Part shown: piece after piece, positions 1 to 64,000 of the stretch | How positions within the stretch are numbered: position 1 is the stretch's first letter | Layout of the letters: each line of letters begins with the position of its first letter | Source of the DNA: an uncultured Planctomycetaceae bacterium | GTDB taxonomy: Bacteria; Planctomycetota; Planctomycetia; Planctomycetales; Planctomycetaceae | Reading direction: 5' to 3' | Length of the DNA: 64,000 nt | Assembly: GCA_963815195.1 (NCBI GenBank) | Contig: CAWFGE010000008.1 | Location: forward strand, 320,001-384,000 | Translations under genes and position numbers: made by a program | Notes under the pieces: model-generated | The model's input: only the letters and a program-made list of their open reading frames with translations | Databases searched by the model: none | What the model was told of the DNA's origin: nothing

Positions 1-536
1 AGACGGCTTTCGAGTTCGCCCAGAAAAACGGCTACGATGTGCTCGTGACCATCGACTGCGACGGACAGCACGAGCCCAAGTGGATTCCCGCCATTGCCGA
101 CGCGATCTATTCGCCCGAAGCCGAGGCCCCGTATGATCTTGTGTCGGGCAGCCGGTATCTGAAGCCATTCAAAGGCGACAGCAAGCCGCCCGCCGACCGC
201 CGGCGGATCAACCGGGAGATCACGCAGATTCTCAACTGTCGTCTGGGGCTCGACCTCACGGACGCGTTTTGCGGCTTCAAATCCTACCGGGTCGAAACGT
301 TGTCGGCGTTCGAGATCACGGAACTGGGCTATGCGATGCCGCTCCAACTTTGGGTGCAAGCGGTCGCGGCGGGGCTCAGGATCACGGAGTTTCCCGTGCC
401 GCTGGTGTATCTGGAAGAGGAACGCTCTTTCGGCGGCTCGTTGGATGATGCCGAGCGGCGGATGGCGTATTATGAAGAAGTCCTCGACCGCGAACTGGCC
501 GCCGCCATGCCCGAGGCCTTCGGCTGCCGGCGTTAA
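1..536 (+). CDS. Glycosyltransferase family 2 (DPM1-like), 5' part outside window
   Basis: VTIDCDGQH, DLVSGSRY and LTDAFCGFKSYR motifs typical of DPM1-like GT2; frame open to the window edge. Confidence 0.85.
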   Translation, partial: TAFEFAQKNGYDVLVTIDCDGQHEPKWIPAIADAIYSPEAEAPYDLVSGSRYLKPFKGDSKPPADRRRINREITQILNCRLGLDLTDAFCGFKSYRVETLSAFEITELGYAMPLQLWVQAVAAGLRITEFPVPLVYLEEERSFGGSLDDAERRMAYYEEVLDRELAAAMPEAFGCRR

Positions 537-562
537 AGACATCTTCAGAAAGACTGCCGCTT

Positions 563-2337
563 GTGAATCCCGCCGCTGACTTGTCGGACTGTCCGTCCTC
601 AGACACCACCCACCAATCGTGGAAAACCAGCGAAAGCTTTGCCCAAGCCGAGGCGGCGCACAATCTGTCGGTCCACGAAGCCCCGTGGGTCAAGACCCGG
701 CTTCGCATTCCGCGCGGGGATGAGATCATTTTCGCCCGGCCGGATTTGCCCGAGACGCCGGACCTCGCGCGGTCCAATCGCGATTTGCTCACCGGAGCGG
801 CCGTCGAAATCCAGGGCCGATCGCTCGCGGAACTTCGCCAATCGGCCCGGCGGGAGGTGCTCGAACTGGCGCGGCAGTACACCGCGGATCTGTCGGGCGA
901 AGCGGTGGAAATCGACGCCGCTCCCGAACTCCTGTTTTGCAGCGGGCATCAGCCGTCGCTGTTTCATCCCGGCGTGTGGATCAAGAATTTTGTGATCGAC
1001 GCGTTGGCCCATTACGCGGGGGGAACGGCACTCAATCTGGTGATCGACAACGATACCGTGGGCAGCCGGCAACTCCGCGTGCCCGCGGGCGACCGAGAAC
1101 ATCCCGCCACCGACCGCATCGCGTTCGACGATCCCCTGCCCGCGCTGCCTTGGGAAGACGCCGTCATCACGAATGTAAAGACGTTTGAACGGTTCGGGGA
1201 AGAAGCCGGCGCCGCGATGGAGCGGTGGAACATCGACCCGCTTTTGTCGTCGATGTGGCCCGACGCCGTTTCCGAGGCCCGGCGTTCGTCTTCGCTGCGG
1301 GACGCGTTCACCGCCGCCCGCATGAAGCAGGAACGCCGCTGGGGGCTGTCGAATCTGGAAATTCCCTTGAGTCGGGTCTCGGAAACGGATTCGTTTCTGT
1401 GGTTCGTCGCCGCGGTTTTGACCCGGCTCCCCAAGTTTTGGGAAATCTATAACACGGTCCTCGCGGAGTTTCGGCAGGTCAACCGCGTCCGCAGCCAAAC
1501 CCACCCGGTGCCCGCGCTCGCGGAGAATGACGGCTGGTACGAAGCCCCGTTCTGGGTCTGGTCGGAAGGCGACGCGAAACGGCTCCGCGTGATGGCGAAG
1601 GCGTGCAGCCGGGAAGTGCGACTGTCGGACGGGCGGGAGATTTTCGCCCGCCTGCCGATTTCCGCCGCGGGCGATGTCCGAGCCGCCGTGGATGTGCTCA
1701 AGCAACTGCCCGAGCGGGGCATTCGCTTCCGCACGCGGGCTTTGACGACCACATTGTTTGCGCGGTTGTGTCTCGCGGATTTGTTCGTGCACGGCATCGG
1801 CGGGGCGAAGTACGACGAGATGACCGACCGCCTGATCGCCCGGTTTTTCGGCCTCTCTGCGCGGGATTTCTGACGCTGTCCTCGACCGTGCATCTACCCT
1901 TGGGCGGACCTTTCCACGCGACCGCGGAGGAAGAGCAGCGTCTTCGGCACGAGCTCCGGGATTTGGATTATAATCCCGAACGCCATGTGCCCCGCGGAGC
2001 CAAACCGGATTGGGACGCTTTGATCGCGGAGAAGCAATCCCTGATCGTCGAGCAGCACGCCGCCGGCTCGCAGACAGGTTTAAGCCATGCCGAGCGCCGC
2101 CGCCGCAGCCGCGAAAACCATCACCGCTATCAAAGGCTGAAAACCATCACCGCGGAACTCGCCGCCCACACCGAACAACCGCGCCGGCTCTTGGAAGCCG
2201 AACTCGCCACGGTTCGGCAGCACCTCGCCGCGAATGCCATTCTCGGCGACCGCGAGTTCTCCTTCAGCCTGTATCCCGAGGAAAAACTCCACCCGTTCCT
2301 CGCCGGCCTCGGTTCGAGAATCGCTGCCAAGAGTTGA
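563..2337 (+). CDS. Conserved hypothetical protein, possibly BshC-like; split by a frameshift near 1860
   Basis: ORF 563-1873 (SGHQP..FHPGVWIKNF, HGIGGAKYD) continues in the frame of ORF 1603-2337 (FLTLSSTVHLP...REFSFSLYP). Confidence 0.6.
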
Positions 2338-2367
2338 GCGGTTCGATCGGGCCGGGTGATGTTTCAC

Positions 2368-2401
2368 CCCTCGTTCCCAAGCTGGAGCTTGGGAACGAGG
2401 G
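2368..2401. repeat. Perfect palindrome, REP-like or terminator
   Basis: CCCTCGTTCCCAAGCT-GG-AGCTTGGGAACGAGGG, 16-bp arms, just after the stop of the preceding gene. Confidence 0.75.
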
Positions 2402-2586
2402 AGAATCGCTTCGCACTGAGCCGACGGGTTCCACGGCCGGGCGACGTTTCTTCCGGACATCCGGGCGTTTCGGCATGGCATCTGCGTTTGTTTCCTACGC
2501 GGGCCAATCCGCTTCGTTTCTGTTGACGTGGGGCAACATCCCTCTGGGAATGTCGCGATTCGGCAACAGCGAACGCTCCGAATGCA

Positions 2587-2952
2587 ATGGGTTTGCCGAT
2601 GATGAAACCGACGACCAAAACCAACCGGCGAGCGGGGAGCGTGAGCCCCCTGGTTCTGTGGGCCGCAAAATTCCTTCCCTTACTGGCACTCGCCTTCCTG
2701 TTATCCGCCGAGACCGCGCAGGCACAAGATTGGATGTTCCGCCGCTCGTACTACAGCCACGCTTATCCTCCCGAATATTACGCCCAGTTTCCGCCGCCCG
2801 ACCGCCGGACCGCGTACCGCCCCGCCTTCCGCGCGACCACGCCCGGGTTTGGCATTCGCGGCGTTTACCGCTATAACCGAATTCAGTTGGGGCAGGGGCA
2901 GAATTCCGACATCACCCTCTATCGCCAAGGCTGGTTTGAAGTCCAACCGTAA
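2587..2952 (+). CDS. Small secreted hypothetical protein
   Basis: Hydrophobic signal peptide ending AQA; Tyr/Arg-rich mature part (DWMFRRSYYSH). Confidence 0.65.
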   Translation: MGLPMMKPTTKTNRRAGSVSPLVLWAAKFLPLLALAFLLSAETAQAQDWMFRRSYYSHAYPPEYYAQFPPPDRRTAYRPAFRATTPGFGIRGVYRYNRIQLGQGQNSDITLYRQGWFEVQP

Positions 2953-3027
2953 GGAAACCAAGAGGACCGGGACACGCCGCTCCGCTCTCTAAAGAACTGA
3001 ATACCGGATACGAAAAACGATAATCCC

Positions 3028-3756
3028 ATGTGGAGCGAAACGGAGATCGAAGGCAAGTCGGCGGACGTTTACGAACCCCGGCAACCCGCGGCGGAGCCTC
3101 GCGTGGTTTTGTTTCTGCACGGGCACGGGCGAGAACGGCTCCGCGACAATCCCGTGTTCACGCGGGAATTCGATCGCCACGGCCTCACCGTCGTCTGCCC
3201 CGAAGGGAAGCGCTCGTGGTGGGTGGACGAACTCTGTGCCGAGTTTGATCCCGCCGTCACGCCGCTTGCGTTTCTGCGCGACAAGGTCGTGCCGTTCATC
3301 GAAGAACGATTGGGGGCCTGTCCTCCGGCGATCGGGCTCTTGGGCGTAAGCATGGGTGGCCAGGGGGTGCTCCAGTTGGCGTACCGCGAGGCCCGGCGGT
3401 TTCCCGTGGTGGCGGCGATTTCGCCCGCGATCGATTTTTACCGCTGTTGGGGGCAGGGACTGCCGTTGGATGAGATATTCCCCTCCGCCGAGGACGCCCG
3501 CCAGGCGACCGCGATTCTCAAAATCCATCCGCTCGCCTGGCCTAAACACCAACTCCTGGTTTGCGATCCGCGGGATGAATATTGGTTCGAAAGCTCCGAG
3601 CGATTGACGCTCAAACTGCATTCCAGCGGGATCCCTTTCGAGTCGGATTTTCAAACTTCCGCAGGCGGCCATAGCTGGAAGTACTTCAACAAGATGGCCG
3701 AGCCGGTGGTGAAATTCCTCGCCGACCGCCTCGAGCAGGAAAGCCAGCGGCTGTGA
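3028..3756 (+). CDS. Alpha/beta-hydrolase, putative esterase
   Basis: LFLHG, GVSMGG nucleophile elbow, GGHSWKYF catalytic His. Confidence 0.85.
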   Translation: MWSETEIEGKSADVYEPRQPAAEPRVVLFLHGHGRERLRDNPVFTREFDRHGLTVVCPEGKRSWWVDELCAEFDPAVTPLAFLRDKVVPFIEERLGACPPAIGLLGVSMGGQGVLQLAYREARRFPVVAAISPAIDFYRCWGQGLPLDEIFPSAEDARQATAILKIHPLAWPKHQLLVCDPRDEYWFESSERLTLKLHSSGIPFESDFQTSAGGHSWKYFNKMAEPVVKFLADRLEQESQRL

Positions 3757-3846
3757 ATGGCCGAGTCGCTTGTGCCCGCTCCGCCCGTGTGTTACGACCG
3801 ATACAGGACAACTCAAACGACACAAACCGCGGTTGGAATAGATCAC

Positions 3847-4905
3847 ATGACGGACAAGACGAACAAATCCCTCGCCCACCGCGTTTGCGCATTGCTGTGG
3901 GGTGCGACTTTGATGAGCGTTCTGGGATGCGGCGAAGAGCCGAAACCGGAATCCGCTGCCGGCTCGACAAACACGCGGTCTTCGCTGGACCGCGTGGCTC
4001 CCGTGGACTCGGCTCCCGAGGACATCGAAGCCGATCTGCGGGAAAAGCTGGGGGCCAACCAGAAAGCCTCGTTCCAGCAAAAAGACGGCCGGATCAACGT
4101 GGCCGTGCTGGGCGATTCCGGCGTGAAGGACCTGGCTCCGCTCAAAGGATTGAAGCTCGAGATCCTGCAAATCGCGCGATTGCCCATCTCCGATTTGTCG
4201 CCTTTGGAGGGCATGCCCCTCGAATTTCTGGAAGCCCCGATCACCAACGTGAAGGACCTGTCGCCGCTCCGGGGCATGCCGCTGAAGTTTCTGGACTTAA
4301 GGCACACGCGGGTGGAAGATCTTTCGCCGCTCAAGGGGAGGACCACTCTGCGGGAACTCTATCTTGAAGAAACCCGCGTGACCGATTTGAGTCCGCTCCA
4401 AGGGATTCCGCTTCAAAAACTGTATCTCAGCAAGACGTCGGTCCGCGATCTCTCGCCGCTGGCGGGCATGAATCTCGAGGAATTGAACCTGGTGGGCACG
4501 GAGCTCGAGTCGATCGAGGGCTTGGAGACCGCCGGCTTGGGCACGCTGTGGCTCAACGAGACCCAGGTGAAGTCCTTGGCACCGTTGACCGGCAAGCCGA
4601 TGGTCAGCCTGGATGTGACGGACACCCCGATTTCCGATCTGGGTCCGTTACATGGAATGTCTTCGCTTCGGCGGCTGAACATCATCGGTACCGAGGTGAC
4701 GGATCTCACGCCGTTGGCGGGGTTGTCGCTGGATCGGCTGCTGTTTACGCCGCAAAACATCACGAAAGGCATCGAGGTCGTCCGCAACATGCCGTCGCTT
4801 AAGGAACTCGATACGACGTTCCGCGAGCCGAAGCGCCTCACCCCCGACGCGTTTTGGCGGCAATACGACCAAGGCGCGTTCCGCGCCCCACCGGAGAAGC
4901 CTTAA
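3847..4905 (+). CDS. Internalin-like leucine-rich-repeat lipoprotein
   Basis: Lipobox LMSVLGC; repeated ~21-22 aa units such as LxxLxLxxTxVxDLSPL. Confidence 0.85.
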   Translation: MTDKTNKSLAHRVCALLWGATLMSVLGCGEEPKPESAAGSTNTRSSLDRVAPVDSAPEDIEADLREKLGANQKASFQQKDGRINVAVLGDSGVKDLAPLKGLKLEILQIARLPISDLSPLEGMPLEFLEAPITNVKDLSPLRGMPLKFLDLRHTRVEDLSPLKGRTTLRELYLEETRVTDLSPLQGIPLQKLYLSKTSVRDLSPLAGMNLEELNLVGTELESIEGLETAGLGTLWLNETQVKSLAPLTGKPMVSLDVTDTPISDLGPLHGMSSLRRLNIIGTEVTDLTPLAGLSLDRLLFTPQNITKGIEVVRNMPSLKELDTTFREPKRLTPDAFWRQYDQGAFRAPPEKP

Positions 4906-4922
4906 ATCATTGGAATCGGCCC

Positions 4923-5246
4923 TTAGTGGACCGGATGTTCGATGGGGAACTCGTCGGAGGGCGACTCTGAGGTTTCCGCGTCCTCCGAAATCGCATCGTC
5001 TTCCGTCCCCTCGGTCGATTCATCATACGATGCATTGAACAATCGCTCCCCGACGTGGAAATGCAGATACCGCGAGTCCACGACGCGGCACTCGATCTGG
5101 CAGCCCGCCTGCCGGAGGATTTCCAAGTCCCGCCACAACGTGCGAACCGTCACCCCCAACTCCCGGGCGGCGGTCTGGAGATGCAGACCATCCGCGGCGA
5201 GGCGGTTATCGAGCGCAATCAACCTTGGGAGACGCTTGGTGTCCAT
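4923..5246 (-). CDS. Small HTH (HTH_11/DeoR-like) DNA-binding protein with acidic tail
   Basis: AARELGVTVRTLWRDLEILRQAG helix-turn-helix. Confidence 0.7.
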   Translation of the reverse strand: MDTKRLPRLIALDNRLAADGLHLQTAARELGVTVRTLWRDLEILRQAGCQIECRVVDSRYLHFHVGERLFNASYDESTEGTEDDAISEDAETSESPSDEFPIEHPVH

Positions 5247-5382
5247 ACCACTTTAGTCGTTGCCGGGCGGAGGAACCGGGCAAGAATTTTCCAAGTTTTC
5301 CGCCCGAGCCGCGCAATCGATGCAACCCCAATGGATTCAAGCGTTTAGAACTGGGGTCAATTCGGCTGGATATAGTCAAACG

Positions 5383-7146
5383 TTATGGACACCCAGTCAC
5401 CATAAAGGTATTGACCGGTGTTCGGATCAAATTCGCAGGCCCGGACATTGATGGTGACTTGCCCGTAGCTGATCGTTGCTGGAGGGATCGTATTGCGAAG
5501 GATGCCATCGGAGATTGACGATCGTATAGTCGTCCGGATTCGCCGTCGCCGTCGAAGTCGAACTCCGCATCGACATAATCCATGCTGCCGTCGTTGGTCA
5601 TCATCCCCGTTAGGGTGGGATCCGTGGTTACATTATCCCCGGCCATGCCGGTGTCATTGAGCAGGCTCACGCTGGAGACCGTCGCCGGATTGTTCGCGGG
5701 CGCTTTGTATGTGAACGAGATCGGCACCCAGTCACCATAAAGGTATTGACCGGTCTTCGGATCAAATTCGCAGGCCCGGACATTGATGGTGACTTGACCG
5801 TAGCTGATGTTGCTGGAGGGATCGTATTCGAAGGATCCATCGAGATTGACGACGGTGTAGTCATCCGGATTGCCGTCGCCGTCGAAGTCGAACTCCGCAT
5901 CGACATAATCCATGCTGCCGTCGTTGGTCATCATCCCCGTTAGGGTGGGATCCGTGGTTACATTATCCCCGGCCGTGCCGGTGTCATTGAGCAGGCTCAC
6001 GCTGGAGACCGTCGCCGGATTGTTCGCGGGCGCTTCGTATGTGAACGAGATCGGCACCCAGTCACCATAAAGGTATTGACCGGTGTTCGGATCAAATTCG
6101 CAGGCCCGGACATTGATGGTGACTTGACCGTAGCTGATGTTGCTGGAGGGATCGTATTCGAAGGATCCATCGAGATTGACGACGGTGTAGTCATCCGGAT
6201 TGCCGTCGCCGTCGAAGTCGAACTCCGCATCGACATAATCCATGCTGCCGTCGTTGGTCATCATCCCCGTTAGGGTGGGATCCGTGGTTACATTATCCCC
6301 GGCCGTGCCGGTGTCATTGAGCAGGCTCACGCTGGAGACCGTCGCCGGATTGTTCGCGGGCGCTTCGTATGTGAACGAGATCGGCACCCAGTCACCATAA
6401 AGGTATTGGCCGGTGTTCGGATCAAATTCGCAGGCCCGGACATTGATGGTGACTTGACCGTAGCTGATGTTGCTGGAGGGATCGTATTCGAAGGATCCAT
6501 CGAGATTGACGACGGTGTAGTCATCCGGATTGCCGTCGCCGTCGAAGTCGAACTCCGCATCGACGAAGTCCATGCCGCCGTCGTTGGTCATCACCCCGGT
6601 TAGTGTGGGATCCGTGGTCACATTGTCGCCCGCTGTGCCGGTGTCGTTGAGCAGACTCACGCTCGACACGGCGGCCGGCGCATTGGTGTTGTTCGGGTCC
6701 TCGTAGGTGAAGCTGATGGAGACCCAATCGCTGAAGGAGTATTGCCCGGTTTGCGGATCGACGTCGGCGGCCCGCACATCGATTGTGACTTGTCCATAAC
6801 TGAGGAAGTTAGAGGGGTCGTATTCGAAACCGCCGGCGCTGTCGCAGTAGGTGTAGTCGTCTCCGTTGCCGTCGCCGTCGAAATCGAACTCCGCGTAAAC
6901 GGGAATTAAATTGCCGTCCGTGGAAAGCGAGCCGGCGAGGCTGGGATCGGTGGTCACATCGTCGCCGGCCGTCCCGGTGTCGTTTTGGAGGTTCACGCTG
7001 GGCATGGGGGCCACAGCCGACAAATACAACCGGTATTCCAGCGTTTCGACCGAGAGCCGGGTCCGCACACATCGGCGGCGTGATGAGACACCACCATTTC
7101 CGAAAGTGAGCGCCCGAAACACAGCCAGCCAATTGGGAATCCGCAT
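5383..7146 (-). CDS. Planctomycete secreted protein with LEPRxLL-type leader and ~5 tandem 110-aa Ig-like/Ca-binding repeats; 3' end degenerate or truncated
   Basis: Arg-rich leader plus VETLEYRLYLS; repeat LLNDTGTAGDNVTTDPTLTG...DFDGDGNPDD; frame breaks in the last unit. Confidence 0.75.
   Translation of the reverse strand: MRIPNWLAVFRALTFGNGGVSSRRRCVRTRLSVETLEYRLYLSAVAPMPSVNLQNDTGTAGDDVTTDPSLAGSLSTDGNLIPVYAEFDFDGDGNGDDYTYCDSAGGFEYDPSNFLSYGQVTIDVRAADVDPQTGQYSFSDWVSISFTYEDPNNTNAPAAVSSVSLLNDTGTAGDNVTTDPTLTGVMTNDGGMDFVDAEFDFDGDGNPDDYTVVNLDGSFEYDPSSNISYGQVTINVRACEFDPNTGQYLYGDWVPISFTYEAPANNPATVSSVSLLNDTGTAGDNVTTDPTLTGMMTNDGSMDYVDAEFDFDGDGNPDDYTVVNLDGSFEYDPSSNISYGQVTINVRACEFDPNTGQYLYGDWVPISFTYEAPANNPATVSSVSLLNDTGTAGDNVTTDPTLTGMMTNDGSMDYVDAEFDFDGDGNPDDYTVVNLDGSFEYDPSSNISYGQVTINVRACEFDPKTGQYLYGDWVPISFTYKAPANNPATVSSVSLLNDTGMAGDNVTTDPTLTGMMTNDGSMDYVDAEFDFDGDGESGRLYDRQSPMASFAIRSLQQRSATGKSPSMSGPANLIRTPVNTFMVTGCP
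5390..7000. repeat. Tandem ~330-bp coding repeat, about 5 units, central units nearly identical
   Basis: CACCCAGTCACCATAAAGGTATTG recurs at 5390, 5725, 6055 and 6385; diverged copy at ~6721. Confidence 0.95.
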
Positions 7147-7343
7147 AGGTTATCTCCGCAATGAACAACAGATCGGTCGTGAAACACTACCTTTCGGTTG
7201 TCGTTGCGGAGAAAAGAATTCCCGGCGGGAAGTCGAGAGCGGCGGGGGCGAGGTTCAAATGCAGCGGATTTAACGCGTGACACGCCGGTCAAAAACCTCG
7301 CCCCACATGGTGCGGTTTTCCGACGTTCAAGTTGGCATTGCGT

Positions 7344-9368
7344 TCAGAATTGCTGCGAAAAGCGTTTGGGAATTGCCGTGGGCAGCGAGTAGACAATTCC
7401 CGTTGCGGGCGAGCACACTGGAATGTTCAATTCCAAGTCCGGAGCGAGGTCAGGCTCGGCTTGTTTGATCGAAAGCAGCGGTTCCGATCGATTCGCTTCG
7501 GGCAAGATATATCCGACAGCCAGCGCTTTCGGTTTGGCGAGTCCGCGGGCGAGCGCGAACTGCGTGTGCTGCGTGACGCGCCGGAACCAGTTATCGTGAC
7601 TTTTGCCGTCAGTGAGTCTCACTTCCAATGCGTTCAAAATAGCCGACACATGGTAAAGCTCAGCGTTTTGGGCGTTGAGGGGAATCGCTTTCCGCACGAG
7701 CAGCGTGGCGTAGCGAAGTCTTTCCGCATCGGGCGAGTTCTGTTGCAGGCAGGATAAGCTTTCCGCCGCGGCCTGATTGATGGCCGAGGTGCTATTGAGT
7801 CCCACGTCCGGAAGCAGCGCGTCCAAAAGGTCCCCGGCTTTGTCGAATTGACCGTCCATCAAAAGACAAAACGCAATCGAGTGTTTCACCTTCAAATACT
7901 GCTCCTTCTCCAGCGTCCGGTTTTTCAATTCCTGTTCCAAAACCTGCTCGTAGAAAACCTGGGCCTCGGCAAACCGCCCCTGCTTTTCCGCCTCGAACGC
8001 CTTCCCCAGAAGTTGAGCGACCGAGAGCTCGGGCGGAGCCGGCACAACCTCGGGAGCGGGATGCTCAGGTTTTTCCGTCCCGGCTGGCGAATCCACAGGC
8101 TCCGGCGAATTGGAAAACATCCCCGTGAGCGAAAAACCCCCAGCGATTGCCCAACCCGCGGCAGCGGTCAGGAGGATTCTCCCCACCCAGGACGACCGCG
8201 GCCGGGCGATCGCGCGCCGGCAGGCCGCCAACTGCTCCGAAAACGCTTTGGCGGTGGGCATGCGATCGTCGGGATCAAACGCCAGAGCCCGCAGCAAGGT
8301 GGACCGGAGCGGTTCGGGAATCGGAGGCTCCCGGCGGAGAAAGGCCTGCCGTTCTTCCAAAGCGGCTTCGAGCGCCTGATTCAACCGCGGCCGGGAATCC
8401 GCGCCGATGGAAAACGGGGGCTCGCCCGTCGCCAGGTGATACAGCGTGGCACCCAGGCAAAACACGTCCGTCTTCTCGGTGATGGAAGCGGTGTGGTCGC
8501 CCGCGGCCAGCCGGAGTTGCTCGGGGGCCATGTACATCAACGTGCCGCCCACCAGATGGCTTTGCTCCCGGTGGTCCCGCGAGAGATTGAAATCCAAAAG
8601 CAACGGCTCGCCGTCGTGGGTGATTAAGATGTTCGAAGGCTTCACGTCGCAGTGCAGCACGTCGTGCTCGTGAGCGAACCTGAGCCCCTGGCAAACGCCG
8701 AGCCCGATGTCAATCACGGATTGGAGATGCGGAACGGACTTGAGCCGCCGCGAATCGGGCTTCTTGAACCGGGCGCGGATCCAGTCGGCGCCGGTGGTGC
8801 GTCCGAGGTACGGCATGCACAGCGCGGACAGCCGGACCACCTCGTCGGTTGTGATGGAATACACGGGAACGATATTCGGGTGATCGAGCAGGCCGAGCAT
8901 CGTGGCTTCCGCCGCCCCCCTCTCGGAGACTTTGACGACGACTTGCCGGTTCCCCAGTTCCACTTCCCGCGCCAAGAACACCCGCGAGAACGCGCCTTTG
9001 CCGATCTCCTCCTCGAGCTGAAAACCCAGAAACATATCGCCCGGGGCGGGCCAATGGGATTCCGATTCGCTCTCGGAAAACAGCGAGTGGCCCATCACGA
9101 ACGAGTGCACCTCGAGGACTTTGATGAGGGACTCTTCGATTTCGGGAAACCGCGCGGCAAACTGCTTCGGGTCGACGGCATCGCCCCGGTCCCGCGTTTG
9201 GCAGTATTCCTCGTAAGCCAAATCCACGAGGGCGGAATGATCGTTTTGGAGTTCCGGATGCCGAGCCAGAATGTCCCGCGCAAAAAACGGCTCCGTCGGG
9301 GGTGCCGAGGAAACCGCCCGGCGAACTCGTTCATCTCGGAACGTGCTGAACGACGGCTGAATCATCAC
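7344..9368 (-). CDS. Ser/Thr protein kinase with TM segment and C-terminal TPR-like region
   Basis: IGKGAFSRV, VVVK, HCDVKPSNIL, DFN (variant DFG), GTLMYMAPEQ, DVFCLG. Confidence 0.9.
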   Translation of the reverse strand: MMIQPSFSTFRDERVRRAVSSAPPTEPFFARDILARHPELQNDHSALVDLAYEEYCQTRDRGDAVDPKQFAARFPEIEESLIKVLEVHSFVMGHSLFSESESESHWPAPGDMFLGFQLEEEIGKGAFSRVFLAREVELGNRQVVVKVSERGAAEATMLGLLDHPNIVPVYSITTDEVVRLSALCMPYLGRTTGADWIRARFKKPDSRRLKSVPHLQSVIDIGLGVCQGLRFAHEHDVLHCDVKPSNILITHDGEPLLLDFNLSRDHREQSHLVGGTLMYMAPEQLRLAAGDHTASITEKTDVFCLGATLYHLATGEPPFSIGADSRPRLNQALEAALEERQAFLRREPPIPEPLRSTLLRALAFDPDDRMPTAKAFSEQLAACRRAIARPRSSWVGRILLTAAAGWAIAGGFSLTGMFSNSPEPVDSPAGTEKPEHPAPEVVPAPPELSVAQLLGKAFEAEKQGRFAEAQVFYEQVLEQELKNRTLEKEQYLKVKHSIAFCLLMDGQFDKAGDLLDALLPDVGLNSTSAINQAAAESLSCLQQNSPDAERLRYATLLVRKAIPLNAQNAELYHVSAILNALEVRLTDGKSHDNWFRRVTQHTQFALARGLAKPKALAVGYILPEANRSEPLLSIKQAEPDLAPDLELNIPVCSPATGIVYSLPTAIPKRFSQQF

Positions 9369-9944
9369 TCATGACTCCGCGATCTTTCGCTTCAGTTTCG
9401 CAAACACCCGCCGAACGGTCCGCTCGTGAAGTCCGCCCTGCTCGGCAATCGCGTCAAACGTCATTCCCCGCAAGCGGCAATCGATCATCCATTGCAGGTC
9501 GGGGGGAATCTCCGTTTGGAGACGTTCGAGCTCTTCATCGGCCATCAGGTATTGGCTGGCGGTCGTCTCCGTCATCGGGGCTTGCGGATTATGCGAACCC
9601 TCCGCGGGGAGGGACACTTCGCGGTTCAGATTCCTGCGCTGGACCTGCGTGTGCGCTCTCCGCTCGTCAATGACTTTGTGAAATGCAATCTGTGTCAGAA
9701 GCGCGACGAGCTGCGCTTCGTTCTCGATGTCGCGAAAGGCGGTGGATTTCACCAACAGCGTGGCCCAAACGGCTTGGACGAAATCCTCGGAGTCAAATCG
9801 AATCCGCATCTTTTGGCCCAGATGCCGGCGCACGACGCGCAGAATATGCCGGCCGTATCGTTTGACCAACTCCTGGACCGCCCGCTCGTGTTTGTGTTCG
9901 AGACTCTCGATGAGTTCGGCGAACGTTAGATTGTCATCATTCAT
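9369..9944 (-). CDS. ECF-type RNA polymerase sigma factor, coupled to the downstream kinase
   Basis: DSEDFVQAVW region 2; HTH IAEQGGLHERTVRR; stop abuts the kinase start. Confidence 0.85.
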   Translation of the reverse strand: MNDDNLTFAELIESLEHKHERAVQELVKRYGRHILRVVRRHLGQKMRIRFDSEDFVQAVWATLLVKSTAFRDIENEAQLVALLTQIAFHKVIDERRAHTQVQRRNLNREVSLPAEGSHNPQAPMTETTASQYLMADEELERLQTEIPPDLQWMIDCRLRGMTFDAIAEQGGLHERTVRRVFAKLKRKIAES

Positions 9945-10117
9945 CTCGGTTCTCCCAGCCGGGGCACCTTGGGGTTCCCAACAATCCAGCGTAACCAAAT
10001 CGGCCAGTATTTTCACCTATAATTCCTAGGCGCATTTTAGGAATAATTCCTAAATCCCATTAGACCAATCCCCTAGTTCAGTATGAATGCCCATTCAGGA
10101 GACATCGCGGAATCGTT

Positions 10118-10861
10118 TTATTGAGCCGGCTGCCAGGCGGGGGTTTCGTGGTCTTCGATGTACTTGGTCAAGACCTCGTGCGGAGCGAAGCGGGCTTTGT
10201 AGGCCATCGATTGGCACTCGGCGATCCAATAACCGAGGTACAAAAACCGCCGGCCGGTTTGCCGGGCGTGTTCGATCTCTTGGAGCACGGTGAACGTGCC
10301 GGGGCTGTCCGGCCGCCAGTCGGGGTCGTGATAGAAATACACGCTCGACAGAGCATCGGGGAGCGCATCGACAAGACCGACGCCGATCAGCCGATCCCCG
10401 CGGTAATAGCGAAACTCCCGCGCGAAGTCCCATTCGCCGGCGAGGAATGCCTCGGCGTAGGTCTGGGCGTCGATCTGGTCGTTCCGCCAGCCGCTGCGGA
10501 CGTGCATGTCCGCGTGCCAGTCGTTGTAGAGCCGAACGTGGTCGTCGGTCACATCGGGCCGGGCGACTTCCAATCGAACATCGCGATTTTTGTTGAGCGC
10601 CCGCCGCTGGCTTTTGGTGGGACGAAACGCGTTCACATCGACCCGCAGGCTTTGGCATTTTCGGCAGGAAGGGCAACCGGGCCGGAAAAAATTGCGGCCG
10701 TGCCGACGCCAGCCCCGCTCCAACATCCCCTGAAACGCCTCCCCGGTTATGTGCGCCAGCACGCGGTATTCCAGCGAAGCCGTCTCGTCCGGAAGATAAG
10801 AACAATCTCCCGGCGGCATTTGAAACCGAAACAATTCCAGAATGTCGAAGAAACGATTCAT
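10118..10861 (-). CDS. ate: Bacterial ATE/Bpt-family aminoacyl-tRNA--protein transferase (putative arginyltransferase)
   Basis: CSYL, GWRRHGRNFFRPGCPSCRKC, SSVYFYHDP, YLGYWIAECQSMAYK. Confidence 0.85.
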   Translation of the reverse strand: MNRFFDILELFRFQMPPGDCSYLPDETASLEYRVLAHITGEAFQGMLERGWRRHGRNFFRPGCPSCRKCQSLRVDVNAFRPTKSQRRALNKNRDVRLEVARPDVTDDHVRLYNDWHADMHVRSGWRNDQIDAQTYAEAFLAGEWDFAREFRYYRGDRLIGVGLVDALPDALSSVYFYHDPDWRPDSPGTFTVLQEIEHARQTGRRFLYLGYWIAECQSMAYKARFAPHEVLTKYIEDHETPAWQPAQ

Positions 10862-11053
10862 CCGCTGCGAAGGTTGGGCTGACTGGGTGGGAAAACGCCG
10901 GGATACGGGTTCTTCAGATTATATCAAAACCGCGGATGGCCGGCGGATGAAATCTCCCTTGAAATTCGCGGAGGGTTCTGACACAGTCAACGAACGGGCC
11001 GGCCCCGAGGTTTTTCGCACTTCCTCTTCCATCTCCCCTCCAGAGGTCTCGCC

Positions 11054-12426
11054 ATGCCCAGGCTGATTTCCTGTTCCTTCCTGGCCGTCGCCGTTTGCTT
11101 GGGGATCGCCATTCCCGCGGCGGCTCAATTTGGCATCGGCGTCGTGGGCGGCGTGAGCATCGATGCCCAAGGCATGCTCCGCGACACCCGCACGCTCTCC
11201 AAGGATGAGCAATTAAAACTCCTCGAGCAGCAAGCCGTCGGCCAACCGGGTTCGCAGAAACTGGCCGCGGGATCGAACTTGCGAAGGGTTTCTTTGAAGC
11301 GGCTGGAGCAAACGGTCCAAAAACTCCACAGGGCCGGCGATCCCTTGCCCGCCGACGTGGAATATCTCGCCGGGCTGACGGCGGTCGAATACATCGTCTT
11401 CGATCCGGCCCACCGGGATGTGATTCTCGTCGGCCCCGCCGAGGGTTGGTCGCTACTGCCTACGGGCGAAGTCGCCGGGCAGAAATCCCAGCGGCCGGTC
11501 GTGCATCTGGAGGATTTGATCACCGCGATCCGGTATGCATTCGCGAAGCCGGGGAAAGACCCGTTTATCGGGTGTTCGATCGATCCGACGCCCCAAGGCA
11601 TGGCGCGATATGCCGCCTACATGAACGGCTTGGGAGGCATGGACCGCTCGCGGGTCAAGCAGATCTTCGCAGGGATGGAGCAGGCGATGGGGCCGCAGGC
11701 GGTGCGACTGTTCGGGGTCGAGCATTCCAGCCGATTCGCTTTGGCCATGCTCGCGGCGGATTACCGTTTGAAACGCCTCTCGCTCGGCCACGATCCCTCG
11801 CCGGTGAAGGAGTTCGTCAATTATCTGGACCTGTCGGCCAAGTCGTTTCGGCCCGGTCCGCAAAAGCAGCACCGCTGGTGGTTTCAGGGCAAGTATGACG
11901 CCATCCTCGAAACGCCCGACCATCTCGCGTTTCAACTGATCGGCCAAGGCGTGGAAGTCGTGACCGCACCCTCCAGCCTCGCCCAGCAGCCGGCGCAAAA
12001 GCCAGCCCCGCAGCCGAGGAAGTCGCGGAAACCTTCACCAAGCACTTCGCCGCGATCGCCAAAAAAGAGCCGGTCTTCGCGGAGCTGCAAAACCTGATCG
12101 CACTCGCGGCGACGGCGGAACTCATCGCCGAAAAACAGCGCCAACCCGGCGGGAAAAGGCATTGGCAGCCCCGGCATTTTCTCGACGCCAAGGCCTGCAG
12201 CCTGCAGGAATACAACGTCCCCAAGCACGTGCCCGCGATCTCCAATTACCGCCTGATCCGCAATCGGCACTGGCTGATCTCGATCAGCGGCGGCGTGGAC
12301 ATCAACCCCACCAAGCTGATCGACGCCAAGAAAAACGGCCAACCCGAATCCCCGCGGCCGCTCTCGCAGGTTCAAGAGCAAACCGAACCGCCCAAGGCGG
12401 CCTCCGAATGGTGGTGGGATGAGTGA
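11054..12426 (+). CDS. Secreted DUF1598-like planctomycete protein; frameshift near 12010
   Basis: Signal peptide, VGGVSIDAQG, GCSIDPT, AADYRLKRL, RWWF; C-terminal ISGGVDI...EWWWDE in a second frame. Confidence 0.75.
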
Positions 12427-12506
12427 GCTTGTCGCCGAAGCGGTTTTGGCGGTTCCCCACCCAATCTGCTTCAAAATAGGACAATTCTGATCTTTGCCTC
12501 GGCGGA

Positions 12507-14043
12507 ATGCCCATGCCCGATGTTGTGCTGACGACCTTCAACGCCCGCTATCATCACAGCGCATTCGGGCTGAGATATTTGCGGGCGAACATGGGCGAGC
12601 TTCGCGGCGAGACGGAGATTCTCGAGTTCGGGCTGAGCGAGAATCCGCTCGAAGTGATGGATCAGATCCTCGTGCGGAATCCGCGGATCGTCGGCGTGGG
12701 GGTTTACATCTGGAACGTCGAACCCTCGACGCGGCTGGTCGCGGACTTGAAGCGGGTGCGGCCGGACTTGACCGTGGTCTTGGGCGGCCCGGAAGTCAGT
12801 TACGAATGGGACGATCAACCCATCGTGCCGCTCGCGGATTATGTCATCGCCGGCGAGGGGGATTTGGTTTTTCCCGAGCTTTGCCGGCGGGTGCTCGGCG
12901 GAGATCGGCCTCGCGAGAAGTTTCTCATCGCCGACCCGCCCGCGCTTGCGGAGGTGAAGTTGCCCTACGACGAGTACACGGACGAAGACATCGCGCACCG
13001 CGTGGTGTATGTGGAGGCTTCGCGGGGCTGCCCGTTTACGTGCGAGTTTTGCCTCTCGGCCTTGGAGATTCCGGTCCGGCAGTTTCCGCTGGCGGATTTT
13101 TTGAGGGCGATGCAGTCGCTGTTGGACCGCGGGACAAGGCAGTTCAAATTTGTGGACCGCACCTTCAATTTGAACCTCAAGACGAGCCGGGCGATTCTGG
13201 AGTTTTTTCTGGACCGCTACGAGCCGGGGTTGTTTTTGCACTTCGAGATGATCCCGGACCGATTGCCGGAATCGCTCAGGGACATCATTGCCCGCTTCCC
13301 GGCGGGGGCGCTGCAGTTCGAGGTGGGGATTCAGACGTTTGACGCCGCGGTGTCGGAGCGCATCAGCCGCCGGCAGGATGCCCTCAAGCTGGAAGAGAAC
13401 CTCGTCTTTCTCCGCGAAGAAACCGGCGTCCATGTCCACGCGGATTTGATCGTGGGACTGCCGGGCGAGGATCGTGGAAACTTTTGCGGCGGGGTTCAAT
13501 CGCCTGGTGGCGTTGGGGCCGCAGGAAATTCAAGTGGGAATGCTCAAGCGGCTCCGGGGCACGCCGATTGTCCGCCACGATGCCGAGTGGCAGATGGTGT
13601 ATAGTCCGCACCCTCCGTATGAAATTCTGCAAACTCGCGACATCGATGCGGCGATGATGTCGCGGATGCGGCGGTTTGCGAAGTCTTGGGACCAGATCGC
13701 CAACAGCGGGAACTTTGTGGAGACGGCCCCGCTGTTGTGGGAGCGAGCGGAGCCGTTCGCCGGGTTCTTGGCGTTTACCGATTGGCTTTACGAACGGGAA
13801 CAGCGGACGCACGGGCTCTCGCTCGTGCGGCTGATGGAGGGGTTGCTGTGTTACCTGACGGACGTCGGTAAGTTCTCGGGGCAGGATGTGGCCGAGCGGT
13901 TGTGGCCGGATTACCAGCGCGGCGGCCGCAGCGACCGCCCGCGGTTGTTTGCCGGTTACGAACTCTCGCCGCCGACGCGCCAGCGAAAGTCCGTCCAATT
14001 GCCCCGCCGCCAGTCCCGGCACATTGTGGAAGCGGAGAGTTGA
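12507..14043 (+). CDS. B12-binding radical SAM protein with DUF4080-like C-terminus; frameshift near 13472
   Basis: [20 protein letters not shown] (CxxxCxxC), [11 protein letters not shown]; continues in ORF 13474-14043. Confidence 0.85.
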
Positions 14044-14059
14044 CCGGCGCAAGCGGTCA

Positions 14060-15754
14060 TCACTCGCCGCCCCCATTCAAAGCATAAAAGATGCCGCCTT
14101 TGATGAGGTCGGCAATGAGGGCGACGGCGATCATTTTCGCACCTTTGGGTTTTCCCTGAATCGCCCACACGATGCCCAGGATGAGTCCAATGCCGGAGAG
14201 AATCACGCCGCAGAGAACTTCGCCTGTGGAGAGATTGTCCTCATCGTCAAATCCGCCGCCGCCTTCGTCGAACTCATCGTCGCGGCGTTTTTTCGGATCC
14301 CATTTGACTTCCTTTTCTTCCCGGATGAGCGCTAATTCGGGCTGGAAGTAATAGGTAAACAGAGCATTGGTCCGCATATTGAAGACCGCGGCGAACGCGA
14401 ACGGGGCGCAGGCCAAAAGCCAGAGAATGGACGGGACGATGACGGGTTCCATGTCGATCTCGCGTTCCCAGGGTTTCTTGGCAGCGGTTCCGCCGGTGGC
14501 GATTCCTCCCTCGCCGCCGCCACTTTGGTCCGCGTAGTATTTGCGTTCGGAGAGAATCTGGTCCTTCGTCGCGAACAACCACCAGGACACGGGGTTCAGT
14601 TCGGTGGTGATCTGGCCGGGAAGCTCTTTTTCCTGCTCGCCTGCTGCGTTTTTCTTTTTGGGCTCTTCGTAGGACATCACGAGCTGGACGCGGGCGTTGT
14701 GGTTGAGGTCTTCCACGAGTTTGCTCAGGTCGCTCCCGAACGCGAGCGGGATAATCGACACGAGGATCAGCGACGGGAGCATCGTGGCTCCGCAGAACAG
14801 GCACCAATACATCGCGGGTTTCACCAGACCCTTAAAGTACTGGGGCAGGATTTTGGGGGAGAGCCAGCCGGGCCACTGCACGGGCATCGCCATATGCGAC
14901 ATCGCGACGGGAAAGCAGAAAAACGCGGGCAAAAAGCCGAGGGCGATCAGCACCAGGCCCACGACGGCGTTGTCGTTGGCAATGAGGATCCCGCCCACGG
15001 TTCCAAACACGATCTGGAAGGGTGCGGAAAACACGATCAGCCAAGAAACGAACTTGATGCCCAAGGCCGCGCTGGTGAAGAACTCGTAGCGCACGCGGTC
15101 GAGCTTGATCTTTTTATCGAACGTGCTTTGGATGAGGACGGTATCGAGAAACCAGCACCAGCCCGGCCCGACCATCGCCAACAAGAGCGCGATCACGCCC
15201 CAGAACGCTTTGAGCGGGAGCTTCGAGGTGTAGATCATCATGAACGCCGCCGCCCCGCAAATGACGGTGGTGATCATCACGTAGACCATCGTCCGCATGC
15301 CGAAGCCCCAATGCTTTTTGAGGAACTCCCAGCCGTCGGACAGGAATTTTTCGTAGTATTTGTCGGGGTCGGGGCCGCCGCGTTCTTTTTTTGCGAGTTT
15401 TTCCGCGCTGAGCCGGCCGGTGACCAGATCGACGCCGCATTTCGGGCATTCGATGTCTTCCTCATCGACCTGGATCCCGCATCTGGGGCAGACGCGGGTG
15501 CTGCGGTCTTCCGCGCGGGACAGGTCGAGGTTGGCGAACAAAGCGTCCTCGTCTTCCGGGGCCGCGCTCCGCGCGGGCTTGCGGGTTTTTGCTGCTCCGG
15601 CGGCGGCTTTTTGACGTTTCGGTCCCGAGGATTTCTGCCCGCGCGGCACCGGCACCCGGCCGGAACACGCGGGACACTTCACCGCTTTTCCCCGCGCTTC
15701 ATCGGGGACGGTCAACACTTTTTCACATTCGGGGCAACGCACTTTGACGGGCAT
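14060..15754 (-). CDS. Zinc-ribbon-containing multi-pass membrane protein
   Basis: N-terminal CPEC...CPAC and CPRC...CPKC pairs followed by many hydrophobic segments. Confidence 0.75.
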   Translation of the reverse strand: MPVKVRCPECEKVLTVPDEARGKAVKCPACSGRVPVPRGQKSSGPKRQKAAAGAAKTRKPARSAAPEDEDALFANLDLSRAEDRSTRVCPRCGIQVDEEDIECPKCGVDLVTGRLSAEKLAKKERGGPDPDKYYEKFLSDGWEFLKKHWGFGMRTMVYVMITTVICGAAAFMMIYTSKLPLKAFWGVIALLLAMVGPGWCWFLDTVLIQSTFDKKIKLDRVRYEFFTSAALGIKFVSWLIVFSAPFQIVFGTVGGILIANDNAVVGLVLIALGFLPAFFCFPVAMSHMAMPVQWPGWLSPKILPQYFKGLVKPAMYWCLFCGATMLPSLILVSIIPLAFGSDLSKLVEDLNHNARVQLVMSYEEPKKKNAAGEQEKELPGQITTELNPVSWWLFATKDQILSERKYYADQSGGGEGGIATGGTAAKKPWEREIDMEPVIVPSILWLLACAPFAFAAVFNMRTNALFTYYFQPELALIREEKEVKWDPKKRRDDEFDEGGGGFDDEDNLSTGEVLCGVILSGIGLILGIVWAIQGKPKGAKMIAVALIADLIKGGIFYALNGGGE

Positions 15755-16028
15755 AAAAGACACTCCGCGCCGAGGGTTTGTCGCAAAGACGCTCGGCGGC
15801 CGTGGATGGGAGAACCGTTTGGGATCGGAAACCCGTCCGCTGCCGGACTCGGCCAACCGGAACGGGTTTCTTTTTAATGTACCATCTTTCCCGCCCGTGT
15901 CATGTCCGAACGGGCAATCCGAGAGCTGGGCAAGACGCCGCGTCTCTCCGCAAATCTCCGCCGCGGGCTTGCGGATTGGGCTTTCACCGCCGAAAATTCA
16001 ATGTCACCTGAACAGAAAAGGAACATTG

Positions 16029-17156
16029 ATGGATGCCCTGCAGTACGCCCAGGACCTGGTTGCTTTCAAATCGCCGAGCGCTCTGTCCAACGTCGCGGTC
16101 AGCGATTTTGTCCAAGAGGCCTTGAAGAAACTGGCCTTCGACACCGAACGGCTGGAATACAATGATGCGAACGGGGTTCGCAAATGCAGCATCATCGGCA
16201 AAAAAGGCGAAGGCCGCGGCGGGCTGGCGTACTTCGGCCACACCGACGTCGTCCCGGCCGACAATTGGTTCAGCGACGAGCACGGCCCGTTCACGCCCAC
16301 CGTCAAAGACGACCGGCTCTACGGCCGGGGAAGTTGCGACATGAAAGGATCCGTGGCCACGATGCTCGCGGCGGCGTCAAGGTTCTCGGCTTCGGAACTG
16401 AAGCACCCCATCTACATCACCTGCACGGCGGATGAGGAAGTCGGTTACGTCGGGGCGAAAGACGTGGCCTCCCGCTCGGTGCTGTTTCGCGAAATGGTCG
16501 ACGGCCACAGCAAGGGCATCATCGGCGAACCGACCCGCCTCGAAGTCGTACACGCCCACAAGGGGACTTACGGATTAAAAGTCACGAGCCGCGGCCGGGC
16601 CGCCCATTCCAGCACGCGGGAAGGCCTCAATGCGAACCTGGCGATGATTCCCTTCCTCGCCGAAATGAAAGCCATCCACGATCAAACCGATTTCGACCCC
16701 AAATGGCACAATCCGGAATTCGATCCGCCCACGCTGAGTTGGAACATCGGCATCAACGACCACACCAAGGCCGTCAACATCACCGCCCCCTTGAGCATCT
16801 GCACGGTGTATTTCCGCCCGATGCCCGGCATGGACGTCGGCGAACTGATGGACCGCACCGCGCCAAGGCCGAGGAATGCGGCCTGGAATTCGAAAGCCAC
16901 TGTGGAAACGCCGCCCTTGTATGTCGATCCACAATCCGAATTTATCCGCGACGTGCTGCAACTCGCGGGACGGGAAATATCCTCCACCGTGTCCTACGGC
17001 ACCGACGGCGGCAGCTTTCTGGCGATGAAAAACCTCGTCGTCTTCGGCCCCGGCGACATCGCCCAGGCCCATACCAACGATGAATGGATCTCCCTCGATC
17101 AACTCGAACGCGGCACCGACATGTACGCCCGTGCCATCCGCCGCTGGTGCTGCTGA
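16029..17156 (+). CDS. argE: M20 family amidohydrolase (acetylornithine deacetylase ArgE-like)
   Basis: GHTDVV, LYGRGSCDMKG, DEEVG, GEPT, GPGDIAQAHT.DE; probable compensating indels at ~16860-16910. Confidence 0.75.
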   Translation: MDALQYAQDLVAFKSPSALSNVAVSDFVQEALKKLAFDTERLEYNDANGVRKCSIIGKKGEGRGGLAYFGHTDVVPADNWFSDEHGPFTPTVKDDRLYGRGSCDMKGSVATMLAAASRFSASELKHPIYITCTADEEVGYVGAKDVASRSVLFREMVDGHSKGIIGEPTRLEVVHAHKGTYGLKVTSRGRAAHSSTREGLNANLAMIPFLAEMKAIHDQTDFDPKWHNPEFDPPTLSWNIGINDHTKAVNITAPLSICTVYFRPMPGMDVGELMDRTAPRPRNAAWNSKATVETPPLYVDPQSEFIRDVLQLAGREISSTVSYGTDGGSFLAMKNLVVFGPGDIAQAHTNDEWISLDQLERGTDMYARAIRRWCC

Positions 17157-17160
17157 CCCA

Positions 17161-17457
17161 GTGAGCGGAACGGCGCTAGCCGCCGGCCGTTTGTAGGTTG
17201 CATTCCGCCAGCCGGCGGCTAGCGCTGAGGGTGCCTGGGGCGCAAAGCGATGGATCAAGCCAAAAACGCGTTCCGAAAGCTGGGGCCGTGGGAGTTTTTT
17301 CGCACGCGCCCGTCGCCCCAGTATTCGCTTGCCTCACTTTAATTCCTAGAGGAATCTGCACCCAGGCACCCCAACCGCTTACCGCTTGAGTTTTTATAAG
17401 CCATTTCGGGGTGGCGGTACGGCTCCCTTGACCGGCGGCTAACGCCCAGCCGCTCAC
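17161..17457. repeat. REP-like inverted repeats
   Basis: GCGCTAGCCGCCGG (17173) pairs with CCGGCGGCTAGCGC (17212); 17432-17457 is an inverted variant of 17161-17186. Confidence 0.7.
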
Positions 17458-17550
17458 GAGACTTCCAAAGTGGAACGCATCCACGGCGTCTGTTATGGTG
17501 GGGTGAACTCGAAATCTCCCTTGCCCCACCAAACCACGATGGACGACCGA

Positions 17551-19208
17551 ATGGCGTTTCCTACAGGCATCAATTTTTCCGTTCGATTGCTTGGGTTCAT
17601 CGCGTTGACGTTGTTTATGGGCGGCTGCGGGCCATCGGAAGAATCCGCCAGTAAAAGCCCGCCGGCGAAAAGCGTGAGCACCGGCGACGCAAAAGAACCC
17701 ACCGGCCGCGAAAAACCCGCGGCAAAAAAACCCGATCCCGGGCAGGTGTGGAAGGATTTGATCGCCCGAGCCGGCACGCAGCTTGAGGCCGGCGACCTCG
17801 AAGCCGCCGGGAAAACTTTGGAAGCGATCGGAAAGGTTTATGCCGATCCCGACGAACCCGCGGCGGAACAACAGGCCGCGCTCGACGAACTCAAAACCCG
17901 CTTCGCGGAAAAGAAAGAACAGTCGATCGCGAAACAGCGGGAAGAGAACTTGGCCGAGGCGGAGCGGCTGATGAACGTGGGCAAGTTGACCGAAGCCGCG
18001 CAAAAGGTGAACGATGTGATCGCGGCCGCGCCCACTTCGGAACAACGGGAAAAGACGCGGGCGATTCTCGCGGAGATCGCGAGCCGGCGAAAGGCCCGCC
18101 GCGACCTGCGGACGTGGGTGCAGCTTTTGGAGCGCGAGGACCGCGGGAACATCGCCACCGCGCATTCCAATTTGCTCCGGCAGCCCGACGTCGCGCTCGG
18201 GATGATGATCGAGGCGTCGGAAAACCTCGAGAAGCCGATTCTCGCCGCGAACTCGCTGGAAGTCCTGCGAATGCTGGGCCGGCCGAAGGAAGCGATTCCT
18301 GCGATGATCGCGGTTCTCAAGCGGCCCGAACAGAAGGACATCTGGCCCGCCGCGGTCCGCGAACTTGGACTCACAAACCAATCCGGTGCGGGGGAGCCGT
18401 TGTTGGAATTGGCTCTCTCGGCAGATGATCTGGACCAGCGAATCGCAGCCCTGGATGCGCTCTCGGAGGTTGTGGACATTCCCAACTCCACGTTCGCCCG
18501 GTTGTTGCCCATGCTGCGGGCCGACGGGCCGGAACTGGCGGCGGCACTCCGGGCGGCCTATCAAGCGGTCCGGCAGCACAACCAATACGACTTCGCTGCC
18601 CGGCGGGGGTTCGATGAGGAACTCACCAGCGAACAGGCCGACCTGTTGTCCCGTTTGCCGGAACGGCTCAAGCAACTCGTGGAACGGCCGGCGGACGATG
18701 CGATGGACGCCGAGGTCGTTCACGGGGCGAAGGTGCTGGCGATGGCGACGCACCTGGTCGCGCCCAACCGCTCGAGAAAGTCGCCGTCTTAAGGGCCGAG
18801 GCGGAAGAGCCCAACAGTCCCGCGAAGGCGGTGTTGGACGGCGTGTGGAATTCGACCGATCCCGCGACGATGTGGCGGCATCCCGCGGCCCGGCGGAGCA
18901 CGATCACGCTCGACTTGGGCGAGACGAAAACGGTCGCCGGGGTCCGCCTGTGGAATTTCAACGAGCCCGGCGGCACGCACCGCGGCTGGAAAGAGGTCGA
19001 GGTTTTCGTCAGCGATTCGCCCACGGCGTTGACGCCCGCGGCTTCCGGTATCGTCCCCAAAGCCCCCGGTGCCGCCGACACGCCGGATTATGGAACCGTC
19101 ATCCCCACGCCCTTCGTCCGCGGCAGGTATGTGCGCCTCTTCGCGAAATCCCTGTGGAACCCCGACAACGACACCGGCCTCAGTGAAATCCAAGTGCTGG
19201 GGTTTTGA
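17551..19208 (+). CDS. Lipoprotein with helical repeat region and C-terminal discoidin/F5-8-like domain; frameshift near 18770
   Basis: Lipobox LFMGGC; C-terminal ITLDLGETKTVAGVRLWNFN...GRYVRL...GLSEIQVLG in ORF 18831-19208. Confidence 0.65.
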
Positions 19209-19259
19209 TTTCACACGACGATGATAACTCACAATAAAAACCACCGTTGGAGCGGTCTG

Positions 19260-22080
19260 ATGCCAACGCGTATTGTTTCGACAATTCTTCCCGCCCTTGG
19301 GTTCTTGGCTGTGCAGTTTTCCCACGGCTTGATTCAAGCCCAACAGCCGCCGGCTCAGGTGCGGTTTTTGGAAGGGCATCAAGCACCGGCCCGCACGGTG
19401 GCGTATTCGCCGGATGGAAAAAGCATTCTCTCGGGCAGCGCCGACGGCAGCGTACGCATCTGGGACAAAGCCAACGGCGGGTTGATTCGCACGATCCAAA
19501 ACCACTCCGGGCCGGTGCTCGGTTTGGCGATTTCCCCGGACGGCACGCAGTTCGCCGCCGCCGGTTTGGATCGGAAGATTTCCATCACCGATTTGCCCGC
19601 GATGCACCCGCTGGCGAGCCTCGGGAACACGCCGGGCAAACCCTCGGCTCTCGCGGTGTCGTCCGACGGTAAGCTCGCGCTCACGGGCGACGGCAACAAT
19701 GTCGTCCGCTTATGGAACACCGAAACCAAAACCGTGCTCCGCGACTTCGGCGGCTCGACGAAACCCATCACCGGCGTCGCGCTCTTCCCCGAAGCCAAGC
19801 AGGTCGTGGGAGCATCGCGGGATGGGAACCTGCGGGTGTGGAATCTCGACAACGGCCAGCCGATCGCCGCGATTCATGCCACGCCGCTCAATGCCTTCGC
19901 CGTCCATCCGGATGGAAACATGGATCGCAGGAGCGGGGCAGGACGGGCTGTTGCGGTTGATCGCCTGGCCGCCGATTCCGGTCCAATCTCTGCCGGGGCA
20001 TGGCGATCAAGTCTCGGCGGTGGACTTGTCCAAGGATGGAAAACTGATCGGCAGCGGCGGGCTGGACGGGCGGGTGCTGCTGTTTCATGCCGAGGATGGA
20101 AAACAGCTTCGTGCGCTTGCCGGTCAGGACGGGCAGGTGACGGCGTTGGCTCTGAATGAGGATGCGTCCCTGATCGCCGCCGGCAGCCACAAGGGCGGGC
20201 TGAAAATCTGGAAAACCGCCGACGGCCGCGAACAGATCACGTTGGAAGGACACACGGGAGCCATCCACGGCGTGGCGTTTCATCCGAAACAGACGCAAGT
20301 CGCCACCGCCGGTGCCGACGGCACGCTGCAAATCTGGTCGCTGTCTCCGAAAGCCGACGACGATGCGGTTTCCAAAGAACCGCTGGTGCTCAGCAGGTTA
20401 ATGCAGATCAAAGCCCATCAAGGCGGCGTGACGGGCGTGGTCTTCTCGCCGGACGGCCGGTTTCTTTTCAGCAGCGGTGCGGACAAACTCGTTCGCCAAT
20501 GGGACGCCGCGAGCGGGCAGGAAGTCGGCACCTTCACCGGCAGCAGCAATCAACTGACCGACCTTGCGATCAGCGGCGACGGCAAAAAACTCATCGCGGG
20601 CGGGGCCGATGCGAAGGTTTATGTCTGGAATGTTCCCCCCAATCCCACACCGAACAAACCGGCTGAAACGAAACCTCTCGCCACTTTTGCGCACACCGCG
20701 GCGGTTCGCAGCGTTGCGGTGAGCGGCGACGGGGCGATCATCGCCGCGGGCGGGGACGATCGGCTGATTCGATTCTGGGACGCCGCGACCGGACAGGAAC
20801 GCGAAGAGTTCGCCGGGCACACGTCCACGGTGCGGGCGATCGCCCTGTCCGCCGACGGCCGGATTTTGATCTCCGGCAGTGCAGATCACACGCTCCGGCG
20901 TTGGCAGCCCGCGGTCGCCGCGATCACGGAAGCCCATCCCGGCGAGGGCGGAGTTTTGGACGTGGCGTTTTCCGCGGACGGAAACCACATTTTCACCGCC
21001 GGTGCGGACAAATCCGCGAAAGAGTGGCAGACGGCGGATCTCAAACCGGTGCGAACTTTCGCGGGGGCCGCGGGACCGCTGCGGACTCTCGCGGCGAGCG
21101 ACGATGGCAAACTCCTCGCGGCCGGCGGCGATGATGGGGACGTCACTCTCTGGACAATCGCCGACGGCAAACCCGCGGGGACGGTCAAACTGCCCGCGGC
21201 GGTTGTTTCGATCCTCCTCGCCGATCAGGGCCGGAAACTCGTCGTGGCGGCGGCCGATCAAACGATCCGCAACTTCGGCGTGCAAAACACCAACGGCGAG
21301 ACCCAAATCAAGTTGACCAATGAATTCCTCGGCCACACCGCCCAAATCGCAAAATTGGCCCTGGCGGCGGACGGGCACACGCTCTTGAGCACCGCCGCCG
21401 ATCAGACGGTCAAGAAGTGGTACGCCGCGTCCCCGCAGCCCCGGCAAATTTTAATGGGGCACAGCGGCATCATTTATGACCTGGCTTACAAGGCCGACGG
21501 TTCGCTTCTGGCGAGTGCCGGGGGCGACGGCTCGGTCCGCATCTGGAATCCTCAATCTGGCGAGCAAGTCGCCCAATGCCAAGGGCACGAATCGCAGGTG
21601 CATGCCGTCGCGTTTCATCCGACGGCACAACAACTCGCCAGCGGCGGCCGCGATGGAATCGTTCGCTTGTGGAACCCCAAAACCGGCGAAGAAACCAGCC
21701 CGCGGACCGCGGCACCGATCGGCAGCATCGATTCGCTGGCCTATTCCAAGAACGGAAAACTTCTCACCGCCGCCGGCGCGGACAAAACCTGGCGGTCGAT
21801 TCCCGAAGAGAAGCCGACGGAGAACACGATCGTCGGTTTGGGTCATAACGACACCATCCAGGCCGTCCGCTATAACGCCGCGGGCACGCGGATGGCCAGC
21901 GTGGATTTTTCCGGCCAGCTCATCATCTGGAACCCCGCGAACGGCGACATCCTGTTCCACCAGCAATTGCCTGTGCACACGGCGTATTCGCACGCGTATT
22001 CCCCCGACGGCACCGAACTCGCGGTGGCGACGAACGATCCCCGCGTGCTCCGCGTTTTGATTCCACAATCCGCGCGTTAA
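19260..22080 (+). CDS. Large secreted WD40-repeat protein; frameshift near 19918
   Basis: Signal peptide and many GH...S.DG...SGS.D..V..WD repeats across ORFs 19221-20159 and 19699-22080. Confidence 0.85.
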
Positions 22081-22085
22081 CGGCC

Positions 22086-22865
22086 ATGTCTCAAACTTCG
22101 CGCCCAGCCGAGGAAGTCCCCATCGACCGCATCGCCCCCACGCGGCGGCCGGCCGGACGCTGCCGGGGCTATCAAAACTGGCGGTCGCTATTGTTCATGC
22201 ACTGGCCGGTTCCGGTGCAGACGATGCGGAGTCTGGTGCCTTCGGAATTGGAATTGGACTTGTACAAAGGCGAAGCCTATGTGGGCGCGGTGCCGTTCGC
22301 GATGGAAGGCGTTCGCCCGCGTTGGTGGCCGAAGCGGCTGGCCTTCAACTTTTTGGAAACCAACGTGCGGACTTATGTGTCATATAGGGGCCGCCCGGGA
22401 GTTTATTTTTTCTCGCTGGAAGCGGCATCCGGGTTAGCCGTGCGGGCGGCCCGCAAGTTGTGGAGCCTGCCTTATTATCATGCCCAGATGAGCCTCGAAA
22501 CCAAGGGCGACGAAGTCCGGTATCAATCCCGCCGTTACCGGGGGAACGTACAGCACAAAGTCCGCTACCGCGTGGGTGAAAAGCTCGGCCTCTCGGAGCC
22601 GGGGACCATCGAGTTTTTTTTGCTCGAGCGTTATCTGCTCTTCGCCCCGCGAAAGGGGCACATCTACGCCGGCCAGGTGCATCACACACCCTATCCCGCG
22701 CAAAGGGCGGAGGTGTTGGAGTTGGAAGATGATCTGCTCGAAGCCGCGGGGTTTGGGGTCTGTCCCGGGCTTCCGACGTTGACGCATTACGTCGCGGGAG
22801 TGGATGTGGAGATTTTCGATCTGAAACGGCTCGCTCCCGCGTGCTCGCCGGGTGAATCGCCATGA
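22086..22865 (+). CDS. YqjF/DUF2071 family protein
   Basis: QNWRSLLFMHWPV, FLETNVRTYV, GVYFFSLEA, FLLERY. Confidence 0.85.
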   Translation: MSQTSRPAEEVPIDRIAPTRRPAGRCRGYQNWRSLLFMHWPVPVQTMRSLVPSELELDLYKGEAYVGAVPFAMEGVRPRWWPKRLAFNFLETNVRTYVSYRGRPGVYFFSLEAASGLAVRAARKLWSLPYYHAQMSLETKGDEVRYQSRRYRGNVQHKVRYRVGEKLGLSEPGTIEFFLLERYLLFAPRKGHIYAGQVHHTPYPAQRAEVLELEDDLLEAAGFGVCPGLPTLTHYVAGVDVEIFDLKRLAPACSPGESP

Positions 22866-23860
22866 GCGATTTTCTGGATGCGCTGCGGGCCGGGCTCGAT
22901 GCGTTTGATCTCAAAGGCCGGCGGGTGCTGGCGGCAGTTTCGGGCGGGGCCGACAGCGTGGCTTTGTTGTGCGGCCTTGCGGAACTCTGCGCCGAGCTTT
23001 CCCTCGAACTCGGCGCGGCGCATTTGGATCATCGCTTGCGGGGAGAAGAGTCGGCCGCGGATGCTGTTTGGGTCGGGGAACTTTGCGATCGATTCAAGAT
23101 TCCCTGCGTCATCGAATCGCGGGATGTCAGGTCCCTCCACGCGGAAACCAAGCAGACGCTGGAAGAATCCGCCCGCCAGGCGAGATACGATTTCTTGAAG
23201 CGGACCGCCATCGCCCAAGGCTCGACTGCAATCGCCCTCGGACACACCGCGGACGACCAGGCCGAGACGGTGCTGCATCACATCCTCCGGGGCACCGGCC
23301 TCGCGGGACTCCGGGGCATTCCCCGCGAGCGAGAAATTTCCGCCGGCCTGCGGTTGATCCGCCCGCTACTTAACATCCGCCGGTCCGAGATCGAAGGCTG
23401 GCTCGCGGAGCGCGGGCAGGATTACCGCACCGATGCCAGCAACATCGATCCCACCTTCACCCGTAATCGGCTAAGGCATCAACTGCTGCCTCTTCTGGAA
23501 AAAGACTTTAATCCGCAAGTTATCCCGGCGCTATTACGGCTCCGCGAGCAAGCCGCAGAGATGGAGGACGTGCTCGATCAGTTCGCGGAAGAAGAACTCC
23601 GGCAGGCGGTCATCGAGCGATCGCCGCACCGCTGCCGGCTCCGCTGCGAATCCCTCGCCGCCCGCCCGCCCGCGTTCCGCCGAGTGTGTTTTACCCTTCT
23701 TTGGCGAGAGCAAAACTGGCCCCGCGGGCGGATGACCTTCGCCCACTGGAACCGCCTCGCCGACCTCGTCGCCCAAAACCGCGGAGCCCTCAGCCTCCCG
23801 GGCGGCCTCACCGCCCGCCGCCGCAAGGACGGCCTCACTGTGGAATGGCAAGCCGAATGA
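22862..23860 (+). CDS. tilS: tRNA(Ile)-lysidine synthetase
   Basis: AVSGGADS PP-loop, HLDHRLR, EESARQARY, GHTADDQAETVL, RPLL, D.SN...RNRLR. Confidence 0.95.
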   Translation: MSDFLDALRAGLDAFDLKGRRVLAAVSGGADSVALLCGLAELCAELSLELGAAHLDHRLRGEESAADAVWVGELCDRFKIPCVIESRDVRSLHAETKQTLEESARQARYDFLKRTAIAQGSTAIALGHTADDQAETVLHHILRGTGLAGLRGIPREREISAGLRLIRPLLNIRRSEIEGWLAERGQDYRTDASNIDPTFTRNRLRHQLLPLLEKDFNPQVIPALLRLREQAAEMEDVLDQFAEEELRQAVIERSPHRCRLRCESLAARPPAFRRVCFTLLWREQNWPRGRMTFAHWNRLADLVAQNRGALSLPGGLTARRRKDGLTVEWQAE

Positions 23861-23977
23861 CTGATTTCGCCATCAAAAACCTCTCGGCTCGCACCTGAGA
23901 TTGATTCAACCCCTGATGCAAGCCATAATTCCTTTGCAGACGTCTTTTGGCCGCAATTCCAACTTGGAACCATTCAC

Positions 23978-25105
23978 ATGTACCGGGAAATCTCTATCAC
24001 CAACTTTCGCGGATTTCCAAAGTTCCGCATGCACGACTTGGGGAGAGTCAACCTGCTTGTGGGAACAAACAACAGTGGGAAGTCAACGCTTCTTGAGGCA
24101 ATTGAACTGCTTTCGTCGTTTGGTAATCCACGATCCCTTTGGGCCGTTACATCCCGTCGCGGAGAACAAATCTGGTACGATGATAGACGACGAAAGAGAG
24201 AAGGAGCAGTAGCGCATTTGTTTCATGGCCATGAGATCGAACTAGGAAGTGAATTCAGCGTCAGAGGAAACCATCACGACTTCGTAATAGACACCTTCGT
24301 GTCGAAAATTGGCGAAAAACACGGAGCACAAAAACAACTAACCCTCTTTTCGTCACCATCGCCATCTCCCTCCCTTGAGTTTAGCGAGGAGTACATAGGC
24401 CCCTATTCTTTGATAATGGAATGGAAGTTTGAAAATCGAGGAAATAGTGCATTCCGCTCCGCCTTAACAGCCAGGGGAGGGCTTCCTTTTGATGACGTGA
24501 TCGCATTCCATCGAACTGGCAACAGCAATCCGCCTGTGCGATACATCACCACGTCGTCGATGTCCGTCGAACAAGTCGCGAGACTCTTTGATGACATCGT
24601 TTTAACAAATGAGGAAGCTGTCCTTATTGATGCGCTAAAAACCATCGAACCGTCGATTGAACGAATCGCCAGTTTAGGCAGCGAATCGCGGCGATCCTCG
24701 TCCAGCCGCGGCAATATCGTCTTAAAGTGCAAGGGCATCGATCAGCGAATCCCGATTGGCACGATGGGCGACGGCATCTGGAGGATGCTAGGCATTGCGA
24801 TTGCCTTGGTCACGGCGGAGAATGGGTTTCTTCTAGTGGATGAAATCGACACGGGGCTTCATTACTCCGTGATGGCGGACATGTGGCGGCTCGTTGAGCG
24901 AACGGCCGCACGGTTGAACGTGCAGGTTTTTGCGACGACGCATAGTCGCGATTGTTACGAAAGCCTTGCGACAATTGCCCGTGAATCCGTCACGGAAGAT
25001 AGCCAAGTTACGATACAAAGAATCGAGAGAGACAAATGCGAGACCGTTGCGTTCAACGAGCGTGACATTGTCATTGCCGCCGAACGTGGACTTGAGGTGC
25101 GTTAA
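23978..25105 (+). CDS. ABC-type ATPase (AAA_15/AAA_21), lower GC than flanks
   Basis: ITNFRGF start, Walker A GTNNSGKST, signature MGDG, Walker B LLVDEIDTGLH, H-loop ATTHS. Confidence 0.9.
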   Translation: MYREISITNFRGFPKFRMHDLGRVNLLVGTNNSGKSTLLEAIELLSSFGNPRSLWAVTSRRGEQIWYDDRRRKREGAVAHLFHGHEIELGSEFSVRGNHHDFVIDTFVSKIGEKHGAQKQLTLFSSPSPSPSLEFSEEYIGPYSLIMEWKFENRGNSAFRSALTARGGLPFDDVIAFHRTGNSNPPVRYITTSSMSVEQVARLFDDIVLTNEEAVLIDALKTIEPSIERIASLGSESRRSSSSRGNIVLKCKGIDQRIPIGTMGDGIWRMLGIAIALVTAENGFLLVDEIDTGLHYSVMADMWRLVERTAARLNVQVFATTHSRDCYESLATIARESVTEDSQVTIQRIERDKCETVAFNERDIVIAAERGLEVR

Positions 25106-25107
25106 TA

Positions 25108-25762
25108 ATGCCGAATCGCTCTCATGAGAAAAAACTATTGGTTGAGGGAAGAGAAGATAAGCGGTTGATTCCTCAACTCATTGAGGCCAATGGAATTCCG
25201 TGGGGAGAAACGGAAGCGGACTGGATTGTTGCAATCGAGGAATATAATGGCGTAGAAGAGATTCTCAAACCCGGCGTGATCGAAGTGGAACTTAAAGCCT
25301 CGGGGTTACGAATACTTGGGATTTTACTGGATGCCAATGAGAGTCTGTGGTGCCCGATGGGCTGCGCTGCGAAACCAATGTTTGCCACAATTCCCAACTT
25401 TGCCCTTGGATCTCCCCAAGGAAGGCGTCATTACGCAGAATCAGGTTGGCAAACGCTTCGGGGCCTGGCTATTTCCCGATAATGAATCCAAAGGCATGAT
25501 GGAAACATTTCTTTCCTATCTTGTTCCAGACGGTCAAAGCAGTGTTTGGGATTATGCCGAGCAAGCGGCCTTGGAAGCGAAGAATCAAGGCGCCATTTAC
25601 AAGGATGCTCACTTGGATAAAGCCAATATCTACACCTGGCTGGCCTGGTGTGATCCTCCCGGTCGCCAGCTTCACGATGCCGTGATTCAGAAAATCTTTG
25701 AACCGGCATCACCTTGGGCCGTCCCGTTTATTACATGGTTCAAAACTCTTTACGAATTATAG
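25108..25762 (+). CDS. DUF3226-like (TOPRIM-related) protein; frameshift near 25348
   Basis: LLVEGREDK, LGILLDA, WLFPDN...GMMETFL, KA.IYTWLAWCDPPG across two frames; starts 2 nt after the ATPase stop. Confidence 0.7.
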
Positions 25763-25772
25763 ATTGGTTAAT

Positions 25773-26972
25773 ATGCAACAACTTACGAATAACCAAATCG
25801 ATCGGCGGCGGTTTTTGCGGGTCTCGGCATCGGCGGGGCTGTTGGCGGCCGGGGGGCGGTTTGTTTTTCCCGGCGGTTTGAACGCTCAGGATGCGGGGCA
25901 TCCGGGCCTCGAGGTGTTGACCGAATCGCCCTTGAATGCGGAGCCGGCTTTGACGGATCTCATTGAGGATTGGATGACGCCGATCAAGTCTTTTTACGTG
26001 CGGAGCCACGCCCCAAATCCGAAGGTCGATCTCGCGAACTATCGGCTGAAAGTCGAAGGACTCGTCGAAAAGCCTTTGAATCTTTCGCTCGCGGAATTGA
26101 AGGAGCGGTTCGCTAAGCAGTCGGTCATCGCCACGATGACCTGCGCCGGGAATCGGCGGGCGGAGTATAACGAAATCCAAAAGGTCGGCGGCGTGCAGTG
26201 GGGGCCGGGGGCGGTCGGCAATGCCCGCTGGGGCGGCGTGAAATTGTCGGACGTCCTCAAAGCCGCGGGCCTCAAGGAAGACGCGAAGCACGTCTGGTTC
26301 GAGGGGCTCGATGAAGTTCCCCACGGCGGCGGGACGATTCCGTTCGGCGGTTCGATTCCCGTGACCAAAGCCCTCGCCGACGCCGAAGACATGCCGGGGG
26401 CGATGTTGTCCTTCGAAATGAACGAGGCCCCGTTGACCGTCGATCACGGTTACCCGCTGCGGTCGGTGGTGCCGGGATATATCGGAGCCCGCAGCGTGAA
26501 GTGGCTGGGCAAGATCACCGTCAGCAATCGCCCTTCGCCCAACCACTATGTGGCGGATGCCTATAAGCTCGTCATCGAAGACTCGCCGCTCGCCTGGGAT
26601 GAAGCGGGCGTGATTTATAACTATCTCATCAATTCGGTGATCGCCGAGCCGCGGCCGAACGCCAAACTCTCCACCGGCACCACGAAGGTCAAAGGCTACG
26701 CCCTGCCGACGGGCGACGGCAGCCTCGTTACGAAGGTGGAAGTCTCCGCCAACAACGGCCGCTCGTGGACGGCCGCGAAGCTCCTTACAAAAGCGGAGCC
26801 CTATTGCTGGGTGCTTTGGGAAGCGAGCGTCCCCGTCACCCCCGCCACGAAGCAGTTGGTGGTCAAAGCCGACGACTCCAAAGGCAACACCCAACCGCAA
26901 ATCGTGCCTTGGAACATCAAAGGCTATATGAACAATTCCTGGCACGACCTCAAAGTGAACGTGGAGAGTTGA
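25773..26972 (+). CDS. Tat-exported sulfite-oxidase-family molybdopterin oxidoreductase
   Basis: DRRRFL Tat motif, FYVRSH, CAGNRR, DHGYPLR.VVPGYIGARSVKWL, WNIKGYMNN. Confidence 0.9.
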   Translation: MQQLTNNQIDRRRFLRVSASAGLLAAGGRFVFPGGLNAQDAGHPGLEVLTESPLNAEPALTDLIEDWMTPIKSFYVRSHAPNPKVDLANYRLKVEGLVEKPLNLSLAELKERFAKQSVIATMTCAGNRRAEYNEIQKVGGVQWGPGAVGNARWGGVKLSDVLKAAGLKEDAKHVWFEGLDEVPHGGGTIPFGGSIPVTKALADAEDMPGAMLSFEMNEAPLTVDHGYPLRSVVPGYIGARSVKWLGKITVSNRPSPNHYVADAYKLVIEDSPLAWDEAGVIYNYLINSVIAEPRPNAKLSTGTTKVKGYALPTGDGSLVTKVEVSANNGRSWTAAKLLTKAEPYCWVLWEASVPVTPATKQLVVKADDSKGNTQPQIVPWNIKGYMNNSWHDLKVNVES

Positions 26973-27041
26973 GCAGGATCCCGCACCTCTGCGTTTTCGC
27001 ACTTCGACTTTCATTCTTCGACACGATCCGAAAGGCCCGCG

Positions 27042-28313
27042 ATGATTTCCCGACGTTCGTTTTTGCAGGCTTTGGGCACGGGCGTGGCGGCGGCGCCCTG
27101 GTTCTCCCTTTACGCCGCGGACGACGACAAGCCTATCAAGCGGTTGGCGGTCGTGACGACGGTCTGGCGGTATCGCTCGCACGCGTGGCATATGGCGGAG
27201 CGGTTCCTCGCGGGTTATCCGATCGACGGGCATTGGCATCGGCCGAACTTGAAGGTCGTTTCGGCTTATGTCGATCAGAAGCCCGAAAACGACCTGAGCC
27301 GGATGCGGTCGAAGAACTTCGGGTTTCCGATCTACCCCACGATTGCCGAGGCTTTGAGGTGCGGAGGCAAGGAACTGGCTGTCGATGCCGTGCTGATCAT
27401 CGGCGAGCACGGCGACTATCCGCAGAACGAATGGGGCCAGAAAAAATATCCGCGGTATGAGTTCTTCAAGCAGGTGACGGACGTTTTCAAAGCCGACGGC
27501 CGCGTGACGCCGGTGTTCAACGACAAGCATCTGTCGTGGAAATGGGAGTGGGCGCTCGAGATGGTCGAGACCGCCCGCGAGATGCAGATTCCCTTTCTCG
27601 CCGGCTCTTCGCTGCCGGTGACCTGGCGAATGCCTGCGGTCGATATGCCTTACGGCGCGGAGGTGGAGGAAATCCTCTGCCTGGCCTACGGCGGTCTCGA
27701 TAGTTACGACTTCCACGCGCTCGAGGTTCTGCAGTGCATGGCCGACCGGCGAAAGGGCGGCGAAACCGGCGTGAAAAACCTGCACGCCGTGCGCGGCGAT
27801 GCGTTCTGGCAGGCGATGGACAAGGGCCGTTGGCCCGCGGGCGGTTGGAGCCCGGAGCTTTTCGAGGCCTGTCTCTGCCGGACGCAAACGCTGGCCCAAG
27901 CCCCCACGACCAGCGACCGCCATCCCACGCCCGAGCAAATCCGCGAATGGGTGAAGGACCCGGTGGCGTACCGGTTTGAATACAACGACGGCCTCAAAGC
28001 GACCATGCTGTTGATGAACGGACTCGTCGAGGATTTCACCTTCGCCGCCCGCCTCAAAAACCAAAGCCAACCGCTTTCCACGCTGTTCTATCTGCCGCCC
28101 AATCCAAACGTGACCTACTCGGCCGCTTTGATGTCGAAGGCTGAAGAAAACTTCCTCACGGGGAAGCCGCCTTATCCGATCGAGCGGACGCTGCTTACGT
28201 CCGGTCTCGTGGAAGCGGGCATGCAATCCCTCGGCAAGGGCAAACGCCTGGAAACGCCGCACCTCAAAGTCCGCTACCAGCCGGCGAAGGAGTCGATCTT
28301 TCTGCAATCGTAA
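27042..28313 (+). CDS. Tat-exported conserved planctomycete protein (Gfo/Idh/MocA-like fold possible)
   Basis: SRRSFL Tat motif; DAVLIIGEHGDYP, FNDKHLS, YDFHALE. Confidence 0.65.
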   Translation: MISRRSFLQALGTGVAAAPWFSLYAADDDKPIKRLAVVTTVWRYRSHAWHMAERFLAGYPIDGHWHRPNLKVVSAYVDQKPENDLSRMRSKNFGFPIYPTIAEALRCGGKELAVDAVLIIGEHGDYPQNEWGQKKYPRYEFFKQVTDVFKADGRVTPVFNDKHLSWKWEWALEMVETAREMQIPFLAGSSLPVTWRMPAVDMPYGAEVEEILCLAYGGLDSYDFHALEVLQCMADRRKGGETGVKNLHAVRGDAFWQAMDKGRWPAGGWSPELFEACLCRTQTLAQAPTTSDRHPTPEQIREWVKDPVAYRFEYNDGLKATMLLMNGLVEDFTFAARLKNQSQPLSTLFYLPPNPNVTYSAALMSKAEENFLTGKPPYPIERTLLTSGLVEAGMQSLGKGKRLETPHLKVRYQPAKESIFLQS

Positions 28314-28352
28314 CCGTGCACCCGCTGGCCCCATTCATCACGGAATCATGGT

Positions 28353-28389
28353 TCACAAAATCATGATTCTGTAATCCATGATTTTGTGA
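28353..28389. terminator. AT-rich inverted repeat between convergent genes
   Basis: TCACAAAATCATG ... CATGATTTTGTGA, 13-bp arms. Confidence 0.5.
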
Positions 28390-28406
28390 TGAACAGCCAC
28401 CGCCCG

Positions 28407-29480
28407 CTACGAATCGCGCAGCAGTTTTTGGATCGTGTCGCGGTTGACGGGTTGGATCACGCCGCGTTCGGTGATGATGCCGGCGATGAGCTCGGCGGGG
28501 GTCACATCGAAGGCGGGGTTATAGATGTCGATGCCTTCGGGAGCGGTTTGACGGCCGAAGCCGTGGGTGATTTCTTCCGGGCTGCGTTCTTCGATGGGAA
28601 TCTCCGCGCCGCTGGCAATGGCGAAATCGAATGTCGAAGACGGGGCCGCGACGTAGAACGGGATGTGGTGGGCTTTGGCCAATAAGGCGACGGAATACGT
28701 GCCGATCTTGTTCGCGGCGTCGCCGTTGGCCGCAATGCGGTCGGCCCCGGTGACGACTGCGGAGACCTTGTGCTGCTGCATCACCCAACCGGCCATCGAA
28801 TCGCAGATCAAAGTGACCGGGATGTTTCGCTGCTTGAGTTCCCAAGCCGTCAGCCTCGCCCCCTGAAGCAGCGGCCGGGTCTCGTCGGCATAGACGTGAA
28901 TCGCCTTCCCCGCAGCGGCGGCGGCGAACATCACCGAGAGCGCGGTCCCATCGCCCGCCGTCGCCAGCCCGCCGGCGTTGCAGTGCGTCAACACGCCCTG
29001 GCCGTCCTGGAGGAGTTCCGCCCCGTACCGCCCGATCGCCGCGCACATCTCGCGGTCTTCGCGTTCGATGGCTTGGGCTTCCTGGAGCAATCGTTCGATC
29101 ATTTTTTCGGGAGAGAGTTCCGCATTCGCGGCGGCGCAGGCTTTCATGCGGTCGAGCGCCCAAAACAAATTCACCGCCGTGGGCCGGCTCGTCGCCAAAT
29201 AGTCGGCGACCTGGTTTAGCTGCTGATCGAACTGTTTCCGTTCGTCCGAAGGGTTTCGCACGCCGAGCACCAGCCCATAAGCCGCCGCGACTCCGATGGC
29301 CGGAGCCCCGCGAACGCGGAGCGATTTGATCGCTTCCCAAACCTGTTCCGCGGTGTCCAATTCAATTTCGACCAACTCGACGGGCAGGCGGGTTTGATCG
29401 ATCATCCGCAACCGCCCCTTCACATCGCCCACCCAAGCCAGAGTCGCCGGAGGCGTTTTCGCGGCACTTTCTAAATTCAT
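28407..29480 (-). CDS. mtnA: S-methyl-5-thioribose-1-phosphate isomerase
   Basis: DQTRLP, VRGAPAIG, SRPTAVNL, LTHCNAGGLAT, ETRPLLQGARLT, NKIGTY, NPAFDVTP. Confidence 0.95.
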   Translation of the reverse strand: MNLESAAKTPPATLAWVGDVKGRLRMIDQTRLPVELVEIELDTAEQVWEAIKSLRVRGAPAIGVAAAYGLVLGVRNPSDERKQFDQQLNQVADYLATSRPTAVNLFWALDRMKACAAANAELSPEKMIERLLQEAQAIEREDREMCAAIGRYGAELLQDGQGVLTHCNAGGLATAGDGTALSVMFAAAAAGKAIHVYADETRPLLQGARLTAWELKQRNIPVTLICDSMAGWVMQQHKVSAVVTGADRIAANGDAANKIGTYSVALLAKAHHIPFYVAAPSSTFDFAIASGAEIPIEERSPEEITHGFGRQTAPEGIDIYNPAFDVTPAELIAGIITERGVIQPVNRDTIQKLLRDS

Positions 29481-29592
29481 GACCTGAGCCTTTTTGTTGT
29501 TCGTCGAACCAGAAGGTCGTGCAGCCCTTCAAGATTCTAATCAATTTTCTGCGGGCGAGCTAACCCCTGAAGTGCCGCCGGGCGGCGCGCGA

Positions 29593-29702
29593 TGTCCGCC
29601 GGGAATCGAATCGGGCACCGCCCGAAGGATGGTCCTACGAGCTTCACGAAGCCTGCGGCTCGGTGCCCGAGCCAGGGCGTTCTGCCGTTTGCCGACCGAG
29701 CC
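29593..29702 (-). pseudogene. Chimeric or degenerate tRNA: Leu-like 5' half joined via mini-repeats to a T-arm of another tRNA
   Basis: 5' GGCTCGGTCGGCAAACGGCAG D-arm and 3' TTCGATTCCCGGCGGAC; acceptor halves do not pair. Confidence 0.55.
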
Positions 29703-29716
29703 GATTGTGTTTTCAA

Positions 29717-29790
29717 TACCCAGAGCAGGAATCGAACCTGCAAACACTCGGGTTTAAGCCGAGTCGCTCTGCCAGTTGGCGTATCTGGGC
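29717..29790 (-). tRNA. tRNA-Leu(TAA), short variable loop
   Basis: GCCCAGA/TCTGGGT acceptor; CTCGG-CT TAA AC-CCGAG; GCAGG TTCGATT CCTGC. Confidence 0.85.
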
Positions 29791-29802
29791 CTATTCTTTC
29801 AG

Positions 29803-29874
29803 TAGTCCCGGACGGAATCGAACCATCGTTTCCTGGACGTCAACCAAGCGTCGTCACCATTGGACCACGGGACT
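29803..29874 (-). tRNA. tRNA-Val(GAC)
   Basis: AGTCCCG/CGGGACT; CTTGG-TT GAC GT-CCAGG; GATGG TTCGATT CCGTC. Confidence 0.85.
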
Positions 29875-29882
29875 GAATTAAG

Positions 29883-29980
29883 TGGACCCACCCGGAATTG
29901 CACCAGGGCACCGATGGGCCGCAGGCGGGATTGATCCTCCGGCCTGCGACGCCGGCATCTTCCTGTTGGACGATGAGCCC
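29883..29980 (-). tRNA. tRNA-Ala(CGC) with ~30-nt insertion in the variable region (possibly pseudo)
   Basis: G3:T70 acceptor GGGCTCA/TGGGTCC; CCGGC-GT CGC AG-GCCGG; inserted mini-element at 29906-29937. Confidence 0.7.
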
Positions 29981-30008
29981 CTTTGGCAAGCGAAGGTTTG
30001 CTCGCAAG

Positions 30009-30079
30009 CACGCCCCCAAGGACTTGAACCCTGACCAACTGGGTTGGAGCCAGTCATGCTGCGATGACACCAGAGGCGT
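30009..30079 (-). tRNA. tRNA-Trp(CCA)
   Basis: ACGCCTC/GGGGCGT; ACTGG-CT CCA AC-CCAGT; CAGGG TTCAAGT CCTTG. Confidence 0.85.
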
Positions 30080-30090
30080 GTGTTGTTGAG

Positions 30091-30175
30091 CGGAAGCCGT
30101 GAGACTCGAACTCACAAGCGGTTTACGCCGCCACCTGTTTTCAAGACAGGCTCCTCATCCGGCCGGATGACTTCC
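30091..30175 (-). tRNA. tRNA-Ser(TGA)
   Basis: GGAAGTC/GGCTTCC; CCTGT-CT TGA AA-ACAGG; long variable arm GCGG-CGTAAA-CCGC; G73. Confidence 0.9.
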
Positions 30176-30184
30176 GATTTTTAG

Positions 30185-30217
30185 CTGCGGGAGTTGAATC
30201 GAACCAACGGTTTCCTG
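30185..30217 (-). pseudogene. 3' half of a tRNA (T-arm plus acceptor 3' strand), 5' half missing; possibly Gln
   Basis: CAGG AAACC GTTGG TTCGATT CAAC TCCCGCA G; upstream sequence is not tRNA-like. Confidence 0.6.
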
Positions 30218-30361
30218 AGATGGAGGGATGGAGCAATTTGATAGACGAATTGCCGATACATCTTCCGATCGAATTGCCAGACTGGCGAGAAGAAATCAAT
30301 GCAGCCTAGCCTGACGATGAAACGCTTGTTCTTTTCAAACGAGGACAGGAAACTTGAAAGG

Positions 30362-30436
30362 CTGCGGAGGCAGGAATCGAACCTGCGTCTGGGCGATTAA
30401 CAGTCGCCTTCCCGTACCAACACAGGACCCACCGCA
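30362..30436 (-). tRNA. tRNA-Asn(GTT)
   Basis: TGCGGTG/CTCCGCA; GGCGA-CT GTT AA-TCGCC; GCAGG TTCGATT CCTGC. Confidence 0.85.
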
Positions 30437-30462
30437 GAATTATGAAACCGTCAATGGCGGAG

Positions 30463-30547
30463 TCAGGATGGTCGGGACCAATCCGGACTTCGGCCGATCG
30501 GTGCCCGAACCGGCGGTCGGCGGATGACCAGACTTTCCCATATCCTG
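30463..30547 (-). pseudogene. Disrupted tRNA-Pro-like gene (mini-element in T-loop, anticodon arm lost)
   Basis: CAGGATA/CATCCTG acceptor resembling Pro (C1:G72, A73); T-loop interrupted by 30475-30506. Confidence 0.6.
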
Positions 30548-30555
30548 AAATCGAA

Positions 30556-30626
30556 AGCGCCCAGCGGGAGTCGAACCCGCAATTCCGCCATGGCAAGGCG
30601 GTAGGTTTCCGCTACATCATGGGCGC
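30556..30626 (-). tRNA. tRNA-Gly(GCC)
   Basis: GCGCCCA/TGGGCGC, T73; CCGCC-TT GCC AT-GGCGG; GCGGG TTCGACT CCCGC. Confidence 0.85.
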
Positions 30627-30638
30627 GGCTTGATTGAG

Positions 30639-30711
30639 TGGGACCGGAGGGGCTCGAACCCTCACCGAACCGGTTAAGAGCCGGTCATGCTGCCGCTAAC
30701 ACCTCGATCCC
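30639..30711 (-). tRNA. tRNA-Lys(CTT)
   Basis: GGGATCG/CGGTCCC; ACCGG-CT CTT AA-CCGGT; GAGGG TTCGAGC CCCTC. Confidence 0.9.
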
Positions 30712-30728
30712 GTGTTGATATTCTTGAT

Positions 30729-30800
30729 TGAGCCTGGATGGAGTCGAACCATCGTCTGGCCCTTATAAGGAGCCGGCTCTGACCGTTGAGCTACAGGCCC
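30729..30800 (-). tRNA. tRNA-Ile(TAT)
   Basis: GGGCCTG/CAGGCTC, A73; canonical D-arm TAGCTCAACGGTCAGAGC; GGCTC-CT TAT AA-GGGCC. Confidence 0.9.
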
Positions 30801-30815
30801 TTTTTCGTTTGGCAA

Positions 30816-30887
30816 TGAGGCCGGAGGGATTTGAACCCCCACCGTGCAGGTTAAAAGCCTGCTGTGCTCCCGTTACACCACGACCCC
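30816..30887 (-). tRNA. tRNA-Lys(TTT)
   Basis: GGGGTCG/CGGCCTC; GCAGG-CT TTT AA-CCTGC; GGGGG TTCAAAT CCCTC. Confidence 0.9.
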
Positions 30888-30951
30888 GGAATTGATCGTG
30901 GCGTCTGTTTCCATCGCTGCAAAAAAAACATGAGATAGCCTCTCGGAAAAG

Positions 30952-31024
30952 TAGCCCGGGAAGGAATCGAACCTTCATTTCCGCCTTATCAGGGCGGCGT
31001 CCTAAACCATTGAACGACCGGGCT
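30952..31024 (-). tRNA. tRNA-Ile(GAT)
   Basis: AGCCCGG/CCGGGCT; CCGCC-CT GAT AA-GGCGG; GAAGG TTCGATT CCTTC. Confidence 0.9.
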
Positions 31025-31102
31025 AATTGGTGAATTGTAAGTCGGGATGGCCGGACTCGAACCGGCGACTCCGTGCTCCCAAGGCACGTGGGGTGCCGCT
31101 CG

Positions 31103-32571
31103 CCACCCCTTTCAACATGTTAGATTTTTGCTATAAGTCGCTTCTACAGGGATTGTTGTATCAAACCTTATGGAGGCGGCAAGGATGTGGCCCGACGCTG
31201 TGCTTGATCGTTTTGTGGAAGAATGTCCAGCGGCAGTGATGGTTCGAGCAACGCTCGAGAATCTTGTGTCGCCGGATCGACTGGATGAGATTTTCGCCGA
31301 CGCTTCGCAGAGACAATACGAGAAAGAATTGCTGTTTTCGCAAGTGGTGGCCCTGATGATGGGCGTGGCGACGCGGACGCACACGTCGGTCCATGCCGGG
31401 TACTTGGCCGCCAAGGAGCAACTGGCGGTTTCGCCGGCCGCACTTTATGGCAAGTTGAACCGTCTGGAACCCGGCCTTTCGGCGACGATGATCCGGGAAA
31501 CGAGCCAGGACGCGGCTCAAGTCATCGATGCCATGCCGGGAGCATGCCGCGAACTTTTGCCGGGCTATCACGTGCAGTATTTGGACGGGAATCATTTGGC
31601 GGCGACTGAGCATCGGCTGGCGGAATTGCGCGTCACGCGGGAAGGCCCTTTGCCGGGCCAGACCTTGGCGCTTCTGGACGCGCAGCGGGATCTGATTTCG
31701 GAACTGCTCCCGTGTGAAGACGGGCATGCTCAGGAACGTTCGCTTCTGCCGGAGCTTCTGGAATGGATCCGGGCCGAGACGGTGACAATCGCCGACCGGA
31801 ACTTCTGCACGACCAAGTTTCTGTTTGGAATTGTCAAGCAGTCGGCCTACTTTGTCATTCGCCAACACGCTTCGACACTCACCTGGAAACTCGTCGGTCG
31901 CCGGAAACGCATCGGACGCATCGAAACGGGTCTTGTTTTCGAGCAGTCGGCCGAGCTGTCCCAGGGTGAAGAGACGTTGCGAGTCCGGCGGATCACCATC
32001 CAATTGGATACGCCCACAGAGAATGGTGACACTGAGATTCACATCCTGACCAACTTGCCTGTCAAAGTCGCCAATGCGCGAAAAGTGGCTTTTCTGTATC
32101 GCAAGCGCTGGACGATTGAAGAAGCCTTCCAAACTCTGACCGAGGTGTTGCGCTGCGAAGTGGAGACGCTGGGCTACCCCAAGGCGGCGCTGTTCGCCTT
32201 CGCCACGGCGGTTTTGGCTTATAACACCTATGCCGTGGTGAAAGCGGCGCTGCGATCGGTTCACGGTGAAGAAACGATCGATGAAGAACTGTCGGACTAC
32301 CACCTGACGCAGGACGTGACTGCCACGACGGTGGGCATGAACATCGCCGTGGACGCGGAAATCTGGGAGGGCTATCAAATCATGCCACCTCGAAAACTCG
32401 CGATCGAGTTGGTGCGACTCGCGAAACGCATCGACCTGACGCGTTACCCCAAAAAGAAACGCGGGCCGAAAAAACCACAGCCTCGAAAAAAGAGCGGCAA
32501 ACGGAATCACCATATCTCCACCGCGCAACTCTGGCCAAATCCAGGGGTAAGTGACATGTTGAAAGGGGTGG
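31103..32571 (+). mobile_element. IS4-family insertion sequence
   Basis: Perfect 18-bp terminal inverted repeats CCACCCCTTTCAACATGT (31103-31120, 32554-32571); flanking direct repeat GTGCCGCTC; single DDE transposase. Confidence 0.9.
31170..32554 (+). CDS. IS4-family DDE transposase
   Basis: LDG, IADRNF, Y(RK)RWTIEEAF YREK-like motif; true stop probably TGA 32552-32554 after an indel near 32533. Confidence 0.85.
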
Positions 32572-32602
32572 GTGCCGCTCCCCTACATCCCGAGTTGTCA
32601 AA

Positions 32603-32692
32603 TAGCCCGGACCACGCTGCGGGCGCTGCCCGGAGTCGAACCCGATCCCAACCGAGTTTCGTAAACTCAGTGCCACATCCCGTGGACAGGCC
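32603..32692 (-). pseudogene. tRNA-Arg(ACG)-like gene with mini-element in the 3' T-stem
   Basis: CTGAGT-TT ACG AA-ACTCGG; TTCGACT loop; insert 32609-32631. Confidence 0.65.
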
Positions 32693-32701
32693 AGGTTGCA
32701 G

Positions 32702-32771
32702 TAGCCCGAAGTGGAGTCGAACCACTCAACCAACCTTCGGAGGGTTAGGGCCAGAATCCGCTGGCCGGGCC
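32702..32771 (-). tRNA. tRNA-Arg(CCG), atypical compact fold
   Basis: GGCCCGG/TCGGGCT; CTAACC-CT CCG AA-GGTTGG; AGTGG TTCGACT CCACT; 70 nt. Confidence 0.7.
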
Positions 32772-32810
32772 ATGATGGTGTTTTTGCTAGTGTTGTTGAA
32801 CTTGCCGAAG

Positions 32811-32883
32811 TACCCCGTAGGAGAATTGAACTCCTATCTGCGGATTGAAAGCCCGCGATCCTAAACCGTTAGACGAACGGGGC
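32811..32883 (-). tRNA. tRNA-Glu(TTC), first gene of the array
   Basis: GCCCCGT/ACGGGGT; GCGGG-CT TTC AA-TCCGC; AGGAG TTCAATT CTCCT. Confidence 0.9.
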
Positions 32884-32913
32884 AAGTTGAAGGTTTCGAT
32901 GTTTGAGGCGGCG

Positions 32914-32943
32914 AAAAAACCCGATGCCATTCGTGACACCGGG
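32914..32943 (-). terminator. Intrinsic terminator immediately upstream of the tRNA array
   Basis: CCCGGTGTCA-CGAA-TGGCATCGGG (10 bp including 2 GU pairs) followed by TTTTTT. Confidence 0.8.
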
Positions 32944-32976
32944 CTTCTGATGGTTCCACAGAAATGCCGCCGAGTG

Positions 32977-33078
32977 TCACAGACGCAGGGGACGCGCGGG
33001 CCGAATGTCCGCCGATTGGGGGGCGAGACGGCCATCGCGTTTGCGTTTTGAAGTGAGACTCGACCCCAAGGACATCAT
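32977..33078 (-). promoter_or_regulatory. Putative leader-peptide ORF of an attenuator (MMSLGSSLTSKRKRDGRLAPQSADIRPARPLRL*)
   Basis: AGGA/GGA purine-rich stretch before ATG; stop TGA lies within GTGACAC, which is complementary to the terminator 5' arm. Confidence 0.6.
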
Positions 33079-33293
33079 TTTTCCGGTTTCCTGTTTTTGG
33101 CCTCCGTGGGCCATTGGTTTGTTGTTCTGCCAGGATAGACGCCCACGCCGGGAGGAGGTTCGGATCTTTTTCGCGGCATGGGCTATTCCCTGTACGCGAT
33201 AACCATCGGCTTTATTCGCAAATGTCGGAGAAAAAAGGTGTCCCTCAAGTTCAGTACTTCCAAAAAAGCTCAGGAAATTGGTTTGGTTTTCAA

Positions 33294-33358
33294 GAGCCGC
33301 GCACGAAGTAAGCGGTTTCAGGGACTCAGACCGCAAGACCGCACTTCGTGCGCGGCTC
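33294..33358. repeat. REP-like inverted repeat; related half-copy at 39849-39870
   Basis: GAGCCGCGCACGAAGT ... ACTTCGTGCGCGGCTC; CCGCTTACTCTGTGCGCGGCTC at 39849. Confidence 0.75.
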
Positions 33359-33744
33359 AGGCCTTTCTTTTTTTGGAACGACTGAAGTTGAAAATCGCCT
33401 CGCATCAGACGCTTCCCCACCCGGCCGCTACCGCGTCCGACCTCCCAAGGGGAGGTGAAAGAGCACACAAGATATTCTTTAACACCATCGTAGTTGGCCC
33501 CCTCATTAGCCGGAAGAACCGGTTTTTGGTAATAAATAAGGCAGTGGCGACGAACTCGACCCGGCGCTGTCGTCCCGAAAGTGAAAGCACCGAGAGAAGG
33601 ATCCAAACTATGTCGAACTGGATGCGCTGGGCAGACAATCCGAACGCGATCGGCTGGCAGTTTGGCAATGTTGAACAGATCGAGTAAATCGAAAACAGGG
33701 TTCCGGTTTCGAGCCCCCCCCGATGCCATCGGCTTTGATCTCCC

Positions 33745-34974
33745 GTGCATATTTTGTTCGTCCATCAGAATTTCCCAGCTCAGTTCGGGCACATCGCCGC
33801 GCACTTGGTCCGCGAACAGGGATTTCGATGCACGTTTCTTTCGGAACGGCCGGGCGGATCCACCGCGGGGATCGAGCGGATTCAATACCAGACAGCGGGC
33901 GGCGCCACTGGGCGGACGCATTATTGCAGCCGGAAATTCGAGAACCAGGTCTGGCACTCGCGCGCCGCGTTCGAGGCCCTCAAAGCCCGGCCGGACATCC
34001 GGCCGGATCTCATCGTCGGCCATTCGGGGTTTCTGTCCACGCTTTATCTCCGCGAGCTCTACGATTGCCCGATCATCAATTACTTTGAGTATTTCTACCG
34101 CACGCGGAACTCGGATCTGGACTTCCGCAAAGACTTGCCTCCATGCAGCGAGCTGGACCGGCTCCGCGCCCGGACCCGCAACGCCATGCTGCTTTTGGAT
34201 CTGGAAAATTGCAATGCGGGATACGCCCCCACAAACTGGCAGCGGGATCGGTTGCCCGAGGTCTTTCATCCGAAGACGCGGGTGATTTTCGACGGCGTGG
34301 ACACCGCCGTTTGGCGGCGGCAGGAAACGGGGAATCGCAAAATCGGCGGGTGGGACTTGCCGGAGACCATGCGGGTCGTGACCTACGTGAGCCGGGGCCT
34401 GGAAGCGATGCGCGGCTTCGATGTGTTTATGAAGTTGGCCCATCGGTTGTGCGGTTTGCGGAAGGATGTTTTGTTTGTTGTCGTCGGTGAAGACCGCATC
34501 GCCTACGGAGGCGACCAGCGCTACACCGAAGGCAAAACGTTCAAGCAATGGGTTCTGTCCCAAGAGAACTACGATCTCAACAGAATCCTGTTCCTGGGCC
34601 GGCTGCCACCGCCGGAACTGGCAAAGCTGTTTTCCCTGAGCGACCTGCATATCTATTTGACCGCGCCGTTTGTGTTGTCGTGGTCGCTGATGGATGCTTT
34701 GGCCTGTGGAGCCACCGTCCTCGCGTCCGACGTGGGACCGGTGCGGGAGATGGTTCGGCACGAAGAAAACGGTCTGCTTGTCGATTTCTTCGATTTGGAG
34801 GCGATGGTCGATTTAGCCGGCCGGGTCTTGGATGATCCCGCGGCGTTTCGGCCGCTCGGTGTGCGTGGCACGGAAATGATCCGGGAACACTACAGTGTGG
34901 AACAATGTCTGCCCCAGATGCTCGCTCTCTACCGCGAAACCCTCGAACAATCCGGCCGCAGCGAAGAGGCTTGA
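33745..34974 (+). CDS. Glycosyltransferase family 4
   Basis: HILFVHQNFPAQF, SRGLEAMRGF, YLTAPFVLSWSLMDALACG, VLASDVGPVRE. Confidence 0.85.
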   Translation: MHILFVHQNFPAQFGHIAAHLVREQGFRCTFLSERPGGSTAGIERIQYQTAGGATGRTHYCSRKFENQVWHSRAAFEALKARPDIRPDLIVGHSGFLSTLYLRELYDCPIINYFEYFYRTRNSDLDFRKDLPPCSELDRLRARTRNAMLLLDLENCNAGYAPTNWQRDRLPEVFHPKTRVIFDGVDTAVWRRQETGNRKIGGWDLPETMRVVTYVSRGLEAMRGFDVFMKLAHRLCGLRKDVLFVVVGEDRIAYGGDQRYTEGKTFKQWVLSQENYDLNRILFLGRLPPPELAKLFSLSDLHIYLTAPFVLSWSLMDALACGATVLASDVGPVREMVRHEENGLLVDFFDLEAMVDLAGRVLDDPAAFRPLGVRGTEMIREHYSVEQCLPQMLALYRETLEQSGRSEEA

Positions 34975-35100
34975 GGAAAGTCTCGGTTGAGCGAAAGCTT
35001 GTCATACTGCCGGGCCGATTCCCGGTGTATAATTTTCGTCACGCGGATTTGAGTTGCTCTCAAATGGAAACAAATCGTTTTGGCGGAGATTTTTCGGCCG

Positions 35101-35802
35101 ATGCTACCCGGACTTTACGAGCGGATCCCCAGCCACGCCGACGGCGATCTGACGTTTTTTACGCACGTGCATCGAGATGCCGCGCGGCTGGAATGGATGC
35201 TCGGCCAACTCCGCGGGCATTATCCCGCTTCGCGCGTGATCGTGTGCTCGGACGGCGACCCGGATCCGCAGCTGGAAAAAATCGCGGACAATTCCGGGGC
35301 CGAGTTCCACCTGGGCGAGCGGCTGTATGCGATCGAATTCGGGGGCCGCATCATGCACCGCTTGCTGGAGTTGTTTTTCGAGCAACCGACGGCGTTCTTG
35401 TTCAAGATCGATCCCGACACGGGGGTTCATCGGAGGCTGGCCTGGCTGCCGCGGCATTCGGGCGTGTTCGGGACGCTGCAATCGAATCCTCTGTTGTGCT
35501 CGATCCAAGGCGGTTGCTGCGGGTTCAGCCGGGAGGCCGCCGAGCGGATGTTTTATTCCGAGGCGTTCTTATGTCGTTCGCTCGAGCACCCGGAAACGAC
35601 CTGGGCCGGCCACGAGCCGTTGCTCAAATACATGAAGCGGGTCGGACGGGTCTCGACGGATTGGCTTACGGGATACGTGGCGACCGTGCTCGGCATCCCG
35701 CAGTTCGGGTTTTCCGAAGTGCATGCAACGTGGGGAGGCCACGTTTCCAATCCGAACCTTCGCTACGCGATCACCCATCCCTGTAAGCCAATGCGTTTGT
35801 AA
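35101..35802 (+). CDS. Hypothetical protein, possibly GT-A-like
   Basis: VIVCSDGD and LFKIDPDT (DxD-like) motifs; lies between GT-related genes. Confidence 0.5.
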   Translation: MLPGLYERIPSHADGDLTFFTHVHRDAARLEWMLGQLRGHYPASRVIVCSDGDPDPQLEKIADNSGAEFHLGERLYAIEFGGRIMHRLLELFFEQPTAFLFKIDPDTGVHRRLAWLPRHSGVFGTLQSNPLLCSIQGGCCGFSREAAERMFYSEAFLCRSLEHPETTWAGHEPLLKYMKRVGRVSTDWLTGYVATVLGIPQFGFSEVHATWGGHVSNPNLRYAITHPCKPMRL

Positions 35803-35854
35803 TGCCGCGGATGATTTCACGCCCCTCTTCTCTTCAATTTCCGTAGAAACCGCC

Positions 35855-36734
35855 GTGCGCCTTTTATTCGCCATCCCGCATTTTTTTGATGCCCAACCTT
35901 CCCAGCGGCCGTTGCATGGCGCGAGCCGGGGCCGAAGCGAATCGCGACTTGCCGCGCTGACCGCTTCGGTGCGGGCGCTACACCAATTATTCGGCTCGGC
36001 GCAATTTATGATGCAGTTGGCCGAACGGCGAACGCGGCCGGCCAACGAACTGCTCCGGGCCGAGGTGCATGTCGTGATTTGCACGACCGGCGGCCAGCAC
36101 CTTTTGGACCGATTGCCTGTAGATCGGAACCTGTATTACCACCATCCGACCCATTCGGAACCGCCGCTGTTGGGTTACGAATGCCAGGCCGTGCTCCGCG
36201 ACCGCTGGGGGAATTACGACTATTACTGTTTTTTGGAAGACGATCTGATTCTCCACGACCCCTGGCTGTTTGCGAAACTCGCGTGGTTTTCGTCGCAGTG
36301 CGGACCGGAAGCCGTATTGTTGCCGAACCGCTTCGAGCGCGGAGCCGAGACGTTGGTCAACAAGGCCTACATCGACGGAGACCTGGCGGAGCGGGCGACG
36401 GCGGGCTTCCAGGATGTGACACAAAACGCCGAGTTTCGAGGCACCGCTTTGGGAGTGCCGGTGGTATTTCGCCGCCCGCTCAATCCGCATGCCGGTTGTT
36501 ATTTCCTCACGGCCGGCCAGATGGCGCACTGGATGAAGCAGCCGCATTTTCTGGACCGGTCGTCGGCGTTCGTCGGCCCATTGGAAAGTGCCGCGACCTT
36601 GGGCATCATGCGGCACGTTTCGCATTTATAAGCCAGCCCGCGAGAATGCGAGCTTTCTGGAAATCGAGCACTTCGGCGGCGGTTTCCTCAGCCAGCTCCG
36701 CCGCCCGGATCCGACCTCCAAAACAACATCCTAG
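35855..36734 (+). CDS. Hypothetical GT-A-like protein; frameshift near 36615
   Basis: YDYYCFLEDDL, LPNRFE, NPHAGCYFLT, FVGPLESAATLG; tail FRIYKPA...FLEIEH in another frame. Confidence 0.6.
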
Positions 36735-36907
36735 CCGCGGTTATTGTCAATCCGACATGGCCGATCGGTGTGTTGCCGGTTAGAATAATCCTTCCCTTCA
36801 ATAGATAGGCATTGGCTCAGGCGCGTGGATGAGTCGGCGGATTGCTTCGGTCCGGCGCGAGCCGAATGTAATCGACGGTTCGGTAATATCCAGGAGGTCA
36901 ACCAGTC

Positions 36908-39836
36908 ATGGCGAATCTTTCTGACGGACGTGACGCTGCGGGCAACGGGGACAATTCGTTGCCGAGGGTGTTGGACGAGTTTCGCCGGGCTTGGGAGCAG
37001 GCGCTCGATCGGTTCACACCGCCCAGTTTGGATTGGTTTCTCAATCAGACCGGGGAGCAAGATGGAGAATTGGCGGAGCGTCTTTCCGCTGTGGATTCCG
37101 AATATCGAAACCGGATCGGAACCGAGAGCCGGTCTTCGGCACAATCCCCCGCGCTAAATCCCACGGTGGTCGCTCCGGAAGAGGCTTTCGCGGGGATTTC
37201 CGAAGACGCGGCGTTTGCGGGGACGATCGACTGGGATCCTCCCGAAGAGGACATGGACCCCTCGAACAAACCGTTCGCCGCCACAGTGATTGGAGACACG
37301 GCGAACGCCGACAAAGATCAGACCGATCCGGCAACGGGGCAGGATTCCCATTCCCAAAAGTCCGGCCGGAAGGTTGCGGGCTATGAGATTCTGGACACGT
37401 TGGGCCGAGGCGGGATGGGCGTCGTTTATCGCGCCCGTCAAGTGGGATTGAACCGGCTGGTGGCGCTCGAAGATGATCCTGGGCGGAAGCCACGCGGCTC
37501 CTGAATATCTGGCGCGTTTCCAATCCGAGGCGGAAGCCGTCGCCCAACTTCAGCACCCGAATATCGTACAAATCTACGACATCGGCGTGCACGAGGGCCT
37601 GCCGTTTTTCTCGCTCGAACTGATCGACGGCCAATCTCTGGAAGCGGAACGGGCCAACCGTCCGATGGAGCCGATGCGGTCGGCGAACCTCATGGAGACT
37701 TTGGCCCGCGCGATGGGGTATGCCCACAGCCGGGGCATCGTGCACCGGGACCTCAAGCCCGCGAATGTGCTGTTGACCGCGGCGGGCGTGCCGAAGGTGA
37801 CGGACTTCGGCTTGGTGAAACGCCTCGAAGAGGAGGATTCCGGGCAGACGGCGACGGGCACCGTCATGGGCACGCCCAGTTACATGGCGCCGGAGCAAGC
37901 CTGGGGCAGCAAAGACGTCGGCCCGCTTGCCGATGTGTATTCGCTGGGGGCCGTGCTGTATGCGCTCATCACGGGCCGCCCGCCTTTTTTGGGGACGAAC
38001 GCGGCGGAGACGGTGATGCAACTTCGGCAAGAAGAGCCGGTCCCGCCGTCCCGCCTTCAGCCGAATCTGCCCCGGGACCTGGAAACCATCTGTCTCAAAT
38101 GTTTGCAGAAAGAACCCGAAAAACGCTACGCCAATGCCGAGGAACTCGCGGAGGATCTCAGACGGTTCCTGGCGAACGAACCGATCCTGGCCCGCCCCGT
38201 CAGCCGGGCCGAGCGCGCCTGGCGGTGGTGCCGGCGGAATCCGTATCTGGCGACTTCGGGCGGCATTGCGATCGCGCTGGCGGTCTGTTTGTTGATCGGC
38301 GGTCCGCTGGCGGCACTGCTCATCAACCACGAACGCGAAACCGCCGTCACCGCCCAGGGCCTCGCCGAAGCGAACGAACAGAAAGCCACGAAGAACGCCG
38401 GCCTCGCCCGGCAGCAGCGGGATTACGCGGTGTTGGCCTTTAATATGCTTGTCGAGCGCGTGCCGACCGATCTCAAAAACGTGCCGGGGACCAATAAGAT
38501 CAAACAGAATCTCATCCTCACGGCGATGAACGGGCTGACCAAAATCGAAACCGTCGGCGGCGAAGAAAGCAAGGACCTCGTGCTCGCCCGGCGCACACCA
38601 AGATGGGCGAAGCGCTGCTCGAAGTTGGGTCTCCTACAGAGGCCAACGAGCAATTCCTCAAATGCCACGCCATCCTGTTGAGACTCGCCAAAACCGAAAC
38701 CGCGACGCCCGACTCCACCCACCAGCTTCGGTTAGGGCGTTCCTCCCGCAATCTGGGCAAGGCCGCCGAGCGACTTGAAGGGGCTGAGAAGGCGTACGAG
38801 TTTTACGAGAAATCGCTCAAAGTCCGCCAAGCCGCGCTGGCGACCGCGAACGACCCTTTGCTCGTCAAGCAGGAACTCGCGGACAGTTACGGACACCTGG
38901 GCCGCACGGCCCTCGATTTGGGCCGGCCGCAAGACGCCGCTCGACGACGCCAACCAAAGCATCGCCTATCTGAAGGAGTGCCTCAAGAACCATGAGCACG
39001 ATGCCGATTTGCTCAGGCAGTTGGCCGGAGCGAAATCCTTGCTGGGGCATGCCCACATCAATCTCGGGCACCCCGCGAAAGCGGTCGAGGATTATCGAGG
39101 CGCTCTCCCCGTGTTGACCGAACTGGCCGAAAAGAACACGGCCGACATCACCGGCAAAACCAACCTGGCCCTGTGTTACAACGATCTGGGCACGGCCTGG
39201 TTGCTCTCCGGGAATGCGACCGCCGCGCGGGAAAACTGTGCAAAAGCGGTCCCGATGTTGGAAGATTTGTTCCGTAAAAACGGCGGCGGCACGAACGCCT
39301 ACCTGCTCCGGAAACTGGCGAAAGCCTACTACTGCCTGGGGACGGCTTGCCAGGAATTGAACGATCCCGAAACCGCCAAGCACCTGGAACGCAGCGCGAC
39401 GGCCCGGCGGGTTCTCTTCGAAAAAGCTCCCGAAGACCGAAGCGCCCGGCACGACTACATGCTCTCCTTGGCCCGGTACGGACAAATCGAGAAAGCGATC
39501 TCGCATGCCGATGAGGTCGCCCAGATCGCTCCCCCAAATGCCAATGCCCTCTACATGGTGGCTTGCACATACGCCCTTTCCGCGGCGGCGCGGGAACGGG
39601 CCGATCAAACAGAGACCGGGCCGTCGATTCCCTCGGCCGAAGAATTGCGCAAAAAAGCGATCGCAGCTCTCAAGGAAGCCGCCAGGCAAGGTTACCGCGC
39701 CACGGCGATGCTCAAGCTGGATCCCGACCTGGCCGGCGTCCGAAACGACGCTGACTTTCAAAAGCTCCTCAGCGAGCTGGAGGAAGGCCAGCCGACAGGC
39801 GAAAAAGTCTCGCAGAAATCTAGCGAAGAAAAGTAA
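36908..39836 (+). CDS. Ser/Thr kinase with TM and TPR region; split into 4 ORFs by indels (~37470, ~38597, ~38935)
   Basis: LGRGGMGVVY, HRDLKPANVL, DFGL, GTPSYMAPEQ, WRWCRRNP; TPR tail ending DPDLAGVR. Confidence 0.85.
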
Positions 39837-41626
39837 GCGAACAGCCCTCCGCTTACTCTGTGCGCGGCTCTTGTGACGAATCCAGATCGGCCGGAATTTG
39901 GAAAAACCGCCCGCAGCAGGTCGTACTTGAGGAACCAAGCCAATGTCGCCCGCGCGGTTTGCCTGGGGACTCCGGCACTTTCCAGCACGGTCTCGAGATC
40001 GGCGATCAAGCAAGTTTCTTCCGCTTGGGAAAGTAGGGATGACAACAGGGCCAAATCCGCGCTGCGGCATTCGGCGACATGGTTTGTCAGCGGAGTTTGA
40101 AGAAGCTCTTCCAACCGATCGGCTGCGCCCGGAGCGGCCGTCACTTGATCGTTCGCATCCAGCCAGCAGGTCGGATAACCCGCGAACGTGTATTCGGGAG
40201 CCGGATAAGCCGCCGGTCCCGCGTACCGCCGCGGGGATTGTGTCTGAAGCCGCAAATAGTCCTGCCGTTCGCGTTCCTGCTCGCGCCACAATTCTTCATA
40301 GGCGCGGATCACGCCCTGCCAGGAGAATTGTTCCTCCGCCCGCCGGCGGCCCGCGGCGCCCATTCGCCGGCGGAGTTCCCTGTCCTGGAAAAGTTGGACG
40401 AGAGCTTTGGTGGTCGCGGCGACATCCACGGCGACGGCCTGGCTGGCGCGGGCCAGAAAATGATCGTAGTTCAAAACATCCAAAACCAGCCGGGAGGTGA
40501 GATCGCTCAACGAATCCCGGACGCCCGCCGTCGGGACCAAAAACCCCGTCTCGCCGGACGCCACCAGATCGCGATAGCCGTTCCAGTCGGAAGCGACCAC
40601 CGGCAGCCCGCCGGCCATCGCTTCGATGATGACGAGGCCAAAGGTTTCCTGAAGATTATCCGAGAGCGACATAAAAACATCCGCCGCCCGCCAGGCTCCA
40701 AATCGGTTTTCGGACTGGAGTCCATCGAGAAACGAGGTCTGCACATTCGGGCCAAAGCTTTTGGCCCCGTCCTCGAATGCCTTTCGCACCGCCGCCGAGG
40801 CCGCCCAGCCAACCATCAGCAAATGCACCTTTTGCCTCGTCTGGGCCGCGGCTTCCGAAAGGCTGCGATACATGGGAAACGGATGAGCCTTGGCATGATG
40901 CGACAACCGGCCCACGAACAGCACGGCGATTTCGTCGTCGGCGATGCCCAGCCGCTGCCGCTCTAAAGTCCGCTCCTCTTTGGTGGCGGGGCGAAACTTC
41001 TCGACATTGACGCCGAGGGGAATCGTCTCCAATCGAATGCGAGGCCGAGGCTGTCCGCCGTGCCGCTCGCGAAGGTGCTCCGCGTAAGCGTCCCATACGC
41101 CTTGGACCATTTCCGCAACGGCCCGCGAGGTCGAGATCAATCGGTCGTAAGGTTCATAAGGCGCGGTGAGCATGCCCCGAAGGACTTCCACCGCCCGCGC
41201 CGAGCAAAGCGTGTGCGTGACTCCCGACAGGCTGAAACCGTGCGGCGGACCGGACTCCCGCGCCCAGGCAAACGCCGGATCGGGCGGGCACGGAAAATAC
41301 AACCGAGGCGCGGGTGGATCAGGAAGAAAGGTTTCAAAAAATCGGGTGCGCTGAATCACGCGGAGCCGGCGCTCGCGATGCCGGCTCGACGGATGCGACC
41401 GGCAGAATTCCGCGATCGATTTCTCGCTGGCGGCGTTGGGCACAAGGGCAAACAACTCCGCCCAATCCCCGTGGCTCAGGTAGGCATCGAGAAATTCCTT
41501 TCCCGCGACCTGCCGTCCCATCAATCCGGCCGGTTTGCCCGCTTGGCGATGAGCCGCCGGCTCCAACGTCTCGCGGTAGGCGCTGTCATCGTAGTAAAGC
41601 GCGATCGCGACCGGTTCGCCGTCCAC
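39758..41626 (-). CDS. Glycosyltransferase family 4
   Basis: LMGRQVAG, IPLGVNVEKF, VLFVGRL, DNLQETFGLVIIEAMAGGLPVVASDWNGYRD. Confidence 0.9.
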   Translation of the reverse strand: MDGEPVAIALYYDDSAYRETLEPAAHRQAGKPAGLMGRQVAGKEFLDAYLSHGDWAELFALVPNAASEKSIAEFCRSHPSSRHRERRLRVIQRTRFFETFLPDPPAPRLYFPCPPDPAFAWARESGPPHGFSLSGVTHTLCSARAVEVLRGMLTAPYEPYDRLISTSRAVAEMVQGVWDAYAEHLRERHGGQPRPRIRLETIPLGVNVEKFRPATKEERTLERQRLGIADDEIAVLFVGRLSHHAKAHPFPMYRSLSEAAAQTRQKVHLLMVGWAASAAVRKAFEDGAKSFGPNVQTSFLDGLQSENRFGAWRAADVFMSLSDNLQETFGLVIIEAMAGGLPVVASDWNGYRDLVASGETGFLVPTAGVRDSLSDLTSRLVLDVLNYDHFLARASQAVAVDVAATTKALVQLFQDRELRRRMGAAGRRRAEEQFSWQGVIRAYEELWREQERERQDYLRLQTQSPRRYAGPAAYPAPEYTFAGYPTCWLDANDQVTAAPGAADRLEELLQTPLTNHVAECRSADLALLSSLLSQAEETCLIADLETVLESAGVPRQTARATLAWFLKYDLLRAVFPNSGRSGFVTRAAHRVSGGLFAYFSSLDFCETFSPVGWPSSSSLRSF

Positions 41627-41710
41627 GAGAATTCCTATCCATTCTGTTTGATTGCGGCGGCATAAACCTGGCGAGCCAGGGTACTCAGCTAAAGCGTACG
41701 CGACTCGACC

Positions 41711-44700
41711 CTAAATCTCCAGGAGCAGCCAGTCCAAATCGCCGGCGAAGGCTTCATCATGCAGGTCGGTCACGCGGTCGCCGTCCTCATTGAGATTGAA
41801 CCAGAACCAATCGTCGCCCACGGAACCGGTGAGAACATCGGCGGAGCCGTCCCGTTGGACCGTGGTTTGATTGAGGACGACCGGCGCGCTCTTATCGCTC
41901 AGCGTGTTTATCCGCTCGGAATAAGTCAGATCCGTTCGCGTCCAGACAAGCATGACGAGGTTCAGCAACGAGGGAATGCGGTCGTAAATGATCGAACCGG
42001 CAATGAGGATGTCATCATCGGTGTTGCCCATGATGCGGTCGGCGTCCGGTGCCGCCAATTTCCAGATCCCGGCCGGCTCCTCCCAAAAGAAGGTCTTCGC
42101 CCGCACCGCCCAGGAGGACGTCATTGCCCGCTCCGCCTTTGAGCCGGTCATCGCCGGTGTCGCCGTAGAGCCACGCGGAAATCTCGACGTTCGCGCTAAC
42201 TTGGACATCATCATCTCCAGCCTGGCCGAAGACCACCAGTCGCGTGAGCATACCCGGCGGAACGGCGTAATGCGCGGTGGCCACGTCCACGGTGATCCCG
42301 TCGATCTGGCGCGTCAGTTCCAGATCGAATCCGGTCGCCGTCGCCTGAAACACGCCGACGAGCGTCTCCTGACTCGTCGAGGACAGCGGCGAATCCACCG
42401 TGGCGGTCAACGATCCCGAGGCCAAATGCCGCGAAAGGTCGCCCGAGAGTTGAATATCATCGGCTTCCAGCGTCCCGCCGACGGTCAATGTGTATTGGCC
42501 GGCGTTAAGCGGATCGTACTGAAGCGCCATTTCGGCGATGGTGATCCGGCCGGAGATCGAGGTCTCGACGCCGTGATCGTCCCGCACGGTGAGTGTGACC
42601 AGATACTCCCCGGCCGCGGTGAAGATGTGCGTCGGCGTAAACGCGCCCCCATCGGCGATCGAATGGAAGTCGATCACGGTCCCATCGCCGAAGTCCCACC
42701 GCACCAGTTCGGGCGTATGCGGTCCCGGAAACGTGATCGCTCCCGTGAAGGAGAGTTCCTGCCCGCGGACGCCGGAGAAGCCGGCCTGGTCCACGTTCAA
42801 TTCGGGACCGGAGAGCGAGAGCGTCAACGGCATGGCGACAACGTGAAGGCTAAAGAAAGCCGGTTGGCTGATGCCGCCGTCATCGTCCGCGACCACGAGA
42901 GACAGCACAAAGTCGCCGAGCGCATCGGGAGTGAAGTCGAATGTCGCCGCATCGACGATGGTTCCGGTCGGCAGGGCGTAAGGCAGGCCGTCTTTTATCA
43001 CGCTCCAGGCATAGCTGCTGGTGTCGGCGGTGCCGGGATCGTCGAAACTCGCCTGATATGTCGACTCCCGTGCGATGACCAAACCGTCATCCCCCAGGAT
43101 GGCGACGTTCTGCGGGGCGACGTTGTTGACGAACACGGTCACGGTGCCGCTCGCTTGCCCGCCGTCGTCGTCAGTGACGCTGAACGTGATCTGATAGGTG
43201 CCGTTGTCGGCGGGGACGAAATCGTAGCTCGCCCCCGTCGCCCCGGGAACGGTTTGTCCATCGATGGCCCATTGGAAACTGTGGGTATCGCTGCCGGGAT
43301 CTGTGAAGACGCCCGTCAGCATCAACGAGCTGCCTTCATCAAGGAACACCTGATTTTGGCTGCGGTCGCCCGCAGTGTCTGGGCCGATGAGCACGTCCAC
43401 ATCTTGCGGAGCGACGTTGTTGACTCGAATCGCCGCATCGATCGTTTGCATGCCGTCCACCAGGACCACGAGCGGGAACACATCGGGTCCACCGGAGGGG
43501 TCATCCCCATAGACATGGGACGTGAGGAACCGTGCGGTGGCGGAATCGAACACGGCCTGCGAGGTTTGCCCGTCGCCCCAAGCAATCTCGACAACTTCGT
43601 TGCCCGTCGCGTTCGTCAGCGCGACCGATGCGCTCACCCGGCCGCCTTCGTCGACGTCCGTTTGATCCAACCGGAGATGAACGTCGCCCTCGACAAAGTC
43701 CGCACCGCCGCTGGGATCCAAAAACACATCGCCTTCGGCGGCCCGAAATGCCACCACCTGCTCGCTGCCGCTGCTGCCGAACAATTTGTCCGCCCCGGCT
43801 CCGCCAATCAACACGTCGCCCGCCGGCTGCCCAGAGGCCGAGGGCTGTTCCGTCGGCGTTGTCTTGTACAAGAACAACTCGTACTGCCCCTGGTCGGTGT
43901 CGGTCACGCCGGTGTGGGCGGGATTGGCGGCCGCAAACGCATCCACGTCGAAGTTGGGTTCGTAAACGCCGAACTCCGGCGAATAAAAACGGAACGTGTC
44001 CACCTCGACGTAATAAACTCCATCCGCCGGCAAGATCACATCGAGTAACAGAGAATCGGTCGATTCGATGTTGTCATCGTTGAAGGCTCCCAAGGGACTG
44101 CCGTAATAATCCAGTTTATTCCCGTTCGAATCGTAGAGCCGGAGCAGGGAATCGATGGGATTGGCAATGCGATCGAGCGTGCTCGAATAGAGTTCCAGCG
44201 TGACCACGTCCCCGGCGCGGCCTTGGAAGGCATAGAAGTCGCTTTCGCTGTGGCCGGTGGCATCGAGGACAATTTCCCCAGCCACGTTCAACGTCGAGAC
44301 CATCCGATCGCCGCCCGCCAGGGGAACATTCATCATCTCGAGTTCGCCCAGATCCTGCGCCGCGTGCTGCGTCCCGCCGACGGTGATCGAATCAGACTTT
44401 TGTTCGTCGGGAAGTTCAATGGCCGTCCTGCCCGTCTCGGCGAAGGCCAGTTTGACGGATTCCCGTTCCCCGAAGTACGGATTGCCGACGGCATCGACGA
44501 GCGAAGTGCCCACCGACGCGGGCGACGCCAACAGATGCAAACGGGTCTCCACCGCAGATTCCGGCCCGCTGTAAGTCGGCAGGATGCGGTCGAATTTGAA
44601 GTTTGGAGACAGCCCGCTGCCGATCGGACCGAAGGCATCCTGATGCCGGAGTCCGAATTGGTGGCCCAGTTCGTGAGCGGCGATCGTGGAGGACAGGGCA

Positions 44701-47700
44701 ATGAAATGGTCGGACGTGCCCGGCAGCCGCTTCGGACCGAGAAAACCGTTGACATCCACAACGACGGTGCCGGAAAGACCCAAGAGCCGCCAGTTGAGCG
44801 ATTCCGCCCGGCCGCCCGGCTGCGCGACGCCGCCAATGATCGGCGTGGCATTGAAGAGCACCTGGAAGTAGCGGCCCGACTCGGGGCGGGTCTCTGTGAA
44901 CTGGATGTCAAACGCCCCGAAGTCGGCGGCCATCCGGGCCGCGATCGCATTCCGCTCCTCCGGCGAATAAACGTGCTCGCCCGAGTCGGTCGCCGAGTCG
45001 AAATCCAGATACACGAGCTTGGTGAAGTCGGACTGCAGAATGTCGTCGCCGCCCCGGCCGTCGAGGGTATCCGCGCCGCCTCGGCCGATGAGCTCGATTC
45101 GAGCGGTCGTTGCCGGCGATCACATCGGCGAAGGCGGTGCCGAACACGTCCTCCACGCCGCTGGGATCGTTGAGCGTCAGCGTCAGGTTGCCGCCGACGA
45201 TTTGCGCAACAGTAAGGCCCAAATCCAGCGTGACGCCGTTCGTGAACGCGTCGAAATCGAGCATATCCTCATCGAGATTCACGGCTTCGTTGATGGCGTC
45301 GTTTCCGCCGGCATCCGCGCCGAAATTGTAAACATCGCTGCCCGCGCCGCCGTCGAGCACATCATTGCCCGCGCCGCCGTCCAAGGTATCGTTTCCGATG
45401 CTGCCGATCAGAACATCATCGCCCCCGCCGCCCACCAAAGCCACGTTGCCGCTGAAGGCCGAAGCGTTCAAAACGTTGTTATGCTCCCCGCCCGTGAGCT
45501 CGACCCCCTCAAAGCCGTCCAGCGGGATGACGGTGCTGCCGAGGGTCAGCGAGTTGTTATTGAGGACGAGGTCGGCGTCGGCGTAATAGAGGAACCAGTC
45601 GGTGCCGGTTCCGGTGCCGTCCACGTTGTCGCCGAAGTATCGATCCTGGCCGCGGCCAACGATGCGATCGTCGCCTTCGCCGCCGACGATGAGATTGGCC
45701 CCGCCGGTGCCGAAGATCAGATCGTTCCCGTCCCCGCCGAACAGCGTGTCATCGTCGGTCGCGGTGGTGGTGTCGTTGCCGTCGCCGGCGTAGAGCGTGT
45801 CGTCTCCCATGCCGCCGTCCAGCGAATCGTTCCCGTCGCTGCCGATGAGGGTGTCGTTGCCCATGCCGCCGTCGAGGGACTCGTTGCCGTCGCCTCCGAC
45901 AAGCGAATCGTTTCCGTCGCCGCCCATCAGCGTATCATCGCCCGTACCGGCATCGAGAGAATCCTCCCCGCCGCCGGCACTTAATGTGTCGTTGCCCGCG
46001 CCGCCGTCGAGCGAATCGTTGCCGCCGCCGCCGAAGATCAAATCGTTCCCGTCGCCGCCGAAGAGCGTATCGTCGCCGTACTCGTTTGTGTCGGTGCTGT
46101 CGCCGTTGCCCTCGCCCGCAATCAGCGTGTCGTTGCCCATGCCGCCGTCGAGCGAATCGTTGCCGTCCCCGGAGACCAGCGTATCGTTGCCGTCCGCGCC
46201 GGTGAGCGAATCGTTCCCCGAACCGCCGTCGAGGGTGTCATTCCCCACCCCGCCATCCAGCGAATCATTCCCGCCGCCGCCGAAGATCAGGTTCGCTTCC
46301 TCGTTGCCGCTGAGGTTATCGGTCTGCCCGGAACCGAGGACGTTCTCAAACGTGCCCTTGAGCGTGATCGTGTCGCCGCCGTCTGTGGCGGTTTGAGGCG
46401 CATCGGTCGCCCCCAAATCGAGCGTGACGCCTTCGTCCACGGCGGCGAAGCTGATGGTGTCGTTGCCGTCGGCCCCACTTTCATCAAGAACCTTGTCGCT
46501 GAAGCCCAGAATAAGGTACAGATCGTCTCCAGCCCCGCCGACCAGGCTGTCGTTGCCAAGGCTGGTGAGGGTGTCATTGCCGGCCCCGCCGACCAGCGTA
46601 TCGTCCCCCGAACCGCCGTCGAGGTAATCGTCCCCCGAACCCATGACGACGAAATCGTCGCCGGCCCCGGCGAACACGGCCACGGGGATTGTCACCGCCG
46701 AACTTATCGTCACAGTATCGTTGCCCGCGTCGGTCGCGATCAGAATCGCAATCGCCGGCCCGGTATCAATCGCCGGTCCCCCGTTGAAGATCACCGTGAC
46801 GGCCGTGGGATCGTCGGTCGTGTCGGCGGTGGGCGCGATGTCGATTCTGTCGTCCTGATCCCTGCCCCCGATGAACAAGACCTCGGCGTTGCCCTGCCCG
46901 CCGTCGTCGTCAACCGCGTTTAATATCACGCGGGCCACGCCGCCCGACGGCCGAGGAAAACTCAACGTGGATTGGTCGTCCGTCAGCCCCGTCAGCGGCA
47001 CCCCGTCAACCGTCACGGTCCAAGCATATTGATACGCCTCCGCCGGACTTGGATCCGCCACCACGGCCCGCAAGCGGACCGTCATGCCGTCGCTTCCATC
47101 GTCAACGACGTTCGGTTGCGGCGGGACGTTGGTCACGGTCGCGGACGACTGCTCGAGAACCGCCGCGCCGCTGGCATCGGTCACCGTGACCGACATCAGA
47201 TAATCGTCGCTCGCCGTCCCTGGGAGATTGTCGTCGGGGTATCGGTGCTTGACGGTAAAGCTCGAGACGCCCGCATTCAGAGTGAACGTCGTCTCGGGAC
47301 ATGATCGAACGAGAATCCCAACTCGCCGGGGGCAACGACCAGCGTATCGCTCGTCCCGTCCCCCCAATAAACGAACACCGTATGTTGATCGTCCGGATCG
47401 GGGGCTTCAAACAGGCCGTCCAAACGAAAATCGCGGCTCTCGGGCAGATCGAACGTGACCAGTCCGAATGCTGCTTCCGGGGCGGTGGTGGGCTCGAGGA
47501 TCGTGACGATCAAGCTGTCAGGCAAAATCGTGAGCGGCTGGCTGAAGTTTGCCGCCTGGGCCAGTGAAAACTCGCTGGTGCTTCCGCCGGCCGCGGTCGC
47601 GGTCGCAGTGACGGATTCCCCCGCGACCGTGTATGCGGAGAGCGTGACATCAAAGCCGGCGGCGCCCACAGAATTTGTGGTCACGCTCGTCGATCCAAGA

Positions 47701-50700
47701 TACCGCCGGCCCTCGCCAAACCCGCTCGGATCCAAAGCGGCGTTCGCGTAAAAGTCCAGCATAAGCGTTATACCGGCCGGTCCGCTGATGCTTCCCAGCA
47801 AGCGCGTCGCGGCTCCACCTTGAACGCTGAAGAACACAGGGAAGTCTTGAACCCCGGCACCGTTCACCGTTACGCCGTCGTCCAAATAGTCGATGCCCAG
47901 TCCGCCGTTGGAATAGATACTGTTGCCCCGAATCGCCGCCCCGCCGTCAAAATATGTCACGCCGTCGAGCGAGTTCGAGGCAATCGTGTTTCCCTCGGCG
48001 GCATCGTTTGTTCCATCGCCGTCGGCCCCGATGAAATTCGCCGCGGCCCCGGCCTGGATGCGCACGCCGGAACCGACGTTGCCAAGAGCGAACAGCCCCC
48101 GTTCGTCCGTGCCGATCGAGTTGCCCATCACGAGATTCCCCGTGGTCCCCGCATCGCTGAGCAGGACGCCGTTGGCCCCATTCGCGGAAATCACATTCCG
48201 CGCCGCCGGAATAGAACCGCCGATCACGTTGGCCGAAGCACCGAGTTGGAGCAGCAAGCCGTTGCTCCCATTCCCCAAAGGGACCGTGCCAGTGATGTCC
48301 GTGCCGATGTCATTCCCGGCGACAACATTTCCATCCGTCCCGGCGTTTCGAATCAGGACCCCGGCGCCCCGGTTGCCTGAAATCACATTGCCTTCGAAAC
48401 CATCGGACTTCCCATTGCCGTCCGTTCCCACAAAATTGCTTGTTGCTCCGTTTTGGATGGTCACGCCGTTAAATCCGTTCCCAAGCGGATTCTTCCCTTC
48501 CGCATCCGTCCCGATCCGGTTGCCTGCGACGATGTTGAATTGCGTTCCGGCCTGCGAAATGTTCACGCCGTTAAACTGATTTCCGGAGATGAGATTGCTT
48601 TCCGTCGCGTCATTTGCTTCATCGCCATCGGTGCCGACAAAGTTACCCGTCGCGGCCGCAAAGATGTTGACGCCTTGTTGCAGGTTGCCGAGCGCGATCT
48701 TCCCAATCGCGTCCGTTCCAATGTAGTTGCCCTGAACCCGGTTGCCGGTGGTTCCGGGATTGACGATCCGCACGCCGTCGATTGTGTTGCCGGAGATTAC
48801 GTTTCGTTCCGCTGCGCTTGACCCGCCGATCCGGTTGTTGGCCGCACCATTCGAGATTACGATTCCAGTTGAGTGATTCCCGAGAATAGCCGTTCCTGTC
48901 TTGTCGATACCGATGGAGTTCCCGGCGACCAGGTTGTTCTCTGTTCCCGGGCCGGTAATGGCAATACCGATTCCAAGATTGCCGGAGACAAGATTCTCCC
49001 GGATGCGATTGCCGGCCGCCCCGGCTTGAATCATAATCCCATGAAACGTGTTTCCGAGCGAGATTGTTCCCTTGGCATCCGTCCCAATCCGGTTGCCTGC
49101 GACGACGTTGGCGTCCGTTCCGGTCTGCGCGATGTTGACGCCGACAACGAGGTTGGCCGAGATGACGTTGCCCTCGTCCGCATCGTGATGCCCATCGCCG
49201 TTGGTGCCGATGTAGTTCGAACTTGCGCCGTTGACAATTCGCACGCCATCGACCGCGTTGCCGAGACCGCTGTCGCCCGCGGCATTGGTGCCGATCAAGT
49301 TGCCGGCGATCACGTTGTTGCTCGTGCCTGTGTTGAGGAGGAACACGCCGTGGCGATCGTTGCCGGAGATGACGTTCCGCTCATTGGCATTGAAGTCGTC
49401 ATCACTACCATCGGTTCCGACGCGATTGAACGCCGCGCCTTGCCAGATCGCGACTCCATCAAAGGCATTTCCCAGATCCACGGCTCCCGTGACATCCGTG
49501 CCGATGTAGTTGCCCGCGACGATGTTCTGATCGGTCCCGGCATGCACGATCTCGACGCCGAGAAACCCATTGGCGGAAATGATGTTTCGCTCGTCGGCAT
49601 CCCTCTGGCCGTCGCCGTCGGTGCCGACTCGATTGTTTGAGGCACCGGCGGCGATGCGGACTCCGCTGCCCCCGTTACCCAACGACGACATCGTCCCCGA
49701 CACATCCGTGCCGAGGTAATTCCCTTCGACAACGTTCCCCGAACTTGCGTTGATCTCGATGCCGTCGCCGCCAAAGCGATTGATTGCCAACCCGCGAATC
49801 GTGCTGCCGTCGCTCCCCGCAACCAAGCGCAGACCATCTACCGCGGCGCCTGCGCTGGTGCCATCGAGCTCAATCACCGGGTTGTCGGCGACGTTGGGGT
49901 TATTGGCGAAGCCAGGTTCCGTCCAACCATCGATCGTGACGGTGTCGGTGATTGCGGGGAGCGGCGAAAGCAGCGAAATCGTATGCGGCCCCACTCCGGG
50001 GATATTGAACTCGATCGTGTTGAAGTCCGGCGACGTGTTCGAATCCAGAATCGCCTGCCGCAGGGAACCGGGGCCGCTGTCGTTGGTGTTAATGACGACG
50101 ATCGTCTGGGGGATCGAGCCGCTCACCGTCAGCGTAATGGTCGCGGTTCCCTGCGCGGTGTATGTTGCACCGGCGACCGCTTCGTAGTTCGCAAGGACCT
50201 GCGAATCATTGAGCAATTGATCGTCGTAAATCCGGAAAATGGCGATCTGGCCGTCAAAGCTCTCAGTTCCCGCCTGCCCGCCGCCGATTCCCCCCGCGTT
50301 AGCGCCTCCACGTGTTCCAATGGCCGACGGATCTCCGCCGGTCCAATCCCCCCCGACCGCCGTGTCGGTTCCGACGAACTGCCCGTTAATATAAAGGTTC
50401 ATGACGCCCGTCGACACCTCGTAAGTGCCGATGGCTTGAATGAACTCGCTACTGATTCCAGAAATGTCAAAGGCGATATCGCCGGCGTTCGGCTGCTTGC
50501 GAAACCGGAGCAGGTTGTCATCGACATAAAAACCAACGCCCGTTCCCCCGCCGTCCTCAAACAGGATCTGCCCGTTTATCGCGGTCGGCGCGAGGTTGTC
50601 CGGTTTGAACCAGATCTCAAAGGTCACGTTGTCATTCGACCAGTCGCCGGGGGCGTTTTGAAAGGACTGGGCGGTCGATGTATTCACGGCGACCAATTGA

Positions 50701-53700
50701 GCACCGGCCTCGTTGTTTACATATCCCCCTGGAAAGTCGTATGCAGCTGTGATACCGGGCAAACCGCTCACACCCGTCACACGTGCCACCGCGGGCAGAT
50801 TGTCGAGCAGCAACTCCAGCGCCGATGTGCCGATTTGATCTTCCCAACGATCGTCGCCATCCGCATCGAGACTCGCATCGACGGCAAAGTCACTCCCCGG
50901 TGTCAATGCCCCGGCGATGGTGGTGGCAATCTCATAGGTGAACGTGTCCGACGTAAAGGTTCCCGGAGTCAAGGTGGACGGGTCATAGGTAAAGCTGCCG
51001 TCCGGATTCACCATGACCGTGGCGCCGTTGATGCTGTTTGTATTGGATATGACCTCAATCGGATCGCCAAAGTCATTTGCCAACACGCCATTTAAGCCAT
51101 CGACACTCAGCGGCGTATCGACGTCGGTGGTATAGTTCGGGTCATCTGGCGTTTCGGGATCGTCATTGGCGTAAGCCGCTGGGATCAGCGCGACGTCGTT
51201 GCCGTCGCCGCCTGCGTATGTAATCAAAAAACTGATCCCCCCAACGCTCAGCAAGGCTCGCTCGGGAAGTCCGGCAAACGTGCCAATGACAGGGTCCGTA
51301 CCGTCATTCGTAATCAACTGAAAACTGTCGCCGGGGCCGGGCGTAACTCCTCCGAAAGGCACCCCATCGAGCGCACCCGCGAGCGTGACCGTCCCGTTGA
51401 CGATCAGTTGATCGAAATCGGGCGTCAAGGGGTTTGTGCCTGCGATTTCGATGTCGAGCGTTCCGCCTGCGTTCTGCGTGTAGTCGCCATTGATCGTAAT
51501 AATGCCGGGCGAGTTGCCGGGTGCGAGCGTGCCATCGTTGGACACTCCGCCGTTGATCGTTCCGCTGCCGGACAGCGTCGCACCGCCCGCAATGTCGACA
51601 GCAAGCCCAGTGTTCAGAAGCAAAGCCCCGCCGTCCACCGTTGTGCCGATTCCGTTACTAAGGAGGGACCGGTTTCCTATCGTTTGGGCGCCGTCGAGGC
51701 GAATCCCATCACCGTCATTGCCGGAAATCACGTTCCGCTCAGCCGGGAGAGAACCGCCAATGTCGTTATTTGACGCTCCGCTCTCGATGTTGATCCCGTG
51801 TCGCAGATTGCCCCGTGCCGTTTGTCCGTTCGGGTCGGTGCCGATGTAATTGCCCGCCACGATATTATCATTTGCGAACAGCTCCGAAGAATAGGCCGTG
51901 ACCGAGATGGAACCGGCCAGGGCGAGTTCCGGAGCGGGGTTCGGGTCTCCGAGGACTCGATATTGAAATGCGGTGTCGCGTACTGCCAGTTCCCAACCGG
52001 CGCCGCCACCCGCGTCGAAGCCGGCCCACTCAAAGGAATGCAGGCCGGCCGAAAGCACGACGCTCCCGGCACGAGTTCGGAATCCGTGGGGTAAGTCATC
52101 GACGACCACATCGGCCCCATCGATCCGCAGGCGGCTCCCGTCGTCACCCCCGATGCGAAACACGTATGTTCCGGGCGTGACCACATTGATCTGCCCGGTG
52201 GCCACGAAGCCGAAATCGTCGCCGCCACCGCCTGGAACCGGGTTGTCATAAGCAAAATTGCCAGCCGGCCCCCCCACGTCCCGGAGGTCCGCCTGGTCGA
52301 TCGTGCCGCTGGCGGTGCGGTTGGGGAGAGTTCCCGCAACCAGGGCATCCAAAACGGACAGTCGCGTAATCGGGACCAAAATTCCTGTGATCGCGATCCC
52401 GTCTTGCCCATTCCCCGAAACAATATTTCGTTCTTCTTCGTCCTGCTGCCCGTCGGCATCTGTGCCAATTCGGTTGCCCCCGCTTCCCACAATCGAGATT
52501 CCGTTCAAGTTGTTCGCTAAAACGTTTCCCATCCCATCCAGGCCGACCAAGTTTCCGGCGACGACGTTGTTGGACGCCATTCCATCGATGAGGATCCCAT
52601 GCTCCCTATTTCCAGAGATCACGTTTCCCGCCACAGTATTATTCGAAGTATTGTCGTCCACGATTTCGACGCCGTTCAACTGAGAGCCTGCAATAATATT
52701 ACGCTCGAAAACTTCGCTTACTCCGTCGCCATTTGTGCCGATACGGTTCTGGTTTGCGCCGTTCTCGAGGCGGATACCGTTGCTGCTATTCCCAATCGCT
52801 GTGGTTCCGTCCGCAGCTGTTCCAATGAAATTCCCCGCGATCACGTTCGATTCCGCGAGAGAAGTAATTAACACCCCGTCGGAATGGCCGCCCGAAATCA
52901 CGTTACCTTCCGATTGATCATTCGATCCATCGCCGTCCGTACCGATCACATTGGATTTCCCAAAAGAGATTCTGACGTTACGACCATTGCCAAGCGCGTT
53001 GGCTCCTGTCGCATCGACACCGATGTAATTTCCGGAGACCCGATTACCGTTCGCACCAGAACTAAAGAATAGGCCATCTCCAACGTTCCCACTGATCACA
53101 TTTCGTGCAGCGGCGGTCGATCCTCCGATGAGGTTGTTTTGCGAGCTGATGATTTCGATGCCGCCACTGGTATTGCCGAGGGCAGACATACCGGCTACGT
53201 CTGTGCCGATGTAGTTGCCTGAGATCACGTTGTTCGAACTACCTAGAATCAAGATCCCGTAGTAGCCGAAGCGATTGATCACCAAACCGCGGATCTGGCT
53301 CCCGCTACTGCCGGCCTGCAGTTCCAGGCCAAAATGGAAGTAACCATTTCCGTGCAGTTCCACGACCGGCGTGCCGGCAAAATCCGGTTCCGACCAGCCG
53401 TCGATCATGACGGTGTCCGTGATCGCGGGGAGCCCTGCCGGGCCCACGCTGATCCGATGCGGCCCCGGACCCGGGATGTCGAAGGTGATCGTGTCAACGC
53501 CCGGGTTGTTGTTGGCGTTGATGATCGCTTGCCGCAAGGAACCCGGTCCGAAGTTTTCTGTGGTGGTAACCGTTGTCGGCCGAGGCGAAGGGGATGCACT
53601 CGTTCCCAAAAGCACGGAAACGTCGTCGCTGAAATTATTCGCCGTCACCAGGTCGATCACATCGTCGGCGTCGAAATCCCCCGTCGTAATGGATCGCGGG

Positions 53701-55811
53701 CTCTCACCTGCGGCATAACTTTGTGCCGCCTGAAACGTGCCGTCGCCGTTGCCCACAAGGACGGAGATGTCGTCGCTGCCGCTCTCGGCCGTTGCCAGGT
53801 CGACCACGCCGTCGCGGTCAAAATCCGCGGCTGTCACGGAACTCGGAGGATTTCCGGTCGCGAAGTTCTGAGCCGGCTGAAACGTCCCATCTCCGTTCCC
53901 CACGAGAACGGAAACGTCGGCGCTCGTTTCATTTGCCGTGACGATGTCGATCGCATTGTCGCCGTTGACGTCGACCGTCACGACGGAATTTGGCTCATCA
54001 CCGGCGGCGAAACTTTGCGGTGTCTGGAACGTTCCATTTCCATTGCCCAACAACACCGAGACCTGACCGATACTTGGGTTTGCCGCGACCAGGTCGATGT
54101 CACCGTCGCCATCAATGTCCGCCGCCGCCACTGCCCGTGGACTGGTGCCGGCAGCAAAGTTCTGTGCCGCTCGGAACGCCCCGTCGCCGTTCCCGAGGAG
54201 GATTGAGACGTTGTGGCTGGCGACGTTGGCGATGGCGAGGTCGATCAGCCTGTCGCCATTGAAATCCCCCGTGACCCCGGCGACCGGGCCGCTACCGACG
54301 GCGATCGTTGAGAGTAAGGAGATGCCTTGAAGTAGCACCGTCACGCTGTTGGCGTTCGGGTTGATCGCGGCCAGATCGGTCCGGCCGTCCGCATTGAAGT
54401 CCCCCGCCACCAACGACTGCGGCCGCTGGATGACTGCAATCGTTTGAGCCGTCTGGAAGCTTCCATCGCCGTTCCCATACAGCAAGGAGATCGCCTTGTT
54501 GCCAAAAAGATCGGTGTTATTGAAATTGGCCGTGGCCAGGTCCGTCACGCCGTCGCCGTTGAAGTCTCCCACAACCACCTCTTCCGGATTCTCGTCGACC
54601 GCGATGTTCCGCACCGACACAAAGGTCCCATCGCCGTCCCCCAGGAGAACTGAGACATCGTCGCTGCCGGCGTTTGCGACGGCGACATCGATCACCGAAT
54701 CGCCGTTGAAGTCCCCCGTGGTCACCGACTGCGGTGTGTCGCCCGTTCCAAAACTCCGGGCCGCCTGGAACGTCCCATTCCCGTTCCCCAAGAGGACGGA
54801 GATGTCGTCGCGGGTATAGTTCGCCGTGATGACGTCGGTTGCCCCGTCGCCGTTGACATCCGCCGAGGTCACAGACCAAACGGCATTGCTGGCCGCGAAC
54901 TGCTGGGCCGACTGAAACGTCCCATCCCCGTTGCCGAAAAGCACTGCGACGGTGCCACTGGCAACGTTGCCGGTGATCAAATCGGTTGCGTTATCGTTGT
55001 TAAAGTCCCCCGTTGCCACGGACTGCGGGCTGTTGCCGGCAGAGAAGTTTTGCGCTGCTTGAAACGTGCCGTCGCCGTTGCTCAAAAAGACCGACGCCTG
55101 ACCGCTGCTGTAGCTCGCAACGGCGACGTCAGCCAGATTGTCGCCGTTGAAATCCCCGGCTGTCAGAGACCGCGGGGAGCCGAGCGTCCCGAAAGTCAAC
55201 GCTGCCTGAAACGACCCATCCCCGTTGGCGAAGAGCACCGACACGGTGCCGGTGTTGATGTTCGCTGTGGCGAGGTCGATGGCTCCATCATCGTTGAAAT
55301 CGCCGGTCGTCACCGACCGCGGGCCGTCTCCGACGGCAAAGTCAACCGCCGTCTGAAAGGTGCCGTCGCCGTTGCCCAACAGCACCGATACGCTGTCGCT
55401 GCTGTTATTGGCCACAGCCAGGTCGATCCGATTGTCGCCGTCGAAGTCCGCAGTCGTCACGGAATAGGGTGCATTGCCGACGGCGTAGTCTTGCGCCGCT
55501 TGGAACTTCCCATTTCCATTGCCCAAAAGCACGGAGACATTGGAACTGTTGAAGTTCGCGGTGACGAGGTCGCTGGCACCGTCGCCGTTGAAGTCGGCCA
55601 TCGCCACCGACAACGGTTGATCACCGACGTCGAATCGCGAATCCGGAAACAGCGGCTCGCCCGAAAGCAGAGTGCGATCCTCCAAGACTTCCGCGCCGAT
55701 CCAATGTTCCCGCCGTCGCCCGATGCGGCTTCGGCGGGCGTGGAAACGGCCTGCGTTGGTCTTTGTCCAAGAGATCGGGAGGGACCACAGCAATTGAAAA
55801 AAGCGATTCAT
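41711..55811 (-). CDS. Giant secreted multidomain protein (~4700 aa): LEPRxLL leader, FG-GAP repeats, parallel beta-helix, PA14-like, LamG-like, PKD-like, RTX Ca-binding repeats, metzincin motif, PPC-like; split at ~47300, ~45097, ~42045
   Basis: EVLEDRTLLS; DFNGDG.D.LA.AN; NVISGN/GNYIGTD; GGxGNDxL nonapeptides; HELGHQFGLRH; four consecutive same-strand ORFs. Confidence 0.85.
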
Positions 55812-55869
55812 TCTGAACCTCACGTTGCCGACTCTCGTGGAGGGACGCGCCGCCTGGCAAGACCGGCGG

Positions 55870-56098
55870 CATGGGGGATCGACCAACTCGGGAAAACCTG
55901 CCGAAAGCAAAGTGCCATCTTCCAAGACCTCCGCACCGCCAACATCCGCCGGGCGCGGTGGTGGCGGGAACCCCAAGTGCGGGCATGGGCCTGTTTGAAA
56001 ATCGAAGACAGCAGGCGCACGATGGCGGATCGGCCTCTGAGTCCAGTGGAGGAACAGGTCAAATCAATGCAGGAATGAAATACAGACGTCATCGAAGT
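55870..56098 (-). pseudogene. Remnant second LEPRxLL-type leader upstream of the giant gene
   Basis: Arg-rich VRLLSSIFKQ...RHHRARR followed (shifted frame) by GAEVLEDGTLLSAGFPELVDP. Confidence 0.45.
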
Positions 56099-56435
56099 GA
56101 AAGCAGGGATGGAAAACCGTTCAGTCGTTGTCGGCAACTTTCGAGAGATTACCAGGGAACTTGCCGGGAACTTCTCGCCACGGAAAACATCGCGTTTCAC
56201 TTCATCGATTGAGAATGGGCGCGGCCAGAAATCGGACTCTTCTATTCATAAATCGCTGAACGAGTCGCAAGTGTGACACGGTAGAGGCGTTTTGATTTTG
56301 CGACTTCCATTCGGCCGTTCTTTGTGGACAAAATTTCACAATTTGTCGCCGGAAAAGCCGCTTTTTTCTTGAACGTGTTCGATCTCGCATGCGAGAATTA
56401 TGACTAACCATGCAATTACTGAAACGAGGGTTTCG

Positions 56436-57035
56436 ATGGCGGACGGTTCAGTCAGTCGTTGGATCAGCCAACTCAAAAATGGCGAGCATGAGGCCGCCCA
56501 GGCGCTTTGGGAACGTTACCACGCCCGGTTGCTTGGTTTGGCGAGACAAAGGCTTGCGCAGTCGAATCGCGGTCATGCCGACGAGGAGGATGCCGTGCAA
56601 GTGGCCTTCAAATGCTTTTTTGAAGGGGTCATCTTCGGCCGGTTTCCTAATCTCAGCGATCGAGATGACTTGTGGCGTCTGTTGGTTGTGATCACAACAC
56701 GCAAATCGATCGATCACGTCCGCCGAGAACAGCGAAATGGAAGCGGTCATGTCACACTCTCGGTGGCTTCCACGATTTCCATTAAGAGGGGCGAGGACGA
56801 TCTGGAGAATCTGGTGTGCCGAGAACCAACGGCCGATATGGCACTCGAATTGATCGAAGGCTACGAAACCTTGTTGGCCCGCTTGGACGATCCGCAACTG
56901 AAACGAATTGCTGTGTGGAAACTCGAAGGCTACAACAATGAAGAAATCGCCGCGAAGTTGGGATGCTCCCGTCGAACGGTCATTCGCAAGTTGGAAACGA
57001 TTCGTCTGATTTGGAGCAATGATTTCGACCCATGA
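56436..57035 (+). CDS. ECF-type sigma factor (Sigma70_ECF family)
   Basis: SVSRWISQLK.G...AAQALWERY, DEEDAVQ, DLWRLLVVITTRK, EEIAAKLGCSRRTV.RKL; overlaps the kinase start. Confidence 0.9.
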   Translation: MADGSVSRWISQLKNGEHEAAQALWERYHARLLGLARQRLAQSNRGHADEEDAVQVAFKCFFEGVIFGRFPNLSDRDDLWRLLVVITTRKSIDHVRREQRNGSGHVTLSVASTISIKRGEDDLENLVCREPTADMALELIEGYETLLARLDDPQLKRIAVWKLEGYNNEEIAAKLGCSRRTVIRKLETIRLIWSNDFDP

Positions 57036-60000
57036 CTTCCAAGCCTCCGGTGGAAATCAAGGATCTGACGGTTTCCGCCGCCTATCGAATCGATGCGATT
57101 TGCTGCCGGCTTGAGGAGGCCCTCAAAGCGGGAACGGCCTCCCGATTAGAGGACTACCTCAACGAGGTTGAGGAACCCTTGCGGGCGGCTCTGTTTCATC
57201 AGATGCTGCTTTTGGAATGGGAGGTCTTTTCGGATCAAGGCCTGCCGATCGACGTTTCCCGGTATGAGCAGCGATTTCCCCGCTTTGTGCCGCTGATCCG
57301 GGAAACATACCGCGTGCACCAACCGCAATCCCGGCCGAGTTCTCCCATCGTCTTTGGGGACTCGGAATTGATTTCACTCACCCGCGCCATCGACTGTTCC
57401 CGCCGCTGGAAGCAGCGTGGATGCGATATCATCGGGCGGCTCGGTCGAGGCGCGGCGGGAAGCGTTTATCTCGCCTGGCATCATTCCCAGGCCCAACTCG
57501 TGGCGGTGAAAATTCTCGAGCGCGGACCGGAAGATCTGGAAGGTTTGGAGCGCTTCCGCCAAGAGGTCCAAATTCTCAAGGATCTCGCTCATCCAAACAT
57601 CGTGGCAATCTTCGACTACGGCGAATTTGAGGCGCGGCCGTTTTACAGCATGGAGTACTGTGCCAACGGCAGCCTCGCGGACTACCTCAAACAACACCGG
57701 TTAACGCAAAGCGCAGCGGCCGGGTTGATGCGGATCCTGGCAGACGCTGTTCACGCGGCCCATCGGGTTCAGGTTGTGCACCGTGATATTAAACCAAGCA
57801 ACGTTCTCATCCAGCGGCTCACCGCAAGAGAGATGGAGAAGGTTCAGGAAACGGAACACGGGAAAGACGTACTTCGCGGCGTTCCATTGGAACCAGAGGA
57901 ATTCCTCGTTCCAAAACTTGCGGACTTTGGCCTCGCAAAAAGCGTAGACACGCAGGAGTTGACGACAACCGGCCAGATTTTGGGGACGCCGCGGTACATG
58001 GCGCCGGAACAGATCCTTGGAGAAACTGGAATTGATCGTGCCAAGGCCGACGTTTACTCGTTGGGGGCGGTGCTGTTTGAGTGCTTGACGAATCAGCCCG
58101 TATTTCCCGGAGAAACCGTTTTGGGAACCATGCAGGCCGTCATTGAGAGGGATCCGGTTCCTCCCACGCGATTGCGAAAAGAAATCCCAAGGCCTTTGGA
58201 AACCATTTGCCTGAAATGTCTGCAAAAGAATCCCCAGGATCGTTACGCGGATGCCAAGGAGTTGGCCGAAGATTTGGGGCGTTTTTTGAGTGGGGAAGCG
58301 ATTCTTGCCCGTCGGGTCGGTCCTTTGAGGAGATGTTGGCGATCAATCCGCCGCCATCCGAGTCGCCTTGCACTTGGCTGCGTGGTCGTTTTGTTGCTGT
58401 TATCGGCTATGTTATTGCGATCGGTTTTCCGTGTCGGTCAGGACCTCGAAACGGCCCACGCAAAGCTCAGTCGAGAGGCGGCCGTGTGGGAATACGCCGA
58501 CGCCCTGTTGGAATCGGAACATCAAGCGCGCGAAACCACCTTGCTTAGATTGTCTCGAAGCCTGAAAGCCGCGGCCGACGCGAAGGCGCACGACCTGGAA
58601 TATACGATTCGGCGGCAAATCGGCGCGTGGCAGCGGGAGATCCATCCCCTCACAAACGAGTTCGACCATGCGGGCAAGATTATGGCAATCGACTGCAGCA
58701 GGGAGGGGAATTTGATTGTGAGCGGCGGCCAATCCTGCCGAGCTCTTATTTGGGATGCCGCCACCGGGGAACTTGTTACCGGACCGCTTTGGCATCACGA
58801 CACGATCTTCTCCGTGGCGTTCAGTCCCGATGCGAAATGGGTCATCACGGGATCGGCCGACGGAACCGCCCAGGTTTGGGAAACGGCTACCGGACGAAAA
58901 GGGGCGACGCTCCGGCACAAGGATCGTGTGCTGTCGGTGGCTTATAGTCCGGACGGATTGAAAGTTTTGACCGGTAGCCAAGATGGGACGGCGCAGCAAT
59001 GGGATCCATCGACCGGGGAACCCATCGGATTGCCGATGCAGCATGCGGATGTTGTACGTTGCGTCAAATACAGCCCCGATGGCCGATGGATTGCAACGGG
59101 CGGCAACGAACCGACGGCCAAGTTGTGGCACGCCGCCGATTCCAAACGCGCAGGAACGACATTTCGCCATCCGGGGATCGTATTCAGCCTGGCCTTCAGT
59201 CCAAAGGGTGACAAGCTGGCCACCGGGGGCGGCGATGGGGCGGTTCGCCTCTGGAACCTCGAAAGCGGCCTGCCGATCGGTGCTCCGTTCCGTCCCTATA
59301 TCACCGTCAAGAGCGTCGATTTTAGTTTGGATGGGAATGTTCTCTTAACGGCGAACAATAGCACCCGAGTGACTCTATGGGAAATCTCCTCCGGCAAGCC
59401 CATCGGCCGGGGAATTGTTCATGCCAACAAAGTGGCAGCGACGGCCTATACGAGAAATGGCCGGATCGTAACAGGGGGCTACGACGGCCGGGTCCGAGTT
59501 TGGGATTCGTTCGATCCGCTGATGGTCGAACACGGCCAGTCCATCCGGTGCTTCGCGTTTCGGCCTCCGGGCGAACGTTTCTTGTGCGGGTGTTTGCATA
59601 ACGTTTTCATCGAGGATGCAAAGACACTGAGCAACCTGCCATCCGTGCTAAAAACAAGCGCGTCGATTTTGGCCATCAGCCCTGATTCGAGCACGATCCT
59701 CACCGGCCCATCGGAAGGCATGATGCAGTTGATTGATGCGAAATCGGGGGAGAGGTTCGGACGTTTGATGGCGCATCAAGGGCAGACGACCGCAACGTTC
59801 AGCCCGGACAGTCGCACATTGTTGACGGGCAGTCGCGATGGATCGGCCTGCTTATGGGACGCCTCCAGCGGGAAGCGAATCGCCGGCCCGATTCGGTTTT
59901 CAAAAGTCGTGTCCGCTTTGGCGTTTGCGCCCGACAACCGCACCGCCGTCCTCGGCATATGGGACCATGCGGAAGTTTGGGATATAAAATCGTGCAAGCG

Positions 60001-60445
60001 GCTCGGCCCGGGTTTAGGTCATTCCGGGGGCGTCGTATCGGCCGCATTTAGTCCCGATGGCCGATACATTCTCACTGGGACGAGCGACCACAAATCCTAT
60101 TTATGGGACGTCTCCTTTTGGCAACTGATCCACCCGTCCATTCTGCACGGTGGCCGAGTCCGTGCCGTGGCCTTTCATCCCAATGGCGAAGACTATGTCA
60201 CCGGGAGCGATGATGGAGTCGTTCAGCGATGGTTCGTATCATCTGGGGATCGGCTGGGACCGCCTCTTCGGCATCCTTCGCGGATCAATGTCCTTGCATT
60301 TGACCCCTCCGGCACATTTTTTCTGACCGGCTGCCAAGATGGCCGTGTCCGCCGATACTCTCTGCCGGCCCCCATCGAGGGATCTCCGGAATCGATTCGA
60401 CTCTGGATCGAAACGGCGATAGGCCGCTCCTTGAATCACAATTGA
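57032..60445 (+). CDS. Ser/Thr kinase with TM segment and WD40 repeats
   Basis: LGRGAAGSVY, HRDIKPSNVL, DFGLAK, GTPRYMAPEQ; H...V..VAFSPDG...TGS.D repeats. Confidence 0.9.
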   Translation: MTSKPPVEIKDLTVSAAYRIDAICCRLEEALKAGTASRLEDYLNEVEEPLRAALFHQMLLLEWEVFSDQGLPIDVSRYEQRFPRFVPLIRETYRVHQPQSRPSSPIVFGDSELISLTRAIDCSRRWKQRGCDIIGRLGRGAAGSVYLAWHHSQAQLVAVKILERGPEDLEGLERFRQEVQILKDLAHPNIVAIFDYGEFEARPFYSMEYCANGSLADYLKQHRLTQSAAAGLMRILADAVHAAHRVQVVHRDIKPSNVLIQRLTAREMEKVQETEHGKDVLRGVPLEPEEFLVPKLADFGLAKSVDTQELTTTGQILGTPRYMAPEQILGETGIDRAKADVYSLGAVLFECLTNQPVFPGETVLGTMQAVIERDPVPPTRLRKEIPRPLETICLKCLQKNPQDRYADAKELAEDLGRFLSGEAILARRVGPLRRCWRSIRRHPSRLALGCVVVLLLLSAMLLRSVFRVGQDLETAHAKLSREAAVWEYADALLESEHQARETTLLRLSRSLKAAADAKAHDLEYTIRRQIGAWQREIHPLTNEFDHAGKIMAIDCSREGNLIVSGGQSCRALIWDAATGELVTGPLWHHDTIFSVAFSPDAKWVITGSADGTAQVWETATGRKGATLRHKDRVLSVAYSPDGLKVLTGSQDGTAQQWDPSTGEPIGLPMQHADVVRCVKYSPDGRWIATGGNEPTAKLWHAADSKRAGTTFRHPGIVFSLAFSPKGDKLATGGGDGAVRLWNLESGLPIGAPFRPYITVKSVDFSLDGNVLLTANNSTRVTLWEISSGKPIGRGIVHANKVAATAYTRNGRIVTGGYDGRVRVWDSFDPLMVEHGQSIRCFAFRPPGERFLCGCLHNVFIEDAKTLSNLPSVLKTSASILAISPDSSTILTGPSEGMMQLIDAKSGERFGRLMAHQGQTTATFSPDSRTLLTGSRDGSACLWDASSGKRIAGPIRFSKVVSALAFAPDNRTAVLGIWDHAEVWDIKSCKRLGPGLGHSGGVVSAAFSPDGRYILTGTSDHKSYLWDVSFWQLIHPSILHGGRVRAVAFHPNGEDYVTGSDDGVVQRWFVSSGDRLGPPLRHPSRINVLAFDPSGTFFLTGCQDGRVRRYSLPAPIEGSPESIRLWIETAIGRSLNHN

Positions 60446-60492
60446 AGGATTCACCGACTCAATCCTTTGCGGTGGACGAAACGAATGCGTCT

Positions 60493-63400
60493 TCAGTCGA
60501 GATGCATCTTTTTCAGTTGCCTTTGGATCGCATCCCAGTTCCAAATATGGAGCAAATCGTCCGCCGTGAATGAAAGCTCGCGGCCGTCGCGGCTGAATTC
60601 GAGCCAGCCGACGGTTTGGCGTTCCGGCGGTTCGAGGATGGCCACCTGCTTTCCCGTCGCCACGTCGAGCATCTGGACCGAATAGCGGGTGTGAGTGAAA
60701 GCGACGAGTTTGCCATCGGGCGAGAAGGCCACGTGTCCCGGCCATCCGTCCGGATGTTCGCGGGGCATGCGATGCACACACTCCCAAGTCTCGGTGTTCC
60801 AGAGGAAGTGAACGTCCGCCGCGCCCACCGCCAGCCATTTGCCATTGGGACTGAATACGGGTGCCGCACTCTCGATTTCGGGAGCGAGGTTTTCCAGCAT
60901 CGTGCCGGTGGCCCGATCCCAGATTCGCACGCCGTGGCCCTGCCAGGTCGCTGTGGCCACGAGCCGGCCGTCGGGGCTGAGCACAGCCCGATCCAGGCTC
61001 GCGTGCGGCGCGAGCGAGACTTTCTGGGCGGGTTCTTTCAGGTCCACCACCATCGCGTGGCGATCGCCCGCATCGACGGCGACATACCGGCCGGAGGAAT
61101 CCATCGAGGCCCGCCCGGTGGCGCCCGGCAAAAGCAGCAACCGCGGACCGATTTGGATGGCGTCGAGGTTCTCCGGGTCCAGTTCGATTGGCCATTGGTT
61201 CAGCCCCAATCCGCCGCTGGTGAGGATGGATTTTCCGTCCGGAGTGAAGAGCACACCCTGAGTATATTGCGAGGGCAGCACATCGAGCAGTTGCCCCGTT
61301 TTCGTATTCCAGAATTGCACGCCCTGGCTCGTGGCCGTCGCCAGAAGGTGGGGAATGCTGGGATGGTACTGCGACATCCAGCGGGCGGTTTTCTGGCCTT
61401 TGCGTCCCAGAGTCATCAGCGGCCCACCCAGGGCGACCTCCCAGATGCCGAAGGTCGTATCGAATCCGCCAAAGCCGAGTAATCGGTCGTCCGGGCTGAA
61501 ATCCGAGCGCACGGGATGGCGAAAGTCCATGCGGAGCAACTCGCTGGCGCGTCCGAGATCCCACAGACGCGACGTGCCGTCCCACGCCCGGGAGAACAAC
61601 AGTCTTCCATTATGGCTCGCGTTGAGTTGAACCACGCGGGCGAGATGCCCTTCCAACTCATGAATCGGCCGCTGCGGCCGGCCAGCGTCCCAAATGCGGA
61701 TCACCCCATCCGGGGTTCCACACGAGATGTATTCTCCGTTCCAAGCCACACAGGTCACAATACGGGCGGGCTGGAGCACGACATGCCCGGGACGGTCCGG
61801 CTTATTTTCTGAAGCGACCTGATCCGCTGCGGGAACATCGACGATCTCTGCGCCCATGTTGGTCGCGACGGCGACTTTGGTTCCTTCCGGATTGAAACAG
61901 AGTTCCGTCAGTTCGCCCCGAAACTGTTCTTCGAACAGGACGTTGGCTTCGGGGAGCGAAAACACCCGCAGGACGCGATCTTCGCCCGCGACCGCCAGCC
62001 GTTGGCTGTCCGCTGCGAACGCCATCGTCGTCGGCATGGCGGTTTTGATGTCGCATTCCAACACAATGCGGCCGCTGTCGAGTTCCCAAGCCCACAAAAC
62101 CGGCGAAGTGTCCTGGTCGTGAAACTTCGCGGCCAGAAACCGTCCATCGGGACTAAATCGCAAAATCCAAGCGCGGGCCCCCGGCCCCGTGAGCGACTGG
62201 ATTTCCAGATTGTCCGCCACACGCCGAATCGTGATGTTGCCCTGGTGATCGCTATGGGCGTAGCGGTCGTATTCGGACGTAAAGGCCACCACTCCCGTCC
62301 AGCCCTTTTCCACCGGCCAACTCTGTTTGATGCGGACATCGACCAAAGGCATCGCGGCGATCGCCTCGTTTCGCAGCTTGAATTTTTCCCGCTCCAGTTC
62401 GTCGCGATTCCATGCGAGGGTGGGAAGGATCTTCGCCGCCTCGGTTAGGGCGGTGAGGCTGGTGAAATGTTGCCCCGGCCGATGACTCCATCGGCCCGCA
62501 TTGGCGCGGCCGCGATGCGATTCATACAGCGCCTGGGTGGCAACCTGCGTGGCCTTCCGCGCCTTGACCTCCGCCTGCACCACGCGCTGGTTCTCGGCTT
62601 CCAGTTCCTCGGCGTGCTGGCGGGAATCGTAAGCGGAATACAACGAAACGCCCGCCAGGACCACCAACAGCACGGCGATGCACGCGGTCAACGCGGCTTG
62701 AGCGGGATTCCGCCGGCACCAGCGCCAACACCGCTCGCGCAGCGAAATCCGCCGGGCCTGGATGGGCCGGTCCTCGACGAACAGCCGCAGGTCTTCCGCC
62801 ATTTTTTCCGCCGACGAATAGCGATGGCTCGGCTCCCGGTCGATGGATTTTAAGATGATCGTCTCCAGATCCCGCGGGATGCGCGGATTGATCTGCCGCG
62901 GCGGCGGGGGCGTATGATGCGTCACCTGATGGATCAGTTCCGCGCGGTCGGATTGCTCGAACGCATAGCGAAAGGTGCAAAGCTCGTAAAGCGTCAGCCC
63001 CAAACTGTAGAGGTCGCTGCGGACGTCGGCCTGCCCTTGAAACCGTTCCGGAGCCATGTAGCGGAGCGTTCCCACAATGTCGCCCGTGTGCGTGAAGTCA
63101 TCGCCTTCGTGTTTGGCCAGGCCGAAGTCCGTCACCCAGACCACGCCCTGCATGTCCAACAGCAGGTTCGACGGCTTGATGTCGCGATGCAGCACGCCTT
63201 GCAGGTGGGCATAGTGGAGAGCCTCGGCGACTTGCAGCCCCACCCGCGCCACCCGCCGAAAATATCCTTCGCCCGCTTCGCCGATGCGGGCGAATTCCGA
63301 TCCCTCCGGAACCTGGATGGCTTTATCGCTTTCGGAAGAACCCGCAAGACGCCCCGGGTCGGCCGTCGCCGGGACGTGTTCCACGATCTGTTCCGCGACC

Positions 63401-64000
63401 ACGGTGGTCGTCGCCTCGGGCGGAAGCTCCCATTGGCCGGAGAGAAGATGTTGGGCCACGGACCCGTTGCCGAGCGTGGGTTTGCGGTTCCGAATTCGCG
63501 TGGTGGCGCACGAGAGCCCGGCGTGGTCGCGCCCTTCATGATGCCCGCGAAGCTCGTCGATCACCGTGTCCAAATTCTGGCCGTGAATGTACTGCATCGC
63601 GTAGAAAGACAGCCCCTGATCGAAGCCGACTTCGAAAATGGGCACAATGTTCGTGTGATGCAGATTGCCCGCCGCCCGAGTTTCCCGCAGGAACCGGTCC
63701 CGGTTTTTGCCTTGCGATGCAAGTTCCTTGGGAAGCACTTTCAAGGCGACCCGCCGCTGCATGGTCTCGTGGATCGCTTCATAAACGATGCCCATGCCGC
63801 CCCGGCCGATTTCCCCGCAAATCTGATATTTGCCGAGCGCGGCAGGGGCGTTCGAGGGCAGCCCCGCGGCAACCGTCGTGCGCTGAGGCTCATCGGGCGT
63901 CAATTTTTCCAGCATCGCGAGGGTGGGAAACAACTCGCGGATCTCCTCTGCCAAGTCCGGATGCATTGCGGTGTAGGTCTCCAGATCGGGCGACTCTCCG
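60493..64000 (-). CDS. Ser/Thr kinase with TM segment and WD40 repeats, 5' end outside window
   Basis: IGRGGMGIVY, HRDIKPSNLL, DFGLAK, GTLRYMAPE, WRWCRRNP; WD40 C-terminus. Confidence 0.9.
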   Translation of the reverse strand, partial: GESPDLETYTAMHPDLAEEIRELFPTLAMLEKLTPDEPQRTTVAAGLPSNAPAALGKYQICGEIGRGGMGIVYEAIHETMQRRVALKVLPKELASQGKNRDRFLRETRAAGNLHHTNIVPIFEVGFDQGLSFYAMQYIHGQNLDTVIDELRGHHEGRDHAGLSCATTRIRNRKPTLGNGSVAQHLLSGQWELPPEATTTVVAEQIVEHVPATADPGRLAGSSESDKAIQVPEGSEFARIGEAGEGYFRRVARVGLQVAEALHYAHLQGVLHRDIKPSNLLLDMQGVVWVTDFGLAKHEGDDFTHTGDIVGTLRYMAPERFQGQADVRSDLYSLGLTLYELCTFRYAFEQSDRAELIHQVTHHTPPPPRQINPRIPRDLETIILKSIDREPSHRYSSAEKMAEDLRLFVEDRPIQARRISLRERCWRWCRRNPAQAALTACIAVLLVVLAGVSLYSAYDSRQHAEELEAENQRVVQAEVKARKATQVATQALYESHRGRANAGRWSHRPGQHFTSLTALTEAAKILPTLAWNRDELEREKFKLRNEAIAAMPLVDVRIKQSWPVEKGWTGVVAFTSEYDRYAHSDHQGNITIRRVADNLEIQSLTGPGARAWILRFSPDGRFLAAKFHDQDTSPVLWAWELDSGRIVLECDIKTAMPTTMAFAADSQRLAVAGEDRVLRVFSLPEANVLFEEQFRGELTELCFNPEGTKVAVATNMGAEIVDVPAADQVASENKPDRPGHVVLQPARIVTCVAWNGEYISCGTPDGVIRIWDAGRPQRPIHELEGHLARVVQLNASHNGRLLFSRAWDGTSRLWDLGRASELLRMDFRHPVRSDFSPDDRLLGFGGFDTTFGIWEVALGGPLMTLGRKGQKTARWMSQYHPSIPHLLATATSQGVQFWNTKTGQLLDVLPSQYTQGVLFTPDGKSILTSGGLGLNQWPIELDPENLDAIQIGPRLLLLPGATGRASMDSSGRYVAVDAGDRHAMVVDLKEPAQKVSLAPHASLDRAVLSPDGRLVATATWQGHGVRIWDRATGTMLENLAPEIESAAPVFSPNGKWLAVGAADVHFLWNTETWECVHRMPREHPDGWPGHVAFSPDGKLVAFTHTRYSVQMLDVATGKQVAILEPPERQTVGWLEFSRDGRELSFTADDLLHIWNWDAIQRQLKKMHLD

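Follow-up and report, generated by a model that had tools for sequence, protein, structure and literature searches.

Composition and decay of the tRNA array

The window, a stretch of 64,000 nucleotides from an uncultured Planctomycetaceae bacterium, carries 18 tRNA-type units on its minus strand from 32883 to 29572, of which 11 look intact and 7 are broken or aberrant. The co-oriented array of about 18 tRNAs, one third of them damaged, that had been proposed from a first reading is therefore real, as seen with both ARAGORN and Rfam. ARAGORN reports 12 co-oriented tRNAs between 29717 and 32883 on this strand (97 in the entire 8.87 Mb genome), and the Rfam tRNA model finds 10 at its gathering score and three more with lax thresholds, namely Asn (39.3 bits), Ser (38.5 bits, through a Sec-like model) and an insertion-bearing Ala at 29883-29980 (29.2 bits).

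The order of units also stands as first read, including the marks of damage on Arg(ACG), Pro(TGG), the Pro-like unit, the remnant, Ala and the chimera. All units lie on the minus strand. The series opens with an intact tRNA-Glu(TTC) (32810..32883), recognized by ARAGORN, Rfam and an ortholog match. It is followed by a tRNA-shaped, Arg(CCG)-like unit with a cloverleaf-like fold (32701..32771), undetected by ARAGORN and by Rfam (E up to 10) and 94% conserved in a sister species, and by an Arg(ACG) unit (32600..32693) broken by a 22-nt micro-repeat at 32631-32610. The tRNA-Pro(TGG) is split into its 5' 23 nt (32570..32592) and a 3' part placed by ortholog alignment (31041..31101). Next come tRNA-Ile(GAT) (30951..31024), tRNA-Lys(TTT) (30816..30887), tRNA-Ile(TAT) (30729..30800), tRNA-Lys(CTT) (30638..30711) and tRNA-Gly(GCC) (30556..30626), all intact; all five are found by both ARAGORN and Rfam, and the Ile(TAT) gene is the only one with this anticodon in the genome. 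The Pro-like unit (30462..30548) is a Pro(CGG) pseudogene, its alignment to Pro(CGG) orthologs showing indels and its T-loop being degenerate. Beyond it lie a tRNA-Asn(GTT) of Gln-like build (30360..30436; 84% to the array Gln(CTG) on contig C5), a remnant consisting only of the 3' half of a Gln(CTG)/Gly(TCC)-type tRNA (30185..30209), a tRNA-Ser(TGA) with a long variable arm (30092..30175), an intact tRNA-Trp(CCA) (30008..30079; ARAGORN, Rfam), an Ala(CGC) unit with about 26 extra nt ahead of its T-arm (29883..29980), an intact tRNA-Val(GAC) (29802..29874; ARAGORN, Rfam) and a 74-nt tRNA with the Leu anticodon TAA and without the long variable arm (29717..29790). The last unit is a chimera (29572..29702) at the break point of the array; here the initial 22 nt of Leu(TAG) (29702-29681) are joined to unrelated sequence including a copy of the micro-repeat (29634-29613).

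Of the seven broken or aberrant units, an IS4-family element splits one, a micro-repeat of 21-22 nt is found in two, and the others are decayed or truncated. The insertion sequence (31102..32569, plus strand, 1.47 kb) sits in the D-loop of Pro(TGG) within an 11-bp target duplication, one copy of which forms the final 11 nt of the 5' fragment. Its transposase frame, open from 31170 on the plus strand, matches Pfam DDE_Tnp_1 and, under the model cut-off, NCBIfam IS4 (E 6e-30). The element is active, and 13 more near-full-length matches at 97-99% identity, as well as shorter ones, occur in the genome. It is oriented opposite to the array and separates the leader described below from 10 of the 11 intact tRNAs. 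An ARAGORN call at 31041-31119 has a false 5' half taken from the end of the insertion sequence. With this insertion, the micro-repeats, the truncations and a split into three pieces, decay and a role as insertion sink are supported for this genome. Two finer observations of the first reading carry less weight: encoded CCA is indeed lacking, but this is uninformative, as CCA occurs near the 3' end in 1 of 42 array tRNAs and in 5 of 55 others, and for the non-canonical D-arms said to be frequent, non-standard D-stem pairs are marked in 3 of the 9 tRNA alignments inspected (Rfam).

Distribution and redundancy of the array

The window holds the 5' third of an array of about 40 genes with a fixed, non-periodic order and no repeating unit. 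In this genome (G000) the array lies in three pieces, on contigs C5 (9 tRNAs), C8 (the window) and C12 (21 tRNAs), and uninterrupted arrays of the same order are present in G021 (39 tRNAs) and in G040, from another family (34 tRNAs). Of 151 genomes sampled from the class, at least 41 have a verified copy, as do at least 24 of 36 from the family; 151 genomes sampled across the phylum gave no verified case beyond the class. An L-array unit has been defined by a minimum of 20 tRNA genes and a density of 2 or more per kb (PMC4758250, available text); the window piece misses this threshold, with 12 ARAGORN calls (18 units) in 3.3 kb, and the C12 piece (21 in 2.2 kb) and the orthologous arrays of 39 and 34 genes reach it.

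The best matches of the window tRNAs are array orthologs in other genomes (85-100%), never a housekeeping tRNA, and their identity to the non-array gene of the same anticodon is only 61-71%, in agreement with the second tRNA set of the original prediction. Such a non-array copy exists for 11 of the 12 window anticodons, the exception being Ile(TAT); that case apart, the array mostly supplies supernumerary isodecoders, not new anticodons. In 15 tRNA families, canonical pairs fill 95.3-99.7% of alignment cells, and 5-17 pairs per family have changed on both sides. The suggestion that this second set is dispensable is weakened by such compensatory maintenance of the cloverleaf and by the retention of the module across the family. 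The same maintenance argues against a rather improbable explanation, according to which an old transfer left the array behind as a silent relic. The leader ORF would then be a stand-alone small gene with its own terminator, and any tRNAs the product of leaky read-through. That explanation would account for the broken third of the window units and for the gaps in the three pieces, in none of which an intact Pro, or any Met, Gly(TCC) or Ser(GGA), is present. It also agrees with the view, in the available text of PMC4807772, of planctomycete clusters as degenerate, horizontally acquired and possibly dispensable.

The genomic sites of the array vary between genera and even within a genus, flanking genes are not conserved and several copies per genome occur. 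With its spread over the class, the array gives the impression of being old and of having moved many times, more than of the sprinkled distribution that points to horizontal transfer of L-arrays. In G021 and G040, the array includes an HNH endonuclease ORF between its His and Trp genes, and in G017 a homolog adjoins a single array-type tRNA match; the window array has no such ORF, homologs in G000 being elsewhere on C8. Together with the changing sites and the multiple copies, these ORFs could indicate that the array is mobile-element cargo, which a phage or the HNH homing endonuclease would transport and which would serve the element instead of the host. We consider this very unlikely, as no integrase, phage or plasmid genes are common to the array surroundings, phage and plasmid collections yield only matches the size of a single tRNA (at most 6% of the query), none of 14 viral-contig pattern matches is a leader with an array, and the module is confined to one class in the samples searched.

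On C12 of this genome, as in G026, the array is closely followed at its 3' end by a Ro60/Rsr gene and by YrlA-like RNAs that include a tRNA-like domain; in G003, a Ro60 remnant occupies this position. The YrlA matches score 31.9-45.9 bits, under the Rfam gathering score of 69, and the Rsr match is far under the NCBIfam cut-off.

The conserved leader upstream of the array

Directly upstream of the array lies a conserved leader (33161-32913). The 30 top loci of a leader covariance model fall in 30 genomes of several families, and all 30 are followed by a co-oriented tRNA array; leader and array were verified in 11 further genomes. The C12 piece lacks the leader. An association this constant, despite unconserved flanking genes, speaks against the array as a silent relic. 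The first tRNA starts no more than 164 nt after the model match at all 30 loci and within 36 nt at 20 of them, leaving little or no space for a separate promoter.

The leader begins with a promoter motif (33136..33161, minus strand) in which GAACCT (33161-33156) and CGTCTA (33141-33136) form AAC-N16-CGT, spanning 33160-33139, and this block is conserved upstream of arrays. We take it to be of ECF type, assuming a consensus in which AAC (-35 region) and CGT (-10 region) are separated by about 16 nt. The pattern AAC-N14-19-GTC[TA]A occurs 155-249 nt before the stop codon (21 cases at 155-216 nt) in 22 of 36 leaders, compared with 32 of 540 control windows; it is missing from the other 14 leaders, and no sigma gene is conserved beside the array loci.

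Downstream of the motif, an ORF of 33 codons plus UGA (32977..33078, minus strand) ends in P-L-R-L-stop, followed by C. In 69 leaders defined without reading-frame information, this frame is open for 30 codons in 68, the other two in 30 each, and 55 have an in-frame ATG 28-40 codons upstream. At the amino-acid level, the peptide is best conserved in its last three codons and their UGA-C context: among 63 leaders, Leu at -3 is kept in 54 (codons CTG, TTG, CTC and CTA), Arg at -2 in 59 (CGC, CGT, AGG and CGA) and the terminal TGAC in 62. No run of regulatory codons is seen in the leader ORFs, the only strongly conserved codons being those for Leu, Arg and Leu before the stop.

The end of the ORF overlaps a set of competing RNA strands, all on the minus strand. 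Region 3 (32933..32944) and region 4 (32913..32928, with the U-tract) are the 5' and 3' arms of a predicted intrinsic terminator 29 nt upstream of tRNA-Glu. Region 2, GUGACACUCGG (32970..32980), contains the UGA stop and would form the 5' strand of an antiterminator with region 3 as alternative partner. In a fold of the naked window transcript, the partner of region 2 is a candidate region 1 (33053..33064, codons 5-9 of the ORF). The hairpin was missed by a simple terminator scan; in the alignment, 99.3% of its cells are paired, 5 of 10 pairs show compensatory changes and none of 500 shuffles equals it. In transcripts ended before the 3' arm, the stop-codon region pairs with the 5' arm in 36 of 36 minimum-energy folds, at least 6 of the 10 arm bases being paired in 26 of 36 leaders. 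The mean antiterminator energy is -17.8 kcal/mol, against -10.4 for shuffles (z -2.9) and near the terminator mean of -18.5; for the window itself, the two forms reach -21.6 (antiterminator) and -26.6 kcal/mol (terminator). Pairing of the antiterminator is 78.4% in a fixed register and 27-44% when slid, and its covariation is not above that of shuffles, 54 of 500 reaching the same level. For regions 1 and 2, the partner lies 24-34 codons upstream more often than in shuffles (38 of 51, compared with 41%), and the amount of pairing equals that of shuffles (6.9 and 6.8 of 13 bases). The UGA stop lies inside the strand complementary to the terminator 5' arm in 62 of 63 leaders, a placement that a plain gene-end terminator does not need and that speaks against a stand-alone small gene.

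The conserved end of the peptide could also be read as an arrest sequence. TnaC and similar arrest peptides work at a UGA stop, and the ribosomal exit tunnel is about as long as the leader ORF, so that L-R-x-UGA-C might stall the ribosome at the stop in response to a ligand, an antibiotic or the level of a release factor. In that case, the switch would respond to a specific signal instead of the overall speed of decoding, possibly with a polarity opposite to that proposed below. The concentration of conservation in the last three codons and UGA-C favors this possibility, which we nevertheless judge improbable: UGA-C is also demanded by the RNA pairing GUGAC:GUCAC, which explains part of its conservation without arrest, and the array loci show no link to a ligand, a resistance gene or a release-factor gene.

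A putative attenuation switch and its relation to known systems

The leader sequence predicts control of the array by trp-type attenuation. Transcription would start, likely, at the ECF-type promoter; a ribosome that reaches the stop codon would cover region 2, so that the terminator forms and the array stays off. If the ribosome were delayed within the ORF by tRNA shortage or damage or by translation inhibitors, region 2 would remain free and pair with region 3. This pairing would block the terminator and activate a second tRNA set of divergent sequence. In this genome, Glu and the two Arg-like units are probably still controlled by the switch, and the insertion sequence may isolate it from the ten intact genes downstream. 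We propose, with a probability of roughly 60%, that the window carries the initial third of a spare-tRNA array conserved in planctomycetes whose leader is predicted to admit transcription only when ribosomes stall in a 33-codon mini-gene. The original prediction of a dispensable, inducible second set in decay is thus partly upheld: the second set and its decay as an insertion sink hold, dispensability is put in doubt, and inducibility is inferred from the conserved promoter, leader and attenuator, which that reading had missed.

A wider generalization is conceivable though doubtful, namely that this is an emergency tRNA generator throughout the Planctomycetia, in which a stall-reporting leader peptide gates a complete second tRNA set as a chromosomal defence against tRNA damage and translation poisons. 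If so, the emergency set would include the only tRNA-Ile(UAU) of the cell and tRNAs that have Leu anticodons and lack the long variable arm, and would be followed in some genomes by Y-RNA-like genes and Ro60.

The array itself corresponds to published objects, the degenerate planctomycete clusters of many partly degraded tRNAs to which the canonical tRNA-Ile(UAU) is confined (PMC4807772, available text). The available text of that report describes neither a conserved gene order nor a leader, and "promoter" and "leader" are absent from its S2 Text; what is new here is the upstream promoter, leader and attenuator, and a literature search found no published leader attenuator before tRNA arrays. 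The L-array (trn operon) of Anabaena sp. PCC 7120, silent by default and induced when translation is impaired (PMC8421152, PMC10272220, available text), is likewise a long, non-periodic, supernumerary array that adds isodecoders rather than anticodons, and it adjoins a homing endonuclease gene. Its control relies on the repressor TrcR at the -10 box, whereas the elements predicted here are an ECF-type promoter motif and a leader ORF with a terminator and antiterminator; "leader", "terminator" and "attenuat" are absent from the available text of PMC10272220. The two also differ in phylum, and the present array is chromosomal and fragmented.

Bacterial RNA-surveillance loci combine rsr with Y RNA (YrlA). 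The array ends on C12 and in G026 and G003 resemble them, and nothing of the kind occurs in the window.

In the trpL, hisL and pheL attenuators, the end of a short ORF overlaps region 2, and a region 2:3 antiterminator competes with a region 3:4 terminator. The array leader shares this overlap, this competition and a possible 1:2 pairing, but it differs in having tRNAs instead of enzymes behind the switch, no single-codon run and a conserved C-terminus, L-R-x-UGA-C. Three features that characterize a leader-peptide attenuator are found in its sequence: a short ORF, predicted to be translated; an intrinsic terminator directly ahead of the tRNA genes; and a predicted antiterminator that shares one strand with the terminator and whose other strand a terminating ribosome would cover.

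Units of the array, their orthologs and their redundancy

ARAGORN called 12 tRNAs in the window, all on the minus strand (29717-32883), and the Rfam tRNA model gave 10 matches at its gathering score; lax thresholds added Asn (39.3 bits), Ser (38.5 bits, Sec-like model) and a 98-nt Ala-type match (29883-29980, 29.2 bits). As the entire source genome, G000 (8.87 Mb, 25 contigs, the window being C8:320001-384000), holds 97 ARAGORN tRNA calls, the presence of 12 of them inside 3.3 kb represents a density far beyond chance. The units were resolved by reading the sequence and by comparing each gap with the array tRNAs of relatives, which yielded 18 units, identical in kind and order to those of the original prediction. 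Eleven look intact, namely Glu(TTC), Ile(GAT), Lys(TTT), Ile(TAT), Lys(CTT), Gly(GCC), Asn(GTT), Ser(TGA), Trp, Val(GAC) and Leu(TAA). The other seven are an Arg(CCG)-like unit with a cloverleaf-like fold missed by every tool, an Arg(ACG) with a 22-nt insert, a Pro(TGG) split by an IS, a decayed Pro(CGG), a remnant consisting of a 3' half only, an Ala(CGC) with ~26 extra nt, and a terminal chimera whose opening 22 nt are those at the start of Leu(TAG).

A DNA search in 40 relatives, followed by ARAGORN on the fetched loci, identified similar arrays within the genus, elsewhere in the family and in further families, with one gene order common to the fetched arrays. In the relative G021 a single array comprises 39 tRNAs: Phe, Glu, Pro(TGG), Ile(GAT), Lys(TTT), Ile(TAT), Lys(CTT), Thr, Gly, Pro(CGG), Asn, Gly(TCC), Asn, Gln, Gln, Ser(TGA), Ala, Val, Leu(TAA), Asp, Leu(CAA), Tyr, Glu(CTC), Leu(CAG), Met, Met, Leu(GAG), Val, Thr, Ala, Ser, Arg, Ser, Arg, His, Trp, Thr, Arg and Arg. 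The same order is found in the 34 tRNAs of G040, from another family. The window array is the 5' third of this shared-order element. Two further pieces lie elsewhere in G000, one of 21 tRNAs on contig C12 (C12:573209-575422), opening with Trp, Val and Leu(TAA) as a 78% identical duplicate of the end of the window array, and one of 9 tRNAs on contig C5 (C5:30370-31947). Combined, the three pieces lack an intact Pro, as well as Met, Gly(TCC) and Ser(GGA).

The window tRNAs are 85-100% identical to their array orthologs, and their best match is never a housekeeping gene. A non-array copy exists in G000 for 11 of the 12 window anticodons, at 61-71% identity to the array gene, and the array is indeed the second tRNA set that had been proposed. 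The exception is Ile(TAT), the array member being the sole tRNA-Ile(UAU) gene of the genome. A protein with the N-terminal domain of TilS (tRNA-Ile lysidine synthetase) is encoded 6 kb from the array (22862-23860, plus strand); because this gene is present, AUA is probably also read by the usual route, and G000 probably has two routes for reading this codon. CCA is as a rule not encoded, in the array and in other tRNAs alike.

Considering ARAGORN-called genes only, the cloverleaf is kept across the class in 15 array tRNA families, where 95.3-99.7% of cells are canonical pairs and 5-17 pairs per family have changed on both sides. Array tRNAs with the Leu anticodons TAA (13/13), CAA (10/10) and GAG (6/6) measure 74-81 nt and have no long variable arm, for example at 29717-29790 in the window, at the C12 locus L035 and at further array loci; their pairing is maintained through compensatory changes. 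The long arm is present in array Leu(CAG), Ser and Tyr and in every housekeeping Leu tRNA. Anticodons vary among close orthologs when the window array is compared with six fetched loci (L023, L024, L026, L028, L029 and L036), with Val GAC/CAC, Ser TGA/CGA and Leu TAA/CAG (90% identical) as examples. In addition, the 77-nt Asn(GTT) of the window is 84% identical to the array's Gln(CTG).

Decay and genomic surroundings

The IS (31102-32569) encodes a DDE_Tnp_1 transposase (Pfam; the NCBIfam IS4 match, E 6e-30, is under the cut-off) and is flanked on both sides by an 11-bp duplication of tRNA-Pro positions 13-23. It looks recently active, since G000 contains 13 further near-full-length matches at 97-99% identity; shorter ones are also present. 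Its transposase frame (31170-32864, plus strand) is stop-free inside the element and extends about 100 codons past it, through the Arg-like units and into tRNA-Glu. A micro-repeat of 21-22 nt, built of GACCAC, a short hairpin and GGTGCC, has 69 matches in G000 under a strict pattern, of which many are identical and a part are probably due to chance. Several copies sit within array tRNA genes: copies are found in the chimera (29634-29613), in Ala(TGC) of the C12 array (C12:574440) and at C5:30755, and a reversed variant lies inside Arg(ACG) (32631-32610). The decay put forward in the original prediction is thus borne out for G000 by the IS split, the micro-repeat inserts, the truncated units and the division into three pieces. 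Two short repeat families (~145 nt and ~90 nt), present in great numbers on almost all contigs of G000, occupy 33240-33540, directly upstream of the leader, the segment preceding tRNA-Glu. A 594-aa ORF (32977-34761) was rejected as a gene; it matches no Pfam family, and its 3' part looks spurious because it overlaps the leader and these two abundant repeats.

No protein genes common to the array surroundings across genera were found on either side. The downstream neighbour of the window array is mtnA, whose orthologs in four relatives (G001, G002, G003 and G021) have no adjoining tRNA and flanks unlike those of the window. In the arrays of G021 and G040, tRNA-His and tRNA-Trp are separated by an HNH endonuclease ORF (L027:12002-12841, L032:13131-13727), and G017 has a homolog next to a lone array-type tRNA match (L012:1533-2135). 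Other homologs are found in G000 away from the arrays (C8:292676-293269, and a frameshifted one at C8:492571-493163). Directly past the array 3' end, a Ro60/Rsr-like gene is present on C12 of G000 (L035:10835-13464) and in G026 (L030:2255-4438), and a C-terminal remnant occupies the same place in G003 (L023:7283-7554); YrlA-like RNA matches between array and gene reach 31.9-45.9 bits, for a gathering score of 69. The window also encodes an AAA_15/AAA_21 ATPase of the abortive-infection-system kind (23978-25105, plus strand), and, at a greater distance, very large RTX/PKD-repeat proteins and a 2899-aa ORF (42015-55976, minus strand). A phage or plasmid origin was considered and rejected: phage and plasmid searches returned single-tRNA-sized matches only, and none of 14 pattern matches in viral contigs was a leader with an array.

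A leader conserved across the class

Conservation within the genus covers the 340 nt that precede the first tRNA, and this segment can be aligned across families; it matches no Rfam family. It carries GAACCT (-35, 33161-33156) and CGTCTA (-10, 33141-33136), giving an AAC-N16-CGT motif that we take to be of the ECF type and that occurs at a fixed distance in 22 of 36 leaders vs 32 of 540 controls. Before the array, a simple consensus scan returned neither a sigma-70 promoter nor the leader terminator; no sigma factor gene was found near the arrays across genera. A 33-codon ORF follows (33078-32977), ending in P-L-R-L-UGA, with its stop codon inside region 2 (GUGACACUCGG, 32980-32970). Next come the 5' arm of the terminator (region 3, 32944-32933), its 3' arm (region 4, 32928-32919) and a U-tract (32918-32913), 29 nt past which tRNA-Glu starts (32883).

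Among 69 leaders picked without regard to reading frame, 68 are open over 30 codons in frame 0, vs 30 in each of the other two frames, and 55 have an ATG 28-40 codons upstream. The end of the ORF is conserved through synonymous codons, with Leu at -3 in 54/63 leaders (CTG, TTG, CTC or CTA) and Arg at -2 in 59/63 (CGC, CGT, AGG or CGA), and the stop context is TGAC in 62/63.

A covariance model built from 8 leaders was searched against 151 genomes of the class. Behind each of the best 30 loci, one per genome, lies a co-oriented tRNA array with the shared order (30/30). Co-oriented tRNAs follow 10 of the 20 borderline matches (23-39 bits), 8 lack any tRNA and 2 are ambiguous; with these 10 and G051, also confirmed by extra checks, the leader is verified in at least 41 of the 151 genomes, and in 24 of 36 in the family. 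Matches at E up to 0.01 occur in 90 of 151 genomes, a figure that overstates the spread because the weak ones are mixed. Those at C8:158347 in G000 and in G171 are plain terminators. Across a phylum-wide sample of 151 genomes, just one match with E up to 1e-6 fell outside the family, and it too is a plain terminator. Named genome records were also screened with a pattern; read with two small contigs labelled Kuenenia left out, this screen gave 39 loci with a tRNA downstream among 80 fetched, and these 39 all carry a Planctomycetota label (Pirellulaceae, Planctomycetaceae, Thermoguttaceae, Lacipirellulaceae, Schlesneria, Fuerstiella and Stieleria). Matches in Streptomyces and similar genomes were dismissed as chance hairpins.

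A predicted attenuator and its known counterparts

The terminator is paired at 99.3%, with compensatory changes in 5 of 10 pairs, and none of 500 shuffles was as good. All 36 minimum-energy folds of transcripts ending ahead of its 3' arm join the stop-codon region to the 5' arm, and in 26 of these folds 6 or more of the 10 arm bases take part. The mean energy of this antiterminator is -17.8 kcal/mol, vs -10.4 for shuffles and close to the -18.5 of the terminator. In a fixed register its helix is paired at 78.4% vs 27-44% when slid; its covariation was not above that of shuffles. The window leader's own folds are consistent with such an antiterminator/terminator pair. Folded naked at full length, the window leader pairs region 2 with codons 5-9 of the ORF and forms the terminator. 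Region 2 has a partner 24-34 codons upstream in 38 of 51 leaders vs 41% in shuffles, the amount of 1:2 pairing being no more than in shuffles.

From these elements we infer the layout of a trp-type attenuator. A ribosome reaching the stop codon would cover region 2 and let the terminator form; one delayed within the ORF would keep region 2 uncovered and able to capture region 3, so that RNA polymerase would enter the tRNAs; and without translation, 1:2 pairing may bring termination back. The state sensed would be slow decoding. The conserved predicted switch argues for the inducibility originally proposed for the set, the dispensability proposed with it being doubtful. In G000 the switch may no longer reach most of the set, since the IS, in opposite orientation, separates the leader from 10 of the 11 intact tRNAs and the C12 piece has no leader.

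For the purpose and silencing of long spare tRNA arrays in bacteria, the array of Anabaena, with its protein repressor, is to our knowledge the only worked example. A leader-peptide switch before the planctomycete arrays, if true, would couple tRNA supply directly to ribosome stalling, through a simple mutable element consisting of a start codon, a stop codon and three hairpin strands. What makes the finding valuable is the class-wide leader, by which the control of spare tRNA arrays becomes directly testable. Moreover, the fixed order makes scattered "degenerate clusters" one datable element, whose decay, splitting and IS insertions can be compared across genomes.

The array itself is of an already known kind: a 2016 paper described "degenerate tRNA gene clusters" of planctomycetes that include a canonical Ile-UAU (PMC4807772), and L-arrays are listed for the phylum in PMC8421152. 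No leader ORF or attenuator before tRNA arrays was found in the literature covered. The sensing of slow decoding would fit a set that is spare and divergent in sequence, as well as the induction by translation stress demonstrated for the Anabaena array (PMC8421152); that array is under the repressor TrcR (PMC10272220).

Follow-up and report, generated by a model that had tools for sequence, protein, structure and literature searches.

Five copies of a very short hairpin element, usually 23 nt in length, are located within an accessory tRNA array of the window, the 64,000-nucleotide stretch of planctomycete DNA analysed here. We put the probability that it is a non-autonomous mobile mini-hairpin of the SDR/REP kind at about 0.5. 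Judging from homologous empty sites, each insertion appears to be a replacement of host nucleotides, typically five, by 23 (or 24) nt without target duplication. To our knowledge, a DNA hairpin of 23 nt would be among the smallest jumping units known. How repeats of 20-30 nt move has been open since the work on SDR and REP sequences, and the element constrains the answer in sharp and testable ways: the donor ends are fixed, one strand has a covarying fold, a C is preferred before the site, and the target loss is near-constant at five bases, which fits no known DDE, IS200/IS605 or IS110 chemistry.

The unit reads 5'-GGGC-ACC(G/A)-(variable paired stem, mostly with a G(N)1-3A loop)-TGGT-C-X-3', i.e. 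GGGC, a covarying 7-bp stem, mostly a G(N)A loop, a C and one variable base X. The core form has 23-24 nt, longer stems extend it up to 33 nt, and some insertions carry an extra 5' C. In 20 hand-picked variants 97.9% of the cells of the fold were paired, with 18 two-sided changes in three pairs, a covariation reached in 0/500 shuffles; an alternative 5' hairpin showed none. The structure most likely belongs to the strand complementary to the one given in the preliminary description, because the loops of 61 of the 68 own-genome copies, collected with no loop filter, are of the form G..A and none is T..C. Exceptions are one locus set with only 14/24 G..A loops, and CTT and GGT loops in two genomes. 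ViennaRNA did not rank the covarying fold first for the five window copies. The element is non-coding, with no stop in any of the six frames. It resembles a minimal REP or a DNA mini-hairpin; d(GNA)/(GNNA) loops form very stable DNA hairpins and weaker RNA hairpins, according to an excerpt of PMC13037366.

All five copies lie inside tRNA genes or remnants of a decaying array on the minus strand (29593..32883; 12 ARAGORN calls plus remnants), two in sense and three in antisense orientation. The five strings of the preliminary description match the window letters exactly in position and strand, confirming a tiny element found repeatedly within tRNA genes in both orientations. The first copy, whole and 23 nt long (29613..29635, plus strand in the GGGC-hairpin reading, which is used throughout), lies in the remnant of an Arg-type tRNA, where it replaces 5 nt of the variable loop/5' T-stem. 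The 3' part of this tRNA (29593..29649, minus strand), recognised from sequence and homologues with end points set by eye, received no ARAGORN or Rfam call. Five nucleotides are present in 4/5 flank-anchored empty homologues, and locus L006 is filled at the same site. This site is also among the few where the lost bases resemble the element end. A truncated copy of 19 nt (29650..29668, minus strand), lacking the 3' end, starts in the anticodon loop of a Leu tRNA, contrary to the earlier view that all copies lie at or near the T-arm. A deletion that ends at this copy has joined the Leu 5' half, cut off at the element (29669..29702, minus strand, end points by eye), to the Arg-type 3' part. Relatives have intact Leu genes, and L002 has at this site an element stub followed by a different deletion.

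A long variant of 32 nt (29906..29937, plus strand) replaces 5 nt in the variable loop of tRNA-Ala(CGC) (29883..29980, minus strand; Rfam RF00005, 29.2 bits), where it forms an oversized variable arm; the sequence of this gene keeps the T-stem and the G3-U70 pair. Both empty homologues (2/2) have 5 nt here, and L002 also has a filled allele. The other 32-nt variant (30475..30506, minus strand) replaces the last four T-loop nucleotides and the first T-stem base of a Pro-type tRNA pseudogene (30463..30547, minus strand, from homologue comparison with end points by eye), a position with 5 nt in 8/8 homologues; the element disrupts the T-loop, and the anticodon arm lacks about 17 nt. The last copy, whole and 23 nt long (32609..32631, minus strand), breaks an Arg(ACG)-like tRNA (32603..32692, minus strand, from sequence; isotype and end points by eye), where it takes the place of 5 nt at the junction of T-stem and acceptor. 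Since no orthologue was found, it was compared with T-arm/acceptor homologues of other tRNA species, and 20/28 flank-anchored T-arm homologues have 5 nt. The same position is filled in L008, L010, L038, L140, L366 and L409. Running ARAGORN with introns and a lowered threshold gave noise only, and no Rfam family matched the element specifically, the sX2 hit over 29567-29670 being weak (E 0.11).

All four whole copies in the window occupy positions where homologous empty tRNAs have 5 nt, so that replacement of host bases, first described as occasional, is the rule here. Elsewhere in the own genome, alleles of the REP-like repeat REP-A have 5 nt in 121/162 cases versus 23 nt in 17, those of REP-B 5 nt in 154/190 versus 23 nt in 27, and a tRNA-Ala site on contig C12 also shows the 5-nt loss. 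Of 191 site families, 71 were resolved through an empty homologue, which is not an ancestor: 37 of them fit 23-for-5, 19 fit 24-for-5, and 15 fit neither. Target duplication was absent from the resolved sites, and a MITE, which needs terminal inverted repeats and a target-site duplication, was rejected on this ground. The existence of empty homologues, typically with 5 nt, and of many further copies bears out the initial view of an ultra-short, non-autonomous mobile unit that duplicates no target. No filled/empty polymorphism was seen within one population.

Insertion occurs in either orientation. The base preceding it (-1) is C in 151/186 site families, and positions -2/-1 are CC in 65 and GC in 49 of the 186. 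There is a tendency for X to be complementary to base -1 (Fisher p 3e-5, kin not being independent), and X equals the host's last base in 18/37 cases versus 15.5 by shuffling. In 121/186 site families the emptied site folds better than the local median, which lends weak support to the proposed preference for hairpin DNA; against it, only 27/186 beat all 12 random controls, and many targets are ordinary coding DNA. Strict targeting of hairpin tips was rejected, as the flanks beyond the first positions pair no more than shuffled ones. A reciprocal swap, in which the donor would receive the target's 5 nt, was also rejected, the empty REP alleles being nearly all point variants of the 5-mer that belongs to the REP itself.

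Insertions in genes stay in frame because the net change is +18 nt, and the element is a route that brings 6-residue peptides into proteins. An enzyme inserting a 23-mer with such a fixed in-frame footprint would be a useful tool. Most tRNAs that receive a copy are broken by it, and copies also stand at the end points of deletions. The element is a decay route for accessory tRNA arrays and other mobile elements, and it hides tRNA genes from annotation tools.

About 85 copies are present in the own genome, 72 of which are nested in REP-A and REP-B, so the element is not confined to tRNA genes. The remaining copies are found in tRNA arrays, an IS21 transposase gene, an SMC gene and spacers. The REP-nested copies multiplied along with their host REP. 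Six copies fall in about 7.6 kb of tRNA arrays (two more arrays exist besides that of the window), versus about seven in the 8.86 Mb outside the arrays and REP-A/B. In this genome the loose pattern proposed initially gave 105 matches versus 49 expected, no more than about twice background; a strict 22-nt class gave 67 matches versus 0 for the reversed pattern.

In other planctomycete MAGs the element is found in REP-like repeats, tRNA arrays, IS and group II intron genes, ordinary genes and copies of itself. Planctomycetota account for 77 of the 80 titled holders in the genome scan, all 80 being MAGs. The spread is patchy, as most close relatives and most genomes are without the family, and independent insertion sites occur in many lineages. 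One array (L127) has 10 copies, and self-nesting is up to three deep (L357, L359 and L417). Low-copy genomes have few copies, mainly in tRNA arrays and introns (L437/L441, L439, L443, L446-L450). The host sequence at C23:482929 looks by eye like the 5' part of a group II intron, with no Rfam hit. A looser pattern has 48 viral matches, most of which may be chance.

We know of no enzyme that mobilises SDR elements, the closest known kind. SDR1-8 of Nostoc and its relatives, the family of Elhai et al. 2008 (Genome Res 18:1484), are said to be covarying hairpins of 21-27 nt, dispersed in diverse contexts, and reportedly nest in other repeats and in themselves and lack terminal inverted repeats. 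The present element likewise has a 23-24 nt core, is dispersed in diverse contexts, forms a hairpin with compensatory changes, has no terminal inverted repeats, and is nested in other repeats and in its own copies. It differs in its holders, SDRs being found in Nostocaceae, and in being strongly represented in IS genes, group II introns and tRNA arrays. Citing passages describe no SDR-like repeat in HIP1-rich cyanobacteria outside Nostocaceae, and SDR5 as inserted precisely within HIP1 (PMC5861425, PMC4390886, PMC3116915), whereas the targets of our element are not HIP1 and lose a near-constant 5 nt.

REPs and REPINs with RAYT (TnpA-REP) and class 3 Y1 repeats are further relatives in form. 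As described in PMC6006769, PMC8266576, PMC3333891, PMC3116915 and PMC3733652, they share with our element an imperfect hairpin with a tetranucleotide on the 5' side of its foot, a length of 20-40 nt, many copies per genome and no target duplication. Furthermore, one element variant can be read as a circular permutation of a GTAG-tagged REP with seven copies in the own genome. However, the tag is GGGC rather than the GT(A/G)G or CGTC described there, the copies are singlets and not doublets, no element-flanked tnpA gene was found, and the element parasitises other REPs, enters genes and loses 5 target nt. Two supplements of PMC6006769 contain no match to the element ends or to planctomycete names. 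The ends of IS200/IS605 elements are similar in having a guide-like tetranucleotide, a subterminal hairpin and insertion 3' of a preferred base without duplication; our element, in contrast, is a single hairpin without a transposase gene, and 5 target nt are lost where IS200/IS605 lose none. Rickettsia palindromic elements, as far as outlined in parts of PMC3733652, also insert in frame into protein genes, but our element is far shorter, sits mostly within other repeats, and belongs to another lineage. The host locus is an array of supernumerary, horizontally moving tRNA genes like the L-arrays of PMC8421152, the excerpts of which mention no inactivation by a mini-hairpin. The literature searched, which included few subscription papers, contained no description of the element, of the constant 5-nt loss or of the concentration in tRNA arrays and mobile DNA.

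If the element is a mini-hairpin of the SDR/REP kind, what moves may be single-stranded DNA in folded form. An enzyme acting in trans, most likely HUH/Y1 (TnpA-REP-like), would bind the conserved hairpin foot and use the 5' tetranucleotide to choose cuts 3' of a C. The unit would then be joined between two target cuts 5 nt apart, or after a single cut with fixed trimming. That copies are concentrated in tRNA arrays and mobile elements could reflect exposed single-stranded DNA together with survival in dispensable DNA. The known Y1 reaction does not explain the 5-nt loss, since it cuts the target once and loses no bases. A simple guide rule, moreover, predicts GC at -2/-1, where CC is commoner, which counts against a Y1-type model. 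On the other hand, the layout agrees with TnpA-REP substrates, described in parts of PMC8266576 and PMC3333891 as a tetranucleotide plus an imperfect hairpin, cleaved 3' of short C-containing sites. A more speculative and rather unlikely version is that a dedicated enzyme swaps the hairpin for five bases on single-stranded DNA and acts by preference where DNA is mobile or repeated: in REPs, IS genes, horizontally moving tRNA arrays, and domain V and the RT genes of group II introns. The host would then tolerate a system by which mobile DNA is stamped and inactivated while most host proteins stay in frame.

The preliminary description had suggested, as an example, an HUH/RAYT or IS110-type enzyme as mobiliser. 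In five to six element-rich genomes, 0/85 Y1, DUF559, GIY-YIG and IS110 loci were bounded by the element. These comprised 0/36 Y1 loci in six genomes, themselves incomplete MAGs (6 own loci and 30 of the 32 matches listed in five carriers), 0/10 DUF559 loci, 0/9 GIY-YIG loci and 0/30 IS110 loci (30 of 37 matches). Six further Y1-like loci found by tblastn in the own genome were not bounded either, and of its class 3 Y1 just an 81-aa remnant is left. At L273 the copy is nested in a REP, and in L267 a DUF559 gene is truncated by the element. A Pfam scan of 96 of the 212 ORFs neighbouring elements gave no transposase or other mobilising enzyme, and clustering of 4070 ORFs near elements at 332 loci gave no bounded partner gene; the clusters were targets (RT, IS66, IS21, IS91-type and an array HNH gene). 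Close pairs of copies (L074, L152, L247, L437, L446-L450, L452, L461, L465) enclose ordinary genes, tRNA arrays or intron remains.

The lack of a linked enzyme gene is what would be expected if no dedicated transposase existed and stable mini-hairpins were captured in replication or repair, by template switching, primase recognition or end joining at nicks, their sequence being conserved since only this fold survives or is copied. The complementarity of -1 and X, the resemblance of lost bases to the element end at a few sites such as 29613, and mini-hairpins such as CCGAAGG at priming sites (excerpt of PMC13037366) also fit such capture. Nevertheless, the geometry of an enzyme is suggested by donor ends that are fixed and a 5-nt loss that is near-fixed in unrelated targets, X matches the host's last base hardly more often than by shuffling, and most close relatives are without the family, which makes capture improbable in our view. 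RNA-templated insertion, in which an RT, e.g. that of a group II intron, copies a short hairpin transcript into a staggered nick and second-strand cleavage is placed so as to lose 5 nt, is unlikely but deserves consideration. Target-site deletion is known for some retroelements that use target-primed reverse transcription, many of the sites hit belong to genes for structured RNAs or to RT loci (RT genes, group II intron domains, tRNA arrays), the few copies of low-copy genomes are mainly in such DNA, and the own genome has three RT-like loci. Yet the loops are mostly GNA triloops or GNTA, of the DNA mini-hairpin type and not GNRA/UNCG, the ends are precise without poly-A tail or 5' truncation, and both orientations occur within one gene (L426, L127).

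It is very unlikely that the element is the excision footprint of a larger IS (IS110/IS1111 or other) or a bridge-RNA-guided mini-element. IS110 members do target REPs without duplication, and IS110 genes are present in 4/5 carrier genomes. The fifth carrier, G107 (94% complete), has no IS110 match, no parent with the element ends was found in the 30 IS110 loci or the own genome, and IS110-type recombination loses no target bases. The excision scar considered initially lost ground as well, because no longer parent was seen and a scar leaves the constant 5-nt loss and the self-nesting unexplained. Tiny introns spliced from tRNA precursors would account for hairpin inserts at several tRNA gene positions and for an Ala gene that still scores as a tRNA, but we consider them extremely improbable: both orientations are present, most copies lie outside tRNAs, and removal of the element cannot restore a tRNA because 5 host nt are gone. 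Two short contigs from RNA run X20 hold the filled Ala form, a weak point given their short flank and possible DNA.

A sequencing or assembly artefact at stable hairpins is scarcely credible either. All titled records are MAGs and mini-hairpins can affect sequencing (excerpt of PMC13037366), but the covarying cores are lineage-specific, orthologous sites in L002, L004 and L006 have shared yet diverged insertions, and the element is found in the collections of many projects while absent from most genomes. Furthermore, independent assembly contigs agree letter for letter. In run X1, which may be the source sample, one contig runs through the 30475-30506 copy without a difference and reaches more than 31 nt beyond it on either side; two more cover the 29613 and 32609 copies with no differences, with only 24 nt on one side. 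Runs X2, X8 and X20 have small shares, from relatives and not this strain. The array also holds an unrelated DDE insertion sequence (31103..32571, plus strand; PF01609) inside tRNA-Pro(TGG), with 17-bp inverted ends and a 9-bp direct repeat; it is not bounded by the mini-hairpin element, and its contig depth in run X1 is about tenfold higher.

All five element strings claimed for the window in the preliminary description proved exact. Read on the opposite strand to the one used there, the mini-hairpin element consists of GGGC, a 7-bp stem that starts with ACC(G/A) and ends with TGGT, a short loop, a C and a variable base X. Among 20 hand-picked 22-nt variants 97.9% of the cells were paired, and three pairs showed 18 two-sided changes, a level reached by none of 500 shuffles. 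A competing 5' hairpin showed no covariation, and thermodynamic folding did not rank the covarying fold first for the window copies. With no loop filter, G..A loops were present in 61 of 68 copies from the genome of the window and T..C loops in none of the 68, while loci of five other carriers had G..A loops in 14/24 cases, and two genomes had CTT and GGT loops. Loops of the G..A type are the DNA mini-hairpin motif, which is weaker in RNA (PMC13037366).

The element is a mobile hairpin with fixed ends that is inserted by replacement. Empty alleles of the window sites, located in paralogous and related arrays by anchoring on the flanks, had 5 nt in 4/5 matches for the copy at 29613-29635, 2/2 for 29906-29937, 8/8 for 30475-30506 and 20/28 for 32609-32631; these last are homologous T-arms of other tRNAs, and no orthologue of that host tRNA was found in the searches. 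The same was true of a sixth copy, which lies in the tRNA-Ala(TGC) gene of a different array in this genome (5 nt in 2/2 matches), and sequencing run X2 showed the empty Ala allele in a relative. The comparison of empty and filled sites proposed earlier confirmed the absence of a target duplication and the replacement of host bases, but not that it happens only "sometimes", as whole copies stand where homologues have 5 nt. Likewise, the suggested mobile unit is upheld, whereas an excision scar is unlikely. The partial copy at 29650-29668 starts in the Leu anticodon loop, contrary to the claim that all copies lie at or near the T-arm, and terminates a deletion; a sister genome (L002) has an element stub at this site with a different deletion, and at another locus (L267) a DUF559 gene is cut short by a copy that stands at a deletion. 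An artefact is unlikely; a contig of run X1, which may be the source sample of the window genome, spans the 30475 copy with no differences.

An empty homologue was available for 71 of 191 site families. Of these, 37 are consistent with the replacement of 5 nt by a 23-mer, the preceding C being mostly host-provided (equal to the host base in 28/37), 19 with the replacement of 5 nt by a 24-mer that brings its own 5' C (position -1 equal to host in 7/19), and 15 with neither. Base -1 is C in 151/186 site families, and terminal base X mostly comes from the donor. Exchanging 5 nt for 23 lengthens the target by 18 nt, and none of the six frames of the element contains a stop.

The own genome (8.87 Mb in 25 contigs) gave 67 matches to the strict 22-nt class and none to the reversed pattern. 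The 105 matches to the loose pattern proposed earlier, against 49 expected, are only twice background. Out of 86 matches, 30 are nested in REP-like repeat A and 42 in REP-like repeat B, so that insertion into tRNA genes holds for the window copies and not as a specificity; several of the 14 remaining matches are chance. Empty copies number 226 for repeat A and 339 for repeat B. Under strict flanks, 121/162 alleles of A had 5 nt and 17/162 had 23 nt, compared with 154/190 and 27/190 for B. Two REP-B subtypes mostly differ in the terminal bases of the element, which suggests at least two insertions. Five REP-B copies enclose a RAYT-type Y1 gene (G000:C13:617068-617658, L031), likely forming the REPtron of a repeat family with several hundred members, and filled REPs were therefore probably multiplied by the enzyme of their host repeat. 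Several other REP/Y1 pairs occur in this genome, as does a truncated class 3 Y1 at C23:554826-555068.

An IS21 transposase gene also carries copies, within a tandem repeat where an empty unit stands between two filled ones; others are found in frame at the hinge of the SMC gene, in a small ORF, in the rplA-rplJ interval, in one spacer and in a stretch that resembles an intron. The tRNA arrays (about 7.6 kb) hold six copies and the 55 scattered tRNA calls none; their absence from the scattered calls is expected, both because of selection and because the caller misses broken genes. Tandem duplications of 17 nt of the element 5' part (G000:C5:30717, C6:90408, C12:1121641; L313) are probably due to slippage.

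A 13-base pattern had 27-154 matches in 9/251 family genomes, where the control had 1-8. None of 400 further genomes sampled throughout the phylum matched the strict pattern. Across the class, a hairpin pattern occurred in 24/400 genomes, mostly once (control: single matches in 14); G683 had 65 copies and G840 had 6. Scans of named genomes and metagenomes gave at least 112 matching stretches and at least 124 matches, respectively. The 80 listed holders, all MAGs, comprise 77 Planctomycetota (including Planctomycetaceae, Pirellulales and Thermoguttaceae), 2 Gemmatimonadota and 1 Allosphingosinicella. Among the matches listed there are 244 distinct strict sites: at least 127 have REP-like flank motifs, tRNA arrays account for 20, IS or group II intron genes for 19, as sorted with a small IS library made from these same loci, and 78 lie elsewhere. 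Ten copies share one array (L127), and five lie on a contig of the viral collection (L038). In tRNAs the element occurs in both orientations, at sites that include the D-loop, anticodon loop, variable loop, T-loop and T-stem/acceptor. Pfam searches of 42 ORFs spanning a site identified IS66, IS21, IstB, IS91-type Y2, three DDE families and RT, together with ordinary genes such as aminotransferase, glycosyltransferase and ZIP transporter. Four IS91-type genes carry the element at one position, presumably the catalytic tyrosine motif. Rfam matches to group II introns enclose one copy, at a score under the gathering threshold (L443), and adjoin another, where the match is strong (L441). Copies are nested in copies up to three deep. 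Insertion in mobile DNA may reflect targeting or mere tolerance, as both fit the data. In other genomes the element is nested most often in repeats of a CCCTCTCC-type palindrome family; in the own genome, inverted copies of this type flank a DUF559 gene (L266, G000:C22:294921-298205).

The element is real and of a little-understood kind. The literature searched, with incomplete coverage, contained no description of it or of a fixed 5-nt loss. The element lacks defining features of REP/REPIN, IS200/IS605, MITE, IS110 and tRNA introns; the intron reading, named earlier as refuting mobility, is unlikely. We take the element to work like the SDR elements of Nostoc, but it cannot be filed as SDR because it belongs to another phylum, lacks the HIP1 target and is likened by description, not sequence.

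In our preferred model, with a probability of about 0.5, the element would move as single-stranded DNA in its folded form, with a trans-acting enzyme as the catalyst. TnpA-REP substrates carry a tetranucleotide at the base of an imperfect hairpin and are cut after C (PMC8266576, PMC3333891). The element recalls these features, and a Y1/HUH enzyme is therefore the first candidate. Against it count that none of 85 Y1, DUF559, GIY-YIG and IS110 loci is bounded by the element, and that Y1 integration as known leaves the target bases complete. RNA-templated insertion is less probable than this model, and capture by host replication or repair slightly less probable again. A GTAG-tagged REP of the genome, circularly permuted, gives one variant of the element and might tentatively be the origin of the element; our confidence is low because the permuted variant is a minority form.

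The host locus is a minus-strand tRNA array in decay with 12 ARAGORN calls. An unrelated DDE insertion sequence (PF01609, 31103-32571; inverted ends 17 bp, direct repeat 9 bp) interrupts it and splits tRNA-Pro(TGG) in the D-arm, the downstream part still being called by ARAGORN; contig depth in X1 suggests that this sequence is multicopy. In the tRNA-Ala(CGC) at 29883-29980, which carries a 32-nt element, the T-stem and the G3-U70 pair are intact, and the Rfam score lies slightly over the cut-off. The filled allele of this tRNA is common to the window, the sister genome and RNA-run contigs, and the tRNA may therefore still be transcribed or even charged. Besides its element, the Pro-type gene at 30463-30547 shows a neat hairpin deletion of about 17 nt, as long as an anticodon arm. 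At 30183-30350 another tRNA has only its 3' half, with about 130 nt of unrelated sequence where the 5' half belongs and no link to the element. Two further arrays lie at G000:C5:30370-31947 and G000:C12:573209-575422, the latter mostly intact and followed by an ORF that by eye reads like TROVE/Ro60. An HNH-like gene, also recognised by eye, recurs beside planctomycete tRNA arrays (L038/L189, L343, L376, L384, L448), once on a 94-kb viral-collection contig. Unrelated to the element, large minus-strand ORFs at 42015-47367 encode RTX calcium-binding repeats, PKD and peptidase domains.

What the first reader, a model, noticed from the sequence alone, without database searches (positions are those of the whole stretch)
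32914..33078. Leader peptide + terminator/antiterminator: candidate ribosome-sensing attenuator controlling the tRNA operon
Seen (- strand): a 33-aa Arg/Pro-rich ORF ending RPARPLRL-TGA. The stop lies in GTGACACTCGG (32970-32980), whose GTGACAC pairs perfectly with GTGTCAC in the 5' arm of terminator CCCGGTGTCA-CGAA-TGGCATCGGG-T6, 30 nt before tRNA-Glu. The two structures are mutually exclusive. Inference from classical attenuation logic: a ribosome reaching the stop masks the antiterminator and transcription ends, whereas a stalled or absent ribosome (antibiotics, tRNA damage, Arg/Pro/Lys limitation; KRKR contains +X+ motifs known to arrest macrolide-bound ribosomes) permits read-through into a spare tRNA set. 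I know of no described uORF attenuator for a tRNA array; the cyanobacterial trn operon uses a protein repressor.
Basis: partly seen in the sequence, partly recalled or inferred. Interest (0 to 1): 0.9.

Follow-up and report, generated by a model that had tools for sequence, protein, structure and literature searches.

The report
Ribosome-sensing switch before spare tRNAs
Many planctomycete bacteria put a tiny reading frame and a three-way RNA switch in front of their spare tRNA gene clusters, probably so that the extra tRNAs are made only when ribosomes stall, a control I found in no paper for tRNA genes.

Summary
A 33-codon reading frame, an antiterminator over its stop codon and an intrinsic terminator recur in 103 genome loci of class Planctomycetia; 95 have tRNA genes downstream. 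An in-frame ATG is present in 97 of 103, against 13 and 15 in the other frames. Antiterminator and terminator both show compensatory changes, including TGA-to-TAA with a matching partner change. In the window's folding model an absent ribosome gives termination, not read-through; only a stalled one opens the array. KRKR occurs in 1 of 97 leaders, so the macrolide idea fails. This copy is damaged: an IS splits tRNA-Pro after the first tRNAs. No RNA data exist here. Earlier scan notes describe similar leaders before phage and archaeal tRNA arrays on other DNA. Verdict: a new variant of leader-peptide attenuation.

The parts
33136..33161 (-). ECF-type promoter-like motif: GAACC (33161-33157), 15 nt, CGTCTA (33141-33136); start of transcription inferred near 33130
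   Evidence: The strict motif has 4 matches in the 8.87-Mb own genome, all just upstream of tRNA genes or arrays. Present in 49 of 73 homologous leaders against 1 of 73 control windows and in 48 of 68 metagenome leaders. Function not shown; sigma factor not identified.
33087..33092 (-). Weak Shine-Dalgarno-like site
   Evidence: Seen in sequence; predicted pairing -4.3 kcal/mol with a recalled anti-SD motif.
32977..33078 (-). Leader ORF, 33 codons plus TGA
   Evidence: In-frame ATG in 97 of 103 loci against 13 and 15 in other frames, median 33 aa; 95 of 99 against 29 and 15 in metagenomes; 296 of 296 gap runs in alignment A5 are multiples of 3 (runs are counted per row, so not independent). 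No Pfam match.
33053..33064 (-). Segment 1, codons 5-9: protector strand that pairs with segment 2
   Evidence: Forms in window folds from the inferred start; 87.8% of cells paired over 8 pairs, 65 double changes against 22.0 in shuffles; two pairs rank 1st and 2nd of 2757 for same-branch change.
33009..33026 (-). Inner hairpin at codons 18-24 (possible polymerase pause hairpin; inference)
   Evidence: 85.6% of cells paired, 4 of 7 pairs with a double change; weak on the tree (1 to 3 same-branch changes).
32969..32980 (-). Segment 2: stop-codon region, pairs with either segment 1 or segment 3
   Evidence: A stop lies 29-42 nt upstream of the terminator arm in 103 of 103 loci, 100 TGA and 3 TAA (36 seeds were selected on this motif).
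32933..32944 (-). Segment 3: terminator 5' arm and antiterminator 3' arm
   Evidence: Antiterminator: 91.3% paired, 13 double changes against 5.5 in shuffles, 0 of 500 shuffles as high.
32914..32928 (-). Segment 4 and T6 tract: intrinsic terminator 3' arm
   Evidence: Terminator: 97.6% paired, 38 double changes against 7.2 (alignment was fitted to this helix); present in 97 of 103 metagenome loci where the search pattern did not include it.
32810..32883 (-). tRNA-Glu(TTC), first gene behind the switch
   Evidence: ARAGORN and Rfam. Relatives mostly start with tRNA-Phe (61 of 74), which is absent here.
32620..32772 (-). Degenerate tRNA-like genes between tRNA-Glu and the IS
   Evidence: Sub-threshold Rfam matches; low-stringency ARAGORN calls a tRNA-Arg near 32621-32692.
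31102..32572 (+). 1471-bp insertion sequence with a DDE_Tnp_1 transposase, inserted inside tRNA-Pro(TGG)
   Evidence: Pfam PF01609; 14 further BLAST matches in the genome, 12 of them near full length; the empty site scores as an intact tRNA-Pro.
29717..31119 (-). Rest of the array: Pro (chimeric call with the IS end), Ile, Lys, Ile(TAT), Lys, Gly, Asn, Ser, Trp, Val, Leu
   Evidence: 11 of the 12 called anticodons also occur outside arrays in this genome; only Ile(TAT) does not.

Best explanation
It is a four-segment, ribosome-coupled transcription attenuator that gates a spare (L-type) tRNA array and reports general trouble in translation elongation. Transcription starts at an ECF-like promoter about 50 nt before the leader ATG (inferred). 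State 1, healthy translation: the ribosome reaches the last three codons, covers segment 2, the terminator (3:4) forms and the array stays silent. State 2, ribosome stalled in the leader, most surely over codons 2-13: segment 1 is covered, segment 2 pairs with segment 3 and polymerase reads into the tRNAs. State 3, no ribosome: segment 1 captures segment 2 and the terminator forms. The conserved Leu-Arg-Leu-stop end may hold the ribosome on segment 2 long enough for termination (speculative). Shown here: anatomy, conservation, covariation and folding models. Inferred: transcription, translation, stalling, and the inducing signal.
For: Element nearly confined to tRNA arrays: 68 of 76 model hits at 26.5 bits or more have a tRNA within about 2 kb; 95 of 103 curated loci, 67 with 5 or more; 74 of 79 metagenome loci. 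First tRNA within 100 nt of the 5' arm in 65 of 95. Frame conservation. Three helices covary; own stop region pairs better with its own arm than with foreign arms in 85 of 103. Window model: p(antiterminator) 0.08 naked, 0.97-1.0 with the P site at codons 2-20, 0 at codons 31-33. Leu at -3 in 79 and Arg at -2 in 90 of 103, each with six synonymous codons. Cyanobacterial L-arrays are silent and induced by translational stress (PMC8421152, passages). The whiB7 uORF uses the same translate-to-terminate logic (PMC10274678, passages). HNH and Ro60 genes follow some homologous arrays.
Against: No RNA, ribosome-profiling or genetic data. RNAalifold found no consensus structure on alignment A5. The protector is not the best duplex in divergent leaders: centre in codons 3-11 in 45 of 97 genome loci (20 expected) against 74 of 91 metagenome loci, and naked RNA still favours the antiterminator in 39 of 82 genome leaders. 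In some searches the number of pairs with a double change is not above shuffles (79 and 151 of 500). Loci are related, and seeds and metagenome hits were pattern-selected. Equilibrium folding ignores kinetics; full-length RNA favours the terminator in 80 of 103, so read-through needs kinetic trapping. The second copy in this genome ends GAGVR, not LRL. In the window an IS separates the switch from 11 of 12 tRNA genes.
Confidence: 0.8

Rival explanations
1. Two-state switch: any failure to translate, including no initiation, gives read-through; the protector helix is optional or only tunes the basal level.
For: Naked nascent RNA favours the antiterminator in 39 of 82 genome leaders and 12 of 45 metagenome leaders; no RNAalifold consensus for the protector.
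Against: In the window the protector forms and persists after segment 3 is made; its pairs are the top co-changing columns on a tree.
Confidence: 0.2
2. Codon-specific sensor: the leader gauges supply of tRNAs for rare codons or for serine in its first 13 codons, rather than general stalling.
For: In codons 2-13 of 188 leaders ATA is 2.62% and TTA 2.53%, against 0.21% and 0.56% in the first codons of 1369 own-genome genes; Ser is 3-fold enriched; tRNA-Ile(TAT) is array-only in this genome.
Against: Leaders are related and the control is one genome; Ser codons are partly forced by the protector helix; the window leader has none of the six rare codons tested; no amino-acid run, median 16 different residues.
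Confidence: 0.2
3. The leader is a free-standing small-protein gene with its own terminator, or the hairpin is a processing site; the tRNAs are made by unregulated leak or from another promoter.
For: C-terminal Leu-Arg-Leu is conserved at amino-acid level, as a working peptide or a degron might be. Some arrays have the promoter motif with no leader: own genome C12 and G001:C15, where the leader is deleted.
Against: Does not explain covariation between the stop region and the terminator arm or with codons 5-9; the rest of the peptide is variable; little room for a promoter after the terminator and no sigma-70-like site.
Confidence: 0.08
4. Macrolide-specific arrest at KRKR induces the array.
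For: KRKR lies at codons 11-14 in the window, where a stall would free the antiterminator.
Against: KRKR in 1 of 97 leaders; +X+ at chance level, 23 of 97 against 23.3.
Confidence: 0.03

Closest known systems
whiB7/wblC uORF attenuator of mycobacteria (PMC10274678, passages read)
   Same: Efficient uORF translation gives a Rho-independent terminator; translation stress gives an antiterminator; broad sensing rather than one amino acid.
   Different: Target there is a transcription factor with positive feedback, and the uORF is Ala-rich; here the target is non-coding tRNA genes, the leader is about 33 codons, and a protector helix covaries.
PA5471.1 leader of armZ (RtcB-like) in Pseudomonas aeruginosa (PMC12057347, review passages read)
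   Same: Leader peptide proposed to control transcription attenuation in response to ribosome-targeting drugs.
   Different: Controls protein genes and the MexXY pump; no sequence likeness was tested.
Classical trp/his/leu attenuators (established knowledge, recalled)
   Same: Four segments with 1:2, 2:3 and 3:4 helices; no translation gives termination.
   Different: No run of control codons; target is not a biosynthetic operon; helix 1:2 spans almost the whole ORF.
Anabaena trn L-array and its repressor TrcR (PMC8421152 passages; PMC10272220 abstract)
   Same: Long array of surplus tRNA genes, HNH neighbour, proposed role under translational stress; the paper lists Planctomycetes among phyla with L-arrays.
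   Different: Control there is at initiation, by a ribbon-helix-helix repressor on direct repeats; 'attenuat', 'leader', 'uORF' and 'terminator' have 0 occurrences in the main text of PMC8421152.
T-box riboswitches; a T-box before an operon with tRNA genes in Clostridium acetobutylicum is recalled, not confirmed (listing only)
   Same: Terminator/antiterminator choice tied to tRNA status.
   Different: T-boxes bind tRNA directly and need no ORF; no Rfam T-box match here.

Membership tests
Leader-peptide transcription attenuator (general) | Short conserved ORF between promoter and terminator | tested here: met
Leader-peptide transcription attenuator (general) | Mutually exclusive antiterminator and intrinsic terminator | tested here: met
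Leader-peptide transcription attenuator (general) | Protector helix 1:2 that gives termination without translation | tested here: inconclusive
   Met in the window and close relatives; mixed in divergent leaders; no consensus fold
Leader-peptide transcription attenuator (general) | Ribosome position changes read-through in cells | not testable with these tools
   No RNA holder listed; only folding models
Amino-acid-specific attenuators (trpL, hisL, leuL) | Run of control codons for one amino acid, before its biosynthetic operon | tested here: not met
   No conserved run, median 16 residue types; targets are tRNA genes
Macrolide-arrest leaders (+X+ type; motif recalled) | Conserved +X+ motif placed to free the antiterminator | tested here: not met
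whiB7-type translation-stress uORF | Induction by ribosome-targeting antibiotics or starvation | not testable with these tools
   Needs culture experiments
tRNA L-array | Long co-oriented array of surplus tRNA genes | tested here: met
   12 genes called, 11 anticodons redundant; 23 genes behind the G003 homologue
tRNA L-array | TrcR direct repeats at the promoter (cyanobacterial type) | not tested
   No search for TrcR or its repeats was run
T-box riboswitch or any Rfam leader | Match to an Rfam model | tested here: not met
   Only tRNAs at gathering score; nothing over the leader at E up to 10
Rhodopirellula-1 RNA motif (PMC2864571) | Consensus sequence of the motif | tested here: not met
   Supplement passages show a different consensus, compared by eye

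The most novel reading that the evidence does not exclude
Planctomycetia run a two-layer translation-emergency regulon: a dedicated ECF-type promoter plus a three-state ribosome sensor that tells a stalled ribosome from an absent one and releases a whole spare tRNA set with Ro60 and HNH partners. The conserved Leu-Arg-Leu-stop end is a new kind of ribosome-parking signal that enforces termination.
Probability: 0.35. Interest if true: 0.88.

Novelty: new variant of a known kind. Interest (0 to 1): 0.72.

Why it matters
How silent surplus tRNA arrays are switched on is known to me only for cyanobacteria, through a protein repressor. Here a different phylum appears to use the ribosome itself as the sensor, so the output (tRNA) feeds back on the input (decoding). 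The element has more than 100 natural variants with compensatory changes and natural leader-less versions. That makes the question of what induces these arrays directly testable with a short reporter.

Tried and rejected
Rfam: no family over the leader. Rhodopirellula-1 motif: my early guess, rejected. Viral contigs: 0 matches to one exact pattern. Phylum-wide model search: 8 of 151 genomes matched; the 3 outside the own family were bare terminators; not found in those searched, absence not shown. Sequencing runs: no RNA holder listed; four DNA runs gave only contigs and no joint across the IS. RNAalifold gave no consensus on A5. Macrolide +X+, Arg/Pro/Lys sensing and an all-amino-acid leader were rejected. 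Own-genome rtcB carries a break and had no promoter motif in 500 nt upstream. The sigma factor for the promoter could not be named: PMC7826278 main text has no such motif; its supplements, which I did not open, may bear on this. PMC4833913 (passages) is not about tRNA genes. Rows dropped before counting: 4 of 76 model hits (L264, L271, L279, L281; no tRNA, no promoter), so 95 of 107 if added back; L127, L134, L039, L040 and L056 were left out of the seed alignment; alignment A5 used 20 of the 49 genome leaders of 31-34 codons plus 75 metagenome leaders; one search used 82 of 97 genome leaders and the first 45 of 91 metagenome leaders.

Full report
OBSERVATION. Only 3 of 104 terminator-like hairpins in the own genome have such a complement nearby. 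Rfam has no model over the leader.

DISTRIBUTION. BLAST of the leader found partial matches in relatives. A pattern search of 301 class genomes and of named genomes gave 36 seed loci; the named ones are Planctomycetaceae, Pirellulales and Thermoguttaceae, from which I infer class Planctomycetia for the window. A covariance model built on the terminator only was run on 151 class genomes. Of 76 hits examined, 68 have a tRNA gene within about 2 kb on the same strand. After dropping 4 bare terminators and duplicates, 103 loci remain; 95 have tRNA genes downstream, 67 have five or more, and 5 of the 8 without end at a contig edge within 223 nt. Outside the class it was not found in the genomes searched, nor in viral contigs with one exact pattern.

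THE ORF IS KEPT AS A FRAME. An ATG-started ORF of 15 or more codons ends at the stop in 97 of 103 loci, against 13 and 15 in the other frames; the median length is 33. Metagenomes give 95 of 99 against 29 and 15. All 296 gap runs inside the ORF in alignment A5 are multiples of three (not independent events). Leu at -3 (79 of 103) and Arg at -2 (90 of 103) each use six synonymous codons; the rest varies. KRKR is in 1 of 97 leaders and +X+ motifs are at chance level.

THREE HELICES. On 68 model-aligned rows that were not pattern-selected (one is a spurious reverse-strand row) the antiterminator is 91.3% paired, with 13 double changes against 5.5 in shuffles; three of them are TGA-to-TAA with the partner base changed to match. 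The terminator is 97.6% paired with 38 double changes, on an alignment fitted to it. I then noticed a third helix: codons 5-9 pair with the stop region. It forms in the window RNA folded from the inferred start and persists after the terminator 5' arm is made. On A5 its 8 core pairs are 87.8% paired with 65 double changes against 22.0. On a tree built without these columns, two of its pairs rank first and second of 2757 column pairs for change on the same branch. Against this: RNAalifold returned no consensus on A5, the number of pairs with a double change was not above shuffles, and in divergent genome leaders the best duplex lies at codons 3-11 in only 45 of 97, with 20 expected.

MODEL OF THE SWITCH. 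With a ribosome footprint imposed, the window gives p(antiterminator) 0.08 without a ribosome, 0.97-1.0 with the P site at codons 2-20, and 0 at codons 31-33; codons 21-24 depend on whether pairing can span the ribosome. Naked RNA favours the antiterminator in 12 of 45 metagenome and 39 of 82 genome leaders, so the third state is common but not universal. Masking the stop region gives the terminator in 103 of 103; full-length naked RNA cut without segment 1 favours it in 80 of 103. Read-through therefore needs kinetic trapping, which I could not simulate. These are equilibrium calculations, not measurements.

PROMOTER. A GAACC-N15/16-CGTCTA motif lies at 33161-33136. Its strict form has four matches in the 8.87-Mb genome, all in front of tRNA genes. 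A looser form is upstream of 49 of 73 leaders against 1 of 73 control windows. The shape resembles ECF sigma promoters (recalled); the factor is unknown. A second leader-bearing array exists in this genome (C5). A third (C12) has the motif directly before tRNA-Trp and ends near a Ro60 gene. In G001:C15 the leader has an early stop and is deleted together with the terminator.

THIS COPY IS DAMAGED. A 1471-bp multi-copy insertion sequence (31102-32572, DDE_Tnp_1) sits inside tRNA-Pro(TGG), tRNA-Phe is missing, and two tRNA-like genes are degenerate. Whether read-through still reaches the 11 distal genes is unknown. 11 of 12 called anticodons are redundant with genes outside arrays.

WHAT IS SENSED. 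There is no run of control codons, so general stalling is the best guess, by analogy with the whiB7 uORF (PMC10274678, passages), PA5471.1 (PMC12057347, passages) and the stress-induced Anabaena array (PMC8421152, passages; PMC10272220, abstract). A rival hint: ATA and TTA are 12- and 4.5-fold more frequent in codons 2-13 of 188 related leaders than at the start of own-genome genes, but the window leader has none of the six rare codons tested.

NOVELTY. Ten literature searches showed no paper on a leader-peptide attenuator of tRNA genes or on this element. In one search, 20 of 45 papers were listed and none of these held 'tRNA array' or 'tRNA gene cluster'. The library lacks most subscription papers, and PMC4758250 (tRNA array survey) I saw only as a listing. 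Earlier notes of this scan describe the same idea for phage, archaeal and one other array on other DNA; none matched this sequence, and I did not test them. The mechanism is of a known kind; the target, the lineage and the covarying three-helix design with its own promoter are new to me. Verdict: new variant of a known kind, interest 0.72.

Noticed in passing
L299 (G000:C16:185583 +) and L307-L336: A 535-aa sigma-70-family gene with extra HTH repeats, matched in 39 of 41 genomes, has a similar GAACT-N15/16-GTC motif upstream in 10 of 30 loci against 0 of 30 control windows. It may belong to the same regulon or be the cognate sigma factor.
   Followed up: partly
L294 (G000:C9:71095 -): The promoter motif, a short ORF ending in a Cys-rich motif and a terminator-like hairpin precede an RNA ligase gene (PF09414): a second candidate attenuated RNA-repair unit.
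   Followed up: partly
L010 (G001:C15:455196-455330): Natural leader-less array: promoter and start kept, stop at codon 4, rest of leader and terminator deleted before tRNA-Phe.
   Followed up: partly
G000:C12:573174-578463 (L302): A 21-gene tRNA array starts about 10 nt after its own copy of the promoter motif, with no leader, and is followed by a Ro60/TROVE gene.
   Followed up: partly
window 30729-30800: tRNA-Ile with a TAT anticodon, unusual in bacteria (recalled), found only in arrays in this genome.
   Followed up: no
window 33246-33300 and 33290-33361: A roughly 55-nt repeat with more than 20 copies in the own genome, next to a long inverted repeat, upstream of the promoter.
   Followed up: no
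G000:C1:69247-70553 (L305, L306): The rtcB gene is matched in two pieces with a stop between them; a break or an assembly error.
   Followed up: no
L259 (G103:C24), L282 (G127:C1): Leader, promoter and terminator with no tRNA called within 2 kb: decayed arrays or other targets.
   Followed up: partly
L032, L193, L265, L203: HNH endonuclease genes lie inside or after several leader-bearing arrays, and a DUF6847 gene follows one.
   Followed up: no
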